In this document: piece after piece, positions 1 to 64,000 of the stretch | Layout: every line of letters starts with the position of its first letter | How positions within the stretch are numbered: position 1 is the first letter of the stretch | From: Planctomycetaceae bacterium SH139 | GTDB taxonomy: Bacteria > Planctomycetota > Planctomycetia > Pirellulales > Pirellulaceae | Strand: one strand, 5' to 3' | Assembly: GCA_052161645.1 (NCBI GenBank) | Contig: CP197414.1 | DNA length: 64,000 nucleotides | Program-made: the position numbers and the translations under genes | The notes under the pieces: generated by a model | Databases searched by the model: none | Told to the model about the DNA's origin: nothing | What the model saw: the letters and a program-made list of their open reading frames with translations, nothing else

Positions 1-19
1 GACATACTCCGTATTTGTC

Positions 20-1798
20 TTGGACGATCGGTGGGTTTCGGAACCGCAAAACATTTTGCCAGTTGACGCTAAAACGGAGGAAATTACCTCGCCACATCTG
101 GTTGCGTTAGACGGACACCCGGTGACCATTCAAGTTACATCTGGAAAGCAACGCGCGCCAATCGCTGGGCAAGCTGTGTCGCTACGGTCTCCAATTTCAG
201 TCTCTTGGTTTGAAGACGGAGTACGAAAAAATGGAAGTTCTGCTCGGGATACTTGGGTAATGACCAACAGAGATGGCCTGGCCGTTGGCTATGTGCCTCG
301 CGGGGAATTAAAGGCGTCCGTGTATAGCTCGACCTGGAGGTCGGAGGCGGAAATTGTTGTCAGTCCAGGGGAAGAAAATCGCGTGCAGCTCCATCAAGAA
401 AACGCTGTCAGCAGCCAAGTGGTTGGTCGTCTTATTGGTCCGCGGGACGGTGCGGTCGACTTTGGAACGGTCACCATCAAAGTGCAAGCCGTTGATGGTC
501 AACTTGGCGATGAGTTTACTCCGCAAGCAGATGAAGCGGGTAGGTTTGAGGTAGCGACCAAAGCAACTGCCGTGGGCTGTTTTGCCATAAGTGCGGACGG
601 AAAATACGCTGGCTCGGCGTTAATAACTGACTTTTCTCAACCTTTTGATTTGAGCCTGCTGCCCACTGGATATGTGACTGGGCAGCTTATCAATGAAGAT
701 GGAAAGGGGATTGCCAGCTATCCGGTGACAGCCACGAGTGCCATTCGCAATCGAGAGCCCGGCATAAGAACTACGGGTTTTTCGACGAACATGACCATCA
801 TAACTTCGACCAAGACGGACAAGAATGGTAATTATCGCATTGGTCCGTTGCCGAGACTGACCGAGGTAACCCTCACCTGCGCGGCGCTGGCTGACTCGGC
901 TCCTCTGAATGCTCGTTATCTTCTTGAACAGTGCTATCTTAAGTTGAATGAACAGCGTCCTGCGAGCATCCATCGACTCGGCTCAAGCCAGGAAAATGAG
1001 AACGAGTTGACGACCAGCCAGCGGGTTGAACGTATCATGCGAGATGCCCAGTTGGGCGAGTATCATGTGATAGCAATTTTGACTGACTACTCAGACACGA
1101 AGTGCAGAGAATTCGTCGATAGGTATCTGCTGGATTACCAGACAGATCCGAATGTGGGCAATTTCATGCAATACCGCATTGACACGGGCGATGGGGGGAG
1201 CGGACAGGGTAAGGTTTACGCTCGTGAACGCGCGTGGCCAATACCACCTGCAGGCGACGTTGTGGCCGTCGCGATCGATGCGGCCGGGAATGAGTTAGGA
1301 CGTTTGAACATTGATGTTTCAGTTAAAGAGTCAGTCAATGACACCAGGAAATTTCTGGCAACGCATTCGCCGGCGGTTGTCGACGGGTACGGCAAGTGGG
1401 ACGACGCGTTTGCTTTGGCCGGCAGAACGAATCGACGCGTGTGGGTTCGCATTAGTCAGCGTTATTGTGCTCCCTGCCTTAGGTTAAACCGCTGGTTAGA
1501 CGATCATCGCGAGCTGCTGGGCAAGGAATTCGTGATGCTAAAGATCGACGATGTTCGGGATCGCCACGGCCGGGAGCTAGCAGAGCAGGTTACGGCTGGG
1601 CGACGAGTGGGAGTGCCTTTTTTTGCGTTCTACGATGCGGAAGGACAAGTGCTGGTTGATAGTTACGGGCCAACTGGAAATATCGGCTTCATGCTGGGTT
1701 ATGAGAGCAAACTACATTTTCGCAAGATGCTGGATGAGGTTTGTCAGGTGCTCAGCGATGACGAAATCAACCAGCTTATTGATAGCCTGGGAGATTAA
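20..1798 (+). CDS. Carboxypeptidase-regulatory-like (CarbopepD_reg) repeat protein with C-terminal thioredoxin-like domain (CAPC motif). It starts at TTG(20) and the frame stays open to the window edge, so it is likely 5'-partial.
   Basis: 592-aa ORF with repeated beta-sandwich-like segments (GRLIGPRDGAV..., TGQLINEDGKG...). C-terminus WVRISQRYCAPCLRLNRW...FVMLKIDD...GVPFFAFYD resembles a thioredoxin fold with a CxxC active site. No in-frame stop upstream of nt 20. Confidence 0.6.
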   Translation: MDDRWVSEPQNILPVDAKTEEITSPHLVALDGHPVTIQVTSGKQRAPIAGQAVSLRSPISVSWFEDGVRKNGSSARDTWVMTNRDGLAVGYVPRGELKASVYSSTWRSEAEIVVSPGEENRVQLHQENAVSSQVVGRLIGPRDGAVDFGTVTIKVQAVDGQLGDEFTPQADEAGRFEVATKATAVGCFAISADGKYAGSALITDFSQPFDLSLLPTGYVTGQLINEDGKGIASYPVTATSAIRNREPGIRTTGFSTNMTIITSTKTDKNGNYRIGPLPRLTEVTLTCAALADSAPLNARYLLEQCYLKLNEQRPASIHRLGSSQENENELTTSQRVERIMRDAQLGEYHVIAILTDYSDTKCREFVDRYLLDYQTDPNVGNFMQYRIDTGDGGSGQGKVYARERAWPIPPAGDVVAVAIDAAGNELGRLNIDVSVKESVNDTRKFLATHSPAVVDGYGKWDDAFALAGRTNRRVWVRISQRYCAPCLRLNRWLDDHRELLGKEFVMLKIDDVRDRHGRELAEQVTAGRRVGVPFFAFYDAEGQVLVDSYGPTGNIGFMLGYESKLHFRKMLDEVCQVLSDDEINQLIDSLGD

Positions 1799-2210
1799 GA
1801 AGAATTTGCAGGGAAACCAGGCGTCAGCCCGCAGCGATTTGTTTTTTGGCTAATCGCAGTAAATAGCTTGGTTAGCTTAGCGATTTCACTACTCATGCTC
1901 CGTGCAGCCAGGCCCAGTGATTTGCATACAAAGAGCTGCGACAAGCTGGCGTTTCGTAAGAAATTTTCATCTATGATTGACGTGTTCTAAATTCGCGCCG
2001 ATTCCAACACAACACTTGCATTACTGAACACTGACAGCCTCGCTGGGACAGGTCCCGCTGATTCATTCAGCTCGTCTAATTAGGATTAGATACGCTTTGT
2101 ATCGCCCAGGTAGAGATGTTCTTTGCGTTGGTTGCGTTTGGCAGCAAGCAGTACGCCTGGACGGGGTTGAATAGGGGGATCGTGGGGGCAGACGCGTTGT
2201 TTTCGAAGGG

Positions 2211-3431
2211 CTAACCACCGGTTGCTGGCAGCTTCAATTCGACTCCTGTTTTTACTTCTCCCGGTTGCAAATCAAGAAGCATTGTTGAGCCGGCGGGAAC
2301 CTCAGCGGCGTTCAGGTAGAAAGGCGCCACCTGGATATAGTGTGCACCAGGTCGGATAAACTTCAGCTCAAATGCGCCGTCGTCAGCGAGCCGGGTTGTC
2401 AGATCAAAATAACGGTTCTCAAAAAGGATCCTTGACGTGAGCACGGACCTCTAAACCGGCAACGGATTGCCCATTTGTCGCAACAACCTTACCTCGAACG
2501 GTCGCCGGACGTGTCAACTGAATAGTGATATTGTCAATCAACTCCCCTGGTTGAGAACCGAAAGCCGACGAAACTCCGTTGGCCCAGGTTCGCCATTGCC
2601 GGTACTCGCCGTCATGTGCGACCATACTATATTGAAATCCCCTACCGGCCGGCATTACAGAAGTAAATGCCCCCGTGGCGTCGGTCTTGACACTGAAACG
2701 GGTGTCACCTGTCAATGAATTTCCGCTCCCTGTTTTCGCCGGCGCCTCGGTGGCACCTTCCACAGGATTGCCATCGGGATCAATTACTCTGCACTTGAAG
2801 ATCGCACCTGGTTCAACGAAGATCGTAATCGCTTCCATGTTCACGCTGAGATCGAATGTTAGATCATCGAGATTTCTCTGAAACTGTCCGTCGACTATCG
2901 ACTCACGCTCATGGGGATGCTTCGCCGCCGGGGACCACCAACGACCGATCGTTCGTGGTATGTACGCAGTGAAAGGCCCAAGCTGCTGCGAACAAGAATG
3001 CGATAAGATTCGGGGTGAACGTACAGACGATAGCGGCCTTGAGCGTCAGTGGTTGTGGAATCGACGACGAAACCAATCATGACGCCATCCGCTTGATGGG
3101 GGCCATGCTCACTGCGAACTTCAACATTGGAAGCGGGCTTGCACGCGGCGTCACGAACAACACCTTCAATCAAGCTGCGCTTGCCAAGAATAACCTTCAA
3201 ATCTTCTTCACCTAGCTTCTGCTGGGGATTATAATGAGGGCTGAAGCCATCTTTGCGAAAATAAACCTCCGCTTTCTGATTCGGGCGATCAAGCTGGTCA
3301 ACCAGAGGCAAGGCCGCCGAGCAATGACGGTAGAACCAATCAAAAACGATCGTCACGAAGATCATGCAGGTGGCTTTCAGAGAAATGTCCAGCAACATAG
3401 CTGCCGAAAGATAGTGACCTTGGATGATCAT
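2211..3431 (-). pseudogene. CarbopepD_reg-domain membrane protein split into three ORFs (2895..3431, 2419..2844, 2211..2444) in frames 2/0/2. Probable frameshifted pseudogene or sequencing indels.
   Basis: All three pieces look like real protein (N-terminal hydrophobic segment, then beta-sandwich motifs such as TVRGKVVATNGQSVAGLEV and DAQGRYRLYV). They are colinear on the minus strand. The first and third share a frame and the middle one is shifted. Confidence 0.45.
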
Positions 3432-3659
3432 TTAACGCCCCTCGCGACGAGCTTGCTTAATTAACGATTCCAGCTCGGAAAGACTCGCGTCAGACAACTT
3501 CTCGGCTTCCAACAATGCAGCCACTGCATCACTCGCAGAACCATCGAAGAAAGTAGCAACTAAGTGCTTCAGTGCTCTTTTACTCGCCGATTCCTTGGAC
3601 TGCGTGGGGCGGTAGACGTACTTCGTCCCTTCCTGGCGATGGTTCAGCAGAAGAAACAT
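3432..3659 (-). pseudogene. BlaI/MecI/CopY-family transcriptional repressor, C-terminal half only (N-terminal winged-helix missing or frameshifted)
   Basis: LLNHRQEGTKYVYRPTQSKES...LVATFFDGSASDAVAALLE aligns with BlaI ALNHHKEGRVFVYTPNIDESDY...FLNRFYNGTLNSMVLNFLE. An in-frame TAA lies 3 codons upstream of the ATG. The neighbouring ORF 3704..3913 in another frame is not recognisably a BlaI N-terminus. Confidence 0.55.
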
Positions 3660-3891
3660 TTGCTTGGCTTATTGGCTTCGTTGCTACAAAACCAAATCCC
3701 GTGTCACGACAAGCACCTCGACATAGGTCTCTCGGCGATGGCAAAGCTGTCTCCGGCTTCGCGAGCGAACCAAGCGGTTTCAGCGATACCTACACTCAAA
3801 ACTGCGAAGAGCTCAGCTACCAAATTACGAGAGGTCGCTGGCAGGTAGAAAAAGGCGAGCCCTCGGCTGCCAAGAACCTGCTGCCGCTGAT

Positions 3892-5004
3892 TCACGGCGA
3901 ATCGCACAGCCAACGCATCGCACGCTCCATGCCCCTCGGGGTTCGTTCACCTCGGTAATAGAGGAACACGGTCAGTGCGGCCAGAAAGATCACCGCCAAG
4001 CTGGCCGAAAAGGGAACACTCATGGCATCTCGCCAATAAGCGGTTGGCGTCTTGCCGTGGAGCGCAGCGAAGAGCCACAGCGGCCAAATGTGAGCAAGAT
4101 GATGCAGGATATAGATTGAGAACGAATAGCGGCTAAAGCGGATTGCGAGCTTGAACCGTCTTTTCCAACGTTCGGAGCGCTGCGAATCATCGATAAAATG
4201 CAGCAGGAGCCCGAACACCACCAACGTGAGTCCCATTGTCCCGATAACGTATTCAACCGTTGGTGGGAACATTTTCCAGCCAGGCAACACATGCCGAAAT
4301 CCAGAGGTGGCAGCGGAAGCGCTGAGTTGAAATGACAGCCACTGGAGGCCAAGCGCGAATGTCAGCAGTATCAGCCCGATCCGAATCACCGACCTTCGAT
4401 CGCTGCGAGGCGTCGTACCCTGTCCGCATAATTGCCGGCCAACGACGAAGCCCACCAGGGGATAGGAGATCCAAGGGAAAAAGGGGATATATCCGACCAC
4501 AAAGAAACCGATCATAATGCCGGACAAAGTTAGATCGCCGTCGTAGTAGTTCTCTGGCCAATAGGCGTGGTAGTCGGCCATGCCTTGAAGAATGGGGCTA
4601 ACAAAAACCGAGCCGGCCGCAGCCGCAAGCAAAACGGAGTCAGGCAGATTTCGCACCCCGTTTAACATCAACAATGCCGTGCCAATCAGCGTGAGCACAT
4701 CCCAGTTGAAAGTATCCTCGGGCAACCACACAAGGGTATTGAAGGCAAAACCAACACCCAAAACAAACAAGCCGCGTCGAATCGATACTTTGGAAATGTC
4801 TTCTTCCGAAACTCTTATACGTTGCTGCTCACTCCATAGACAGTAGCTTAGCCCCGCGAGAAACGAGAAGAGCGGAGCGCCAAATCCAGATATTATCGGC
4901 ACCACCCCGGAAAGGTTTTCTAGAAAATGAACCCACACCATGACAAAGATGGCCACAGTTCGCATCACGTCAATCGACAGATATCTGATCAAATTAAGCT
5001 CCAA
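3892..5004 (-). CDS. Polytopic membrane protein (DUF1624/HGSNAT-like acyltransferase family guess)
   Basis: 370 aa with many hydrophobic helices. No strong catalytic motif recognised. The family assignment is tentative. Confidence 0.5.
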   Translation of the reverse strand: MELNLIRYLSIDVMRTVAIFVMVWVHFLENLSGVVPIISGFGAPLFSFLAGLSYCLWSEQQRIRVSEEDISKVSIRRGLFVLGVGFAFNTLVWLPEDTFNWDVLTLIGTALLMLNGVRNLPDSVLLAAAAGSVFVSPILQGMADYHAYWPENYYDGDLTLSGIMIGFFVVGYIPFFPWISYPLVGFVVGRQLCGQGTTPRSDRRSVIRIGLILLTFALGLQWLSFQLSASAATSGFRHVLPGWKMFPPTVEYVIGTMGLTLVVFGLLLHFIDDSQRSERWKRRFKLAIRFSRYSFSIYILHHLAHIWPLWLFAALHGKTPTAYWRDAMSVPFSASLAVIFLAALTVFLYYRGERTPRGMERAMRWLCDSP

Positions 5005-5094
5005 ACTGGCGATTATTTAAGACAACCAGTCATTCCGTTGATTGCGTTTCTAAGCGTTTTTGACGAAGTCAGGAAAGTGCGGGCGTTGTGCGGC

Positions 5095-6009
5095 CTATGG
5101 GGAGTCGGCTTCCATTGGCTGGTTGATCATCACTGGAGTTGTCGCATCTGATGCTTCCAGGCTGGTCAAAATATCAAACGTAGAAAACACGACCTGAATC
5201 ACTAGTAGAATAATAATCGCCCATTCCAGCTGATGTCCTGTTCGAGCAATCATATAATCACTGGTTCGTTGGGCGCAGCTATCGTAGAGCTCCGTGAAGG
5301 ACTGTAGTTGTTCGCTTAGAACCTCATGACGATGGGCGAGCTGAGCCCGCTCACGATAACGCTCCGATGCCTGACTGGCGTAGGTGGGCGGATACACGTG
5401 TGGTGCATGGATTGCTGATGATAGACGCTCCAGACGGCTGCGAAATATGCGCACCGCATTGTGATTCTCAAGCAATTGCGCCCGTGCACCGAGGTGACGT
5501 TCACCAAACTGAAAACTCAGCGGAATATCATCCTCCCATCGACTCCAATTCGCAGCCAGCTCGGATTCCAGTCGACCGACTTCTCGCTCTAGAAAGAACG
5601 CTTCCAGCATCGCCTCCATCAGTGGAACGATTCGATCCTCGGTCAGCGTGAAAATAACCAGACGTGCGTCAGATTGCAGAATCGTGCAGCCCTGTAACTG
5701 CATGTTGCGAATCATTTTCACCGCAGCCTGATCATCAACGAGCCATGCTTGTGCCGCCACTAGTATCGTCTCAGGTACTGGTGATTCCACTGCCATGACT
5801 TTCATGACCACCTCTGCTGGCTGGGCGGATAAGCTGGCATCCAGCTCCTGAACTTGCACCGCAAGGGGAGGTCGCAACTGGAACGACACTCGATTGCTCG
5901 CCAGGGACTGCGGGATCGCCTCCAGTCGCTCACCGAGTTGGGGTTTATTTGCATCGACGAAGCGAAACTTGCGCTGCGGACATTCCTGAAATCGGTCTTC
6001 ATTCATCAA
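5095..6009 (-). CDS. Hypothetical protein with C-terminal transmembrane helix (RMD1/DUF155-like guess)
   Basis: 304-aa ORF overlapping the upstream oxidoreductase gene by 11 nt (operon-like). Its only hydrophobic stretch (EWAIIILLVIQVVFSTFDIL) is near the C-terminus. Confidence 0.45.
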   Translation of the reverse strand: MMNEDRFQECPQRKFRFVDANKPQLGERLEAIPQSLASNRVSFQLRPPLAVQVQELDASLSAQPAEVVMKVMAVESPVPETILVAAQAWLVDDQAAVKMIRNMQLQGCTILQSDARLVIFTLTEDRIVPLMEAMLEAFFLEREVGRLESELAANWSRWEDDIPLSFQFGERHLGARAQLLENHNAVRIFRSRLERLSSAIHAPHVYPPTYASQASERYRERAQLAHRHEVLSEQLQSFTELYDSCAQRTSDYMIARTGHQLEWAIIILLVIQVVFSTFDILTSLEASDATTPVMINQPMEADSP

Positions 6010-7444
6010 TGGTTATCTCCTGGTAGCAGCTCGGTTCAACCGAGACAGTCTTGGATAAATTCTGGTTGCCCGATATTAGCTGACGCTGAATCAATTCAGC
6101 TGAGATCCAGTGTGCAACGTAATCTGCCGAGTCAAGCACTCCGTTGAGCGTCGAGTCGAAAAGGTAATCACCAACGAACATGAGTTCTGGATGTTGCTGG
6201 GGTTCGGGTTGGTGACGTTGATCGTGTGGCAGCGGATGTCGGCCAGCCGGAATCGCATTCACCGCGTTGGCCCAGCGATGGATACGCCCTTCCAAGAACT
6301 CGGCACGTCCTGACTCCAGCCAGCTAGGAAGCGAATCCAGAGCTGCTTCGATCAGCGCGTCATCAGACCAGTTGACGCGAGCGGTCGCTGCCTCACCGGC
6401 AACCAACCAACCAAGCACTCCATGCTTGGGTTCGGGTACACGAGATGATTCATCGTAGAGACAGGAACCATCGAATTGGTCCAGCATCCAAAACGAATCC
6501 TGCAAATGGCGGTGCCAGAATCTCGATTTGAACAACAAGGTGATCCGCAGGTAATGAGCTGGAAAATGGTAGTGTTTCAGGTGCCGGTCAACTGCTTGCT
6601 CCAGAATTCGATCGGGGAACATGAGCGACGGGATAGCATCATGAGGCAATGCAATAACGACCCAGTCAAAGTCCTCGCTGATGGTTCCCTCCGACATCAA
6701 GCGACTCGTTACTTGGTACTTCCGCCCATCCTTCTTAGCGACCGATAAGACTGGGCGATTGGTATGAATAGTTGCCTGCAAACGCCGCACAAGCTCCTGA
6801 GGGAACCGTTCGTTGCCACCGTCGATCCCGTAAAGTGCCATGTATGCAGGATCATTCATTAAGTAGTTATGAAGCCCGTAGCGCAGACTAGTTTTGTCAG
6901 GCTCTGTTGCCAAATCGCTATGAATTTGAACTGCAATGTATCGGCGCGCGTTGTCGTCTTGAAGATGGTTAAGGAATGGTTCAAAGGAAGCCATCGTCGC
7001 TTGCAGATCAAGGCCCCCCTCGGGGTCATCCGACGAACAGAACGCCTGGGGCCCGACGGCATCTCGAGCGAGACAGTCAAACCGCATCAATTCACTGCGT
7101 GCGAATTCGCCGAATCGCGATGCAACATCGTCCAAGTTTGCAATCACACAGTCGTCCAAGATACAGGCTGCCCCGCCCATGGAGCGAACGGGAAGGCCGA
7201 GTTCCTGAATCAACTCCTTTAACGGATCTTCGCCGAAATGCGAGTAGTCATAAAATTCAGCAGCTCCTGCCTCATAGCGCACATTTGCGGATTGAAATGA
7301 CGGCGTGATAATTTTTCCGCCAGTCCGCCCCGAGGCTTCGAAGACCGTGATCTGGATCGGGACTGCTGAGATCTGCTCAAGTCGGTAGGCGGTCATCAGA
7401 CCTCCCGGCCCCCCTCCTATAACAGCAATTTTTACAGAGGACAT
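5999..7444 (-). CDS. FAD/NAD(P)-binding oxidoreductase (amine-oxidase / protoporphyrinogen-oxidase-like family)
   Basis: N-terminal Rossmann dinucleotide motif KIAVIGGGPGGLMTAYRL. 481 aa. Confidence 0.8.
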   Translation of the reverse strand: MSSVKIAVIGGGPGGLMTAYRLEQISAVPIQITVFEASGRTGGKIITPSFQSANVRYEAGAAEFYDYSHFGEDPLKELIQELGLPVRSMGGAACILDDCVIANLDDVASRFGEFARSELMRFDCLARDAVGPQAFCSSDDPEGGLDLQATMASFEPFLNHLQDDNARRYIAVQIHSDLATEPDKTSLRYGLHNYLMNDPAYMALYGIDGGNERFPQELVRRLQATIHTNRPVLSVAKKDGRKYQVTSRLMSEGTISEDFDWVVIALPHDAIPSLMFPDRILEQAVDRHLKHYHFPAHYLRITLLFKSRFWHRHLQDSFWMLDQFDGSCLYDESSRVPEPKHGVLGWLVAGEAATARVNWSDDALIEAALDSLPSWLESGRAEFLEGRIHRWANAVNAIPAGRHPLPHDQRHQPEPQQHPELMFVGDYLFDSTLNGVLDSADYVAHWISAELIQRQLISGNQNLSKTVSVEPSCYQEITIDE

Positions 7445-7621
7445 TCAAACACTTTAAAACGCATAGGATAAAGACGAGGGAGATACCCAGCTTCCCGGAA
7501 CCTCAAACAGGCAAGCAATCGAAACTAGGGTTTACCAAACTCAGTTGGTCGAATTCACGCTGTTCGGGGCACCATTCACGAGCCCAATTCATAGGCCAAC
7601 CACAGGCCTCAGCAAAACCCT

Positions 7622-8686
7622 TTATTCAGAATTCAGACCAGGCCACTCCACGTCGCCACCTCCGGCGCCCAGTCTTCCGGGTCCCGGCCTGCCAGTGCCC
7701 GGCCTGCCAGCGCCCGGCCTGCCAGTGCGGGGTCTACCAGCACCGGGGCTGCCTGGTCCAGGGCCGCCGGCCCTTCCGCCACCTCGCTGAAAATCTGCCG
7801 AAGGGGTTCCACGATGAAAGCGAGGAACAACAGGCCATTCCTCTGTCATGAAATAGGCATAAGTGCCTGCGGGAAATTCAGGAGTGACGGTCTGACGTCC
7901 ATTACATTCGTCGAGGTCTCCGCTTCCCGCGACGAATTCATAGTCTTGGATGAAGGTGCCGTCATATTTGCCACCAGGAGCATTGCCGGCTGGGCGATCA
8001 CCCTTTTTGAGCTGGTAACTTGACGTGAGCTTTTCGATAGTTGAGTTCGGTTCTTGCGGGTTGCTATAACCGTAAACTGCGTAAATCGGGAATCCATCAG
8101 CGGCCCATCCGATCAATGGAGAATGCTCACTTGATTTCAGCTTCACCGTATCCAGCAGCCCAGTCGGGAGTCCGTGGTAGTGATATTTCCCGTTCGGCTG
8201 GACATGGGCATGCGAAACGTCGATTCCCAAAGCGATTGCCCCGGAGAGAGGTTCGTAACGCCAATTTCGATCTCCAGCGTAGACCTCGGCGGCGGACGGG
8301 TCGAAAGGCACGCCGTTGATAGCAACTCCAAACTCCCCATTCATCGGCGTTGCTTCGTCGGCAACCTGCGGATGTGCGGGGATACGGTATTCCAATCGTT
8401 GGGGCGTCATGCGGTTTGGATTTCCGCGACTTGGAAATTGGCCGACTTTGTGAGCTGGAATCGCATTCGCTATGATAATACGCTGGTCGCCGACAACTTT
8501 GATTGAAACCGCACTGTCAACATCGGGTGTCACCGTCGAAGGCTGCGGAATGAGTTGCCCTTTTTCATTGACGCGGTGAGTTCGCTGTGCCAGGGCAACA
8601 CTCGGCATTGCGAGTGCAAGGGCGGCAAGCGCCAGTGCTCCAAATACTAGAGTGCAAGGGCGGAAACTAGCTGTGGAATTCTTCAC
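7622..8686 (-). CDS. Secreted YHYH-family protein with C-terminal Gly/Pro/Arg-rich pentapeptide repeats
   Basis: Signal peptide (ALALAALALAMPSVALA). Motif GKYHYHGLP. C-terminal GRPGAGRPGTGRPGPG encoded by a 15-nt tandem repeat. Confidence 0.8.
   Translation of the reverse strand: MKNSTASFRPCTLVFGALALAALALAMPSVALAQRTHRVNEKGQLIPQPSTVTPDVDSAVSIKVVGDQRIIIANAIPAHKVGQFPSRGNPNRMTPQRLEYRIPAHPQVADEATPMNGEFGVAINGVPFDPSAAEVYAGDRNWRYEPLSGAIALGIDVSHAHVQPNGKYHYHGLPTGLLDTVKLKSSEHSPLIGWAADGFPIYAVYGYSNPQEPNSTIEKLTSSYQLKKGDRPAGNAPGGKYDGTFIQDYEFVAGSGDLDECNGRQTVTPEFPAGTYAYFMTEEWPVVPRFHRGTPSADFQRGGGRAGGPGPGSPGAGRPRTGRPGAGRPGTGRPGPGRLGAGGGDVEWPGLNSE
7683..7742. repeat. Tandem repeat of 15-bp unit cccggcctgccagtg (3 good copies + 1 degenerate), in-frame within the YHYH gene
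   Basis: Directly visible: cccggcctgccagtg / cccggcctgccagcg / cccggcctgccagtg / cggggtctaccagca. Confidence 0.85.
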
Positions 8687-8981
8687 AATAAGCTCCTCTT
8701 CTAGAAATCAAATAAGTTACATTTTGAAAATGTGTGCTAAGCTGTGCGACAAGCGAAACGCGGAACACAAGCTGAAAATCACAGCACACTTCGGCCAGCG
8801 AAGATTCATGCGTCGTTGACCACGCAATGGGGCCAAATTTTTTAAAAAATGGCAATTTCCAGACACGCCACTAAACAGATGCTGAGCAGGCGGTCGAAGC
8901 GTGGGTTAGCAAATCAATCCGCTGCAGTATTTTTTTAGGAAAATCTCCGCCATTTTAAACTAGGCAGGCAACAACAACGCG

Positions 8982-9542
8982 ATGAACGGCGAAGTGACCC
9001 AGGTTCTGCACCAAATTCAAAACGGCGACCAGCAGGCAGGCAGTCAATTGCTGCCGTTGGTGTACATGGAGCTTCGTCGCCTTGCTTCGCGTAAAATGCT
9101 TCACGAGAAGTCGTCTCACACGCTACAACCAACGGCCCTGGTGCACGAGGCCTTTCTTCGTCTGGTGGGGGGAGAGCATGCTCAGTCCTGGGACTGTCGC
9201 GCGCATTTTTTCGCAGCTGCGGCTGAGGCGATGCGACGAATTTTAATTGAATGCGCGCGGCGGAAAAGCACGGAGAAGCGCGGCGGTGATAGGCAACGCG
9301 TCGAACTTCCGATCGACGATGCGGCTGTCGCTTCTGAAGACTTGGAATGGTTGTTGGCTCTTGACGAAGCATTAACGAAGCTGGCTTCCGAAGATGCTGA
9401 CTTGGCACGCATCGTCCAGTTGCGGTACTTTACGGGCATGACCGTCGACCAGACGGCAGAACTGCTGGACGTTTCGCCCCGGACAATCAAACGCAATTGG
9501 ACGTATGCTCGAGCGTGGCTCCGTCGGGAAATGGAGGGATGA
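8982..9542 (+). CDS. ECF-type RNA polymerase sigma factor (planctomycetal TIGR02999-like, kinase-associated)
   Basis: Region 2 (LVHEAFLRL) and region 4 (RIVQLRYFTGMTVDQTAELLDVSPRTIKRNW) signatures. 186 aa. Immediately followed by a Ser/Thr kinase gene. Confidence 0.9.
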   Translation: MNGEVTQVLHQIQNGDQQAGSQLLPLVYMELRRLASRKMLHEKSSHTLQPTALVHEAFLRLVGGEHAQSWDCRAHFFAAAAEAMRRILIECARRKSTEKRGGDRQRVELPIDDAAVASEDLEWLLALDEALTKLASEDADLARIVQLRYFTGMTVDQTAELLDVSPRTIKRNWTYARAWLRREMEG

Positions 9543-9545
9543 GCT

Positions 9546-11846
9546 GTGCTGCGATCTGAGAAAACAATTTTTCTGCAAGCATTGGAACAACTGGGGCCAG
9601 CTGAACGCATCGCTTACCTTGATCAGGCCTGTGGTGACGACGCCACGTTAAGGGCATCTGTCGAGCAGTTACTGGAAGCGAGCGAATTACCCGGTAACCT
9701 GCTGGATCAACCGCCAATCTCGTTGCCCTTTCCTGAGGCAGAACTTTTGTCGGGCAATCAGTTGATTGGCCAAACGATTGGCGTCTATCGACTAATGGAG
9801 CAAATCGGCGAAGGTGGATTCGGGCTTGTCTTCGTCGCTCAACAGGAGCAACCGATCCGTCGCAAAGTAGCGCTCAAGATTGTTAAACCGGGCACGGGAT
9901 CGAGAGAGGTGATCGCTCGATTTGAAGCCGAACGACAGGCTGTCGCGATGATGGATCATCCCAACATCGCTCGCATTTTCGATGCCGGTGTAACTCCCGA
10001 TGGTCGCCCCTATTTTGTGATGGAGCTTGTGCGTGGAACGCCGATCGTGGAATTCGCGGATTGTTGCAGAATGACGATCATTGAACGACTAAAACTGTTC
10101 ATCGATGTTTGCTCAGCTGTCCAGCACGCCCATCAAAAAGGCGTGATTCATCGCGATATCAAGCCTTCCAACGTGATGGTAACCCTGCATGACGAAAAGC
10201 CTATTGTCAAAGTCATTGACTTTGGTATTGCGAAAGCTATTGGCCAGTCGTTGACAGATAAGACTATTTATACTCGCTTTTTCTCAATGATCGGCACTCC
10301 GCTTTACATGAGTCCCGAGCAAGCGGAGATGAACGGACTGGATGTCGACACGCGGAGCGATATCTACTCGTTGGGAGTACTGCTGTATGAACTACTCAGT
10401 GGCACAACGCCCTTCGAACGCGAACGACTTGACTCTGCGGGGCTTGATGAAATGCGGCGGATCATTCGCGAAGAGGAACCGCCACGGCCGAGCAGACGAG
10501 TGACCATGTTTGGCGACAGGCTCACTACCATTTCAGCATACCGACAGGTCAGTAACAGTCAGTTTTCAGCCTCGCTTGACGGCGACCTTGATTGGATCGT
10601 GATGAAGGCGATCGATAAGGACCGCGTCCGCCGATATGACTCGGCTACTGCAATGTCAACTGACGTTTCAAGATTTCTAGAGCAACAGCCGATCGAAGCT
10701 CGCCCACCTAGTATGAGCTATCGCCTGCGAAAATTCGCCAGACGCAATCGAGTGGTTCTTTCCACCGGGGTCGTTGTATTTCTTTCAATGTCTCTGGGGA
10801 CTGTCGTGAGCCTGTGGCAGATGCGACTTGCCATGCAGGAACGCAATGCTAAGGAAATGGCTCTACAGGAAATTGAACAGTTTTCAGCCAACGTGACGAA
10901 AGCACATGCGGCGATTGCTATCGCTGAAACCTATGCCGACTCGCAGCAATGGCAGCAGGCAAGAAATCAGTTTGACACTGCAGTTCAACAGCAACCAAGC
11001 TACTATCTTCCATATGTCAGTCGCGCGCAATTCTTTATTCGCTTGAACCTATGGGAGGAAGCAGCGGACGACTACGCCAAAGCCATCGAATTGGGAGCGG
11101 CGACCGACACGCCGCCATGGTGGGGAACTGCCTCCCTGTTCGCATGGACGGATCACAACGCGGCACTTGCTGGCTTGTCAGCTCCCCTCGAACAGCGGAT
11201 CGCCGCAGGCCAGAGAATCGAAAGCTGGGAGTATTTACGTTTAGGTCTGGCAACTCCTGGCCAGCTAAGTTCTGCATCATATGCAGAACTCGCGAAAACC
11301 GCAGAAGCATGGCTCGGCGACATGCGTCGGCCGGGCTCACGCAGAATGCCCACCCGCAGTCATCAGCCACAGCATCGACGTGCCCCCACCGGAGACGCAG
11401 GCGTCTCACGGCCACCCAGAACAGGACAACGGAACTTGCCTGACCCAGGATTTCTACCAAGACCTGTCTGCGAATACGTCTGCGGCCTCGCGCATCTGAG
11501 GGCTGGCGACTTCCAGCGGGCCATCGAGCGATTGAGAGAATCTGAAAACAACAACTGGCCCGGTGTCGGACTGATCCAAGCACCACTTGCAATCGCTTAC
11601 GCCGCCACAAATCGCCAAGAGGAAGCGTTGCCTGCACTGCAGGAGTCGCATGCGGCTATTATTCGAGCGGCCAGTAATCTGCTAACCGACGATGGGCGTC
11701 GACGAACTCAAACACCGTGGTTTGACTTCATTGAGCAGCTGCAGATTCATCGAGAAGCAACCTTGACAGTGACTGGAGTAATCCCCGGTAATTTCGAGCT
11801 GCTCGAACAACTCCGCCTGCAGGCTCTTGACCAAATTCAGCATTGA
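9546..11846 (+). CDS. Serine/threonine protein kinase with single TM and C-terminal TPR-like extracytoplasmic region. GTG start.
   Basis: Hanks kinase motifs VALKIV, HRDIKPSNVMV, DFGIA, GTPLYMSPE. Hydrophobic segment VVLSTGVVVFLSMSLGTVVSLW. Starts 4 nt after the sigma factor stop. Confidence 0.9.
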   Translation: MLRSEKTIFLQALEQLGPAERIAYLDQACGDDATLRASVEQLLEASELPGNLLDQPPISLPFPEAELLSGNQLIGQTIGVYRLMEQIGEGGFGLVFVAQQEQPIRRKVALKIVKPGTGSREVIARFEAERQAVAMMDHPNIARIFDAGVTPDGRPYFVMELVRGTPIVEFADCCRMTIIERLKLFIDVCSAVQHAHQKGVIHRDIKPSNVMVTLHDEKPIVKVIDFGIAKAIGQSLTDKTIYTRFFSMIGTPLYMSPEQAEMNGLDVDTRSDIYSLGVLLYELLSGTTPFERERLDSAGLDEMRRIIREEEPPRPSRRVTMFGDRLTTISAYRQVSNSQFSASLDGDLDWIVMKAIDKDRVRRYDSATAMSTDVSRFLEQQPIEARPPSMSYRLRKFARRNRVVLSTGVVVFLSMSLGTVVSLWQMRLAMQERNAKEMALQEIEQFSANVTKAHAAIAIAETYADSQQWQQARNQFDTAVQQQPSYYLPYVSRAQFFIRLNLWEEAADDYAKAIELGAATDTPPWWGTASLFAWTDHNAALAGLSAPLEQRIAAGQRIESWEYLRLGLATPGQLSSASYAELAKTAEAWLGDMRRPGSRRMPTRSHQPQHRRAPTGDAGVSRPPRTGQRNLPDPGFLPRPVCEYVCGLAHLRAGDFQRAIERLRESENNNWPGVGLIQAPLAIAYAATNRQEEALPALQESHAAIIRAASNLLTDDGRRRTQTPWFDFIEQLQIHREATLTVTGVIPGNFELLEQLRLQALDQIQH

Positions 11847-11932
11847 CCTCATCTCCGCACATGCGTCGAGACGAATCAAGCTCAAACATATTGAAAAAAC
11901 ATATCGGGAACAGGCCTCGCCACACACATCGC

Positions 11933-11962
11933 GAGGACAGGAGGACAGGAGGACAGGGACAG
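11933..11962. repeat. Short microsatellite-like repeat (gaggacag x3 + ggacagg) in the intergenic region downstream of the kinase gene
   Basis: gaggacaggaggacaggaggacagggacagg is visible, with a further gacagggacagg ~25 bp downstream. Confidence 0.7.
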
Positions 11963-12211
11963 GTTTTGTTGAGGTCGCGGCGAAGACAGGGACAGGTCGC
12001 GGTGATATAGTCTGAACATGGGCGACGGGAGGAATTTTGGGCTGGCGACGGTCCTGCCGTAGGAAAAATTGGGCGAAGGGAGGCAAACTACGCTTGTTTT
12101 TGCCGAATTCTTGTCTTTCGGCGCACACCTTCAGCCCCAACCAACGGCTAAATCTTTTTTTTGGCCGGAGACTCGGTGCCGATCCGCTGTCAACCGCAAT
12201 CGACTCGCGGG

Positions 12212-13321
12212 CTATGTGGGGGCCAGCGGTTCCGTACTCGCTTGATCCTCCCGCGACGGCGTGTTGCGGGCAAGGAACTTCATGCTGGCGATCAAAGCGT
12301 GACCACCCAAGTCAGCGTTGCTCCGCCTACGCAATTCTTTGATCTGCTCCCGCAATCCATCCACATCAATCGGCTGGCCACTCCGCCAACAAACCTCACG
12401 CATCTGCTCCGCAGTTAACGCTGGATGGCTTTGCAAATTGGGTCGCGCCTGGATCGCCAATTGCCACAACAAATTGACGTAAGAAGCGAAAGTCATCGGC
12501 AAACAACCCAGGTCCTCTTCCATCTGCCGGCGACGCTCCTGCACTTCCTCCAGCGTCAGATCGTTAACGACCGCCACCGGTAAACCGTCCGCTTCCCCAA
12601 ACAATTCAATCGGCGAAAGCCAATCCGACGAATCCACCGCGCTCCCATCAAGCGTCTCCAGCCGCTCGCGAATCGAAACCATGGCGTTAGGATCGTCGAG
12701 CGAATCGACGAGGTGGGCTTTCAGCGGATTGAGATCAACGTAAGCCATGCAGGCCAATACGTGCTCTTGCTCTTCGAGCGCATTGAGCTTAAAACGTTCC
12801 TCAAAGAAGTGACCTGTACACTCGTCCTCAATGTTACACTTGCGAGCTACGGTCTGACACATCAGCTTGACGAACCAAGAGATATCGGAAAGCCGCACCC
12901 TGAGTGCTTTTACATACTCGGGCTCGCTGAGGATCGCATCGATTTCACACTCCCGAATTTTCCCGCCATTGTTTCCTCGAGTCGGTTTCCTCGAAGTGAT
13001 CGACAGCCAGCGGATGGCTACTTGGCGATCGGACATCTGCTCGACCAAGTCGGGCCGGTTCCTGATGACGCAGTGCCAATGATTTGGCATGATAGCATAG
13101 GACAGTAAGTCTAGGCAGAATTTTTCAATTAGAAACTTCATCCGCGCACGAAACCATTCTCTGCGGTGTGAGTGGTCGACTCCGGTGAGCGGATCAACGC
13201 CGTGGAGATAGCTTCTGCGAGTGGTACGGTTGAAACAGTGGTAGACGCCGTGCTGAGTGGGATCGTAGACGGCGGAACGGGCACCGCGAGGCATAGCAAA
13301 CCCTCCAGAAAGTGGAAACAA
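12212..13321 (-). CDS. IS200/IS605-like Y1 (HUH) transposase-domain protein, extended 369-aa form (COG1943-like). No companion tnpB.
   Basis: HUH motif AIMPNHWHCVI. N-terminal HGVYHCF. Later GHFFEERFK...MAYVDLNPLKAHLV resembles the Y-containing YIHxNPVRAGLV motif of Y1 transposase relatives. Confidence 0.6.
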   Translation of the reverse strand: MFPLSGGFAMPRGARSAVYDPTQHGVYHCFNRTTRRSYLHGVDPLTGVDHSHRREWFRARMKFLIEKFCLDLLSYAIMPNHWHCVIRNRPDLVEQMSDRQVAIRWLSITSRKPTRGNNGGKIRECEIDAILSEPEYVKALRVRLSDISWFVKLMCQTVARKCNIEDECTGHFFEERFKLNALEEQEHVLACMAYVDLNPLKAHLVDSLDDPNAMVSIRERLETLDGSAVDSSDWLSPIELFGEADGLPVAVVNDLTLEEVQERRRQMEEDLGCLPMTFASYVNLLWQLAIQARPNLQSHPALTAEQMREVCWRSGQPIDVDGLREQIKELRRRSNADLGGHALIASMKFLARNTPSREDQASTEPLAPT

Positions 13322-13475
13322 CTGGAACTGTACGCCCGCATCTTAGCAAATTTCCGCGCATACCCAACCCCCTGCCGGGAGAATTTCAAAAATAACCAAT
13401 GAACACATTGACACAGCTTGATTGACTACAAAATTTACCCTGGTAGTTATCTCGCCGGCATCAGCTCTTAATTAC

Positions 13476-14723
13476 TTAGCACCGCCCCACCACCAGCGAG
13501 GCGTTGTGCCCGCCGAACCCAAAGCTATTGCTGAGCACATGGTCGATCGTCATGGGACGAGCTTCGTTGGGAACGAAATCAAGATCGCAATCGGTATCAG
13601 CCTGATGGTGATTGATCGTTGGCGGGGCAGTTTGATAAAGCATTGCCTGTAAGCATGCAGCCAACTCCACCGCACCGCTCGCTCCCAACAAGTGCCCCAC
13701 TTGACTCTTCGTACTGCTGACAGCGATCGACTTTGCATGGCCGCCAAAAACACGATGAATGGCTGCCACCTCCGCGCGATCACCCAGCGGAGTGCTGGTG
13801 CCGTGCGCATTGATGTATTGAATGTCGCCAACGCTGAGTCCAGCATCTTGAATTGCCATTTCCATCGCGACCGCGGCACCGCCTCCGTCTTCTCGGGGTG
13901 ATGTAATGTGATAACCGTCGCTACTAATGCCACCTCCCATCAAATAGGCCAACGGTGCACGACCGTGAGACTTCGCATGATCGGCTGATTCCAGAATAAA
14001 GGCCGCTGACCCTTCGGCCATCACAAATCCATCCCGTTCCGCGTCCCACGGGCGCGAAGCTGCCGTGGGATCATCGTTGCGGGTCGATAGAGCCTGCATC
14101 CGCGCAAAACCACTGATCGCAATCGGAACGATCGCCGCTTCGGCGCCCCCGGCAATCATTAAGTCGGCTTGACCACTGCGAATCATCCGCAACGCATCGA
14201 CAATCGATTGATTCGCCGAAGCACAAGCGGTTGCGACGCAGGTCGTGGGCCCCTGTAACCCGTACTGGATGGATACCAGACCACTGGCGCTGTTGGCCAG
14301 CAACTTAGGAATTGTGTATGGCGAGACCCGGCGCGGCCCCCCTTCGAGCAGACGACTGTGCTGATCTTCCAACTCTTGCAAACCGCCAATCGCACTGCCC
14401 ATCGCCACCCCGCAGCGAGTGCGGTCAATGGAGGCAAAGTCCAATCCGGCATGCCGGACCGCCTGCTCGCTGGACCACAGCGCAAATTGGCAAAAACGAT
14501 CCAGCCGCTTGCGATCCTTGCTGTCAAACATCTCCCCGCTAATCGCTTCCCAATTCTTCACCTCGCCAGCAAAATGAACTGGCAAGTAATTCGCATCAAA
14601 ACGTTCAATCAGCGATATCCCACTCTCACCCGCAATCAACCGTTGCCAAAAATTTGCCAAGTCACAACCCAGGGGACTGGCCAAACCATAGCCAGTGATT
14701 ACCACATCCCGATTTCCGCTCAT
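13476..14723 (-). CDS. fabF: 3-oxoacyl-[acyl-carrier-protein] synthase II
   Basis: 415 aa. N-terminal VVITGYGLASPLG. Active-site Cys context TTCVATACASA. C-terminal HGTSTPLGD and NSFGFGGHNASL. Confidence 0.9.
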   Translation of the reverse strand: MSGNRDVVITGYGLASPLGCDLANFWQRLIAGESGISLIERFDANYLPVHFAGEVKNWEAISGEMFDSKDRKRLDRFCQFALWSSEQAVRHAGLDFASIDRTRCGVAMGSAIGGLQELEDQHSRLLEGGPRRVSPYTIPKLLANSASGLVSIQYGLQGPTTCVATACASANQSIVDALRMIRSGQADLMIAGGAEAAIVPIAISGFARMQALSTRNDDPTAASRPWDAERDGFVMAEGSAAFILESADHAKSHGRAPLAYLMGGGISSDGYHITSPREDGGGAAVAMEMAIQDAGLSVGDIQYINAHGTSTPLGDRAEVAAIHRVFGGHAKSIAVSSTKSQVGHLLGASGAVELAACLQAMLYQTAPPTINHHQADTDCDLDFVPNEARPMTIDHVLSNSFGFGGHNASLVVGRC

Positions 14724-14844
14724 TGGGGTACCGATCTATCCAAGGTGTTTTGAGGAATCGCTAAAAGGTGCTGTCATAAAAAGACCATTGCGGGCGAGGC
14801 AAACAACCGCTAACTGGCCGCCCCGTCCAGCCGCGCTCTCAATG

Positions 14845-15327
14845 CTAAGGGCTGATTGGCAATTCAAACAGGCCAGCTCGCCAAGCAGCCAAGAATTGTG
14901 GCATGCTGGGAAGCAATCCAGCCTGCTTACTCAACTGCTCCGGCGACAACCAAAACACCTCAGCTACTTCGGCCGGATTGGGGACAGGAACTGCGTCCGC
15001 GGCAATCTCTGCTGTCCACCAGGAGAGCGCCGTTCCCCAACTAGTCACGCTGTCCCAGACCTGCTCCACTGGTCGCACGTCCAGGCTCAACTCTTCATCC
15101 ATTTCCCGAATCAACGCTTCCGCGGAGCTCTCCCCAGCTTCAATGCCCCCGCCAGCGAAGCAGATCAGCCCCGGAGCCGCCACTTGTTGCGATCGGCGGA
15201 TGACGAGAAAGGTGTTATCGCGCAAGATAATAGCCACGACCCCGCGACGCCCACGCGGATTCGGGGCGCCAACGGGGAATGAGATCGCCGGCCTGTGGTC
15301 CTCGTTCGATGTCACGCGATTCCTCAT
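14845..15327 (-). CDS. NUDIX hydrolase
   Basis: Nudix box GGGIEAGESSAEALIREMDEELSL. Confidence 0.8.
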   Translation of the reverse strand: MRNRVTSNEDHRPAISFPVGAPNPRGRRGVVAIILRDNTFLVIRRSQQVAAPGLICFAGGGIEAGESSAEALIREMDEELSLDVRPVEQVWDSVTSWGTALSWWTAEIAADAVPVPNPAEVAEVFWLSPEQLSKQAGLLPSMPQFLAAWRAGLFELPISP

Positions 15328-15386
15328 TAGTTACAGATTATCCCTTCCATCGCCTCGACTCGCAGCCCAGAACAAACGCACCATTC

Positions 15387-16679
15387 ATGCATCACAGCGA
15401 CACGGCAGCCGCCGCGATTATTGCTGCCGACCCCAAAGCGAGATTGGCACTGCAGACGATCGCCCAGTTGAGCGAAGCGGGTTTCATCGGCTACTTGGCT
15501 GGGGGATGCGTTCGCGACGCGCTACTCGACCGCCGCCCCAAAGATTACGACGTGGCTACCAACGCGCGACCCGACCAAATCCAACAGCTATTTGGCCCTC
15601 GACGCACCTTGGCAATCGGCGTTTCCTTTGGAGTGGTCTCTGTTTTACCCGAGCGACGTGGTGAGTTCGACCCGGTAGAAGTGGCCACTTTTCGCAGCGA
15701 CGGTGCCTACACCGATGGCCGTCGCCCTGATGTCGTCCACTTTAGCACTCCAGAACTCGACGCGCACCGCCGAGACTTCACCATTAACGGCATGTTTTTT
15801 GACCCCCTAACCAAACAAGTCATTGATTTTGTCGGCGGTCATGAAGACTTGGCCCAGCGACAATTAAGGGCAATCGGTAATCCCGTCGCGCGGTTTGCTG
15901 AGGACAAACTGCGTCTGCTGCGAGCAGTCCGCTTTGCCACCACCTACAACTTTGCCATCGAACCACTGACCTTCCAAGCTGTTCGCGAACACGCCGCCGA
16001 TGTAACCGTCTGCAGCGGTGAACGGATCGGGGCCGAAATGCGACGCCTGCTAGCTAACAAACATGCCGACCGGGGCGTCGAACTGTTGCTCGAAAGCCAA
16101 CTCGCCGCCGCGATCATGCCCAGCCTGAATACCGCGTTATCCGATCCGCAACGCATGAACTCCCTGCAAGCTCTATTGCGAGAACTGACCGCAGGGGATT
16201 TCCCGGCACGTCTAGCCGGTTTGGCGGGAAGCGCTGGCGAAGCCGCTGCAACCGCTCTCGATGAACTGGCCAGCAACTGGCGATTATCCAATGAAGAATC
16301 CGCCGCCGCACACACCGCGCTCAAATACCTACCCCAGTTGCTTAACGCAGACCTAATAGCTTGGTCAGAATTACAGCCCTTGCTGGTCAGTCGCCACAGC
16401 AGTTGTGCCATTGAACTCACGCGAGCCACAATCGCTTCCACTCACACTGAAACAGCAGCTTGGCAGCGCCTGGCGGCAACTCAACAACTCCCTCCCGACC
16501 AGCTCAATCCGCCACCACTGTTGACCGGCGCCGACCTTATCTCACTCGGCCTACAACCAGGCCCCGAGTTCAAGCGATTACTGGAGCGAGCGCGAGCCGC
16601 ACAACTGGACGGCGAAATTTCTTCGAGCGAAGAAGCACTATCTGCAGTCTCCGAGCAGCGCTGGGTGGACCCCTCGTGA
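15387..16679 (+). CDS. tRNA nucleotidyltransferase (CCA-adding) / poly(A) polymerase family protein. Start moved to MHHSD because the longer ORF overlaps the divergent NUDIX gene.
   Basis: Head-domain motif GYLAGGCVRDALLDRRPKDYDVAT. C-terminal helical HD-less body. Confidence 0.75.
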   Translation: MHHSDTAAAAIIAADPKARLALQTIAQLSEAGFIGYLAGGCVRDALLDRRPKDYDVATNARPDQIQQLFGPRRTLAIGVSFGVVSVLPERRGEFDPVEVATFRSDGAYTDGRRPDVVHFSTPELDAHRRDFTINGMFFDPLTKQVIDFVGGHEDLAQRQLRAIGNPVARFAEDKLRLLRAVRFATTYNFAIEPLTFQAVREHAADVTVCSGERIGAEMRRLLANKHADRGVELLLESQLAAAIMPSLNTALSDPQRMNSLQALLRELTAGDFPARLAGLAGSAGEAAATALDELASNWRLSNEESAAAHTALKYLPQLLNADLIAWSELQPLLVSRHSSCAIELTRATIASTHTETAAWQRLAATQQLPPDQLNPPPLLTGADLISLGLQPGPEFKRLLERARAAQLDGEISSSEEALSAVSEQRWVDPS

Positions 16680-17752
16680 AACCAACCACTGCGAATCTTA
16701 TCACCCAGTCAACTGCATCCCAGCCGGTTGCATCCCAGCACGCTGTACCCCTAGGGCCAGCGGCCGGAGCAGCCTGTGGTTTGACCGCCGCACTCGGATA
16801 CGCCGGCGCTAACGCGGCTCTCCGCGCAGCAACAGAAACCGATGCTATTTTGGTTTCTGCTGTCAAGGCAATTCCCACGATTCTAGCTTGCCTGCCCCTG
16901 CTGCTGTTGCTCCGCTGGCGAGGCCGACCCGTGGCCACGTCGTGGCGAACGCTGCCGCTGCTGCTGGCCGGGGTCACCGTCGGGCAATTATTCGGAAACC
17001 TGCTGTTTCAAGTTTCCCTGGGCATTATCGGACTGGCTTTAGCCGTACCGCTAAACCTCAGCGCCATGATTATTGCCGGGGCAATCTTAGGACGCGTGAT
17101 GCTGGGTGAACCCGTTTCGCGGCGCACAATCGTGGCGATCATCGTGTTGATCGTTGCAGCCAGCGTGCTCTCACTCGGTGGCCAAGCCATCACCATCGAA
17201 GGTGCGATCACCTGGCAGCGAATGGCTTTCGGACTGCTGACTATCATCATTTCGGGTGTCGCATACGCATTTTTCGGAGTAGCCCTCCGGCGCTCGCTGC
17301 GCGAAGGCATGAGCGTGCCGCTGGCAATGTGCATCTCCGGAACAGTCGGCGCCTTATTGCTGGGTCCGATCGCCGTCAATCAAATGGGACTGGAGAAAAT
17401 TGCGGAAACATCAAACAGCCAATGGCTAATGATGTTCATCGCCGGCGGACTTAATATGGCGGCCTTTTTTATGCTCTCTTTCTCCTTGCGCGCCATTCCC
17501 GTGGTGGCGGTCAACTTGCTGAACGCCACCCAAGCCACCCTGGCCGCGTTGATGGGCGTCTTGATGTTTTCCGAACCACTGACCAGACCGTTGCTGATCG
17601 GATCACTGTTGACAGTTGCCGGCTTAGTGGTGCTTGGCTCCGGTGGCCAAAGCCTCTCGCCGCGAAGATTTTTCCGCAGCAAATCCTCATCCGGCAAGCA
17701 GCCCGAAAACAACGCTCAAGCCACATCGCCCAAATCCAGCACCGCACCGTAG
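16676..17752 (+). CDS. EamA/DMT-family transporter. GTG start overlapping the upstream stop (the longer ORF from 16460 overlaps the preceding gene).
   Basis: Ten hydrophobic helices in two repeated halves. Typical DMT motifs (GEPVSRRTIVAIIVLIVA, FSEPLTRPLLIGSLLTVAGLVVL). Confidence 0.65.
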   Translation: MKPTTANLITQSTASQPVASQHAVPLGPAAGAACGLTAALGYAGANAALRAATETDAILVSAVKAIPTILACLPLLLLLRWRGRPVATSWRTLPLLLAGVTVGQLFGNLLFQVSLGIIGLALAVPLNLSAMIIAGAILGRVMLGEPVSRRTIVAIIVLIVAASVLSLGGQAITIEGAITWQRMAFGLLTIIISGVAYAFFGVALRRSLREGMSVPLAMCISGTVGALLLGPIAVNQMGLEKIAETSNSQWLMMFIAGGLNMAAFFMLSFSLRAIPVVAVNLLNATQATLAALMGVLMFSEPLTRPLLIGSLLTVAGLVVLGSGGQSLSPRRFFRSKSSSGKQPENNAQATSPKSSTAP

Positions 17753-19893
17753 CGACGGGCGAGTTGATGTTTCAGTCTCTCATAACCGGGCATCTCCAAC
17801 AAAGGATCTTCCTCGATTAATTCGCGAGCCAACTCGCGGGCTTCGATCAACACATTAAGGTCGCGCAACGGATCGGCGATCAACAACGGTGGCAGACCGC
17901 TCTGCTTAGTACCGAGCAAATCGCCCGGGCCACGCATGCGAAAATCGGCCTCAGCCAACTCAAATCCATCATGCGTTTCCGCCAACACTTGCAACCTCGC
18001 GTTCTCATCCGGCGAACTGGTCCCGTCGGTAAAAACCCCCACATGCCCCACGTGTTTGCCACGGCTGACGCGGCCGCGAAGTTGATGAAGTTGGGCTAAG
18101 CCAAATCGTTCGGCCCCCAAAATCGTCATCACGGTTGCGTTGGGCACATCAATGCCGACTTCGATCACCGTCGTCGAAACCAACATTTGCAGACGCCCCT
18201 CGGCAAACCGCTGCATCACATCGTTTTTCTCCTCCGCAGACATCCTGCCATGGAGTAACCCGACACGATATTTGGCAAACGGTCCCCGCGTGAGCCGCTC
18301 AAAAGTAGCCTCCGCCGATGAGATGTCTTCGCCGCGACCAGCCTGTGCTTCCGCATCTTCAGAGACCAGCGGTGCCACGACGTATGCCTGGCGGCCCTCG
18401 TCCAGTCGCCCAGCCACAAACTGCCACCAACGCTCGCGCCAACCATCCTTGGCCAAATAAGTTTTCACCACCCCGCGCCCGGGAGGCTTTTCTCTCAGCA
18501 CGCTGACTTCAAGATCTCCAAACATGGTCATGGCAACGGTCCGCGGAATCGGCGTAGCCGAAAGAACCAAATAATGCGGATTGATTCCGTCACCGCGCAA
18601 ACGTGCTCGCTGATTAACACCGAACTTGTGTTGTTCGTCGATCACCACTAACCCCAAGTTGGGCAGCTCAATACCATCATATAACAGTGCTTGAGTGCCG
18701 ATCAGCAAATCGATCTCTCCGGCCGCCGCGCGGGCAACTGTTTCCTTTCGCGTTTTCGCTTTGAGTGAACCTGTCAACAAACCAATGCGAACGCGGCTTT
18801 CCGCCAAGGCGGTGGCAAAAGTTCGTTGGTGCTGCCTCGCCAGCACATCGGTCGGAGCCATCAAAACAGCTTGGTGACGATGAGCCACGGCCAACAGCAT
18901 CGCATACTGGGCAATCACCGTTTTTCCACTGCCAACGTCCCCTTGAATCAATCGATTCATGGGAAATTGCCGCGACATATCACGCCCCACTTCGCTGATG
19001 GCGCGTTGTTGATCGGCGGTCAACTGGAAAGGAAAACGACGTTGAATCGCCGCGTTGATCTCCGGCGATGGAACCAGAGCCGGACTCCGCAGATCGGTCG
19101 TCAAACGTCGGCGACGCATCGCCAACGCAAGTTGTTGCAACAACAGTTCTTGAAAGATAAATCGCCGCCGAGCTCGCTCCAAGTCAGTGGCCGAAGCGGG
19201 TCGATGGATGTTCCGCAGAGCTTCACCGATCGATTCCAGCGAAGCGGTTTTACGAATTGCGTCCGGCATGACTTCCTGCACCTGGTCGACCAACTGCTCA
19301 ACGACACTGGCCATAATCCGTCGCATCTCGACCTGCTTGAGCCCTTCGGTCAGCGGGTAAATCGGCAAAATTTGCTCTTCGCCCAATTCCTCGTGACCGT
19401 CCAACAACGTGGTCTGAGGATGGACAAACTCAAACCGAAACCCGTTCATTCGTGGCGTACCACTGACCATCAACCGATCACCGCGGCTGATTTTTTCCAA
19501 GCGATAGGCTTGATTGAAATACAGCAAACGAGCATCCCCCGATTCATCTTCCACCAAAATGCCGGCGATCGATTTGCCAGGACGCGTGACCCGCAGATCA
19601 AGCTCCACGACCGTGCCCACGATCGTCGCTTCCTGACCATCTTGCAAATTAGCGATCAGCGCCGGTGGGGCCGGATACTGATAATCTCGGGGAAACATAA
19701 AAAGCGCGTCTTGACCGTTGCGAATCCCCAATTTCAACAACAACTCAGCCCGCTGCGGCCCCACCCCGCGAAGAAATTGAGCTGGAGTGGAGAGATTACT
19801 GGGATTGGCATTCCCGGGATTACTGGTGGCGTTGCCCGCAGTCGCTGGCGAGGGCGTTTGCGTTTGCCGCGTGGTTGGCCGTGTTGTCGCCAT
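17716..19893 (-). CDS. recG: ATP-dependent DNA helicase RecG. The low-complexity N-terminal 60 aa may not be translated.
   Basis: Wedge domain then SF2 helicase motifs FQLTADQQRAI, QGDVGSGKTVIA, VIDEQHKFG, SATPIPRT, HQLRGRVSRG. Confidence 0.9.
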   Translation of the reverse strand: MATTRPTTRQTQTPSPATAGNATSNPGNANPSNLSTPAQFLRGVGPQRAELLLKLGIRNGQDALFMFPRDYQYPAPPALIANLQDGQEATIVGTVVELDLRVTRPGKSIAGILVEDESGDARLLYFNQAYRLEKISRGDRLMVSGTPRMNGFRFEFVHPQTTLLDGHEELGEEQILPIYPLTEGLKQVEMRRIMASVVEQLVDQVQEVMPDAIRKTASLESIGEALRNIHRPASATDLERARRRFIFQELLLQQLALAMRRRRLTTDLRSPALVPSPEINAAIQRRFPFQLTADQQRAISEVGRDMSRQFPMNRLIQGDVGSGKTVIAQYAMLLAVAHRHQAVLMAPTDVLARQHQRTFATALAESRVRIGLLTGSLKAKTRKETVARAAAGEIDLLIGTQALLYDGIELPNLGLVVIDEQHKFGVNQRARLRGDGINPHYLVLSATPIPRTVAMTMFGDLEVSVLREKPPGRGVVKTYLAKDGWRERWWQFVAGRLDEGRQAYVVAPLVSEDAEAQAGRGEDISSAEATFERLTRGPFAKYRVGLLHGRMSAEEKNDVMQRFAEGRLQMLVSTTVIEVGIDVPNATVMTILGAERFGLAQLHQLRGRVSRGKHVGHVGVFTDGTSSPDENARLQVLAETHDGFELAEADFRMRGPGDLLGTKQSGLPPLLIADPLRDLNVLIEARELARELIEEDPLLEMPGYERLKHQLARRYGAVLDLGDVA

Positions 19894-19989
19894 TGCATGC
19901 TCTCACAAAATCTTTAATGAAAATGAAATCGATCTTGCGTCGCTCGTTCCCTGCTTCCTACCATCCCCACCCGCGGACATTTTCACCCA

Positions 19990-20889
19990 TTGAAGGACTT
20001 CGGTGTGCGGACGGCGATCACCAAAAAAAACGCTTGGCTCTGCCAACTCGCCTCAGCCATCATCTTTACGCTATTGGCGGCGGGCTGTACACAGGGCCCC
20101 TATCCGTTGGGCCCAGGTTTTCCCGCCGGCGGTCCCTGGGGCAACCCGCAAATGCCACCCGGTTACGCCGCTGGACAAGACGCTTTTTCAGCCGGCCAAG
20201 CACAAATTGCCGAATTACAGCGGCGAGTCGAGTTGCTCGACAAAGACAATCGTCAATTACAAACCCAGCTGGCGCAAAGCGAACAGCACGCACAAGTTTA
20301 CCGCGACGAGCTGGGCTTGCTAAGGAACCAACTGGCGGACACCGTGCAGCGCCTAGAAGAAGAACGACTGGCGGCTGCTCGCACGGCACAACAATTCGAG
20401 GGCCTGCAGGCTTCCACACGTTATCGCGGAGGTGCCACCTTGCAAGCCAACACCAACGCGCGGCAAATTGGCGAAGCGCTCAAGGCCAGTGGATTTCCCG
20501 TCAATTTCGAGGCCGATGCGGCTCGCGTGATATTGCCCGCTGACCAGTTGTTCCAGCCGGGCACCGCACAACTGCTTCCCCAAGCAGCCCGCCTGCTGAC
20601 TCCCTTGGCCAGTCAAATCACCCGCTTGGCTCCGCGGCAAAGACTAGCGGTGGAAAGCTACTGCGACGATGGCCCGATTCCCGGCGGAGTGTTCGCAAAT
20701 CCACAGCAAATGACAACCGCGCAAGCTAACGCCATCTCCCAACTGTTGGTCCAACAAGGGGGCGTGGCCAGTCAAGCCATCACGGTTGCCGGAAATGGGC
20801 AACTGAGTCCTCGGCAATCGAATCAAACGGCGGCCGGACGCGCCGCAAATCGACGCGTCGAAATTGTCATCTATCCAGATACGTTTTAA
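19990..20889 (+). CDS. OmpA-family lipoprotein with coiled-coil linker
   Basis: Lipobox LLAAGC. Coiled-coil (IAELQRRVELLDKDNRQLQTQLAQ). C-terminal OmpA-like AAGRAANRRVEIVIY. Confidence 0.75.
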   Translation: MKDFGVRTAITKKNAWLCQLASAIIFTLLAAGCTQGPYPLGPGFPAGGPWGNPQMPPGYAAGQDAFSAGQAQIAELQRRVELLDKDNRQLQTQLAQSEQHAQVYRDELGLLRNQLADTVQRLEEERLAAARTAQQFEGLQASTRYRGGATLQANTNARQIGEALKASGFPVNFEADAARVILPADQLFQPGTAQLLPQAARLLTPLASQITRLAPRQRLAVESYCDDGPIPGGVFANPQQMTTAQANAISQLLVQQGGVASQAITVAGNGQLSPRQSNQTAAGRAANRRVEIVIYPDTF

Positions 20890-20909
20890 CTGCCGCGTGC
20901 TCGCCTCCC

Positions 20910-22127
20910 ATGCATCGATTCTCACTTCTCCTGCTGCCTGCGATGCTAGCCGCAACCCTGCTGATCTCCAGTCGCGACCTTAGCGGCGATCAGCCAGCCG
21001 CCGAGGAGCCAGCCGCCGGATTCCTGATGCTTCGCGGCGATTACGCAGTGCTGAAGGGATCCGTCCGCCAAGAACCCGATCGCGTGATCCTCATCCAGCA
21101 CAACGGAGAAATTCGCTTTCCTCGCTCACGTGTCGCTTGCTGGGCAAATAACCTAGCCGGACTTTACCAGTTTCAAATCGACCACCTCCCAGCCAACGAT
21201 ATCTACGAACACTCGCGACTGGCGACATGGTGCCTCCGCCATAACTACTTGCCAGGCGCAGAGGCACAACTGCAAGCGATCACAAAACTTGATCCTAACT
21301 ACCCGCAACTGCCGTTGCTGAAGGCCGAGTTGGATTTAGTGCGGACCCAACTGGAGCGCCCAACGCAAAGCACAGCTGAACGGGACACGGCAGTCAGGCA
21401 AGTTGGACACACCTTGTCATTGCCTGCGCAAACAAGGACCGACCCAGGCACCTCCTCCGAATCGCCGCCTGTCAGCGAAAATTTAAGCTCGCGGCTAATT
21501 CGCGAATTCGCCGTGACCATTCAACCACTGCTGAATAATCGCTGTGCCACCGCCGCTTGCCATGGCAACGGCTCGCAAGCCGCTTTTCAATTTCGTTCCA
21601 ACAGCATCGGCGCGGCCCGTCCCTCGCAAGCCATCACGCTCGCTAACCTGGAAGAAGTTGTCAAATGGATCAACAGCGATCAACCACTCAACAGCCCCCT
21701 GCTGGTCCAAGCCCAACAGGCCCACGGCGGAACCTCCGAGGCACCGCTGGAGGGACGCACCAAAACAACAGAAAACCGCCTGCGGGATTGGATCGAACAA
21801 GTTGCCGCAGCCAGCACCAACCCGAACCGAGCAGCTGATAATTGGGCCGACCAATCGCTCCAGTCACCGACTCCCCTCGCACGAGCTGGTACTGGGCAAT
21901 CCGAGTCTGGGCAATCCGGTACTGGGCAATCCGGTACTGGGATAGCCGGTACTGGGATAGCCAGCACGACTAATGCGGCAAACTCGCAATCACCGCCACC
22001 GCAGACTCCCCGCTCAAGGCAAGCGACCACCGTCCCCGTGCGATTGCCTCGTCTCGACGATCCCTTTGATCCGCAACTCTTCAACCGCAAAATGCATCCG
22101 CACAAACGTGCTGACAAAGGCTCCTAA
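20910..22127 (+). CDS. Secreted hypothetical protein with possible cytochrome-c-like Cys motif and C-terminal Gly/Thr/Gln/Ser pentapeptide repeats
   Basis: Signal peptide MHRFSLLLLPAMLAATLL. LLNNRCATAACHG. TGQSESGQSGTGQSGTGIAGTGIAS encoded by a 15-nt tandem repeat. Confidence 0.6.
   Translation: MHRFSLLLLPAMLAATLLISSRDLSGDQPAAEEPAAGFLMLRGDYAVLKGSVRQEPDRVILIQHNGEIRFPRSRVACWANNLAGLYQFQIDHLPANDIYEHSRLATWCLRHNYLPGAEAQLQAITKLDPNYPQLPLLKAELDLVRTQLERPTQSTAERDTAVRQVGHTLSLPAQTRTDPGTSSESPPVSENLSSRLIREFAVTIQPLLNNRCATAACHGNGSQAAFQFRSNSIGAARPSQAITLANLEEVVKWINSDQPLNSPLLVQAQQAHGGTSEAPLEGRTKTTENRLRDWIEQVAAASTNPNRAADNWADQSLQSPTPLARAGTGQSESGQSGTGQSGTGIAGTGIASTTNAANSQSPPPQTPRSRQATTVPVRLPRLDDPFDPQLFNRKMHPHKRADKGS
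21889..21963. repeat. Tandem repeat of 15-bp unit ggtactgggcaatcc (5 copies, the last two ggtactgggatagcc), in-frame within CDS 20910..22127
   Basis: Directly visible in the sequence at 21889-21963. Confidence 0.85.
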
Positions 22128-22365
22128 TCGCCTAGCAACCCGCCAGTCTCTGGCATAACGTTTGCTAACTCTTGATTGCTTGACTGAGAAACCTACTCAC
22201 GTCAGCGAATGCGCTTAAGAGCAATTCTTTAGCTCAACCAATTACATTTGAAGCAACGCCCCGCCGGATCGGATTCGGCTCCAAGTAACTTCCTACAAAA
22301 CTTCAAATCATAACTTATACACTGGAGAATGATGAAGCGACGCCACACATTAAATCGGCAACCCA

Positions 22366-24372
22366 CTAAGATCGCTGCTCAAACCGCAATAAATCCTGTC
22401 GCGTCAGCAAGCCCAACAGTTTCTTATTGCGAACCACTGGCAAACAACTGACATCATGTTGTTGCATCATGGCGCGGGCCATTCGCAAAGGTTCTTCCGG
22501 CGCAATGCAGATGGGCTCACGAACCATCGCCGCGGCGACCCGCAGTTCAGGATTGATCGGGCTGGCCTGCTCCAGATCGTCGCCGGAGGTCTGCTGCGTT
22601 CGCTGCTCGCCTGCCACGGGGCTGGCGATTTCGCTGGCAGATTCGCTCGCTGCGTTCAAGAAACGTTGCAAATCGGTCCAAGTGATAATCCCCAGCACCT
22701 CGCCCGATTCGTTCTCAACCGGCACGTGCCTGATGCTCCGCCACTGCATGATGCGAGCGACCAACTCTAATAAGTCCTCCTCGAAAACGGTAATAATGTC
22801 AGTCGTCATCAACATATCAACCCGCTCCTCAAGGATCGATGTTCCGGACAACGCTTGCAGTGGGCGAACTTTCCAATCGGCAACGACTTGACCTGAATTC
22901 TGCCGTTCCCAACAGGCGGCCGTAAGTGCGGTCTGACGTTCTAACAAATCAATCTTCGGGTCAGTCTCCCGCATCGTTAACTTCATCCACTTGGCCCCCG
23001 TCATACGCTTTACGACACGATGCTCAATGATCCCCAGATATTTGGTAATGTCCGCATCATCGAGCCCTTGACTCTCCAAACCGGCCTGGGCCATCGGCAA
23101 CAGGAAATCCAAAATCAATTGGCGAGCGTTAACGTTCTTGCCAAGCCAGGTTAATTCAACGTCGAGACCATGCTGGGCAGCTCGCAAAAAGTTCTCTTTG
23201 GCTTCTCGGAAATCCATCCGCTCCCAAAGATTGCAATAGTCTCCTGGCATTCCACACATTAAACCGATCCAAAAAGCCGCATTGGCAATCTCATCGGCAG
23301 TCGTCGGACCGGCGGGGAGGTAGCGATTCTCCAGCCTCAGATGTGCCACTTTGCCATCCGAGCCGAAGCAGGGACGGTTCCATTTCCAAATCGTCCCGTT
23401 GTGTAATGCCAATGATCGTAACTTAGGCACCTCGCCCCGCGCCAGTTGGGCGAGGCTATCTTCGGTCGCCGTGTTAAGAATTAGCGGATAACGCGCGATA
23501 TCCTCTTCGAAAATTTCCTGAATCCCGTGGCGAATCCAGCGGTTGCCAAAATAGACACGCGCTTGTCGTTGCCTCAAACCATGATCACGGGAACGAGTGT
23601 CAACACTTTGCTGGAACAGGGCGATCCGCGTCTCCGACCACAGTTCGCGTCCAAACAACAATGGTGAATTGGTGGCCAAGGAAAGGACCGGACCGGCAAT
23701 CGCTTGCGCCCAATTGTATTGGTCGACGAAGGCTGACGGATCGACTTGCAAATGAGTCTGAAAACTAGTGTTACAGGCTTCGAACAAAATGCTGTCGTGA
23801 CGTATCATCAAGTCGTCAACACCTTGGATAAACAGTTCCACGCAGTCGTGATTTCTAAGCTCGCGAATTCGCTGCTCCAACTGATGATAGCGCGACGAGG
23901 GAGTCATGAAACGAGCATCCATTTCCGACATGCCGACCGAGGGCAGAATACCGGTGAGAATAATCCGATTCCCATGCTTTTCCGCAGCCAGACGCGCTCG
24001 CAGCATGAGCGTGTCTAACTGCTGATGCAACGTCGATAAAGCGGCCCCCCGCAGCCGCACCGGATCGAGATTCAGTTCAAGTGTGTACAGTGCCAACTCG
24101 GTGGTAAAGTGCGGATCGTCTATTTCCGCGAGCACCTCAGTCCCTTGGCATGAGGGTCGAAAATTTGCATCGACGAGGCAAAACTCCTGCTCGGCACCAA
24201 TCCGCCGGATGCCACTTTCCAACATACCTCGCTGGGCCATTTCCTCGAGCGCCAACAGATCATCCAGTAGCCTGGCAGCCAACACGCGTCGTTGGCGTGC
24301 GGACGTTTGTTGCTCGATACAATGATCGCCCATTTGACAGCTCTCCAACGACGTTTCCAGTTCTGAAACCAC
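22366..24372 (-). CDS. Carboxylate-amine ligase / glutamate-cysteine ligase family 2 (GCS2) domain fused to a C-terminal CBS-domain pair
   Basis: N-terminal RIGAEQEFCLVD as in YbdK/GCS2. C-terminal two CBS-like segments (VPVENESGEVLGIITWTDL and VSCLPVVRNKKLLGLLTRQDL). Confidence 0.7.
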   Translation of the reverse strand: MVSELETSLESCQMGDHCIEQQTSARQRRVLAARLLDDLLALEEMAQRGMLESGIRRIGAEQEFCLVDANFRPSCQGTEVLAEIDDPHFTTELALYTLELNLDPVRLRGAALSTLHQQLDTLMLRARLAAEKHGNRIILTGILPSVGMSEMDARFMTPSSRYHQLEQRIRELRNHDCVELFIQGVDDLMIRHDSILFEACNTSFQTHLQVDPSAFVDQYNWAQAIAGPVLSLATNSPLLFGRELWSETRIALFQQSVDTRSRDHGLRQRQARVYFGNRWIRHGIQEIFEEDIARYPLILNTATEDSLAQLARGEVPKLRSLALHNGTIWKWNRPCFGSDGKVAHLRLENRYLPAGPTTADEIANAAFWIGLMCGMPGDYCNLWERMDFREAKENFLRAAQHGLDVELTWLGKNVNARQLILDFLLPMAQAGLESQGLDDADITKYLGIIEHRVVKRMTGAKWMKLTMRETDPKIDLLERQTALTAACWERQNSGQVVADWKVRPLQALSGTSILEERVDMLMTTDIITVFEEDLLELVARIMQWRSIRHVPVENESGEVLGIITWTDLQRFLNAASESASEIASPVAGEQRTQQTSGDDLEQASPINPELRVAAAMVREPICIAPEEPLRMARAMMQQHDVSCLPVVRNKKLLGLLTRQDLLRFEQRS

Positions 24373-24596
24373 TTGCCAGCTGATTGCTTTCGCAGTCGAA
24401 CAGCATACCAGCTACCAGTGGCACGCGTGAAAGTCGACCGACGGCCAATCTTGAATACCAAGAGCATCGACTACCAATAGCATTGACAACGGCTAGCATT
24501 ACGGCCTAGTTAGGTGTTCAATATCTGCTCAGTCCCGGCGCGGCGGATGCCTCGAGCAAGTCGTCAGCCCACCGCGGCGTCCCTGCCCTGAGAGCC

Positions 24597-25688
24597 TTGA
24601 TGAACGATCCACAAGAAAACAACCACAACGCGTTCCCCGAAGAAGCTATCGGTGATGACGAACACAATCGTCCGCAACCAGCCGACGAGCCGATAACTCA
24701 CGTCCGCTCTGAGGATCTGCTCGACCTCATGCGACAAACGATTCTGCGTTTGGAATCGGACCAACCGTCGCGGGGCGATGTGAAAATCCTCAGCCGGACG
24801 CTGCGTGAATTACGCTATGCCTTCAAGGTATTCCAGCCCTACCGGCGGCGGCGCAAATTGACCATTTTTGGTTCCGCACGAACCCCGGCCTCCGACCCCT
24901 CCTATCTGGCGGGCGCCGAACTGGGCCGCGCCATCGCCGAGCATGGCTGGATGGTAATTACGGGAGCCGGCGGGGGCATCATGGAAGCCGGCCATCGCGG
25001 TGCCGGGCTCGATTCATCGATGGGGCTGAACATTATGTTACCCTTTGAGCAACGAGCCAACGAGATTATCGATGGTGATCCCAAACTGGTGACGATGAAG
25101 TATTTTTTCACGCGAAAATTAATGTTCGTAAAAGAATGCTCAGCTGTGGCTTGTTTGCCAGGCGGGTTCGGCACCTTGGACGAAGCGATGGAGACGCTGA
25201 CTCTCCTCCAAACCGGCAAACAAACGATGCTGCCCGTGGTCTTCCTTGATGCTCCTGGTGGCAGCTATTACCGCGACCTCAGCCACTTTATTGATCGCCA
25301 TTTGCTCGAAGGGGGCATGATCAGCGCCGAAGATGTGCGACTCTATCGCGTCACCGATTCGGTAGACGAGGCGGTGCAAGAAATCCTCGGTTTCTATCGT
25401 GTCTTTCATAGCATGCGGTACGTCCGCAACCACTTAGTTCTGCGGCTCAAATCGCCACTTTCACCTCAATTGCTCGAAGAGGTAAACACCCGTTTCAACG
25501 ACATCTTGGTGGAAGGCAAGTTTGAGCAATCGACCGCTTTTCCGGAAGAAAAAGACGAAAGCGAGCTAGCTGAACTTCCGAGATTGGTCGGACATTTTGA
25601 TCGCCGCAGTCTCGGGCGGTTGAGAACGCTGATCGATTACATCAACGCGCCCGAGGATGGCGAAGATCCCGATTATCGCAATCTCTGA
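24597..25688 (+). CDS. LOG-family (TIGR00730) Rossmann-fold nucleotide-binding protein, long form
   Basis: LTIFGSARTP...GWMVITGAGGGIMEAGHRGA...CLPGGFGTLDE, the characteristic LOG PGGxGTxxE motif. Confidence 0.8.
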   Translation: MMNDPQENNHNAFPEEAIGDDEHNRPQPADEPITHVRSEDLLDLMRQTILRLESDQPSRGDVKILSRTLRELRYAFKVFQPYRRRRKLTIFGSARTPASDPSYLAGAELGRAIAEHGWMVITGAGGGIMEAGHRGAGLDSSMGLNIMLPFEQRANEIIDGDPKLVTMKYFFTRKLMFVKECSAVACLPGGFGTLDEAMETLTLLQTGKQTMLPVVFLDAPGGSYYRDLSHFIDRHLLEGGMISAEDVRLYRVTDSVDEAVQEILGFYRVFHSMRYVRNHLVLRLKSPLSPQLLEEVNTRFNDILVEGKFEQSTAFPEEKDESELAELPRLVGHFDRRSLGRLRTLIDYINAPEDGEDPDYRNL

Positions 25689-25706
25689 TCGATCGCCCGC
25701 AGCGCG

Positions 25707-28700
25707 CTATTCCCCTAACTCGGTCTTCAATCTTTCATATTGCACGACGACCTGCTCGATGGCCGTGCGGAGTCGCTCGACTTCGCGGCCCTGGCCCTGC
25801 GCCTCGGCGGCCAACGGACGCAGCCACTCCTGAATCAGATGGAATTGACCTCGGATCACGTCCAGCAACACGCGCGGTACCTTGTGCTGCACCAACACGC
25901 GACGTTCGGTTGAATCGCTGGCTGATTGCTCGACCAATTGGCGTAGCTGCCCGGCGGTATCTCGCACCGCGTCACCAAGTTGTGCTTGGTTTCCAGCCAA
26001 CACGCCGCTGAGACGCCCCAAATGTTCGGCAATCAATTCCTGAGTCGCCGAATCACCGCGCGCGGCAATGCCTTGTTGCAAGACTCGCCGAATCGACTCC
26101 AAGCCATCCCGCATCGCTTGCAATTGCCGCATCACTTGGCCAACGCTATCCGAAGCGTCGACGCCACCCATTCGCACACTCTCAACGTAGGCGTACTTGA
26201 TCGCTTCCCAACGCTCACTCTCAGCCGCCGTCAAGGTATCCATCAGCTCCTTAAACTTGAGCAGGTTGGCCTCGTTGTCGCCAGTCAAAGTCTGCGCATC
26301 CTGCTCATAATTGCTGAACAGCAGCGATCGCAATTCCCGCTCGTTCATCACGGGAACCACACGTTCGGCAATGCGATTCATATTCCGATAGCTACCCTGC
26401 AACTTAAAGGGCGGTTCCGTTCGATAGGCATCCGCCTGGGCGGCGCTGCGGATATACTGCCGGTTAACCTTCAAAACCGCGTCGCGGACAAGGATCAACT
26501 TCCGCATCACCTCAAACATCTCACTTGCTTGGTCCATCGACCAGGCACCGGCTAGCTTAATGTCATCAGGACTGTTCCTTTCCGCCGCCCGGATCAGCTG
26601 CCGGACATCGGCTGGGTCGCCAGCCGCCAGTGGTGCCAATGTTTGGTTTCCGGTGAGACAGTTCTCCAAGTAACTGGACTCAAACGCGTCGATCGCCGTG
26701 CCGATCGTTTCCCCTAAATTATAAGTGTCCGCTCGGTTGCTGAGCATATCGGGAATCTGGAAACGTTCGCCACTTTCCGTGTAAGGGTTACCAGCCATCA
26801 CCACGGCCAAACGTCGCCCGCGGAGATCATAGGTCCGCGTGCGACCTTTCCAGACTCCTTCGATCTTCCGCGTGGCATCACATAAGGAAATGAATTTTTG
26901 CAGCAACTCTGGATGGGTGTGCTGGATGTCATCCAAATATAACATCACGTTGTCACCCATCTCCAAAGCCATGTTAATCCGCATGACTTCTTCACGAGCT
27001 GCCGCGTTCGGCGCTTCATTCGGATCTAACGATTTGACATCATGGCCAATGGCCGGGCCATTGACTTTGACAAACACCAACCCCAGCCGATTGGCGATAT
27101 ACTCCATCAATGTCGTTTTGCCATAACCCGGAGGACTGACCAACAATAACAGTCCCATACGGTCAACTCGCTTGCCTTCTCCAGCCACGCCGATTTGCTT
27201 TGCCAGGTTGTCGCCAACCAGTGGTAGATAGACTTCATCAATTAAGCGATTTCTGACAAAACTGCTCAAGACACGTGGTTTAAACTCCTCGACTCGCATG
27301 TCATGACGAGCGGCTTCCAACAAATCATGTTTGGCCTGACGCAGGCGGTGATAACGGGGAACCACATCGCGTTGATAACGCCGCACCCGCCCCAATAGTT
27401 CATGGTAATGCACAGCCATCACACCCGACTGGATTCGCGAATGGGCTCCGGCCAGATCGGTTAATCGCTTACCCAACTCCGCATCGACAGCGTGCAATTC
27501 CCCGGCACCGCCCCTCAGAATCAGAAAAGCCAGTTCGTCGAGGTAACCGGCGGCGGGATCGGCGAGGTCATCAGACTGATATTCGTCCAGAAACGCGGCG
27601 GCCCAGTTGCGAGCCAACACCAGAGCGGCGAGGGTGCAACGATCGGGCCCGGCAATCGTTTGCTCCAACAATCCATCTCGGTCGTCGCCCGGCAAAGCGG
27701 CCAAAAATTGCTCATAGAGCCCCAAGCCTCGCCCGCTGACCACGGGGTTGGTCTCGCCAATCAATTCATCGAACAAATAATTAGCAACATCCGCCCACAA
27801 GATTGAATCAAATAGTTGTCCAAACTCTGTCGACTTGGCGGTTGCTTGTAGCTCGACCTCCAGGCGTCGACGAAACTCCAAGGCCGGTTGAGCCCGCGGG
27901 TAAGCCCGGGCCAAGTTGGCAAAACCACCGATCCACCGTTGCAACTCTGCTCTCAATGGTTTCTCGGAGAGAAAATCCCACCAAATACGCCCCGCCGCTC
28001 GCACCTCGGGAGAATATTTCAATAACCCAATGTGGCCGTGAATTGCCCACAAGGTGCTGAGAATTTTTGCCGCGTCTTCATCATGCACACCCTTGGCGTA
28101 GCCCTCGCTTAACCGCCGTCCCACCGCCTCACGAACCGCCGGCAACGCTTGCGACTGTCCGAGCCCCGCATCGAATAATTCAACGGCCAGATACTCAGCG
28201 CGATATACCTCCTGGTTCTCACTACTCAACTCTTGCGACCAGAGATCCTTAGCCGCAATCAAGTCAGGATGATCCAGCGGTTCAAAAAATTGAGTCCCCG
28301 TTAAGTGCAGGCACAGCACTCCATCCCGCAACACGGTGGTGAGATCAACCGTCTGCGTATTGACCGCGAAACGATGTTGCCCGAGCCGAATGGCCTCGCC
28401 ACCTTCCTCAAACAAGTCCTGACGATCCTTCAATTGCCGAATCGCGTCTTCGCGGATGGTTTTCAAGCGGCTGCGCAAATCCTCCACGCGCACCATATCG
28501 TCCAGGGCGGTCAATTGGTCCACGATACCACGAACCTTCTCGACCATTAGATCCGAGGCGAAGTAAGCATGAATTCCATCGAGCGATGCGATGCGGCGAA
28601 CCCGCGAGAGAATCCCGCCGAGAATGCGATCGGCCGCCGCACCCAACGTCTCGGCTCGTCGATTCCGCGCCTCAACCAATTGGACTTTGCGAGTTTCAAA

Positions 28701-30935
28701 AGCGTTGTAAAGTTCCTCACGCTTTTCGGTCAGCTGGCTGGCGAATTCATCAAATTCGGCAAAACGTCCTTCCAGTTCTTCTAACTGGACCATCAGCTTT
28801 GTCAGATACTCGTCACACTTTTCAGGCGAATCACTGACGTCGAGATAACCGGCGCTAGTTTGGTCCAACAATTTGATCTGCGAGGCAAACTCGGCGCGAC
28901 CTTCGACCCCGACCAACTCGTTCAGCCGTGACTTTAGACTGCTCCGAATTCGATTAAGCCTGGCCAGCGCATCGCCGATGCTATCGATAATGCCCGTTCG
29001 TTTGGTGGCGTCATCGATGCGCAAATTGGAGACGGTTTCGGTCAATAGTTCGAGATGCCCGGCAGCCTCGTCAATCGAGGCGTCGAGCTTTCGCCCGGCG
29101 GCCACCGTCTCCACCGACTGGATGTCAGCGCTGAGCTGTTCGGCGCTGGCTCGATAGGGTTCCAAAGCGTTATCGGTCAGCAAAAAATCGACGCAACGAC
29201 GGCTGAGCCGATCCGCTTTTTCGGCGAGGGTTGTTTCCAAATGGGCGACCCGCTGCTCGTCGACGTATCGCAGCTCACGCAGTCCTATCGCATGTCCACG
29301 CTGCTCTCGCAGTTCGGCAAGATTCTTGACATAGTCGTTGATCACCTCGAAGCGAGCGCGGTCAATCGACTTCAGCAATTGCTCGACAGCCTGCTCCACC
29401 TGCCGCGTGCGCTGTTCGGTCTCCCGCCGCACCCGCACAACTTTCTCGAACTCTTCCACCGCGGCGGCGGCCGAATCGCGAATGGTCGCCAGCGGAATCG
29501 ATAGTTGTTGGGTGTCCTCTTTAGCGAGCCAAAAATAGCTATCGAGGACATCACCCGACTTTTTTACCAGATCGACGTACAGCCCCTCGTAGCTATCGTC
29601 TTTATCGATCAGTGAGAGGATCTCCGCGCACTCAGACATCCCGCGAACGAGTTCCTTATTGCCAATTTTGTAGAGCATTGACTCCGTGTCGCTGTCGGGC
29701 ACATAGTTGGCGCCAACAAAGGGTGTCTGCCAAATTTGAATTGCGTGGTGCTTCTGAGGCTCTTCGTGCGCGCGGAAGCAAACCATTTCACCCGCTTCGA
29801 AAAAGGTTTGCCCACTGCAAATTTGCGGCGTGTCAACTTCTTGCCGAATCACGTTGTAACGCAATTGGACGAAAGTCCCGCTGTCACGTGTGTAGAACAA
29901 AAAGAGATAATCTTCCCCATTGCTGGCCGCTAGGGTCCGCTCGTAGAGCATCCCTTCCAGGCCGTGATCAAACTGCTTGGAATCGCCATTCTGCAGGTAG
30001 TATCCGCCCGAATAAATAATTCCATGATCGTCAGGCAGCAGCACGCAGGACTGGGCAATCGCGTCGATGCGGGTGACACGATTAATTTTAGCATTAAAGA
30101 CAAGGTGACGAAATTCGCGCTCTTGGTAAGGGCGAATCTTCAACAAGATCAGATTGCCCAGCGGGGCATAATATATCTCTGCGTCGTCCAATGTCTGGTC
30201 AGCATTCTCGACCGGCTCATCGTAGATGCCGTAACCGCTTTCGGTGTTGTCTTCTATCTTGACCGTCAGATCGCCACCCACGCATTCAACAAAGAGACGA
30301 TCTTCGATAGCGATGTGCGGATGGGCACCGTAGCGATGTAAGTCGCGAGTTGTCCGTTTCCACTCGAAAGCGTGCTGCGGAGGATAGGAGACCTCGTGCT
30401 CGCTGCGGTTATCAATGTATTCTAGAGGCTGATCCTGTTGTCCAACGGGGAGGCGGAATTTGAAGGTCTTAATGTCGCTGGGAGATTTTCCGACGCGAAA
30501 GACCAGGTACAAAAAAGGCCCGTGGGAGAAAAACCTCGCCAGGTAAGTCCCCCGATAGAAGCGATAAAGTTCATGAAAATCACGGCTGAATCGCTCGTCG
30601 TTGAGCAGCGAATCGAGCGGTTCGGCATGAAATTGATGATCCTCAAACTTGTAAACCGCCAACACATCGTGCAGATGCGTTTCCGTTTTCAGGCCGAACT
30701 GAACGTTGTAACCGAACAAAAAACGGTTACCGACGGCGGCGAGGTCGACCGGGACACAATTATGCTCGGTCGTTACGCGGACCGTCTCGACCAACTTGGG
30801 CTCGATGTTCCCGAAGACCTCCGCCCGCGCCGCGTTGAGACGATCAATACGTTGCCGTAAATCGTCCGCCGACGACCTCAGCCGCCCGCGGAGCACCTCG
30901 TAGGTGCCCGCATCGAGTTGCTCCGCTGAAGCCAT
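25707..30935 (-). CDS. Giant (1742-aa) coiled-coil protein with an internal AAA+ P-loop ATPase domain. Last gene of the NfeD-flotillin cluster. Function unknown.
   Basis: Walker A LLLVSPPGYGKTTLMEY (nt ~27110-27150, aa ~1265). Walker B VMLYLDDIQH. Sensor-1-like LAVVMAGNP. Long heptad-rich segments before and after. No hydrophobic TM segment. Start codon abuts the flotillin stop (30935/30936). Confidence 0.85.
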   Translation of the reverse strand: MASAEQLDAGTYEVLRGRLRSSADDLRQRIDRLNAARAEVFGNIEPKLVETVRVTTEHNCVPVDLAAVGNRFLFGYNVQFGLKTETHLHDVLAVYKFEDHQFHAEPLDSLLNDERFSRDFHELYRFYRGTYLARFFSHGPFLYLVFRVGKSPSDIKTFKFRLPVGQQDQPLEYIDNRSEHEVSYPPQHAFEWKRTTRDLHRYGAHPHIAIEDRLFVECVGGDLTVKIEDNTESGYGIYDEPVENADQTLDDAEIYYAPLGNLILLKIRPYQEREFRHLVFNAKINRVTRIDAIAQSCVLLPDDHGIIYSGGYYLQNGDSKQFDHGLEGMLYERTLAASNGEDYLFLFYTRDSGTFVQLRYNVIRQEVDTPQICSGQTFFEAGEMVCFRAHEEPQKHHAIQIWQTPFVGANYVPDSDTESMLYKIGNKELVRGMSECAEILSLIDKDDSYEGLYVDLVKKSGDVLDSYFWLAKEDTQQLSIPLATIRDSAAAAVEEFEKVVRVRRETEQRTRQVEQAVEQLLKSIDRARFEVINDYVKNLAELREQRGHAIGLRELRYVDEQRVAHLETTLAEKADRLSRRCVDFLLTDNALEPYRASAEQLSADIQSVETVAAGRKLDASIDEAAGHLELLTETVSNLRIDDATKRTGIIDSIGDALARLNRIRSSLKSRLNELVGVEGRAEFASQIKLLDQTSAGYLDVSDSPEKCDEYLTKLMVQLEELEGRFAEFDEFASQLTEKREELYNAFETRKVQLVEARNRRAETLGAAADRILGGILSRVRRIASLDGIHAYFASDLMVEKVRGIVDQLTALDDMVRVEDLRSRLKTIREDAIRQLKDRQDLFEEGGEAIRLGQHRFAVNTQTVDLTTVLRDGVLCLHLTGTQFFEPLDHPDLIAAKDLWSQELSSENQEVYRAEYLAVELFDAGLGQSQALPAVREAVGRRLSEGYAKGVHDEDAAKILSTLWAIHGHIGLLKYSPEVRAAGRIWWDFLSEKPLRAELQRWIGGFANLARAYPRAQPALEFRRRLEVELQATAKSTEFGQLFDSILWADVANYLFDELIGETNPVVSGRGLGLYEQFLAALPGDDRDGLLEQTIAGPDRCTLAALVLARNWAAAFLDEYQSDDLADPAAGYLDELAFLILRGGAGELHAVDAELGKRLTDLAGAHSRIQSGVMAVHYHELLGRVRRYQRDVVPRYHRLRQAKHDLLEAARHDMRVEEFKPRVLSSFVRNRLIDEVYLPLVGDNLAKQIGVAGEGKRVDRMGLLLLVSPPGYGKTTLMEYIANRLGLVFVKVNGPAIGHDVKSLDPNEAPNAAAREEVMRINMALEMGDNVMLYLDDIQHTHPELLQKFISLCDATRKIEGVWKGRTRTYDLRGRRLAVVMAGNPYTESGERFQIPDMLSNRADTYNLGETIGTAIDAFESSYLENCLTGNQTLAPLAAGDPADVRQLIRAAERNSPDDIKLAGAWSMDQASEMFEVMRKLILVRDAVLKVNRQYIRSAAQADAYRTEPPFKLQGSYRNMNRIAERVVPVMNERELRSLLFSNYEQDAQTLTGDNEANLLKFKELMDTLTAAESERWEAIKYAYVESVRMGGVDASDSVGQVMRQLQAMRDGLESIRRVLQQGIAARGDSATQELIAEHLGRLSGVLAGNQAQLGDAVRDTAGQLRQLVEQSASDSTERRVLVQHKVPRVLLDVIRGQFHLIQEWLRPLAAEAQGQGREVERLRTAIEQVVVQYERLKTELGE

Positions 30936-33065
30936 TTAGCTAGCTCCGTTGGTGCTCGATTTCGGCTTCGCCTGGAGATAGCCAAGTGGTTTATCGGCGA
31001 ATCCCGCACTGCCGGCCATCCCCAACAAACTGGAGAGTTGCCCGCGAATATCGTCGGTATTTGCCAAGCCCATTAATTTCGCAATCAGAGCCGCGATGGA
31101 AAGATCTTTGATATCGTTGGCATCAAGTTGGAACTGCTCGACCAACTCCATCAACTTGCCCTGAAAGTACTCTGGATTGCCATTAAAGAAGGTGTCCTTG
31201 ACGTCCGTGGCGACCCGGCTGTTGTAAACGAAGCGGTCGATTGCTTTGCCACCCTTCACCGCGGAAGTAATCTGATCAAAGAATTCTCCATCACCTCCCA
31301 CGATATCGATGCGTGCCGCCTTGAGTGCGTCGCCGATAACGCTGGCTTGCGATGAAGCGATGTCCTTTTGTGCGCTGATAGCGGCAATTTCCACTGCCTT
31401 CTCTTTATCAAGCCGCAGTTTGAATTCTTCGTGCTCTTTGCCGACTCCATCGAGCTTCTTCATGGCTTCGGCCTTTTCGGTGATACCAATGGCTTCGCTG
31501 GAGAATTTTTGTTGCATGACATGTGCTTCTGCCAAGCCTTGCTTCTCCAGCGCCTCGGCCTTTGCGGCGGTACCCTTGGCTTCGGCAACTGCTTTCTTTT
31601 CAGTCACGTTGGCCTCCGCGTTGCCTTCCTTCTCGAGGGCTGTGGCTCGTGCTTCCATCACGCGGACATCGGCCAAACCGCTGGCGGCGGCCCGCGCTGT
31701 TTCGGCTTCGGCCAACATCTTGGTGGCTTGCGTATCGCGTTCGGCGGCGTCTCGATTGGCATCCGCTTCGATGCGAATCTTCTCGGCTAACAGTTCGCTA
31801 GAACGTTTGGCAGCTTCGGCGGCTTTGGTTTCGCGTATCAAAGCTTCTTCGGCCGTCATTTCGGCTGCCGTGATTTGCACCGATTTCAATCGCTCGGCGG
31901 CCGCTTTTTCCTCAGTATCCTTGATCAATTCTTGCTCTTCGACCACGGCCCGTTCGACCGCCACGCGTTCTCGGATGACCTCTTGAATGTTTCGCTTTTC
32001 AACCTCGATCGCTTTTTCCTTTTCAACTTGAGCCACGCCGACAACGCGTTCACGTTCGGTGGCTTCTAGCAAACGATCACGCTCGACTCGCTCCAACTCC
32101 ACGCCATCGGTCTTTTCTTTGTTGCGTTGAGCCACCAGCACTTGGCGTTGCTTGTTCTCTTCGGCGATGCCCAATTCTTCTTCGGTAGCGATGCGGGCTT
32201 GTTCCGCCAACAGACGTTGCTCTTCGCGGACCTTGGTGGCCGCAGCATGCTCGCGCGATTCAATTTCGGCGATCTCGCGTTTTTGCTTTTCAACAGCTTC
32301 AACGCGTTGGCGTTCGAGCGAAAGAATGGTTTCTTCCGCCTCGACGTCTTGCTTCTTAAGAGTCTTTTCTTTGTCGCGAGTGAATTGGTTTTCCTTAACC
32401 TTCTCCGTGGCAGTCAACTCGGTAATCTTCTTGATGCCCTCGGCATCCAAAATATTGTTGGGATTCAACAATTCGAGCGGTGTCTGTTCGAGATAGTCGA
32501 TTGCCGCATCATCGAGTCGGTAGCCATTTAGATCCGTCCCAATAACTTTAAGAATCTGATCCTTAAACTGATCGCGTTTATCATAAAGATCGACGAAATC
32601 AAACTGCTTACCAACGGTTTTCAAGGCTTCGCTGAATTTGGCGTCAAAGAGTTCTCGCAAGGTATCAATTTGGCTGCACCGCTTGGCCCCGATCGACTGT
32701 GCGACCTCGCGAATTTCACTCTCGGTTTTATCGACCCGAATAAAGAAGGCAACCTTGATGTCGGCGCGGATGTTATCGCAACAAATCAGCCCCTCCGACC
32801 CTTGGCGAGCAATCTCAAAGCTTTTCAGCGTTAAATCCATCCGCTCTTTGTGATGAAAAACGGGAATGACAATCATGCCCCCACCGGTCACCACGCGCAT
32901 ATCACGTTTGCCACCGGTCACAATCAATGCTTCGTCAGGGCCAACCTTGACATAGAACGAACTGAGTACAACGACTGCACCAAGCAGCAGTACGAAGGCA
33001 ACCGCGGCGACAATTAAGGCGAATTGCCAAGAGAAAATCTCAAAAGCCAACAGGGACGTTATCAT
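30936..33065 (-). CDS. Flotillin-like SPFH/band-7 protein (YqiK-like), 709 aa with very long Glu/Ala/Lys-rich coiled coil
   Basis: N-terminal TM (FALIVAAVAFVLLLGAVVVL). SPFH core (YVKVGPDEALIVTGG...). Extended EA-rich coiled coil. Overlaps the upstream NfeD-like gene by 4 nt. Confidence 0.9.
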   Translation of the reverse strand: MITSLLAFEIFSWQFALIVAAVAFVLLLGAVVVLSSFYVKVGPDEALIVTGGKRDMRVVTGGGMIVIPVFHHKERMDLTLKSFEIARQGSEGLICCDNIRADIKVAFFIRVDKTESEIREVAQSIGAKRCSQIDTLRELFDAKFSEALKTVGKQFDFVDLYDKRDQFKDQILKVIGTDLNGYRLDDAAIDYLEQTPLELLNPNNILDAEGIKKITELTATEKVKENQFTRDKEKTLKKQDVEAEETILSLERQRVEAVEKQKREIAEIESREHAAATKVREEQRLLAEQARIATEEELGIAEENKQRQVLVAQRNKEKTDGVELERVERDRLLEATERERVVGVAQVEKEKAIEVEKRNIQEVIRERVAVERAVVEEQELIKDTEEKAAAERLKSVQITAAEMTAEEALIRETKAAEAAKRSSELLAEKIRIEADANRDAAERDTQATKMLAEAETARAAASGLADVRVMEARATALEKEGNAEANVTEKKAVAEAKGTAAKAEALEKQGLAEAHVMQQKFSSEAIGITEKAEAMKKLDGVGKEHEEFKLRLDKEKAVEIAAISAQKDIASSQASVIGDALKAARIDIVGGDGEFFDQITSAVKGGKAIDRFVYNSRVATDVKDTFFNGNPEYFQGKLMELVEQFQLDANDIKDLSIAALIAKLMGLANTDDIRGQLSSLLGMAGSAGFADKPLGYLQAKPKSSTNGAS

Positions 33066-33751
33066 TTACCTGCCTCGTGGGATTGGACCGTATAGACTCT
33101 TGCGGTGGGATCAAAGTCGATAATTTCTGCGAGCTGGCCTTTCACCAAGGTTTCGCCCGTTGTGCGGATATTTAACAGCAGCGGCGCTCCATCAGTTTTA
33201 AAGCGGGCCCGTCCAAACTCAGTGGTGGCCTCGCCGGTCTCAATTTCGCATATTTGGCCGACGATCTGATCGGTACGAAAAGCGGTCGAACGCTCGAACC
33301 AACCACGCATCGGTAGCGTCAAAAATTTGGTAATCGTGACTGACAACACCAGATTTCTGCTCGCTAGAATCACGCTGGTCAACAACAACGGCTGATAGCG
33401 ATCACTATCAAATCCTTCCCAGAGCAACAGCGACAGCAACCACCAGCAAAAGCCGAACACGCTCATCCAGATGAACACCGGTATCGTGTCCAGGTTGAGC
33501 CAGCGAATCGATGCCGCTCCCAGCGAACCGGCGGAATCTGCAAAGCCGGCTATTCCGTCACCATCGGCATCGGCAACTTCAAAATCTCCGTCAGCCAAAC
33601 CCATGAAGATTAGCACGCAATATGCGAGCAGTAGGCAGATTAAAACGCTAGCGGGCCAGACGGGGCCGGTAAAGCAAATTTGCAGAAACTGACTAATCGA
33701 TTCAAACATCGCTGTTGTGTTCCCTCGTTGCCGACGCCCCCAATGGTACAT
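33062..33751 (-). CDS. NfeD-like / YqiJ (DUF1449)-like inner-membrane protein with C-terminal OB-fold
   Basis: 229 aa. 3-4 hydrophobic helices, then a beta-rich C-terminus (GQICEIETGEATTEFGRARFKTDGAPLLLNIRTTGETLVKGQLAEIIDF). Gene order matches E. coli yqiJ-yqiK. Confidence 0.65.
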   Translation of the reverse strand: MYHWGRRQRGNTTAMFESISQFLQICFTGPVWPASVLICLLLAYCVLIFMGLADGDFEVADADGDGIAGFADSAGSLGAASIRWLNLDTIPVFIWMSVFGFCWWLLSLLLWEGFDSDRYQPLLLTSVILASRNLVLSVTITKFLTLPMRGWFERSTAFRTDQIVGQICEIETGEATTEFGRARFKTDGAPLLLNIRTTGETLVKGQLAEIIDFDPTARVYTVQSHEAGK

Positions 33752-33882
33752 GCTGCCAAAGCATTAGGCGGGAATGCCCGCAGAACCGGGCGCGAGGAAT
33801 TGAGTATAATCCTCGCCCGACGGTCAATCCGGCCGAATCGGCAAATTAAGCAACAAAGTTATCGCCGAAAATCTAGCAGCGG

Positions 33883-35145
33883 CTAGCCGGAGAAATCACG
33901 CCGCGACTGCTGAGCGAGCCGCTCGACTGCTGGAGAACGCTGGATAAGTGCCGCTTCGATTGGCGTTTCAGCGGCAGCTTGCTTGGCAAGCTTTCGATTC
34001 CCACGCAAGGCAACGACGTGGCTGAGGACCCGTTCCAAGCGGATGATGCCGACCAATCGCCCGGAGGCGTCTACCACCGGCACCGGACCGCTGGGAGGGG
34101 TTTGAAAACCGGCCAATTGTGGTTCCAGATTACCTGGTGCCTGGAAGATGGGCTCGTCGTCGCGCATCAGATCGGTAGCAATGCGGTCCCAATCATCCTG
34201 CTCCGCAGCCTCCACGACGGCCGCACGATCAAGCATTCCCAGAAAGTAGCCTTCAACGCCGCAAACAGGCAGGCTGGGGTTTCCAGTAATCGCAAAACTG
34301 TCGACCAAGTCCTGCACGCGATCCATGGCTCCGACCGATTGCGTTGCAGGCTCCAACCAATGCTCCACGCGCATGCCTCGCATGGCTTCTCCAAGAGCAA
34401 CTTGGCGGGCCTCCACCGAACCCGCGTAGGCGATAAATCCAGAGACCAGGATGACGGTGTACATTTGAAAATAAATGCCCAAGCCGGCCATCAGCAAGGC
34501 GATCACAAAACCAATCCGCGAAGCCAAATAGGTAGCGGTTCCATAATCAGTCAACATCGCCAAAAAGGAGCGAAAGACCCGGCCACCATCCATCGGAAAG
34601 GCAGGCACCATGTTGAAGATCACCAAAGCCAGATTGATCAACAGCAACCATCCCAGCGGATGCTCGCCAATAATCACAAGCGCCTCATCAAACGAGGCCA
34701 CATCTTCGGCGCGAAAAACGAAAAACAAAGCGACCGCCGTGAGCGCAGCAATCACCACGTTGACAGCCGGACCGGCAACCGCGACCAGAAACTCTTGAAT
34801 GGGCTTCCTCGGCATCCGTTCCAACCTCGCCACACCGCCGATCGGCAACAAAGTAATGTCAACCGTCTGCACGCCAAATCGTCGCGCCATCATGGCATGA
34901 CCATACTCGTGCAAAGTGACACACAGGAAAAGCACAGCAATCTGCGCCATGGAGGTCCCAGCCGCCAACCAACCTTGCTGGGTTTGCCAGCCGGCGACCC
35001 AGCCCGCATCGGTTTGCTCGCCAGCGGCAAACATGCTCGACGCGCCAACACCCAACATCAACAACCAGAAAGACCAGTGGATGTACAGGTCAATACCGAG
35101 GTAGCGGCCAATATTGAGACGATTGGCGATGTGACGACGAAACAT
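33883..35145 (-). CDS. Site-2 protease (M50 family) with C-terminal CBS-domain pair
   Basis: HEXXH in a TM helix (VTLHEYGHAMMARRFG). Second metal-ligand region LVIFNMVPAFPMDGGRV. C-terminal CBS-like segments. Confidence 0.85.
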   Translation of the reverse strand: MFRRHIANRLNIGRYLGIDLYIHWSFWLLMLGVGASSMFAAGEQTDAGWVAGWQTQQGWLAAGTSMAQIAVLFLCVTLHEYGHAMMARRFGVQTVDITLLPIGGVARLERMPRKPIQEFLVAVAGPAVNVVIAALTAVALFFVFRAEDVASFDEALVIIGEHPLGWLLLINLALVIFNMVPAFPMDGGRVFRSFLAMLTDYGTATYLASRIGFVIALLMAGLGIYFQMYTVILVSGFIAYAGSVEARQVALGEAMRGMRVEHWLEPATQSVGAMDRVQDLVDSFAITGNPSLPVCGVEGYFLGMLDRAAVVEAAEQDDWDRIATDLMRDDEPIFQAPGNLEPQLAGFQTPPSGPVPVVDASGRLVGIIRLERVLSHVVALRGNRKLAKQAAAETPIEAALIQRSPAVERLAQQSRRDFSG

Positions 35146-35394
35146 GCGGGGCCAGCCAGTGCGGGTAGAGCTTTCCGTATATTCTACGGTACGGAGTGAG
35201 ACGTGTTCATGGGAATTCAGCTTGACCGATTCCCGTCACGATTTCCCTCGCTTCATTCTCTCTCCGCGGACCAAACTGGACCGCAGCTAACGTCCCAGCG
35301 GCAAATGGCTTGCGGAGAGAATTCGCATTCAATTCTAGCCGCTCGCCGAGGGAATGAGGGCCAAGTCGCGGCGATTCAGGCAAGATAGGCGATG

Positions 35395-37539
35395 CTAAGC
35401 CGCCTTGGCTTGACTGGTACCACACAAACTCCGGAAGAAGGCGTTGCGTTGCAGCAATTCTTCCCGACTCCCTTGATCACTGACCCGACCATGCTCAAGA
35501 ACCGCTACCCGATCAGCAAGCGCTAACGTGCTGGAACGGTGGGTGATCATGATCCCCGTTCGCCCCACGAGGAACTCAGCTAGCGCGGTGTGAATCAATT
35601 GCTCGCTCTCGATATCGATTTGGCTGGTCGCTTCGTCCAACACCAAAATGTCTGGGTTGCGAAGGAAAGCACGCGCCAGCGCCAATCGCTGCATCTGCCC
35701 ACCTGATAACCTCGTGCCCGCGGTACCGAGCATCGAATCATAGCCAGCGGGGGTTTTACTTTGAATGAATTCATCGGCATACGCTTGGCGAGCCGCTCGA
35801 ATAGCATCCTCCCGCGAAGCCCGCGGAGAACCATAACGAATATTGTTCAAGATCGTATCGTCAAAGATCACCGTCCGCTGAGTCACCAAACCGATGCGTT
35901 TTCGTAAATCGCGACTGCGAATATCCCGAATGCTGATCCCATCGATGGTAACTTCACCACAACTCGGATCATCAAAGCGACACAGCAGGCTGACCAAGGT
36001 GCTCTTCCCAGAACCATTCGGACCGACCACCGCCAAGCTTTGACCATGGGGAATCTCCAGTTCCAAATTGTCGAGCACTTGAGGGCCAGTCGGATAGCTG
36101 AAGTTGACATTGCGAAAAGCCAGCAGCTGATGTGGCCTGGCAACGGTTTGGGGATCGGCTGGCTCACGCACGCGAACTGGTGCATTGACCACTTCCATCA
36201 ATCGTTCCGAAGCGGCGATCCCGCGTTGCAGATTGCTCCACACATCGCTCAGCTTTCTGGCGGGGTCCGAAGCGCCGATTAACAGCCCAAAGAATAAGAT
36301 CATCTCACCCACGCTCAACGGGGTGGCTCGCATCTGAATTCCGAGCAAAGCGGTTTCACCGTTGAGCACCAGATAACCACCCGCCAATAAACCAATGCAA
36401 ATGATGGTGGTTCCCAAAGCTTCCGTGGCAAAACGGCTAGCTGCATTATAAAAAGCCACTTTCATCGATTTGCGATAGTACTTCCCAGCCCCTTGGCGGA
36501 AGCGCGCCCGCTCGTAACTCTCCGTATTATAAGCACGCACAATTCTGATGCCGGCAAACATCTCGCTAAGCATTCCATACAGCTGAGTCATCTCTTCCAT
36601 GACCCGACGGCTGCTACGGCGAATCGCCCGACTCAGTGTTTGAATCACAAAGCCGACCAGCGGGGCGACGATGAAAGTCAGCAGCAACAATCGCCAACAA
36701 ATCATACCCGCGCCGACCAAACAAACGATCATCTTCAGTGGTTCGCGGACCAGCCGGCCAACCACGATGCTGATCCCCATGGAAAGATCGTTCACATCAC
36801 CCGTCAAGCGACTAGTCAATGCCGAGGAACCGGCCTCACCATAGTGTTCTAAATCTTGGCGGAGCGCGCGGCGAAAGAAGATTTCCCGCATCTGCATCGC
36901 AGCCCGCTGACTCAAATCTTGAACCAACATCAGATTGATAGTCAGCGCGATGAGCTTGATCACGGTTGCCGCGATCAACAACGCGACGACCAACACCAAA
37001 GTGCGAAAAGGAGTCGTCGGCAAGTGCTCGCTCGCCCACGGTTCAATCCAACGCAGCGTCTCGGTCGATTTCCGGTAGGTCGTCTCTTTCAATTGCTCCG
37101 CTTCGATACGCCAATCTAAATCCTGACGTTCCGCCGCCAAGCGGGTGGCTTGCCGGTCGTCGAGAGCGGTGGCCTGGGCAGCTGCGATCTCAACCAAACG
37201 CAGCTGCAAATCGCCAACTATTTGAGCTGCCTCATTCGCCTTCCGCTCATTTTCAGCCACTTGGGTCTGAATGTAATTGGCCGCCCCTTTGCCCTCAAAA
37301 ATGACCTCCACCATCGGAAAGACTGCGGAAATGTTGGCGCCCCACAACAGGGCCACCAAGAACGACGAGAGGAGGCAACAGCCCAACGCCCATCGCCGAC
37401 GAAGCACAAGTCGCATTACCTGGAGAAAGTCTTTCATCCTTGGCCTTCCCTGCCCAAAGGTTGCCGGCCAGCCGCTGACGACGACGGACCACAGCACAAA
37501 TTTTTTCCCAGCGTAACAAACAGTGGTTCCCAGAATCAA
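35395..37539 (-). CDS. ABC transporter, fused permease/ATP-binding protein (MsbA-like exporter) with an unusual ~80-aa coiled-coil insert after TM1. Likely start at MKDFLQ (nt ~37437).
   Basis: Walker A GPNGSGKST. Signature LSGGQMQRLALARA. Walker B ILVLDEATS. Six TM helices. Insert QTQVAENERKANEAAQIVGDLQLRLVEIAAAQ... Confidence 0.9.
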   Translation of the reverse strand: MILGTTVCYAGKKFVLWSVVVSGWPATFGQGRPRMKDFLQVMRLVLRRRWALGCCLLSSFLVALLWGANISAVFPMVEVIFEGKGAANYIQTQVAENERKANEAAQIVGDLQLRLVEIAAAQATALDDRQATRLAAERQDLDWRIEAEQLKETTYRKSTETLRWIEPWASEHLPTTPFRTLVLVVALLIAATVIKLIALTINLMLVQDLSQRAAMQMREIFFRRALRQDLEHYGEAGSSALTSRLTGDVNDLSMGISIVVGRLVREPLKMIVCLVGAGMICWRLLLLTFIVAPLVGFVIQTLSRAIRRSSRRVMEEMTQLYGMLSEMFAGIRIVRAYNTESYERARFRQGAGKYYRKSMKVAFYNAASRFATEALGTTIICIGLLAGGYLVLNGETALLGIQMRATPLSVGEMILFFGLLIGASDPARKLSDVWSNLQRGIAASERLMEVVNAPVRVREPADPQTVARPHQLLAFRNVNFSYPTGPQVLDNLELEIPHGQSLAVVGPNGSGKSTLVSLLCRFDDPSCGEVTIDGISIRDIRSRDLRKRIGLVTQRTVIFDDTILNNIRYGSPRASREDAIRAARQAYADEFIQSKTPAGYDSMLGTAGTRLSGGQMQRLALARAFLRNPDILVLDEATSQIDIESEQLIHTALAEFLVGRTGIMITHRSSTLALADRVAVLEHGRVSDQGSREELLQRNAFFRSLCGTSQAKAA

Positions 37540-37742
37540 TCCGAATCAATTTGGGCGTGCAATCAATATTTTTTTGACTTTTTTCGCTCGCTGTGACCAA
37601 AGGTGTCCGACCGACCAATTACGCTCCCGGTCCCCTGACTGGCTAACCCCCTGAATGGTTTTTTAGAAAAGAAACAAATGGACACCATTTTGTTTTTTGC
37701 TAGCATTACCACAGGACGATACAAGAGTTCACAGGGGACCTT

Positions 37743-38726
37743 TTGTTGCTGTTCGTTTTTCAACTTGCACCGGGACCGACCACGATGGCGATCAACCAAC
37801 TGGAGTTATGGCCCAGCGAAGAAATAGCTGTTGAGGAAGTTGCCAGCGAACCCCCTGTTGCCAGCGAACCCCTGTCGGCTGCCGCCGAAGCGAGGCAATT
37901 AGTCGCCTCGCTGCGTCGTCAAGTGACTTCTTTGGAAACGGCCACGCGAGCCACTTCGGCAACTCAGATTTCTTGCGGTTGTGCCGTTTTGGATGCCATG
38001 TTGCCGGGAGGCGGCTTGGCTCCGGGCACACTTAACGAGTGGGTCGAGCAGGAGCCTGGCGGGGGCGGAGGTTGGCTTTCCCTGCTAGCCGCTCGCAGCG
38101 CTTTGCTGCCAACTACCTCATCCCTGGCAAACTCAAGCGTCTCCCTAGCCACAGGCCAGATGGTGATTCTGGACTTAGCTGGGACATTTTACCCGCCCGC
38201 GGCGGCAGCGGCCGGGATACCGACGGAACGGATGATTGTGGTCCGCCCAGCCAATCGAGCCGATGCTTTGTGGGCGGCCGATCAGGCGCTCCGCAATCCG
38301 GCGGTCACAGTTGTTTGGGGACACTTGGAGCGGCTCGATGATCGTGAAGCGCGACGGCTGCAGTTGGCGGCCGAACTGGGCAACACCTTGGGGCTTTGGT
38401 TGCGTCCTCGCGTGGCCTTAAACGAACCGAGTTGGGCGGAAGTTCGCTGGCATGTGCGGAGTCTGCCCGGCAATAAATTAACGGCGAATCACTTTTCCAG
38501 CGGGGGTGAAACGAGTTGGCCGCCGGTCACGATTCAGCGACGCCTGGAAGCTCGCTTAGTACGTTGTCGCGGCGGTCGTTCAGGAGCGAGCGTGGTTTTA
38601 GATATTGATTCTGGCGGGCGAGTTCATCATGCGTCGAACGATCAACAAACGGCTGCTTTGCCTTTGGTTGCCCAATTGGCCCGTCCAACGTCTGATCGCC
38701 AGCAACCGCAGCGACGACTCGCCTGA
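37743..38726 (+). CDS. imuA: ImuA-like RecA-fold protein of the ImuA-ImuB mutagenesis module
   Basis: ISCGCAVLDAMLPGGGLAPGTLNEW and ...MIVVRPANRADALWAADQALRNPAVTVVW resemble the degenerate RecA/SulA-like core of ImuA. Directly followed by imuB. Confidence 0.65.
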   Translation: MLLFVFQLAPGPTTMAINQLELWPSEEIAVEEVASEPPVASEPLSAAAEARQLVASLRRQVTSLETATRATSATQISCGCAVLDAMLPGGGLAPGTLNEWVEQEPGGGGGWLSLLAARSALLPTTSSLANSSVSLATGQMVILDLAGTFYPPAAAAAGIPTERMIVVRPANRADALWAADQALRNPAVTVVWGHLERLDDREARRLQLAAELGNTLGLWLRPRVALNEPSWAEVRWHVRSLPGNKLTANHFSSGGETSWPPVTIQRRLEARLVRCRGGRSGASVVLDIDSGGRVHHASNDQQTAALPLVAQLARPTSDRQQPQRRLA

Positions 38727-40440
38727 CAGACCGACCGTGCTGTGGGGAGCCGATCCACGTCGCGGCCGCCTCGTCGTTGCTCGCTGTCCGTTGGCGGCGG
38801 CTGTCGGTGTCCGCACTAACATGCCGCTCAGCCAAGCCGACTCGTTGCTCCGCGGTATCATGGCGGCGGAGATTTGCTTGGAGCCACATGACAGCCAAGC
38901 CGACATGGAAGCTTTGTACGATCTGGCCGAGCGGTGTGCTGAGCAATTCAGCCCGCTGATCGCGCTGGAGCCGCTCGATGATTTCCTGTGGGCCGGTCAA
39001 GTCCTGCATCAACCGCAAGCGTTATTGATGGATGTTACCGGGGTCAGCGCGTTGTTTGGTGGTGAGGATTGCTTGTTACGCGAGGTGACTGAGTTCGTCA
39101 ACAAATGCGGCTATCAACCACGGCTGGCAATCGCTGACACGGCCGCCGCGGCATGGGCAGTGGCGCATTACACACCACCCCAGATGCCATCACTATTCCA
39201 GCTGGAGGACTTTTTAGCCTGGTTGGTTCCCGCTGGCGAACAAGCCGCCGCGCTAGCCAACTTGCCGATCGCCGCCTTGAGAGTTCGCAGCGAGACGACC
39301 AAGCTGCTGCGGCGATTAGGCATTCATCACATCGAAGCGCTCCGGCGTCTTCCCCGCAGTGGCTTGGCCAGCCGGCTGGGGATCACGCTGCTGCAGCGGC
39401 TCGATCAAGCGCTGGGTGAAATCGATGAACCGCTCCCCATGCACCACGCGGCTGCCAGCAACCGCCTGACTACCGAACTGGAATATCCGACCGCGGATCA
39501 AGATATTTTGGGGCACCACTTAGAGCAGCTCATTGAGAAAATCGCTGACAGTTTAGCCAAACGGCAATACGGTGCGCTGCGGATCAGCTGTCGCTTGGAG
39601 CTGCAGGCCGCTCCGGCGGTAGAATTTCGCTTAGGGTTATTCACTCCGACCGCTGACGCGGAGCATCTGATGCGATTATTCCGCGGGCACCTGACACAGC
39701 AACGTTTGCCAGCCATGGCCCATCGCTTGACCGTCACCGTTACCATGTCGGGGCCATTGGGTGTGCGACAACCGACCCTTGACGGCATCGAAGCGGGCCC
39801 AGTCGGTTCGCTGGTGGAGTTAGCCCAATTAATCGATGCACTCAGCGGACGCTTGGGGCGAGAGCGCGTGCTGGGCATCGAAGCCACCCATAATCCACTC
39901 CCCGAAGCGGCCATACGCTTGCGTCCCCTGACCGGTCAACCGCCGGGAACAATCGTCCCGGGTCGCCCCCAGCCTCAACGCCGCAAACATGGCAAAGAAA
40001 ATAAACGTGACAACACAAACCGTCGTCGCCAAAGCATTCAACCACTCGAGCATTCACCCGAACATTCAATCGAGCATTCAACGCAACCAGGCGCGACGAC
40101 TGCCAGCCCGGGCGATCCTCTCCGCCGCCCGTTGAACTTATTGCCACATCCCCAACGCATTCATCCGCTGGACTCTGGCAACCTCAACCGCGAGATCGCA
40201 TCTCAACCCGACCAACAACCGGCACCCTATCAGCAGCAACCACCTGAGAAATTTCGCTTGGCCGGCAGAACGTATCAATTGGCGCGCTACTGGGGGCCGG
40301 AGCGGTTGGAGACAGGCTGGTGGCACGGCCCGCTGCACCGCCGCGATTACTATCGATTGGAAACGGTCGATGGAAGATGGTTATGGATTTATCGTGATTT
40401 GCGAAGCCATAGTTGGTTCCTGCACGGCTACTTCGCCTGA
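38605..40440 (+). CDS. imuB: ImuB, catalytically inactive Y-family polymerase-like protein. Probable start MRRTINKR at nt 38629 (overlaps the imuA 3' end).
   Basis: N-terminal LLCLWLPNWPVQRL, the hallmark ImuB start (WLcLhfPxLpl). UmuC-like fold length with a C-terminal extension. Lacks the conserved acidic catalytic residues at the usual positions, by eye. Confidence 0.75.
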   Translation: MILAGEFIMRRTINKRLLCLWLPNWPVQRLIASNRSDDSPDRPTVLWGADPRRGRLVVARCPLAAAVGVRTNMPLSQADSLLRGIMAAEICLEPHDSQADMEALYDLAERCAEQFSPLIALEPLDDFLWAGQVLHQPQALLMDVTGVSALFGGEDCLLREVTEFVNKCGYQPRLAIADTAAAAWAVAHYTPPQMPSLFQLEDFLAWLVPAGEQAAALANLPIAALRVRSETTKLLRRLGIHHIEALRRLPRSGLASRLGITLLQRLDQALGEIDEPLPMHHAAASNRLTTELEYPTADQDILGHHLEQLIEKIADSLAKRQYGALRISCRLELQAAPAVEFRLGLFTPTADAEHLMRLFRGHLTQQRLPAMAHRLTVTVTMSGPLGVRQPTLDGIEAGPVGSLVELAQLIDALSGRLGRERVLGIEATHNPLPEAAIRLRPLTGQPPGTIVPGRPQPQRRKHGKENKRDNTNRRRQSIQPLEHSPEHSIEHSTQPGATTASPGDPLRRPLNLLPHPQRIHPLDSGNLNREIASQPDQQPAPYQQQPPEKFRLAGRTYQLARYWGPERLETGWWHGPLHRRDYYRLETVDGRWLWIYRDLRSHSWFLHGYFA

Positions 40441-40565
40441 CACAAAACCGCGAACGGTTGTCTGGGGGTTAGCCGTTTGGGCGCTAGCCCCGGTTCTCGT
40501 CTTGAACGAACTACCGCCGCGCAAACAAACGGTGGCTAGCGCCAAAACCGCTAACAAGGGAAACG

Positions 40566-40982
40566 CTACGACTGTTCACCTGGATGCTTGACAACTTCTG
40601 CAATCGCTTCGTATTGACGTTCACGCAGCACACCCAGTTGGGCCCGCAAACGTTCGATCGTCTCATCGAGCACTTCGCGCCGCACGGCGCCCGCTTCGAC
40701 TAAAATGTCTTCCAAGGGGGGCATCGTCTCTAGTTGTGAAATGATCAATTCGCTGAGCTGCTCACGTTCCAAATAGCCGAGTTCGACGGCTAGGTGGCCA
40801 AACGGTTCGTTGTGCTCACTTTGATGAGCCAACACGTCAAAGACCTCCGCCATCGTCATCATGCCGTGCTCGACGGCAATCTGTCCCAACGGGCGACGGC
40901 ATCGCATTTGATGCCTGAGCGCCGAGACAAACGCTTGAGGACTGATCTGACCATCGTCGATCAAATCGAATGCAAACCACAT
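40566..40982 (-). CDS. Hypothetical protein (138 aa)
   Basis: ORF with plausible composition, convergent to imuB. No recognisable motif. Confidence 0.4.
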   Translation of the reverse strand: MWFAFDLIDDGQISPQAFVSALRHQMRCRRPLGQIAVEHGMMTMAEVFDVLAHQSEHNEPFGHLAVELGYLEREQLSELIISQLETMPPLEDILVEAGAVRREVLDETIERLRAQLGVLRERQYEAIAEVVKHPGEQS

Positions 40983-41150
40983 GATAAACCGAGCGCAAGA
41001 GGGAAATGTGGCAAATTTCGAGTCAGCTGAATTCTACGTTATTTTCCCCAACTCGGCCAACGAATATGAGTAATTCTACTCAGCTCCGCTGACCGGGCAT
41101 GGTTACCTAGCAGGCTATGCCGAAACCGCCCTAGCGAGTTCTTGCTTGCT

Positions 41151-43367
41151 CTAATGCGTCCGCATTTCGCAACTGGCGCCACCGGCAGCCGGCAAGTAGC
41201 CTTCCATTGTATAGTCGACGACCATGCGATGGCTGCTGAACCGCCAAGCCAGGGTGCTGATGGAGTTCATCATGTGCTTGATCCAGCGGCGGGGGACCCC
41301 ATCGTCATCATGCTCATAGAACATTGGAATAACTTCGTTTTCCAAGGTTTCATACAGCGCCAAAGCATCTCGCTGGTCGGTGATCTCATCGTTGTTATGG
41401 CTGCGACCATTACCGATAGCAAAGCCATTTCCGCCGTTATAAGCTTCGGCCCACCAGCCATCGAGAATACTGCAATTCAGTCCACCGTTGAGCACGACCT
41501 TTTGGCCGCTGGTGCCGCTCGCTTCCAAGGGGCGACGCGGATTATTCAACCACACGTCAACACCTTGGATTAAGTGGCGGCAGACGTTAATGTCATAATC
41601 TTCCACGAAGGCCACGCGGCCAGCGAAGCGGGAATCGTGACGCAGGTTGGCAATCTCTTGAATGAATCGTTTCCCCGGTTCATCCTTGGGATGAGACTTG
41701 CCAGCGTAAATTAATTGCACCGGGCGGGTCGTGCTGGACAACATCGCCGAGATTCGATCAAGATCGCTGAACAACAAATTGGCCCGTTTATAGGTGGCAA
41801 AGCGTCGGCCAAATCCGATCGTCAGCACTTGGGGATCCAGCACGTTCCGAGCCGCTTCGATCACGCTATCACTCTCACCACGGCGACGGCATTGGCGGGA
41901 GACGCGACGACGCACGAAAGCCAACAACAAGTTTTTCAGCGCGTTGTGCGTTTCCCAAAGTTCGCCTGGATCGACATCATGGATCGCTTGCCAAACCTCA
42001 GGTTGTCCCATCCGATCTTTCCAGCCCGCAGGAAAGTGTTTGTCATAAAGCTGTGCCATCTGACCGGCCAGCCAGCTGGGAATGTGCACGCCGTTGGTGA
42101 TGTGCCCAATCGGAATCTCATCTTCATTGCGTTCGGGCCAAAGAGCGGCCCACATCCGTCGCGAGATCACGCCATGCAAATTGCTGACCGCGTTCGCTCG
42201 ACGGCTCAGCTTCATCCCAATCACCGTCATGCAAAACGGCTCTTGCATGTTATCGGGATCGACGCGTCCCAAGCCGAGCAGCTGCTCATGACTGATGCCC
42301 AATTGGTCGCGTAGCGGACCGAGGTGTTCTTCGACGAGCTCAGCGGGGAAACGATCGTGGCCAGCCGGAACGGGAGTATGCGTTGTGAAAACCGTGTTTC
42401 GCGCCGTCTCATGAACCGCTTCCTCATAAGTCCGACCATCCTCTTGCATGCGTTGCCGAACGACTTCCAGCGAGCCGAAGGCGGAGTGTCCTTCGTTGAG
42501 GTGATACACACCCGGCTGAATTCCAGCCGCGTGCAATGCCCGCACCCCGCCCACGCCGAGCACTAATTCTTGACGAATTCGCGTCCGCTGGTCACCACCA
42601 TACAGACGGCTGGTCAGCTCACGATCCTCCGGCTTGTTCTGCTCGACATTGCAATCCAACAAATACAGCCGCACGCGACCAACGTGCATCAACCAGACCT
42701 TGGCAGCCAATTCGCCATCGCGAGTTTGAATGCTAACTTCGATCGGTTCACCATTGCTGCCGATGGCTGGCTCGATCGGCAAATTGTCGATCTTCGTCTC
42801 GAAGTAGTCTTCCCGCTGGTAACCCTCTTCATCAAGGTACTGACGAAAGTACCCGTGCGAGTAGTACAAACCGATCGCGACCAGTGGCACACCCAGCCCC
42901 GAAGCGCTTTTGATATGGTCACCTGCCAAGACGCCCAAACCACCCGAATAAATCGGAATCGATTCGTGAATGCCAAATTCAGCGGAGAAGTAAGCGACGG
43001 GGTGCGCGCCCAGCACACCGGCCGTGCCGGAGGACCAAGTGTTGGTCTCTTCGAGGTATTCCTGCAAGCGACGGTGGGCATAGTTGATGCGACTGTGCAG
43101 CACCATCTCATTCGCTCGCAATGCCAAACGCTCGGGGGTGAACTCCCGCAGCAAAGCGATCGGATTGTGGTCTAACTGTCGCCATCGAATCGGATCAATA
43201 TCGCGAAACAGCTGGTCGCATTCCGGATGCCAGGACCACCACAAGTTGCGAGCGAGTGACCACAATTTCTTGTACAGATCACGCCCCTCGGGGGTCAAAT
43301 TCTCCAACGGAGCTTCACTGGAGTGTCCTTCAACGGCAACCGGTGTTTGGATGGTGCTCATGGCCAA
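41151..43367 (-). CDS. glgP: Alpha-glucan (glycogen/maltodextrin) phosphorylase, GT35, short bacterial form
   Basis: 738 aa. IYSGGLGVLAGDHIKSASGLGVPLVAIGLYY. PLP-lysine region (...TYKRANLLF...) and overall colinearity. Confidence 0.85.
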   Translation of the reverse strand: MAMSTIQTPVAVEGHSSEAPLENLTPEGRDLYKKLWSLARNLWWSWHPECDQLFRDIDPIRWRQLDHNPIALLREFTPERLALRANEMVLHSRINYAHRRLQEYLEETNTWSSGTAGVLGAHPVAYFSAEFGIHESIPIYSGGLGVLAGDHIKSASGLGVPLVAIGLYYSHGYFRQYLDEEGYQREDYFETKIDNLPIEPAIGSNGEPIEVSIQTRDGELAAKVWLMHVGRVRLYLLDCNVEQNKPEDRELTSRLYGGDQRTRIRQELVLGVGGVRALHAAGIQPGVYHLNEGHSAFGSLEVVRQRMQEDGRTYEEAVHETARNTVFTTHTPVPAGHDRFPAELVEEHLGPLRDQLGISHEQLLGLGRVDPDNMQEPFCMTVIGMKLSRRANAVSNLHGVISRRMWAALWPERNEDEIPIGHITNGVHIPSWLAGQMAQLYDKHFPAGWKDRMGQPEVWQAIHDVDPGELWETHNALKNLLLAFVRRRVSRQCRRRGESDSVIEAARNVLDPQVLTIGFGRRFATYKRANLLFSDLDRISAMLSSTTRPVQLIYAGKSHPKDEPGKRFIQEIANLRHDSRFAGRVAFVEDYDINVCRHLIQGVDVWLNNPRRPLEASGTSGQKVVLNGGLNCSILDGWWAEAYNGGNGFAIGNGRSHNNDEITDQRDALALYETLENEVIPMFYEHDDDGVPRRWIKHMMNSISTLAWRFSSHRMVVDYTMEGYLPAAGGASCEMRTH

Positions 43368-43481
43368 CGTGTATCCTGATAGGGTGCGAACAAACGGTTG
43401 TTAACCCGAGTTATAGTCCTTCTAACTGAGCCGCAATAGTTTGCCAGCCCAGATTGTCTCAATCTCAATCAAAGTTTCCTA

Positions 43482-44567
43482 ATGCATATATCGTCATTTG
43501 TCGACCGTCTCGACAGCCCAGCACTCAAGGGGCTCCGCAAAGATTTGGCCAAACTGGCTCCCTCGCTGGAAAAACCGGGAGCCTGGCCGGCTGAACAACT
43601 GGAATTATGTGCCCGTGCCGGCGTCTATCGTTGGTTTATGCCTGCGGAGTCTGGGGGGCTTGGGTGGAATGAAGAAGAAAAGACTCGCGGCTATTTGCTG
43701 CTCGCCCGCTCCTGCCTGACGACAACATTTGTGATCACTCAGTTGATGGGAGCTATCCGCCGAGTAGCGGGAAGTCCAAACGTCGCGTTGGCGGCGGAGT
43801 GGCTCCAGCCGTTGCTCTCCGGGGAGCGTTTTGCCACCGTCGGCATTAGCCATCTGACCACCAGCCGACAACACTTGGGCCGTCCAGCGTTGCGGGCCGC
43901 ACAAGATCGCGATCATTTTGTGCTCGATGGCTACTGCCCGTGGGTGACGGGGGGGGCCGAGGCCGATGGGCTGGTCGTGGGAGCCACGCTCGACGACGGT
44001 CGCGAACTGCTGGCGATGGTTCCCACCGGTACCCCCGGGGTGAAGCCATTCCCTGGAGCCTCGCTGCTGGCTCTGTCGGCTTCCCGCACCGATCGGGTCG
44101 AATTTGAACGGGTGATAGTAACTCCAGAAATGATGGTCGCCGGACCAATCAACGATGTGATGGCGGCCGGGCAGGGGGCTGGAACGGGCGGACTGCAAAC
44201 GTCAACATTGGCGATTGGACTATGCGGAGCAGCACTCGACTTCTTGCGAGAAGAAGCCACGCGGCGCGGCGATCTGACCCTGGTGGCCGAAAGTTTGGAA
44301 CAACAGGTTATGGGCTTGGAAACTGAGCTAATGGAATTTGCGGCGGGCCGCCCCAGTTGTAATCCCGCCGATCTCCGCGGCCGCGCAAACCGACTGGTGC
44401 TGCGCGTCACGCAAGCCGCTTTGACCGCCTCGAAAGGGGCTGGATTTGTCAGTGGACATCCGGCAGGACGTTGGTGCCGCGAAGCGATGTTCTTTCTCGT
44501 TTGGAGCTGTCCGCAACCGGTCAGCCAAGCGCATCTCTGCGAGTTGGCCGGCCTACCGGTGGACTGA
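43482..44567 (+). CDS. Acyl-CoA dehydrogenase-like family protein
   Basis: 361 aa with ACAD-like N-terminal helical, middle beta (DHFVLDGYCPWVTGG) and C-terminal helical segments. Tentative. Confidence 0.55.
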   Translation: MHISSFVDRLDSPALKGLRKDLAKLAPSLEKPGAWPAEQLELCARAGVYRWFMPAESGGLGWNEEEKTRGYLLLARSCLTTTFVITQLMGAIRRVAGSPNVALAAEWLQPLLSGERFATVGISHLTTSRQHLGRPALRAAQDRDHFVLDGYCPWVTGGAEADGLVVGATLDDGRELLAMVPTGTPGVKPFPGASLLALSASRTDRVEFERVIVTPEMMVAGPINDVMAAGQGAGTGGLQTSTLAIGLCGAALDFLREEATRRGDLTLVAESLEQQVMGLETELMEFAAGRPSCNPADLRGRANRLVLRVTQAALTASKGAGFVSGHPAGRWCREAMFFLVWSCPQPVSQAHLCELAGLPVD

Positions 44568-47348
44568 TTGCTGCCTCTGCTTCGCAGCTATTGCGCCTGA
44601 CCGTGTCGAGTCAGCGGGACAAATTGCGAAACAGATCCAACCATCGGTTAACTGCAACATGCCGACGGTTAACCCGGCCGCATCAGGATGGGCAGCCAAT
44701 GACTTTGCTACCAAAGGCAATTGACGATCTTTGTTTAAGACTTTATTAAAAATTGCCCTGACCGGAATCCGCTCACGCATGCCCAACCGCGGTCCATCGA
44801 TCCGCAACACACCCTCACGCTGCAAGCTAGTTTGCAAACCGTCGATCACCGGTCGATACGCAACCCGCACGACAAAGTGACTGAGGTTTAAATCACGCTC
44901 ATCGGTCAAACGCACAACCCGCAACGTCAGCCACAGTCGATCCTCTTCAATCTCCACCGTGATCGGCCGCGTGTTGGCAAACTGAATCTTGACGTTAGGC
45001 GGCAAGTCGACATCCAACGCGGGAACCTCGGCACCAAACATCTCCATCAACTGTGCGTAGATCTCAGTTAATGCTTGAGGTTCGCCGGCGGGTGCCAACC
45101 TTTCAAATGTATTGTTCAATGTTGACTGGTGAACTTGGATGCTCAACAGGCTGTTGCTCAGGGCGCGTGGCCGGGGCGTGAAGGCGGCCATCTGCCAATT
45201 GCCAGCCACACGATAACGGGCCACCAAACGCGACTCGGTGGTCTGCAAATCGACAACCAGGGGACTGAGTCGCAACCTCCCCAGCGGTCCCAGCAAACGC
45301 TCACTGAGTTCACTCGACGCGCGATCGATCTCTTGGTTGATCTCAGCCGATACGGTGGTCTCGATCTCATCCCGCACAAGCTGCTCCGATTGCCGCCGGG
45401 CCGCTGCTGCGCGGTCGCGATACTGCGAAAGGGCAATCCCGCGGACCAACGACTCGATTACGGGAAAACCATCAAAATCGGTTCGCATTCCGCGCATCTT
45501 CACATGCGAGTTAACTGCGGCAGCGGTTTCTCCGATTTCGACGCCAGCTCGATTGACTCGCAGTTCCGTCGCCGCGTTGAAATTTGACAACGAACGATTG
45601 GCGATTTGCACCGGCCAGCGGCTGGAATCGGTGGAGCCATGAATCGCTCCCTGCGTGAACAGATTTAAATGCCACGCGCCCATGTTGGGCAGCAACTGAA
45701 AAGCGAGTTGACTGTGGACGACGCCGGTACCACGAACGGGCACTCCGACGATGGTTTGCCGAATGGGCGTGGTGCGAGCGGGTATCTCGGGCAACAACCG
45801 TTCCATGAAACTGGCCGAGACTGCCAGCCGCAAATTTCCGTTGCGATAGTAGTCATTAATGGCCTCAGCCACCGCGACCGCTGGCGGATGCTCTGAGAAC
45901 CGCAATGACTGGACTGTCGCGGCGACTTCGATCTTGCCTAAATCGAGCGAGTCTGATTCGAGACGTTCGAGCTGACGCAGCAACATCGCATAGTCGATGG
46001 GCGAGTCGGCCCAGGGACGAATATCACGGACCAAGCGATGCACGCTAGAATCATCCAGCCAACTGACTTGCTCTTCGCTGAGGCCTTCCCATTCGATCCG
46101 TGAAAGCAACCGCTGGGCCAAGATGCGTCGCGGCTCGACATCTGCTCGTTGATCGTGAAGGACGATTTCGTCGAGCATTAAATAGCGATTCCAGCCTTCA
46201 AAATCCCCCGTCTCGCGACAGCGGGCCAGCAACTCGTCAGCGGTCGCCGCCAGCGCCGGGGTCTCGCGATTTCGCAGCCCCACGGTCCGCCAATGACTGG
46301 TCGTATCACCCACGTTCCAAATCGCCTGCCAAACCGCGGTGCGGCGTAGCAATGCGTGCGAAGCCCGTAACACTAGTTGTTGCAACTCGCGCTGCTCCCT
46401 CCGCGCTTCCCCGTCAGCCAGGCCAGCCATTGCCAATTGCCGCAGTGATTCAATCAGTGCACCCGCTTGAGGTGCTTGCAGGGAGGGCAAGGATTGCAGT
46501 TCCGCCAATTGCTGACGGACACTCGAAATCCAAGGTTGCAGGCTCGCCAGCTCCTCGCGCTCCGACAACTGCGACAAGGTCGCGCTGAGCCGGGGAGTCT
46601 CGGGCCAGGCCATGCCATGCGGGCCCACCTCCAAGCTGCGGCGGTCGGTCGCCGAGTTGTCGGTGGAATGCTCAGCATCGAGTTGCGAGTCAGTTTGGCC
46701 CGCGTGCTCACGCTGGCGATCACTGACTGCAGCCGGGTCGTCAGAAAGGAACAGGCTCTCGCCAGCGGAGAACAACGTCGCCTGGGGCGCGGACCCGAGC
46801 GGATCACCCGCTTCGGCACGCTCGCGATCAGCAACGTTGCCGCGATCTCCCGGACGGAAATTAACGGCTGTCGCTCGCGTTGAACTCACGCCAAAAACAT
46901 CATCATCCGCAAACCCATTTGCGGCGAATCCGCTCCCTGCCAATTCAGTTTGACGGTCTGGCACCGGGGCCAGCAAAGTTGCCTGCGCCAGCGGCTCTCC
47001 GGCCGGTCGCGGCAAAATATCGGACGGGCAGAGGGCATCGACTTGCGAGTCAGTAGCCGTTGCTTGCGGGTTCCGAATGGCCCAGCGGAGATAATATTGC
47101 GGATCAATCGACTGCGGGTCTAGCTGGGCGTTTGCCCGACCACTGGAATCGAGCGTCCGGGGCGGCGCGTAATCTCGCTGCGAATCGGCGCGGCGAGCGG
47201 CGTCCTGCCCCGCATTTAGCCCCTGGACGCCGGCGAGTTGCAACCCCAGAAAACTACGCAAACGGGGCGCGCCGATCAGCACGAGGATCACGGCGCTGAC
47301 GGCCAGTGCTGGCCAAAACAAAATCCTTGCGTTGCGTTTCCGTCGCAT
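44553..47348 (-). CDS. Large hypothetical membrane-anchored/secreted protein (931 aa)
   Basis: N-terminal TM/signal anchor (ILFWPALAVSAVILVLIGA). Long uninterrupted ORF with no competing long ORF. No recognised domain. Confidence 0.55.
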   Translation of the reverse strand: MRRKRNARILFWPALAVSAVILVLIGAPRLRSFLGLQLAGVQGLNAGQDAARRADSQRDYAPPRTLDSSGRANAQLDPQSIDPQYYLRWAIRNPQATATDSQVDALCPSDILPRPAGEPLAQATLLAPVPDRQTELAGSGFAANGFADDDVFGVSSTRATAVNFRPGDRGNVADRERAEAGDPLGSAPQATLFSAGESLFLSDDPAAVSDRQREHAGQTDSQLDAEHSTDNSATDRRSLEVGPHGMAWPETPRLSATLSQLSEREELASLQPWISSVRQQLAELQSLPSLQAPQAGALIESLRQLAMAGLADGEARREQRELQQLVLRASHALLRRTAVWQAIWNVGDTTSHWRTVGLRNRETPALAATADELLARCRETGDFEGWNRYLMLDEIVLHDQRADVEPRRILAQRLLSRIEWEGLSEEQVSWLDDSSVHRLVRDIRPWADSPIDYAMLLRQLERLESDSLDLGKIEVAATVQSLRFSEHPPAVAVAEAINDYYRNGNLRLAVSASFMERLLPEIPARTTPIRQTIVGVPVRGTGVVHSQLAFQLLPNMGAWHLNLFTQGAIHGSTDSSRWPVQIANRSLSNFNAATELRVNRAGVEIGETAAAVNSHVKMRGMRTDFDGFPVIESLVRGIALSQYRDRAAAARRQSEQLVRDEIETTVSAEINQEIDRASSELSERLLGPLGRLRLSPLVVDLQTTESRLVARYRVAGNWQMAAFTPRPRALSNSLLSIQVHQSTLNNTFERLAPAGEPQALTEIYAQLMEMFGAEVPALDVDLPPNVKIQFANTRPITVEIEEDRLWLTLRVVRLTDERDLNLSHFVVRVAYRPVIDGLQTSLQREGVLRIDGPRLGMRERIPVRAIFNKVLNKDRQLPLVAKSLAAHPDAAGLTVGMLQLTDGWICFAICPADSTRSGAIAAKQRQQSVHR

Positions 47349-47544
47349 GTCCGACGATCCTTCCTGGGAGTCGAAGAGCTTACTTCGATGGCTTTACCGC
47401 CCCGCCCACGACGGCACACCACCAGGCATTTTTTTCGGCCTCACCCTCCAGACACGTCCAGTGGATCTTGGCCGATGCGCGCATTCGCTACGGTCGCTAC
47501 AATTTGCCAAGCAGGAACGTGAAAAATCGAGGTTGCCCTAGTTC

Positions 47545-48015
47545 TTACTGCCCTGCCTGCGTCTCCACCAAGACGGTATCCTCGTGTTCGTAGCCGGGAG
47601 CGCAGCAACAAATTAACCGCAAGGTCTCGCTGCCCGTGTTGGTTATTTGATGCACCGCGCCGGGAGGAATCGCAATCGCATCCCCAGGTCCGACCGCGCG
47701 GCGCTCTTGGTCGATCATCATTTCCCCCTCACCGACTAGAATGAAGTAGATTTCCTCCGTTTGAGGATGATAGTGGGGCGTGGTGGTCAGCCCCGGTCCG
47801 ATACGTGCTTCGGCCAACGATTGGTTACGGATCGCCGAATTGCGGTGAGCCAATAATTCGCGAATTTCCGAGCCGTCTTTAGTGATGAACGGCGTCGCTT
47901 TTTCTAGATTTTGAATGTCCATATGTCTCTGCGCGTAATGTTGATGGCCGGATCGATGGAAGCGGGGGGCAGCGAACAACAAACGCTGTTGCTGCTGCAG
48001 CATCTTAACCGCCAA
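47545..48015 (-). CDS. Cupin-domain protein (true start probably MDIQNLE at ~47922)
   Basis: Cupin motifs GPGLTTTPHYHPQTEEIYFILVGEG and PGDAIAIPPGAVHQITNTG. Confidence 0.7.
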   Translation of the reverse strand: MAVKMLQQQQRLLFAAPRFHRSGHQHYAQRHMDIQNLEKATPFITKDGSEIRELLAHRNSAIRNQSLAEARIGPGLTTTPHYHPQTEEIYFILVGEGEMMIDQERRAVGPGDAIAIPPGAVHQITNTGSETLRLICCCAPGYEHEDTVLVETQAGQ

Positions 48016-49095
48016 CGCTTTGCGCCTGAACTCTACTTGACGCGACGTTGCGGCAGCCTGTTGTCACACATCCCCGCCGACGTGCCAGTCTTTGCTTTTG
48101 ACGATCATCCGTTTCAGCCCCGCCTAAATTGGCCCGGACGCTGGCATCACCGTTTGGTGCGCAGGCTCCGCGATCACATCCTGGCGCGACAAATCGAAGT
48201 CGTCTATGACCGCACATTTCACATGTCCTTGCTCGCCGGCCCAGCCTGTGGTCGCGACGTGCCTCGCGTTGCCACCATCGTCAGTCCGCCCGATCAAGAT
48301 CTACCAGCCAGCGAATCACGTTTCTTGACTGCCAAGCGCCGACGCTTGGCGAAATCTTACCGCCAAGCTCAGCACGTGTTGGCCGTCAGCGAGGCTGTGC
48401 GGCAAGCAGCGATCGCATACTACCAATTGCCCCCACAGCATGTGATCACGGTTCATAACCCAGTCGATCGTGCCGCCCTCTTGGCCAGCCGCCAAGCGAT
48501 CAAACCAGCGACAGACGCCGCTCCTTCGACCACTTCGCGCGACCAGCTGCGGATTGCTTGCATCGGTCGCATGAGCCATGAAAAAGGGCAAGACGTGCTG
48601 CTGCACGCGATCAGCCTGCTGCAACGTAACGAACCGACGACAGCACCGAACATCAGCGTTTACATGATCGGCAACGGACCTCAGCGACTAGCCTTGGAAC
48701 AACTGGCCGAGGAATTGGGCATCAAGCAGCAGATTCACTTTACCGGCCAACGCTCAGACGTTGCCAGCTTGTTATCCAGCTGCCAACTGCTAGTCAGTCC
48801 CTCGCGGTACGAAGGCCTCTCCAACGTGATCTTGGAAGCCTTTGCGCTGGAAGTCCCCGTGATCGCCACGTCGGTCGGCGGAAGTCCCGAATTAGTCCAA
48901 CACGGCGTCACCGGTTTATTGATTGCCCCAGATCAGCCAGCGAAACTCGCCGCAGCCATCGAACACATGTGTCATCAACCGCAGCAAGCGGCGGAATACA
49001 GTCGCCGGGCGAGGGAACTGGTCAGCGGAAAATTTTCTCTGCAAACCTATCTCCACAAAATCGAGCAGCTGTTGCTCTCGGCAGCCGCGGTCTGA
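47911..49095 (+). CDS. Glycosyltransferase family 4 (GT-B, group 1). Start probably MSLRVML at 47923.
   Basis: N-terminal GGSEQ. C-terminal EGLSNVILEAFALEVPVIATSVGGSPELV (E-x7-E motif). Confidence 0.85.
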   Translation: MNVHMSLRVMLMAGSMEAGGSEQQTLLLLQHLNRQRFAPELYLTRRCGSLLSHIPADVPVFAFDDHPFQPRLNWPGRWHHRLVRRLRDHILARQIEVVYDRTFHMSLLAGPACGRDVPRVATIVSPPDQDLPASESRFLTAKRRRLAKSYRQAQHVLAVSEAVRQAAIAYYQLPPQHVITVHNPVDRAALLASRQAIKPATDAAPSTTSRDQLRIACIGRMSHEKGQDVLLHAISLLQRNEPTTAPNISVYMIGNGPQRLALEQLAEELGIKQQIHFTGQRSDVASLLSSCQLLVSPSRYEGLSNVILEAFALEVPVIATSVGGSPELVQHGVTGLLIAPDQPAKLAAAIEHMCHQPQQAAEYSRRARELVSGKFSLQTYLHKIEQLLLSAAAV

Positions 49096-49099
49096 ATCG

Positions 49100-50422
49100 T
49101 CAACTGTCGACCGGCTTGGCCTGCGGTTTGGCAACAGGCCGTCTTTCTTGAGCAGTTGTTGCTGGAGAGCCTGTTTCTGGGGTTCCTGCTGGCTGAGTCT
49201 TCGCTTTATCCGCAGCGGTTTCAGCGCGGGCTTTGCACAGCACTTCCAGCTTTTCAATTTGCCCCTCGAGCGCGGCCAAATCTTTCAACAATTGCTCGTG
49301 TTGATTCCGCAGACTGGCTAAACGTTTCTCGGGACGAATGCGGAACAGCCGCTGGGCCAAATCAAACAACACCAAAGCCCGCAGCGCCTTGGTGGAAACA
49401 CCTCGCAACCGATAAACCCTGGCCATTTTGGTCAGCTGTTGGACCTTAGCCACTTTTGCCAGACGAGTCGCTCTTAGGACTTGCAATGATCGCAAGAATG
49501 AAATGATCGGCAACAAGATGATGGCCAGATCCAACCAGTGCTTTTTGCAATACGCTAATTTTTTATCGGCGGCTGAAATCATCACAATGAATTCAGTCGT
49601 AAACGCAAACCAAATCAAGCCGGTGCTAAAATGCAAGCCGTAGCGGAGCGCTGGATAGCGATCAACTTGTTCTTTCAGAAAAAACTCAATCCCCAAGACG
49701 GGTAAAATGAGCACGGCGATACCCAACATGGGAATGCTGAAAAATCGCACCAGAGCCTCACGTAGCTGGTCATTGGGTTGTTGCCAGCCAACCCAAGGAA
49801 ACCAAATGGCCTCGCCCATTTCGGGAGAACGTAAACACATCCGCAAGGGCGGGAACAAACAACAACTCATCGCGTGCAAGTGTTGTCGACGCTGCCCCAG
49901 CCCGCGTGGTCGAATCAACCAATAGAGCACTGCTTCGGCAATAAACAACGGCCAAATCGCCAGCATGAACCAGCCGGCGAACTGTGCGAGCGCGGCGACA
50001 GGAGGTTCCACCGACAAAGTCAGTTCGGCCGGCGGCTCGGCAGCCTCATCGGCAGCCAAGCCAGTTGCTGGCCTTGCTGTCATATTGGCCGCTGGCGTTA
50101 CATCGGCCGCTGGCGTTCCTTCAACCGTCGGCGTTATACCCGCCGCTAGTTCGCCGTCCGTCGCAGCGTTAGCTAGTTGCTCATCGAGCGCACGTTCGCT
50201 CAGCGAAGGCATATCGACAAAGATCACCACCAGCGTTGCCAGGGCGAGCAAAAAAGCGACGGCCAAGCCGAACATCGCGGGCGCAACCAGCACGGCGAGA
50301 CGTCGTCGCCTTTGCGGTGAATTAAAGAGCGAGAGCTTCACGCGACCAGAAACCGTTGCACGCGGTGATTGTTGGAATCCAATACAAAAAGTCTTCCTTG
50401 CGAATCGAGCACGACGCCCCAA
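49100..50422 (-). CDS. Ion-transport (voltage-sensor-like) membrane protein with C-terminal coiled coil. The 5' end overlaps the NHL gene 3' end by 85 nt, so the true start is probably internal.
   Basis: S4-like helix LRSLQVLRATRLAKVAKV with Arg/Lys every third residue. Multiple TM helices. Confidence 0.5.
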   Translation of the reverse strand: MGRRARFARKTFCIGFQQSPRATVSGRVKLSLFNSPQRRRRLAVLVAPAMFGLAVAFLLALATLVVIFVDMPSLSERALDEQLANAATDGELAAGITPTVEGTPAADVTPAANMTARPATGLAADEAAEPPAELTLSVEPPVAALAQFAGWFMLAIWPLFIAEAVLYWLIRPRGLGQRRQHLHAMSCCLFPPLRMCLRSPEMGEAIWFPWVGWQQPNDQLREALVRFFSIPMLGIAVLILPVLGIEFFLKEQVDRYPALRYGLHFSTGLIWFAFTTEFIVMISAADKKLAYCKKHWLDLAIILLPIISFLRSLQVLRATRLAKVAKVQQLTKMARVYRLRGVSTKALRALVLFDLAQRLFRIRPEKRLASLRNQHEQLLKDLAALEGQIEKLEVLCKARAETAADKAKTQPAGTPETGSPATTAQERRPVAKPQAKPVDS

Positions 50423-51384
50423 GGTTGATAGAATTCTCCCTCATCGTGACCGGGACGGCCCACGATCCCCAATGACTCACCAGCGGGTGTAAACCGCTGC
50501 ACCCGCTGGTTGCCATACTCGCAGACATACAACATGCCTTGAGAGTCGAAGGCCAGATCATAAGGATAATATAACTGGCCCGGTTGCTGACCTTCACTAC
50601 CCCAGATTGCCCGCAGCGTCGGTTTGCCACTGACGTCAAAAACCTGAATGCGGTGGTTGCAGGCATCGGCGATCCAAAGCGTTTGGCCGTCATCGCTGAG
50701 CACTAAACTTTGAGGCCTCACAAAACTCCCCGGTTCCCTCCCCGTACCTCCCCAAGCGTCCACGAAATTGCCCTGTGGGTCAAATCGTTGGATGCGATCG
50801 GAATCTCCATACTCACCCACGTAAGTGACCCCTTCACGATCACGAACCGCATCGGTCACGAAGGCGAATTGGCCTGGCTGGTGCCCCTGCACTCCGCCGA
50901 TGGTTTGTTTCTCCAGCGGTTCACCGGTGAGCGTAAAGACTAACATCCGGTAATAATGCGTATCGGCCACCAGCAATTGATCATTGGCATCGACCGCTAG
51001 GCCGGTGGGACGCCCATACTCGGTCTTGGGCATCTTCCAGCCCCGCAAGTAGTTGCCATCGCCATCGAAGACTTGGATTCGACCAGTGGTATCAACCAAG
51101 TACAAATGGTCATGGCGGTCGATCGCGACGGCGCGGGGCTTGAGCACGCGACCGGGACTCAATCCCCGCCGCCCCCAGACCGCATCGGGAGTGACGCGGC
51201 CCAGGTCACTGGGCGGCCCCAGACAGCCGGAGAGTGTCAGCAGGGAAGTACCCACTGCGGAGGCTCCCAGAGCCAGCGTGCTCTGCTTGAGAAACAGACG
51301 GCGACTGTTCTCCGGACCGGACATTGGCTTCCCGACCTCTGAATCCCCAAACTCTGGTGAATTTTCTTGCGACGGCGGTTTCAT
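50338..51384 (-). CDS. Tat-secreted NHL-repeat beta-propeller protein
   Basis: Twin-arginine signal SRRLFLKQSTLALGASAV. Repeated NHL-like blades (HLYLVDTTGRIQVFD, TLWIADACNHRIQVFD, RLFVLDSNNHRVQRF). Confidence 0.8.
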   Translation of the reverse strand: MKPPSQENSPEFGDSEVGKPMSGPENSRRLFLKQSTLALGASAVGTSLLTLSGCLGPPSDLGRVTPDAVWGRRGLSPGRVLKPRAVAIDRHDHLYLVDTTGRIQVFDGDGNYLRGWKMPKTEYGRPTGLAVDANDQLLVADTHYYRMLVFTLTGEPLEKQTIGGVQGHQPGQFAFVTDAVRDREGVTYVGEYGDSDRIQRFDPQGNFVDAWGGTGREPGSFVRPQSLVLSDDGQTLWIADACNHRIQVFDVSGKPTLRAIWGSEGQQPGQLYYPYDLAFDSQGMLYVCEYGNQRVQRFTPAGESLGIVGRPGHDEGEFYQPWGVVLDSQGRLFVLDSNNHRVQRFLVA

Positions 51385-51448
51385 ACCAGACGAAGGGGCT
51401 CAAGTAATGAATTGGAGGTGTTTGATCGCGTGACGTTCACAGCGACGA

Positions 51449-51524
51449 CAGGTCGGGCGATCACAAGTCGGGTCACGGCAAGTCGGGTCACGGCAAGTCC
51501 GGTCACGGCAAGTCCGGTCACGGC
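51449..51524. repeat. Intergenic tandem repeat, 15-bp unit aagtcgggtcacggc x4 (plus a degenerate leading copy), in the divergent promoter region
   Basis: aagtcgggtcacggc / aagtcgggtcacggc / aagtccggtcacggc / aagtccggtcacggc at 51465-51524, preceded by acaggtcgggcgatcac. Confidence 0.85.
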
Positions 51525-51665
51525 GGGAACGAACTGTGTCGCCTGGGCGTATCACCGCAGTTGTTGCCGAAGGGCTACTCCCTTAGAATACTCGATTCGG
51601 TCTTCCCTTGTTCCGCCGATCCCTTTGCTCACTCTCGATTTGCCCTGCTTGGCGAACACTAGTCT

Positions 51666-52802
51666 ATGGCGAACATTGTTGATTTGCGGCGGGCTGATGA
51701 CCCCAGCGACATGGTCCACCGAGCGGTGCAAGTGTTAGCCGAGGGGGGGTTATTGGCTGTACCGACCGACACCACCTATGCGTTAGCCGCTTGCGCCCTT
51801 TCGCATGAACCGGTGGCTCGCATGCTCGACGTTTTGGCTCAAATCTCTCCGCAGCCACCCACCGGTCCGATTTTAGCAGTTCCTAGTGCGGAAGCTGCGT
51901 GGGACTACATCAATCCGCACCAACCCCTCGCCAGGCGTTTGGCGAGGCGTTGTTGGCCTGGTCCAATTACACTGGAGTTGGCTTGCGGTGCCGCCGATTC
52001 CGCCGCCATGCAATTACCGGAATCGCTTCGCGTGGCGTTCATGGATGCCGACGGCTATTTGCCGATGCGTGTCGTGGGGCATCCGTTTATCCAGCAATTA
52101 CATCGTTTTTTGGCGGGTCCGATCGTGCTGGCCGGCACTTATTCCGAGGGCGAGAAACCGCACACCACTTGCAGTCAGTGCGCCGCAGCGACTGGGGATC
52201 GCATCCCCCTGCTTCTCGATGACGGCCCGACACGTTACGGTGGTCCAGCTACTGTGGTTCGTGTAGTGGACAATAGTTACAAAATACGACTTGAGGGCGT
52301 TGTGGAATCGGGGGCAATCGAAAAATTCGCGAAACCGCTGGTTGTGCTGGTCTGCACCGGCAATACCTGTCGCAGTCCGATGGCTGAGGTCATGCTGCGA
52401 CAGCGATTAAAGGGAGCCACCGAGGGCGAAGACGCCGTGGGTGTGGTCAGCGCCGGGATCGCCGCTTTCCAGGGGGATCAAGCCAGCAGTCAAGCGGTCG
52501 AAGTGATGGGCAAGCGAGGTTTGGACTTGACGGGACATGCCAGCCAGCCGATGACCGAACAGTTGTTACAATTAGCAGACGTGGTGCTGACCATGACTCG
52601 CGGGCACCGGGAAGCGATTCTGATGCGATATCCAGAAGCGGCTGACCGCGTGCACACCTTGCGAATTGACGGCGGCGATATTGCCGATCCGGTCGGAGCA
52701 CCACTTGAGGTTTACCAACAATGCGCTGACCAGATCGACAGCCAACTGGAGATATGGGTCGAGCGTTTGCAAGATCAGTGGAATACTGGGACAGGGCTAT
52801 GA
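51666..52802 (+). CDS. Fusion protein: L-threonylcarbamoyladenylate synthase (YrdC/Sua5-like domain) + low-molecular-weight protein phosphatase (LMW-PTP/arsenate-reductase fold)
   Basis: YrdC-like LAVPTDTTYALAACA. C-terminal LMW-PTP P-loop VLVCTGNTCRSPMAE and DP general-acid motif DIADPVGAP. Confidence 0.85.
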   Translation: MANIVDLRRADDPSDMVHRAVQVLAEGGLLAVPTDTTYALAACALSHEPVARMLDVLAQISPQPPTGPILAVPSAEAAWDYINPHQPLARRLARRCWPGPITLELACGAADSAAMQLPESLRVAFMDADGYLPMRVVGHPFIQQLHRFLAGPIVLAGTYSEGEKPHTTCSQCAAATGDRIPLLLDDGPTRYGGPATVVRVVDNSYKIRLEGVVESGAIEKFAKPLVVLVCTGNTCRSPMAEVMLRQRLKGATEGEDAVGVVSAGIAAFQGDQASSQAVEVMGKRGLDLTGHASQPMTEQLLQLADVVLTMTRGHREAILMRYPEAADRVHTLRIDGGDIADPVGAPLEVYQQCADQIDSQLEIWVERLQDQWNTGTGL

Positions 52803-53263
52803 TGCGAATCAGCTTGGGAAGTGATCACCGCGGCGTCAGCATTCGCCCCCGCTTGATCCAAACGTTAGAAGCCAACGGGTTCACATGCTGTGACGAAGGT
52901 ACCTCCACCACGGCCGCCTGCGACTATCCCGATATTGCCGCCGTCGTAGCCCGCAAAGTCAGTTGTGGAGAAGCCGATCGCGGCATTCTGATCTGCGGCA
53001 CCGGTTTGGGGATGGCGATCACGGCAAATAAATTTCCCGGCGTTCGCGCGGCTCCCTGCTACGAAAAAGTCATGGTCGAAATGGCTCGACGCCACAACGA
53101 CGTCAACGTGCTCTGTTTGCCCGGTGACATGATCGGCGATCGCCCCATCGACGAACTTGTCCTGCTGTGGCTCAACACCGAATTCGAGGGCGGACGCCAT
53201 GCCCGCCGTGTCGAAAAAATCTGCCAAGTGGAACAGAGCAACATCAGCCAAATCTCCAACTGA
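52799..53263 (+). CDS. rpiB: Ribose-5-phosphate isomerase B (RpiB/LacAB family). ATG overlaps the upstream stop (ATGATG).
   Basis: MRISLGSDHRGV. ILICGTGLGMAITANKFPGVRAA. Active-site Cys context. Confidence 0.85.
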   Translation: MMRISLGSDHRGVSIRPRLIQTLEANGFTCCDEGTSTTAACDYPDIAAVVARKVSCGEADRGILICGTGLGMAITANKFPGVRAAPCYEKVMVEMARRHNDVNVLCLPGDMIGDRPIDELVLLWLNTEFEGGRHARRVEKICQVEQSNISQISN

Positions 53264-53295
53264 GGCACAGCCAGTCAAACCGGCCAACACGGCCC

Positions 53296-54459
53296 TCAGA
53301 ACGTTGACTTGGGTTGATAACCGTAGTCAGGCGACTGCATGGGAACAGCATTAGGGTCGCTGATCGGTTGGCCAGTCATCAACAGGTAACCCACCGCGCC
53401 GAAAACCAACATCAACGGCTCGGTGGCGACCATCCCGATACAACAGGTCAACAGCACTGGCACGACCATCAGGGCACGCACAATCCACCACAGCAAAAAC
53501 CCGTTTAACAGGTTCTTCGTGGCAATCTGCAAAGCGGTCCCCATGCTGCCACTCTCCTCGTTGCGGTTGTCCAGTGCCAAAAAGAACTTTGGCCAGACAA
53601 ACAGCAACACAATCGCGTTCAACAAACCGCTGCCAAAAGCGATCCCCATGGAAACGAACACCAACTCCGGGTCGCCCTGCAAGTTCTGGCCTGGCTGATT
53701 CGGCTGCAACTGAGAACTGGCAATCTGGCTGACGAGCGTCAGCACGAAAAAAGGAATCAAGACTGGGATCAGCTTGACGAAAATCGAAACCGGCATGAAC
53801 ACGTGGGCTGGCGATGCCTGTTCATTGCGGCAAACCTTTAACGCCAGGTTACCGAGCCCCAGCCAGATATACCAACTGAAGATCCCAATTACGAACGTTA
53901 GCGCCATGGTGATCAAGTTTTGTGCGTCTTGATCAATTCCGCCACCTATCATGCTAACAACGCCGGTGATGATGCCCACTACCATACCGAAACCGATTGA
54001 AACCGCGATGTAGATCAGCCCACCCAGCACCAAGGGTTGCCAGCGAGCGGTAAAAATCGCCCAACCCAAGCTGAAAATCTGCTCCATCCTGGCCCGCTGA
54101 ATCATCAAATCGCCACGCGGCAGCGCCTCTCCCGCGAGACCCTCTCCACCACTCCCCGAAGCGAAGGCGTAAGGATTATTGCCAGCCTCCGAGTCACCCG
54201 CCTTGCTGGCACCGACGGGCGGCAGTGCGGAGCTGGGCGTGGTTGACTGGGGAACGGTAAACGAGCCCATTTGCCCGGGACCGCTATCGATTTGACCTCC
54301 GGCTGCTGGCCCGCCATCCGCTGACTCGCCTGGCCGATCTTGTTCGGGGACACGAAAAGTATGCTGGCAGGCTGGACAGCGGGCCATCCGCCCCACCGCC
54401 GAAGCGGGTAGCTCGAGGGTCGATTGGCATTGAGGGCAAGCTTGTCGAATCGTATCCAT
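53296..54459 (-). CDS. Membrane protein with N-terminal zinc-ribbon (two CxxC pairs), Gly/Ser-rich linker and polytopic C-terminal domain
   Basis: CPQCQ...CPACQ at the N-terminus. GGPAAGGQIDSGPG linker. ~6 hydrophobic helices. Confidence 0.55.
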   Translation of the reverse strand: MDTIRQACPQCQSTLELPASAVGRMARCPACQHTFRVPEQDRPGESADGGPAAGGQIDSGPGQMGSFTVPQSTTPSSALPPVGASKAGDSEAGNNPYAFASGSGGEGLAGEALPRGDLMIQRARMEQIFSLGWAIFTARWQPLVLGGLIYIAVSIGFGMVVGIITGVVSMIGGGIDQDAQNLITMALTFVIGIFSWYIWLGLGNLALKVCRNEQASPAHVFMPVSIFVKLIPVLIPFFVLTLVSQIASSQLQPNQPGQNLQGDPELVFVSMGIAFGSGLLNAIVLLFVWPKFFLALDNRNEESGSMGTALQIATKNLLNGFLLWWIVRALMVVPVLLTCCIGMVATEPLMLVFGAVGYLLMTGQPISDPNAVPMQSPDYGYQPKSTF

Positions 54460-54768
54460 GTGACTGTTCTGCGTCGCTGATCGGAGGCTAGCTGGCGTTG
54501 TGACTGCAAACGGAGTTTAGCTTATCGTCATGCGCCGGCGGGAGGTGATTGAACCAAAATGACCGTTACTAGGGGGAGACATCGGTGTGGCGAGTTAGCA
54601 TCGGTGAGAAAAAAATCTATCAATAGGAAGCGTAAATCCCGCAGCAAAGCCTCCGCATTCGCGTTGGCACCCTCCCGCAACGGCCGGTTTTTGTTATGTT
54701 TTTCGGGGATTTAGTGCTCTTCTTGAGCAAACACGCGGATCAAAACGCCAAAAAATGGAAACTTCGCC

Positions 54769-57700
54769 GTGCCCGCACGCGCCGACATTAAAAAAATATT
54801 GCTGATTGGAAGTGGCCCGATTGTGATCGGCCAAGCTTGCGAGTTCGATTACTCGGGCACGCAAGCCTGCAAGGCGCTCCGCGAAGAGGGTTACGAGGTG
54901 GTGCTGGTCAACAGCAACCCGGCCACCATCATGACCGATCCCCAAACGGCAGATGCGACTTACATCGAGCCGCTGACTTGGCAGATGGTCGAAAAGGTCA
55001 TTGAACGCGAGCGGCCCGACGCTTTACTGCCGACGCTCGGTGGTCAAACCGGCTTGAACTTGGCAATGGACCTGTCCGAGCACGGCGTGCTCGATAAGTA
55101 TGGCGTGGAGATGATCGGAGCCAACGCCAAGGTAATCGCCAAAGCCGAGGAGCGCGACCAATTCAAAGCGGCGATGGAGAAGATCGGGCTGGATGTCTGT
55201 CGCGGGGAAACCGTGCACACCCTGGAAGAAGCGCGCACCGCTGTTACCGAGATCGGTCTGCCCTGCGTGGTCCGCCCCAGCTATACGCTCGGTGGCTCCG
55301 GTTCGGCAATCGCTTACAACCGAGACGAATTCGATGACTTGGTCAAGAATGGACTCGATCAAAGCCCGGTTCGCGAAGTCTTGATCGAAGAATCGATCAT
55401 TGGCTGGAAAGAATATGAAATGGAGGTCATGCGAGACCTCGACGATAACGTGGTGATTATCTGCGCGATCGAAAACTTTGACGCCATGGGGGTCCACACC
55501 GGCGACTCAATCACGGTTGCTCCGGCGCAAACCCTGACCGACAAAGAATATCAACGCATGCGAGTCGCTTCGCTGGCGGTGATCCGTGAGATCGGGGTGG
55601 AGACCGGGGGCAGCAACATTCAATTCGCGATCGAACCGACAACTGGTCGCATGATTGTCATCGAGATGAACCCACGGGTCTCGCGAAGCAGCGCGCTAGC
55701 CAGCAAAGCGACCGGTTTTCCGATTGCCAAAATTGCCGCCAAACTGGCTGTCGGTTATCGACTTTGGGAATTGCCCAACGACATTACACAGAAGACCAAA
55801 GCCTGCTTCGAGCCGTCGATCGACTATGTCGTCACCAAGATTCCTCGCTTTGCTTTTGAGAAATTTCCCGAGGCCGATGCCACGCTGACCACGCAGATGA
55901 AAAGCGTGGGAGAGACGATGGCGATTGGGAGAACGTTCCAAGAATCGCTGCAGAAGGCGCTGCGAGGATTGGAAATCGGCGTGTTTGGCTTGGGCGCCGA
56001 TAGCAAAGATCGCTGGGGCTCGGAAACGCAACCCGACATGGATGAAATTCGGGCTCGCCTCAGCACGCCCGGCGCGGGACGCATTTTCTTTATTCGCTAC
56101 GCCATGCTGGCCGGCATGACCCAGGAAGAGATCTACGATCTCACGCATATCGATTATTGGTTCCTTGATTCGATTGCCCAATTGATTGAGCTGGAATCGC
56201 AATTGCGGAACGTGGGCACCCTCGATCAACTGACTAAGGAACAGATCCTGATTGCCAAGCGGGCCGGTTTTTCCGATCGTCAACTGGGCACGATCTTCCA
56301 TAAAACCGAGCTGCAAATCCGCGCTCGCCGCAAAGAACTGGGGGTCCTGCCAGTCTTTAAGAGCGTTGATACGTGCGCCGCCGAATTCGAAGCAGTCACA
56401 CCTTATTTTTACAGCACCTACGAATCGGAAAGCGAAGTCCCAGCGAAGTCATCCAAGCCGCGAGTGATCATTCTCGGCGGTGGCCCCAACCGCATCGGTC
56501 AAGGGATTGAGTTTGATTACTGTTGCTGTCACGCCAGTTTCGCGCTGCGAGAAATGGGCGTGGAAAGTGTGATGGTAAATAGCAACCCGGAAACGGTCAG
56601 CACCGATTACGACACCAGCGATCTACTCTTCTTCGAACCGCTCACGATCGAAGATGTGCTGAATATCTGCGATGAGATCAAGCCCGACGGCGTGATCGTC
56701 CAGTTCGGTGGCCAAACGCCGCTGAATCTTGCTCGCGGTCTCAAGGATGCCGGGGTCCCCATCATCGGCACGTCGGTTGAGACGATTGAGTCGGCCGAGG
56801 ATCGCGAACTGTTCCAACGAATGATCGAAGAATTGGGCTTGCGGCAACCACCGGCTGGCATCGCCCGCACGATGAGCGAAGCGCGGGGCGAAGTCAAACG
56901 GATCGGTTACCCCGTGCTTGTGCGACCAAGCTTCGTGCTCGGCGGTCGCGCCATGGAGATCTGTTATGACAAGTTTCAATTTGATCGCTTCGTCGCCGAG
57001 GCGTTCGTGGTCGCTGAAGGTCAACCGGTGCTGATCGACCGCTTCCTGGAAGATGCCACCGAGGTCGATGTCGACGCGCTCTGCGATGGCGAAACCTGCG
57101 TGGTGATGGGCATCATGGAGCATATTGAAGAGGCGGGCGTTCACTCGGGGGACTCGGCCTGCGCGATCCCACCTTTTGATCTCGCTGAAGAGGTGCTGGA
57201 AACGATTCGCCAAGCCACTCAGCAACTGGCCAAGCGGCTGAACGTGATCGGCCTGATGAATATCCAGTTTGCCATCAAGCAGGAAGATTCGGGACCGGTT
57301 GTCTACATCCTCGAAGTCAACCCGCGGGCCAGCCGCACGGTCCCCTTCGTGGCCAAAGCCACTGGAGTGCCCGTCGCCGGTTTGGCAACTAAAGTCATGT
57401 GGGGCAAAAAGTTGACCGAGCTGGGGATTACCAGCCAACCGATTCCCCGCCACGTCTCGATCAAAGAAAGCGTCTTCCCGTTCCGAAAATTTGCCGGCGT
57501 CGACATTGTCTTGGGACCGGAAATGCGATCCACCGGCGAGGTGATGGGGATCAGCGAAACGTTCGCCATGGCTTTTGCCAAAAGTCAGTTAGCTGCCGGG
57601 ACCGTGCTGCCTACGACCGGAAACGTCTTCCTCAGCCTTTCGGCGCGACACAAACCCCATGTGCTCGAAATCGGCCGCAGCTTGATCGAACTCGGATTCT

Positions 57701-58029
57701 CTGTGTTGGCGACCACCGGCACCGCCGATCGGCTGGAAGAAGCCGGCTTGCCCGTGACCCGCGTTCGTAAGATTGCCGAGGGACATCCCAACTTGATCGA
57801 CTACCTCAAGAACGAGGATGTGCACTTGGTGATTAACACCCCCAGCGGCAAGGGCGCGCGGACCGACGAAGGAAAAATTCGCGCCACGGCTGTCCAGCAT
57901 GGCATCCCCTGCATCACCACGATCACGGCCACCCTAGCCGCGATACAAGGCATGGCGGCGGAACGCGATTCCTCGATGACCGTCCAGTCGCTTCAGGATC
58001 GTTACGCCGAAAAGCCTACGTCGCCCTAA
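54769..58029 (+). CDS. carB: Carbamoyl-phosphate synthase large subunit
   Basis: 1086 aa. Duplicated ATP-grasp halves ([23 protein letters not shown] and [22 protein letters not shown]). MGS-like C-terminus. Confidence 0.97.
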
Positions 58030-58046
58030 GCTCCGTGAAAATAAGC

Positions 58047-58685
58047 CTAAGTCGCCTTTGCCTCTTGCCGCATGGCCCGCGTCGCCAGTACCAGTTCGAC
58101 AAAGTCGTACACCGCGTGCGCGACAATCGGGACGAGGAGATTTTCGCTCCAGATCAAGAGCATGGCGAAATAGATACCCATCAAACCGGTGACCACGATG
58201 TAAGCCGGAGAGATCGGATGCGCCAAACCAAAGGCCACCGAGCTGAACACGACGGCGATCGCCAGTGACGAAGTATCCCAGTCGGTGACCGCCCCGGCCA
58301 AGCCCATAAACAGCCAGCCGCGAAACAACATTTCCTCGCCGACCCCGGCGCACATCGAGACGATTGCCAACTCGGAATTGCGGAGATGAAGCATCAACCC
58401 GATCACACGTTCTTCAGTCACTTTCTGCAGGTCGCGAATTGCCTTGAGGGGTAACTTCTCCAGCAACTGAACGGCCAGCACCATCGGCACGGCTGCCAAC
58501 ACGCCCCACAGTAATCCGCTGCCGAGCCCCAGATAATCAAACCAATCGGGAACCAACTCACGAGGATCGGGACCGAAGATCACGCCCAACACCAGCGCAA
58601 CCAAGCCAAGCCCGAGTTCCATCAAAATGGCAACTCGCAAAAACCCCTCGGGGGTCTGTTCTTCAGGCTCGAAATCATCATCCAT
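58047..58685 (-). CDS. CPBP-family (CAAX/Abi) intramembrane protease
   Basis: Motif 1 EEMLFRGWL. Later FGLAHP and a conserved His helix. 212 aa, polytopic. Confidence 0.8.
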   Translation of the reverse strand: MDDDFEPEEQTPEGFLRVAILMELGLGLVALVLGVIFGPDPRELVPDWFDYLGLGSGLLWGVLAAVPMVLAVQLLEKLPLKAIRDLQKVTEERVIGLMLHLRNSELAIVSMCAGVGEEMLFRGWLFMGLAGAVTDWDTSSLAIAVVFSSVAFGLAHPISPAYIVVTGLMGIYFAMLLIWSENLLVPIVAHAVYDFVELVLATRAMRQEAKAT

Positions 58686-58762
58686 TCGGCAGGTTTTCCT
58701 AAAACGTTTCCCAGTGGAACATCGCGTGTCCCAACATCGGCACCCTTAAGGCAAATGTCGCA

Positions 58763-59794
58763 TTACGAACGAGTAAACTTTTCCGGTTCCGGTTCCGGTA
58801 TATCTTTCAACAACCGCTGGATCAGATCGTCAGTCGTCTGACCCTCAGCCTGAGCCTGAAAATTGGTCGCCACGCGGTGACGCAGCACGGGAATCGCGAT
58901 CCGCCGAATGTCTTCCGGGGCAACGCTAAAACGACCATCCATGGCCGCCAACGCTTTGCCTCCAGCCAGCAGGAATTGGCCCGCCCGCGGCCCGGCACCC
59001 CAGTCGACCAGCTCTCGAACGTACTGCGGAGCCGCCTCGTCGCGAGGCCGCGTGGAACGCACCAGTTTGGCCACGTAGCGAATCACATAGGGGCTCACGG
59101 CCACGCTCTGAACTAACTTCTGGATGCTCAAAATGGCGCGACCCGAGAGCACTTTCACCGGTTCTTCGCTTTCCCCCCGCGTGCTGGCGGTGAGGATTCT
59201 CTCCTCCTCATCGGCAGTGGGATAATCGACGCGGATGTTGAACATGAACCGGTCGAGCTGGGCTTCAGGTAACGGATAAGTCCCCTCCTGCTCAATCGGG
59301 TTTTGCGTGGCGATGGTGAAAAACGGGTTGGGCAGATCGAGCGTATCGCGGCCGCTGGTCACCTGCCGCTCCTGCATCGCCTGCAACAACGCGGCTTGCG
59401 TTTTCGGAGGTGTCCGATTGATCTCGTCAGCGAGCAAAATATTTGTGAAAATGGGCCCCTCGACAAATCGGAACGTGCGCCGCCCCGAATCGTCTTCTTC
59501 CAAGACCTGTGTTCCCGTAATATCCGAGGGCATCAAGTCGGGAGTAAATTGAATCCGCTTAAAGGAGACGTCCAAAATCCGGGCTAGCGTGCTGACCATC
59601 AGCGTTTTGGCCAGCCCGGGAACCCCTTCGAGCAAACAGTGCCCGCGGGTAAAAATTGCCGCCAGCAGTTGCTCGATCACTTCCGACTGCCCCACAATCA
59701 CTTTCCCCAGTTCTTGGCGCATCGTCTGCTGATGCCCAGAGAACTCGCGGAGAACTTCACCTAAATTGCGAGATTTCGGCGGTGTGGAACTCAT
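58763..59794 (-). CDS. MoxR-family AAA+ ATPase
   Basis: [20 protein letters not shown] (Walker A). [23 protein letters not shown] (Walker B / sensor). Typical ~340-aa MoxR. Confidence 0.9.
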
Positions 59795-59917
59795 CGCTAC
59801 GTAAGCTTCATGCGGGGGAAAAGGAGCAAATCGGGTACAATTCCCCTGAGGGAAACCGCCACCGAACAGGAATCAACCACTGACAGCTTAACGGCAAACG
59901 GTGGTCAATGAGAGGGA

Positions 59918-62296
59918 GTGTCCAGAATGCCAACGATCCAACCCAGTTATTCATTAATCATCGCCTCCCTGCTTGCTATGCTGGTAACGCCACTAGGGCC
60001 CCCCACAGCGCGCGCGGATATCACGGCCGCGCAAGTTGAAAACTCGATTCGCCGGGGGATGGAATACCTGGAAAAACGCCAATTGGGTACCGGCGGTTGG
60101 GATGAATATTTGCAGCACAATTGCGGACTGACTGCCCTCTGCACCCTTTCCCTGGTGACCGCTGGCATGCCTCCGGAATCCCCCACGATCAAGCGGGCCA
60201 TGAATTATCTGCGTAAAAAGGGGCCCGTCGACACCTACTCGGTGGCGCTGCAAACGCTGGTGTTTTGCCAAGTCGGAGCGGCCGAGGATCAGCCGCTGAT
60301 CCGCCGCAATGTCCGCTGGCTAGAATCCAAGCAAGTCCCCGCCGGCGCCGTCCGTCGCTTTCCGGGGGCTTGGGGCTATGGCAACGTCAGCACCAGCGGG
60401 GATCCCTCCAACACACAATTCGCTCTGCTAGCCCTCTCAGCGGCCGAAGAGAGCGGGATCGCCGTCTCTCCACAAGTCTTCGCGTTGTCGCTGGAGTATT
60501 GGAAGTCGCGGCAGCATCGCTTCGGCGGTTGGCCCTACATCAGCGACCTCTCCTCGACCGGCAGCATGACCTCGGCGGCGATCGCTTCCATCATCATTTG
60601 CCGCGGCCGACTGACCGATGACAGCTCGCGGATCAACGGGGAAAAGATTCAATGCTGTGGTGGCGGCTCCGAAGACGAAGCGATTGAGCGCGGGCTGCAG
60701 TGGTTGGCAGAAAATTTCACCGTCCGCTCCAACCCGGGTGCCACCGGTGCTTCGCCCTATTTGTATTACTACCTCTACGCGCTGGAACGAGTCGGTCGCT
60801 ATACCGGACGGCGGATGATTGGAGATCATGACTGGTACCGCGAAGGGGCCGAAGTGCTGCTGCGACTGCAAGATGACCTGGGAGGCTCTTGGCGTGGCGA
60901 GTCGATCGAAAACAATCGGTTTGTCGCCACCTCGTTCGCCCTGCTGTTTCTCGCCAAGGGCAAACGCCAAGTCGCTTTAGGGCGGCTGGATTACAGCGAA
61001 CAAGCCGACGCCGATGGTAAACCCGGGCTAGGCAACCAACATCCCGAGGGCCCCCGCCAGCTCGTTCGCCATCTTGAACGTGACTGGGGTCGCGATTTGA
61101 CTTGGCAAACGATTCGCCTGCGGGGAGCCACGGTGGGAGACCTGCTGCAAGCCCCCGTGTTGCTGATCACCGGCAACGAACCACTCAAATTTGACCCAGC
61201 CGCCCGCGACCTGCTCAAAGCGTACATCGAAGGAGGTGGCTTTATTCTATTCGAAGCGGCGGCCGGTGATGGCTGTGGACCGGCGGCACCGTTCGAGCGT
61301 TCGGTCAATGCGTTGTGCCAAGAGATGTTTGGCAGCCCGCTGGAACGCCTCCCCCCAGGGCACCCCATTTGGTACGCCGAACGGCGAGTGGACCCCACCG
61401 CGATCGGTGAAAATTTTTGGGTCTACGGTGTGCAAGCCTGCTGCCGCACGGGCATTGCCTACGTCCCGCAAGCGTTGACCTGTCGCTGGGAATTGAACGA
61501 CCCGACCAGCCGCACCACCTTCGCACCGGTGATTCAAAACCAGCTCGATGCGGCGGTCTCACTGGGGCAAAATATTATCGCCTACGCCACCGGGCGGGAG
61601 CTCAAAGACAAGCTCGAGACGCGCAGCGTGCTGGTCCAAGAAACGACCGCCCGCGCTGGCCAGCGTGGTGTTGTGGCGATTCCCCGCGTGGCTCTGGATG
61701 CGGGTGGCGAGGACGCGCGACGGGCAATTCCCAACTTGGCCCGCTACGTGGACGATTATGTTCCCATGCGGATCACCACCGAGACGCCGCTGGTGCCGAT
61801 CAACGCGGATGCCTTGGAAGCGTACCCCATCGCCTGGATGCACGGTCGCAGAGGCTTTGAATTAACGCCCAACGAAGTCGACGAGCTGCGGACCTTTTTA
61901 GAACGTGGCGGCACCCTGCTGGTGGACTCCATCTGCGGCGACCCGGCTTTCACCCACGCCCTCCGCACGCAGTTGGCGCGCGTCTTACCCGACTCGCCAC
62001 TGACCCCGCTGCCCCCCGACGCACCCTTACTGTCAAGTTCGTTCGGGTTTGATCTAGGAAATGTGACGCTGAGAATCCCGCAACGCAGTGGCAGCGGCGC
62101 AATCACCGTGCAAAAGCGCCAGACCAGCGCCGTGCTGGAGACCGCCTCGATCGACGATCGGGTGGCGGTGATCTTCAGCCCCTATGATCTGAGTTGCGCC
62201 CTGGAGAGCCAAAGTTCAATCCAGTGCCCCGGCTACACGACGGAAGATGCCGTCAAAATCGGGATCAACATGCTGCTCTATTCGCTGCTGCAGTAA
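59918..62296 (+). CDS. Secreted protein with N-terminal prenyltransferase/squalene-cyclase-like alpha/alpha-toroid repeats and a C-terminal DUF4159-like domain
   Basis: Signal peptide. Repeated GGW/QxxxGxW-like motifs (LGTGGWDEY, RFGGWPY, LGGSWRGE). C-terminal half unassigned. Divergent from MoxR. Confidence 0.55.
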   Translation: MSRMPTIQPSYSLIIASLLAMLVTPLGPPTARADITAAQVENSIRRGMEYLEKRQLGTGGWDEYLQHNCGLTALCTLSLVTAGMPPESPTIKRAMNYLRKKGPVDTYSVALQTLVFCQVGAAEDQPLIRRNVRWLESKQVPAGAVRRFPGAWGYGNVSTSGDPSNTQFALLALSAAEESGIAVSPQVFALSLEYWKSRQHRFGGWPYISDLSSTGSMTSAAIASIIICRGRLTDDSSRINGEKIQCCGGGSEDEAIERGLQWLAENFTVRSNPGATGASPYLYYYLYALERVGRYTGRRMIGDHDWYREGAEVLLRLQDDLGGSWRGESIENNRFVATSFALLFLAKGKRQVALGRLDYSEQADADGKPGLGNQHPEGPRQLVRHLERDWGRDLTWQTIRLRGATVGDLLQAPVLLITGNEPLKFDPAARDLLKAYIEGGGFILFEAAAGDGCGPAAPFERSVNALCQEMFGSPLERLPPGHPIWYAERRVDPTAIGENFWVYGVQACCRTGIAYVPQALTCRWELNDPTSRTTFAPVIQNQLDAAVSLGQNIIAYATGRELKDKLETRSVLVQETTARAGQRGVVAIPRVALDAGGEDARRAIPNLARYVDDYVPMRITTETPLVPINADALEAYPIAWMHGRRGFELTPNEVDELRTFLERGGTLLVDSICGDPAFTHALRTQLARVLPDSPLTPLPPDAPLLSSSFGFDLGNVTLRIPQRSGSGAITVQKRQTSAVLETASIDDRVAVIFSPYDLSCALESQSSIQCPGYTTEDAVKIGINMLLYSLLQ

Positions 62297-62330
62297 TCAC
62301 TCAGCGGCGTTCGGAAAATAAGTGTCGTCT

Positions 62331-63644
62331 TTAGCGACGGCGAGGTTTCCGTCGCATCATTGGATTGAGCGTCCGCCGCGATGGCTTTTCGGGCTCGTCG
62401 CTGGCTTTCGCCAACACCAACTCAGGTTGCTCACTCGCTTCAAAACCTGAGATCGAATCGCGGATCAACAGTTTGTCGATTCGCTGTTCAATGCTGGTGA
62501 GGAAATCTCCCTCACCCGGGACCACGAAAGTGAAAGCCACTCCGTCGCGTCCCATCCGGCCAGTCCGGCCAACGCGGTGCACGTAATCATCACTATCTTG
62601 AGGCACATCGTAATTGATGATGTGCGAGATCGTGCTGATATCAATGCCTCGTCCCACCACGTCGGTGGCAACCAAGATCTGTAACTTACCTTCGCGAAGT
62701 TTCAGCAGCACGCGGTCACGATCACGTTGGTTCATATCGCCGTGCATCGCACCGCACTGCGGCCAACGGTCGCTAAGCTTTCGCTGCAGCTTGTCGACGC
62801 CCCGCTTGGTGCGACAAAAGATGATCGCCTGTTTGGGATCTTCACGTTCTAGCAATTGCTTGAGCAAGTCGAATTTACGATCGTGAGCGACGGTGAAATA
62901 ATGCTGTTCGATCGTATCGACCGACATACCGGAGGACGAGCAATCGATGACTTCGGGCTCGAACATGTAGCGTTCGGCCAACTTTCGCACCGTCGGCGGC
63001 AAGGTAGCCGAGAGCAGCAAGGTTTGGCGATCTTTGGGACATTGCCGCAAGATTTTTTCGATCTGCGGGCGGAAACCGATGTCCAACATGCGGTCCGCTT
63101 CGTCTAACACCAAGCACCAAATGTTGTCGGTTCGCAAAGTGCGTCGGGCCAGGTGATCGGCGACGCGACCGGGCGTACCCACGGCGACTTGCACCCCCGC
63201 TTTGAGATCACGCAATTGGCCGGTCATGTTCTTACCACCGGCCAACACGGTAATGCGCGTCGGCACTCCCCAGGCCAGACGCTCTAGTTCGCGACCCACC
63301 TGATCGGCCAACTCGCGAGTCGGCACTAAAATCAGCGCTTGGGGGTCGTGGCATTCTTCGATCGGATCGAGTTGTTCCAAGATGGGAATGCCGAAAGCGG
63401 CCGTCTTTCCCGTTCCCGTGCGGGCTTGGCCAATCACATCGTGCCCTTCGAGGGCGAGGGGAATCAAGCCGGCCTGAATTGGCGTGGCGTGTTCAAATCC
63501 AGCCCGCGCCACTGCCTTTCGCATCACTGCAGAGAGATCAAGGTCGGCGAACAACGCTGGTGCCGGAACTGCGGGCTTATCCATTAAGCATTCGTCATTA
63601 ATTATGGGGCGACGCGTGGTTTCAGCGTCCAAAATTTCAAGCAT
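62331..63644 (-). CDS. DEAD-box ATP-dependent RNA helicase
   Basis: Q-motif GFEHATPIQ. AQTGTGKT. PTRELA. DEAD (VLDEADRM). SAT. HRVGRTGR. Confidence 0.9.
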   Translation of the reverse strand: MLEILDAETTRRPIINDECLMDKPAVPAPALFADLDLSAVMRKAVARAGFEHATPIQAGLIPLALEGHDVIGQARTGTGKTAAFGIPILEQLDPIEECHDPQALILVPTRELADQVGRELERLAWGVPTRITVLAGGKNMTGQLRDLKAGVQVAVGTPGRVADHLARRTLRTDNIWCLVLDEADRMLDIGFRPQIEKILRQCPKDRQTLLLSATLPPTVRKLAERYMFEPEVIDCSSSGMSVDTIEQHYFTVAHDRKFDLLKQLLEREDPKQAIIFCRTKRGVDKLQRKLSDRWPQCGAMHGDMNQRDRDRVLLKLREGKLQILVATDVVGRGIDISTISHIINYDVPQDSDDYVHRVGRTGRMGRDGVAFTFVVPGEGDFLTSIEQRIDKLLIRDSISGFEASEQPELVLAKASDEPEKPSRRTLNPMMRRKPRRR

Positions 63645-63714
63645 CTAAAATATTTTTCTTATAGTGTAAATGATTTAACGTCGTTTGGCTATGGCGCCTC
63701 ACGACTATCGCGTC

Positions 63715-63996
63715 TCACGTCAAGGGGGCTGCGGGACGTTGCTCGGCCACTGCGGGCCCAATCCGCGCGCTTTCTTGACAAAGGGTGGCGACCAGGGCTG
63801 TCCAACCCGTTTGATGACTGGCTCCCAAGCCACGTCCATTATCGCCGTGAAAATACTCGTAAAACAAAATCAGGTCGCGCCAGTGCGGATCATCCCGATA
63901 ACGCGTTTCGGTACCGTGGGCGGGGCGCTGCCCGCTGGCATCCGGTTCAAAAATTGAAATCAGCCGCCGCTCCAGCTCGTGGGCAACTTCCAGCAA
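63715..63996 (-). CDS. 3' (C-terminal) fragment of a gene continuing beyond the window. Glycoside-hydrolase (six-hairpin, GH63/GH37-like) guess.
   Basis: C-terminal ...[23 protein letters not shown] resembles the C-terminal motif of (alpha/alpha)6 glucosidases. The ORF start lies at the window edge. Confidence 0.35.
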
Positions 63997-64000
63997 CGTC

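Follow-up and report, generated by a model that had tools for sequence, protein, structure and literature searches.

Positions 33751-25707 of a 64,000-nt stretch of the chromosome of Planctomycetaceae bacterium SH139 (CP197414.1; the whole stretch is termed the window) form a three-gene operon-like unit on the minus strand, and the order and strand of the three genes are kept across at least six phyla. The unit encodes: (i) an NfeD2/YqiJ/YuaF-type membrane protein (229 aa, 33062-33751), (ii) a flotillin-like SPFH protein (709 aa, 30936-33065), and (iii) a giant ATPase of the DUF3686, DUF7902 and AAA+ family (1742 aa, 25707-30935). This module corresponds, in abbreviated form, to the PspA-associated envelope-stress operon published by Ravi et al. 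(2024, mSystems, PMC11237479).

Organization and conservation of the module

The module lies within an array of five co-oriented minus-strand genes (25707-37539) outlined by a first-pass annotation, and all five ORFs are confirmed at the coordinates given here. The tight junctions of the last three genes are likewise confirmed by reading the sequence. The NfeD-like and flotillin genes overlap by 4 nt (ATGA, in GTAA ATGA TAACG), and the flotillin stop codon abuts the start of the giant gene (TAAATG, in GCTAGC TAA ATG GCT). Similar coupling recurs in two relatives (L085 and L086), which have 4-nt overlaps and a 0-nt gap, and the gaps within the module of Clostridia range from -11 to +12 nt.

Conservation of the adjacency between the giant gene and flotillin was set beforehand as the test by which a meaningful association could be refuted, and the adjacency proves to be conserved. 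Among the 64 loci of six phyla with enough upstream sequence, a flotillin gene of ~700 aa is directly upstream of the giant gene and on the same strand in 61, including all loci of the Planctomycetota (15/15), Verrucomicrobiota (17/17), Clostridia (4/4) and Fibrobacterota (1/1), as well as 23/25 of the Bacteroidota and 1/2 of the Desulfobacterota. A YqiJ-like gene is also present in at least 53 of the 64. Thus, the proposal that a giant cytoplasmic AAA+ gene extends an NfeD-like/flotillin pair holds well beyond the window. The three loci that have no flotillin nearby indicate that the ATPase can exist alone.

The NfeD-like and flotillin proteins

Three hydrophobic segments are found in the NfeD-like protein (residues 34-52, 92-110 and 122-140 by KD hydropathy), which also has a short acidic loop past the first of these and a beta-rich domain at the C-terminus. 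An HMM built from the locus homologues matches the ORF (E=1e-53). The Pfam match to YqiJ_N is weak in the window protein (E=0.005) and is found in 8 of 17 family members, and 183 columns of the family profile align to E. coli YqiJ (probability 96.9% and E=1.5e-10 by hhalign). The true start of the gene is probably the ATG at 33709 (Met15), as 16 homologues align from this residue and the called gene of the closest relative is 214 aa.

The flotillin has an N-terminal transmembrane (TM) segment predicted by hydropathy (residues 16-34), an SPFH domain conserved to residue ~220 (Pfam Band_7 at 40-183, E=9e-11), an Ala/Glu-rich helical region (~220-560) and a conserved C-terminal region (~560-709). 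The SPFH domain is divergent, with only 3 of 20 family members reaching Band_7 at E<=0.01. The protein is 29% identical to E. coli YqiK over 454 aa (BLASTP, E=3e-43), and the hhalign comparison covers only profile positions 25-437; the conserved C-terminal region does not align to YqiK. Both of the two C-terminal-region fragments that were looked up on long contigs adjoin DUF3686 genes. Across phyla, the flotillin homologues that adjoin the giant gene are 40-74% identical to the window protein. The YqiK and YqiJ similarities together establish that the pair is a true YqiJK-type module, as first proposed.

The giant ATPase

Homologues of the giant ATPase number more than 4,487, fall into 935 clusters at 50% identity and occur in the genomes of at least 586 species, while full-text literature searches on DUF3686, PF12458 and DUF7902 return no match. 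Pfam matches of the window protein include DUF3686 (residues 25-468, E=5.7e-184), DUF7902 (589-672), AAA (1263-1337) and AAA_5 (1263-1387). The protein is predicted to be soluble, since no hydrophobic segment is detected by hydropathy (KD19 maximum 0.99).

The protein was initially viewed as an AAA+ domain flanked by long coiled coils. The AAA+ domain and the helical bundles are found, but the N-terminal ~450 aa are instead of beta-propeller type. In the AF2 model, the DUF3686 region (29532-30863; pLDDT 85-96) follows an N-terminal helix (residues 11-41), and ~28 beta strands span residues 47 to 403. Foldseek against the PDB matches the region to the beta-propellers of DCAF1 WDR, paraoxonase-1, Ski8 and YncE (probability 1.00) and to the clathrin terminal domain (probability 0.96), with TM-scores per target that are low (0.3-0.4). 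Long helical bundles or coiled coil follow (residues ~469-845, 28401-29531) and include DUF7902 (28920-29171). The middle domain (residues ~846-1229, 27249-28400) is modelled by AF2 as a small beta unit (848-886) and then a helical domain, with G852, E906, G949, H951 and D954 invariant in homologue alignments. The AAA+ module (residues ~1230-1590, 26166-27248) is followed by a poorly conserved helical tail (residues ~1591-1742, 25710-26165), in which the AF2 helices have a pLDDT of 46-72 and the alignment consensus is mostly 'x'.

The single AAA+ module is MoxR/dynein-like and, judged by its motifs, catalytically intact. It includes Walker A SPPGYGKT (1267-1274), Walker B LYLDDIQH (1332-1339; DD, not DE), sensor-1 AGNPY (1381-1385) and the Arg of NRAD (R1401), after which come the lid helices; the ATPase motifs are intact and invariant across 26 diverse homologues. 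No aromatic pore-loop motif is apparent in the sequence between Walker A and B. The combination of this absence with the MoxR/dynein-like fold favors a lever or remodeller over an enzyme that threads polypeptides.

Relationship to known systems

The first-pass annotation did not recognise the array as a named system, but the operon is already published. Ravi et al. (PMC11237479) describe a PspA-associated operon of CesT/Tir, YqiJ/YuaF, band-7/flotillin and beta-propeller/coiled-coil/AAA+ genes, exemplified by the Dokdonia donghaensis IS97_2772 neighbourhood, and explicitly mention an abbreviated three-gene form without PspA. That description is purely computational and gives the ATPase no function. 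The window module shares with this operon the three core genes, their order and orientation, and the domain architecture of the ATPase. By contrast, the window module has neither the CesT/Tir-PspA dyad nor the divergent HTH regulator, and is preceded instead by the genes of a site-2 protease and an ABC exporter. In Bacteroidota, a CesT/Tir-like chaperone and PspA usually open the operon, which faces a divergently transcribed HTH regulator; PspA (PF04012, E=3e-34) is upstream in 17 and CesT_Tir_1 (PF22550, E=1e-52) in 14 of the 25 Bacteroidota loci, and the Flavobacteriia loci reproduce the full published operon. No PspA or CesT homologue is detected in the 64-kb window, and no PspA in any non-Bacteroidota locus; thus, the link to PspA may not hold for the window module.

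The two upstream genes are homologous to E. coli yqiJK and B. subtilis yuaF-floT (NfeD2-SPFH2), which share the gene order and likewise overlap. In E. coli, however, yqiK is followed by sibD/ibsD and not by an ATPase gene, and the window flotillin is ~150 aa longer than YqiK, with its last ~270 residues not aligning. A pairing of an SPFH-family scaffold with an AAA+ ATPase is also seen in HflK/C-FtsH, in which an SPFH cage encloses the AAA+ machine at the inner membrane; the window pairing is a genomic one, whereas hflKC and ftsH are not known to be co-operonic. Unlike FtsH, the window ATPase lacks both a protease domain and a TM segment, and in its AAA+ module it resembles MoxR and dynein. 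Compared to the AAA modules of the MoxR family (CbbQ, NorQ and RavA) and of dynein/midasin, to which sequence identity is 11-16%, the ATPase is distinguished by its size, beta-propeller and long helical bundles; it also differs from dynein and midasin in having a single AAA+ module. As a functional analogy only, the genomic linkage of the AAA+ ATPase in Bacteroidota to PspA, a member of the ESCRT-III superfamily, resembles Vps4-ESCRT-III, in which a membrane-remodelling polymer is disassembled by an ATP-driven mechanism.

Function of the module

One possible, though doubtful, role for the flotillin is that of a platform only. The ATPase would then serve as a MoxR-type chaperone for maturation or assembly, which inserts, activates or extracts membrane proteins or complexes that collect as clients in the flotillin microdomain, and would not act on the scaffold. 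The usual MoxR partner, a VWA/MIDAS adaptor, is not found in or beside the giant gene, and the neighbourhood has no conserved candidate client gene outside Bacteroidota. In addition, the flotillin (40-54% identity) and the ATPase (43-50%) of loci outside Planctomycetota are similarly well conserved relative to their window counterparts, which suggests that the two are direct partners.

The first-pass annotation extended the system to five genes, with a CBS-regulated site-2 protease (S2P) taking the place of the NfeD-associated protease and an ABC exporter completing the machine. The S2P (420 aa, 33883-35145) is an M50 metalloprotease (Peptidase_M50, E=4e-24) with HEYGH and NMVPAFPMDG motifs and a weak CBS match in its tail. 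The exporter (714 aa, 35395-37539) is MsbA-like by Pfam and NCBIfam (ABC_membrane and ABC_tran); its start codon is probably not the TTG at 37539 but the ATG of Met35, inside the ORF. The odd insert ascribed to the exporter amounts to ~100 hydrophilic residues between hydrophobic segments 52-70 and 183-201 (TM1/TM2). A five-gene machine is consistent with the shared orientation, the identical order in the closest relative (L086) and an S2P gene ahead of the module in Stieleria (L003), yet is very improbable. The gaps of 131 nt (S2P to NfeD-like) and 249 nt (ABC to S2P) are ordinary intergenic distances compared to the coupled core, and a promoter-like site is predicted upstream of the S2P gene (35209-35181). 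Of the 86 comparison loci, just two have S2P next to the module, L086 (50% identity) and L003 (40% identity); together with the window this makes three loci, all of Pirellulaceae. The exporter is found beside the module in the window and, as a partial gene at 70% identity, in L086, but in no other locus. Both genes are absent beside the module in L002 and L085 (relatives at 73-75% identity). No S2P match occurs in the 68 loci from outside Planctomycetota, where the only ABC-type matches are weak (26-30% identity), thousands of bases away and mostly on the opposite strand. With S2P so restricted, the idea that it stands in for the NfeD-associated protease lacks comparative support. This distribution is consistent with synteny inherited within a single family; S2P and the exporter lie next to the module by common descent in a few Pirellulaceae and are not components of it, its conserved core being three genes.

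The first-pass annotation also envisaged a conflict (defence) machine. An anti-phage or conflict system, in the form of a membrane-associated abortive-infection or sensor machine, is likewise very improbable, even though the ATPase is a large, uncharacterised NTPase with several domains, the 'phage shock' protein PspA is associated with it in Bacteroidota and a CBASS/STING system is a neighbour at one Hymenobacter locus. PADLOC matches are confined to the P-loop (mad8 and IetA; 14-23 bits), no nuclease, TIR or pore-former effector domain is detected by Pfam, and the window is housekeeping chromosome, with RecG, CarB and a glycogen-phosphorylase-like gene. Unlike defence genes, which are patchy and evolve fast, the ATPase family occurs almost throughout the Pirellulaceae, in collinear arrangement, and its members in other phyla are 43-50% identical to the window protein. 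Least credible is a DNA-repair ATPase placed beside flotillin by coincidence, as the database name 'ATPase involved in DNA repair', weak Pfam RuvB_N matches and imuA- and imuB-like genes 2 kb upstream of the array might suggest: the RuvB similarity spans only ~50 residues around the P-loop (22 bits vs a cut-off of 282), no DNA-binding domain is found, the imuAB adjacency occurs in no other locus and the genes conserved beside the ATPase encode two membrane proteins (61 of 64 loci).

On balance, the evidence leans towards a role of the module in membrane stress, with the ATPase remodelling assemblies of flotillin and, possibly, of PspA. The flotillin and YqiJ-like protein would form an oligomeric scaffold at the cytoplasmic face of the membrane. 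The ATPase may oligomerise via its AAA+ module and dock via its beta-propeller, perhaps on the C-terminal region of the flotillin (560-709). ATP hydrolysis would then drive the assembly, disassembly or repositioning of flotillin assemblies under membrane stress, and PspA assemblies may be a further target in cases where the operon or another part of the genome encodes PspA.

Organization of the locus

The five minus-strand open reading frames (ORFs) that the first-pass annotation described are recovered by ORF calling exactly as it placed them, and encode an ABC exporter (35395-37539), a site-2 protease (S2P, 33883-35145), an NfeD/YqiJ-like membrane protein (33062-33751), a 709-aa flotillin (30936-33065) and a giant 1742-aa ATPase (25707-30935). 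The tight junctions also read as described: the NfeD-like and flotillin genes share the ATGA at 33062-33065, a 4-nt overlap, and the 1,742-codon gene begins, with its ATG at 30935, directly after the flotillin TAA. The S2P-NfeD and ABC-S2P gaps, at 131 and 249 nt, are ordinary intergenic spacers. Pfam and NCBIfam bear out the domain guesses for four of the genes (Band_7, a weak YqiJ_N, Peptidase_M50 with a weak CBS, and an MsbA-like ABC exporter). Homologues of the NfeD-like protein align from Met15, and the gene of the closest relative encodes 214 aa; the probable start codon is therefore the ATG at 33709 rather than that at 33751 (minus strand). A scan for sigma-70 promoters and terminators gives nothing decisive: a single promoter-like site precedes S2P, the NfeD-like gene has none before it, and terminator-like sites are fewer than shuffled sequence yields; an Rfam scan of the whole window returns no matches.

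The genes are flanked on both sides by plus-strand ORFs. A LOG/TIGR00730-family gene (cytokinin riboside 5'-monophosphate phosphoribohydrolase-like, 24597-25688) converges on the giant gene; the two stop codons are 18 nt apart, and no terminator-like site is predicted between them. The ABC exporter gene is divergent from two overlapping genes at 37743-40440, one imuA-like (NCBIfam ImuA at E=1e-24, which falls short of the cut-off) and one encoding an imuB-like Y-family polymerase. No dnaE2-sized plus-strand ORF follows the imuB-like gene; instead, a minus-strand DUF3417/alpha-glucan-phosphorylase-like ORF (41151-43367) comes next.

Conservation of the flotillin-ATPase module

The comparison covers 88 loci (80 from a scan of species genomes, six around close homologues of the ATPase and two around flotillin C-terminal fragments), which were processed by ORF calling, clustering and searches with the five window proteins; neighbour counts are restricted to the 64 loci whose upstream sequence exceeds 3 kb. 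A flotillin gene of ~700 aa lies upstream of the ATPase on the same strand in 61 of these 64, and a YqiJ-like gene is also present in at least 53. By group, the flotillin is found in Planctomycetota (15/15), Verrucomicrobiota (17/17), Clostridia (4/4), Bacteroidota (23/25), Fibrobacterota (1/1) and Desulfobacterota (1/2), while the three loci that lack it have unrelated neighbours (L032, L033 and L050). The adjacency had been put forward as open to refutation by orthologues that mostly lack flotillin and NfeD neighbours; such orthologues are the exception. Thus, the core of YqiJ-like protein, flotillin and ATPase is real, and its identity as a three-gene module can be stated with high confidence.

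The closest relative (L086) and a further close relative (L085) repeat the 4-nt overlap and 0-nt gap of the window, and the gaps of the Clostridia loci range from -11 to +12 nt. The flotillins are 56-74% identical to the window protein within Planctomycetota and 40-54% identical in other phyla. The coupling of the flotillin and ATPase genes, tight in Planctomycetota and Clostridia, is broken in many Bacteroidota and in some Verrucomicrobiota by one to three small intervening genes that are not conserved. Among these are lipoprotein-like ORFs, genes for small transmembrane (TM) proteins and a DUF559 endonuclease-like gene (L045, L046 and L088), with further examples at L023 8612-9698, L040 9039-9943, L083 7838-9738 and L053 9544-9918. 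In the assemblies of L005, L032, L080, L081, L087 and L088 the giant gene consists of two or more ORFs, as does the flotillin gene in some of them (e.g., flotillin 490+193 aa and ATPase 576+1210 aa in L087; flotillin 449+265 aa and ATPase 429+1158 aa in L088), which reflects either sequencing frameshifts or real pseudogenisation/splitting.

The giant ATPase

The giant protein belongs, over its full length, to a catalogued family: Pfam places DUF3686 at residues 25-468 (E=5.7e-184), DUF7902 at residues 589-672 and only one AAA/AAA_5 module, near residue 1263. The family is large, with more than 4,487 proteins at E<=1e-10 (935 clusters at 50% identity) and carriers in at least 586 species-level genomes. 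The best database match to the window protein is 76% identical, and the close matches that bear names are all from Pirellulaceae. The protein lacks hydrophobic segments (its highest 19-residue Kyte-Doolittle mean is 0.99) and is, thus, cytoplasmic.

Two AlphaFold2 models, built from 62-sequence alignments of full-length database homologues (mean pLDDT 86.5 and 85.1), predict a helix (residues 11-41), a domain of about 28 beta strands (47-403), long helices (420-841), a small beta unit with a helical domain (848-1141), an AAA+ alpha/beta core with its lid (about 1230-1590) and a C-terminal helical tail of lower confidence. Across 26 homologues of 31-62% identity, the Walker A (SPPGYGKT), Walker B (LYLDDIQH) and sensor-1 (AGNPY) motifs and the Arg of NRAD are invariant. 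No aromatic pore-loop motif is found between Walker A and Walker B on reading the sequence, and sequence searches of the PDB return only weak AAA P-loop matches.

PVC bacteria are known for coat-like proteins, and IFT-A subunits and clathrin heavy chain, in which a propeller likewise precedes helical repeats, are among the top Foldseek matches to the N-terminal model. The resemblance is superficial: with query-normalised TM-scores (TMq) of 0.06-0.12, these matches are rejected as a sign of a protocoatomer-like relationship.

The flotillin and YqiJ-like partners

The NfeD/YqiJ-flotillin pair had been likened to E. coli YqiJK, and homology supports this for both genes. The flotillin is 29% identical to YqiK over 454 aa (BLASTP, E=3e-43) and has the features of a YqiK/FloT-type protein, namely a Band_7 domain (Pfam, E=9e-11), a TM segment at residues 16-34 and an Ala/Glu-rich stretch at 220-560. 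The NfeD-like profile aligns to YqiJ over 183 columns (hhalign, probability 96.9%, E=1.5e-10), and the protein, with three hydrophobic segments, is of the small multi-TM YqiJ/YuaF type, with a C-terminal beta domain, that is encoded upstream of such flotillins. Most homologues have a far longer acidic, Asp-rich loop after TM1 than the window protein. By contrast to the module, E. coli yqiJK has no ATPase gene behind yqiK.

The flotillins form a divergent subfamily, as Pfam Flot (PF15975) is matched at E<=0.01 by neither the window protein nor any of 20 family members, and the alignment to YqiK ends at profile position 437 (of 709), leaving the last ~270 residues unaligned. Within this stretch, a conserved C-terminal region (about residues 560-709) is unique to the subfamily when compared with YqiK. 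Searches of the PDB with the flotillin sequence and the NfeD-like profile find no matches, and the flotillin profile finds only a coiled-coil stretch of QmcA. Reciprocal searches with the flotillin C-terminal 170 aa return only short gene fragments; the two inspected on long contigs (L087 and L088) are both split genes adjoining DUF3686. In the gene tables of two loci (L001 and L003) and the alignment of flotillin partners, precomputed Pfam domains are often missing from the flotillin, and Band_7 is reached at E<=0.01 by only 3 of 20 subfamily members. Thus, many of these partners are annotated as 'hypothetical', and their link to the ATPase is hidden from domain-based neighbourhood screens.

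The long operon of Bacteroidota

In Bacteroidota the module is part of a longer operon that reads CesT_Tir_1 (PF22550, E=1e-52), PspA/IM30 (PF04012, E=3e-34), YqiJ-like protein, flotillin and ATPase; it is faced by a divergently transcribed HTH (XRE-type) gene, and one to three variable small genes often precede the ATPase. This architecture is that described by Ravi et al. 2024 (PMC11237479), whose Table S3 includes an identical gene string for Dokdonia donghaensis and who also mention an abbreviated form of the operon. The beta-propeller, coiled-coil and AAA+ architecture of their operon ATPase is present in the window giant, and the ATPase adjoins and is co-oriented with band-7/flotillin and YqiJ/YuaF genes, as in their operon, in the window and in 61 of the 64 loci. 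HMMs derived from the PspA and CesT neighbours in Bacteroidota detect neither protein in the 64-kb window. Without the CesT/Tir-PspA dyad, the locus matches only the abbreviated form (PMC11237479). The first-pass annotation did not recognise the system; the association had already been published computationally (preprint 2020, paper 2024; PMC11237479), which limits its novelty, and the window module is a Pirellulaceae member of this known kind. No papers were found on DUF3686, PF12458, DUF7902 or a DNA-named ATPase with flotillin, nor was experimental work on the ATPase found in the literature searched.

Three loci (L036, L056 and L078) carry DUF4178, lipoprotein-like, DUF350 and spermine synthase genes directly downstream of the ATPase. 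This set corresponds to the second operon class that Ravi et al. (PMC11237479) associate with PspA, the polyamine-linked one, here joined to the flotillin-ATPase module. In these sets (L036 7084-10886, L056 6277-10196 and downstream of the ATPase in L078), the lipoprotein-like protein is Ser/Tyr/Gly-rich, the DUF350 protein is YjfL-type and the spermine synthase is TM-fused. In Hymenobacter sp. AT01-02, a convergent CBASS-type pair (CD-NTase and TIR-STING; L088 8358-10288) lies just downstream of the ATPase gene; seen once, this neighbour is probably incidental.

Proposed function and alternatives

The best-supported model, held tentatively, is that the ATPase remodels flotillin, and possibly also PspA, assemblies; it would drive their assembly, disassembly or repositioning at the expense of ATP during membrane stress, with the flotillin C-terminal region as a candidate docking site. 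This model is suggested by (i) a coupling to a membrane scaffold that looks stoichiometric and recurs across phyla, (ii) the linkage to PspA, a member of the ESCRT-III superfamily, in Bacteroidota, (iii) the separation of a putative protein-binding propeller from a catalytically intact MoxR/dynein-like AAA+ ring module by ~800 residues of helical bundles and middle domain and (iv) the missing threading-type pore loop. In the main rival, which is less probable, the flotillin is only a platform on which a MoxR-like ATPase matures or extracts client proteins. The predicted fold of the AAA+ module may be MoxR-like; the VWA partner that defines MoxR systems is missing, with no VWA/MIDAS domain in the giant protein or among its conserved neighbours, and the giant is not classed as MoxR.

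A five-gene machine that includes the ABC exporter and S2P, as first suggested, is unlikely, and three genes remain. S2P adjoins the module only in the window, in the closest relative (L086; giant 76% and S2P 50% identical) and in Stieleria maiorica (L003; S2P 40%), the ABC exporter only in the window and L086, and relatives at 73-75% identity (L002 and L085) have neither. Among the 68 non-Planctomycetota loci there is no S2P match, and the only ABC-type matches, at 26-30% identity, are weak; they lie thousands of bases away from the module, most of them on the other strand. This distribution is that expected of inherited local synteny in one family, and both genes are thus rejected as components. 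The suggestion that S2P stands in for an NfeD-associated protease is likewise without comparative support. HflK/C-FtsH and NfeD1b-stomatin have partners with a protease domain (FtsH M41 or ClpP-like NfeD), whereas the partners here have none: no peptidase domain is found in the giant or the NfeD-like protein, and the neighbouring M50 protease is not conserved in this position. In the ABC exporter, a hydrophilic, helix-prone stretch of ~100 residues (about 75-172) is inserted into the first extracytoplasmic loop, between the first hydrophobic segment (52-70) and the next (183-201); the longest ORF of the exporter begins at TTG, and translation may in fact start at Met35.

A role in DNA repair, as implied by the Pfam title that NCBI carries for the giant family ('DNA repair ATPase'), is unlikely: the likeness to RuvB covers some 50 residues at the P-loop and scores 22 bits, where the cut-off is 282, the conserved neighbours of the ATPase are membrane proteins, and neither a DNA-binding/repair domain nor a repair-gene neighbourhood was found for the giant. 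The proposed defence (anti-phage) role is also unlikely, as nine proteins searched against PADLOC-DB v2 give no significant full-length defence-model match, only P-loop-level matches (for the giant, mad8 at 23 bits and IetA at about 15 bits) and generic ABC ATPase matches for the exporter.

Implications

A stronger form of the remodelling model, in which the DUF3686 ATPase is a dedicated remodeller of flotillin scaffolds and of co-encoded PspA/ESCRT-III-like polymers, docking via the flotillin C-terminal region, is speculative; if true, the enzyme would be a functional counterpart of Vps4 or NSF. To our knowledge, and according to current reviews, bacteria lack such a counterpart, and we know of no energy-consuming partner of bacterial flotillins or bacterial PspA. 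The role of bacterial flotillins and the turnover of their assemblies are still debated. The module supplies a candidate for such a partner, an ATPase encoded directly behind the flotillin gene in nearly all loci compared and carried by hundreds of species; the labels 'DNA repair ATPase' and 'hypothetical' both mislead in this respect. Carriers include culturable Flavobacteriia, Hymenobacter and Pirellulaceae, which, together with the near-constant pairing, makes the question of flotillin energetics testable. The module is a good entry point into the energetics of flotillin and PspA.
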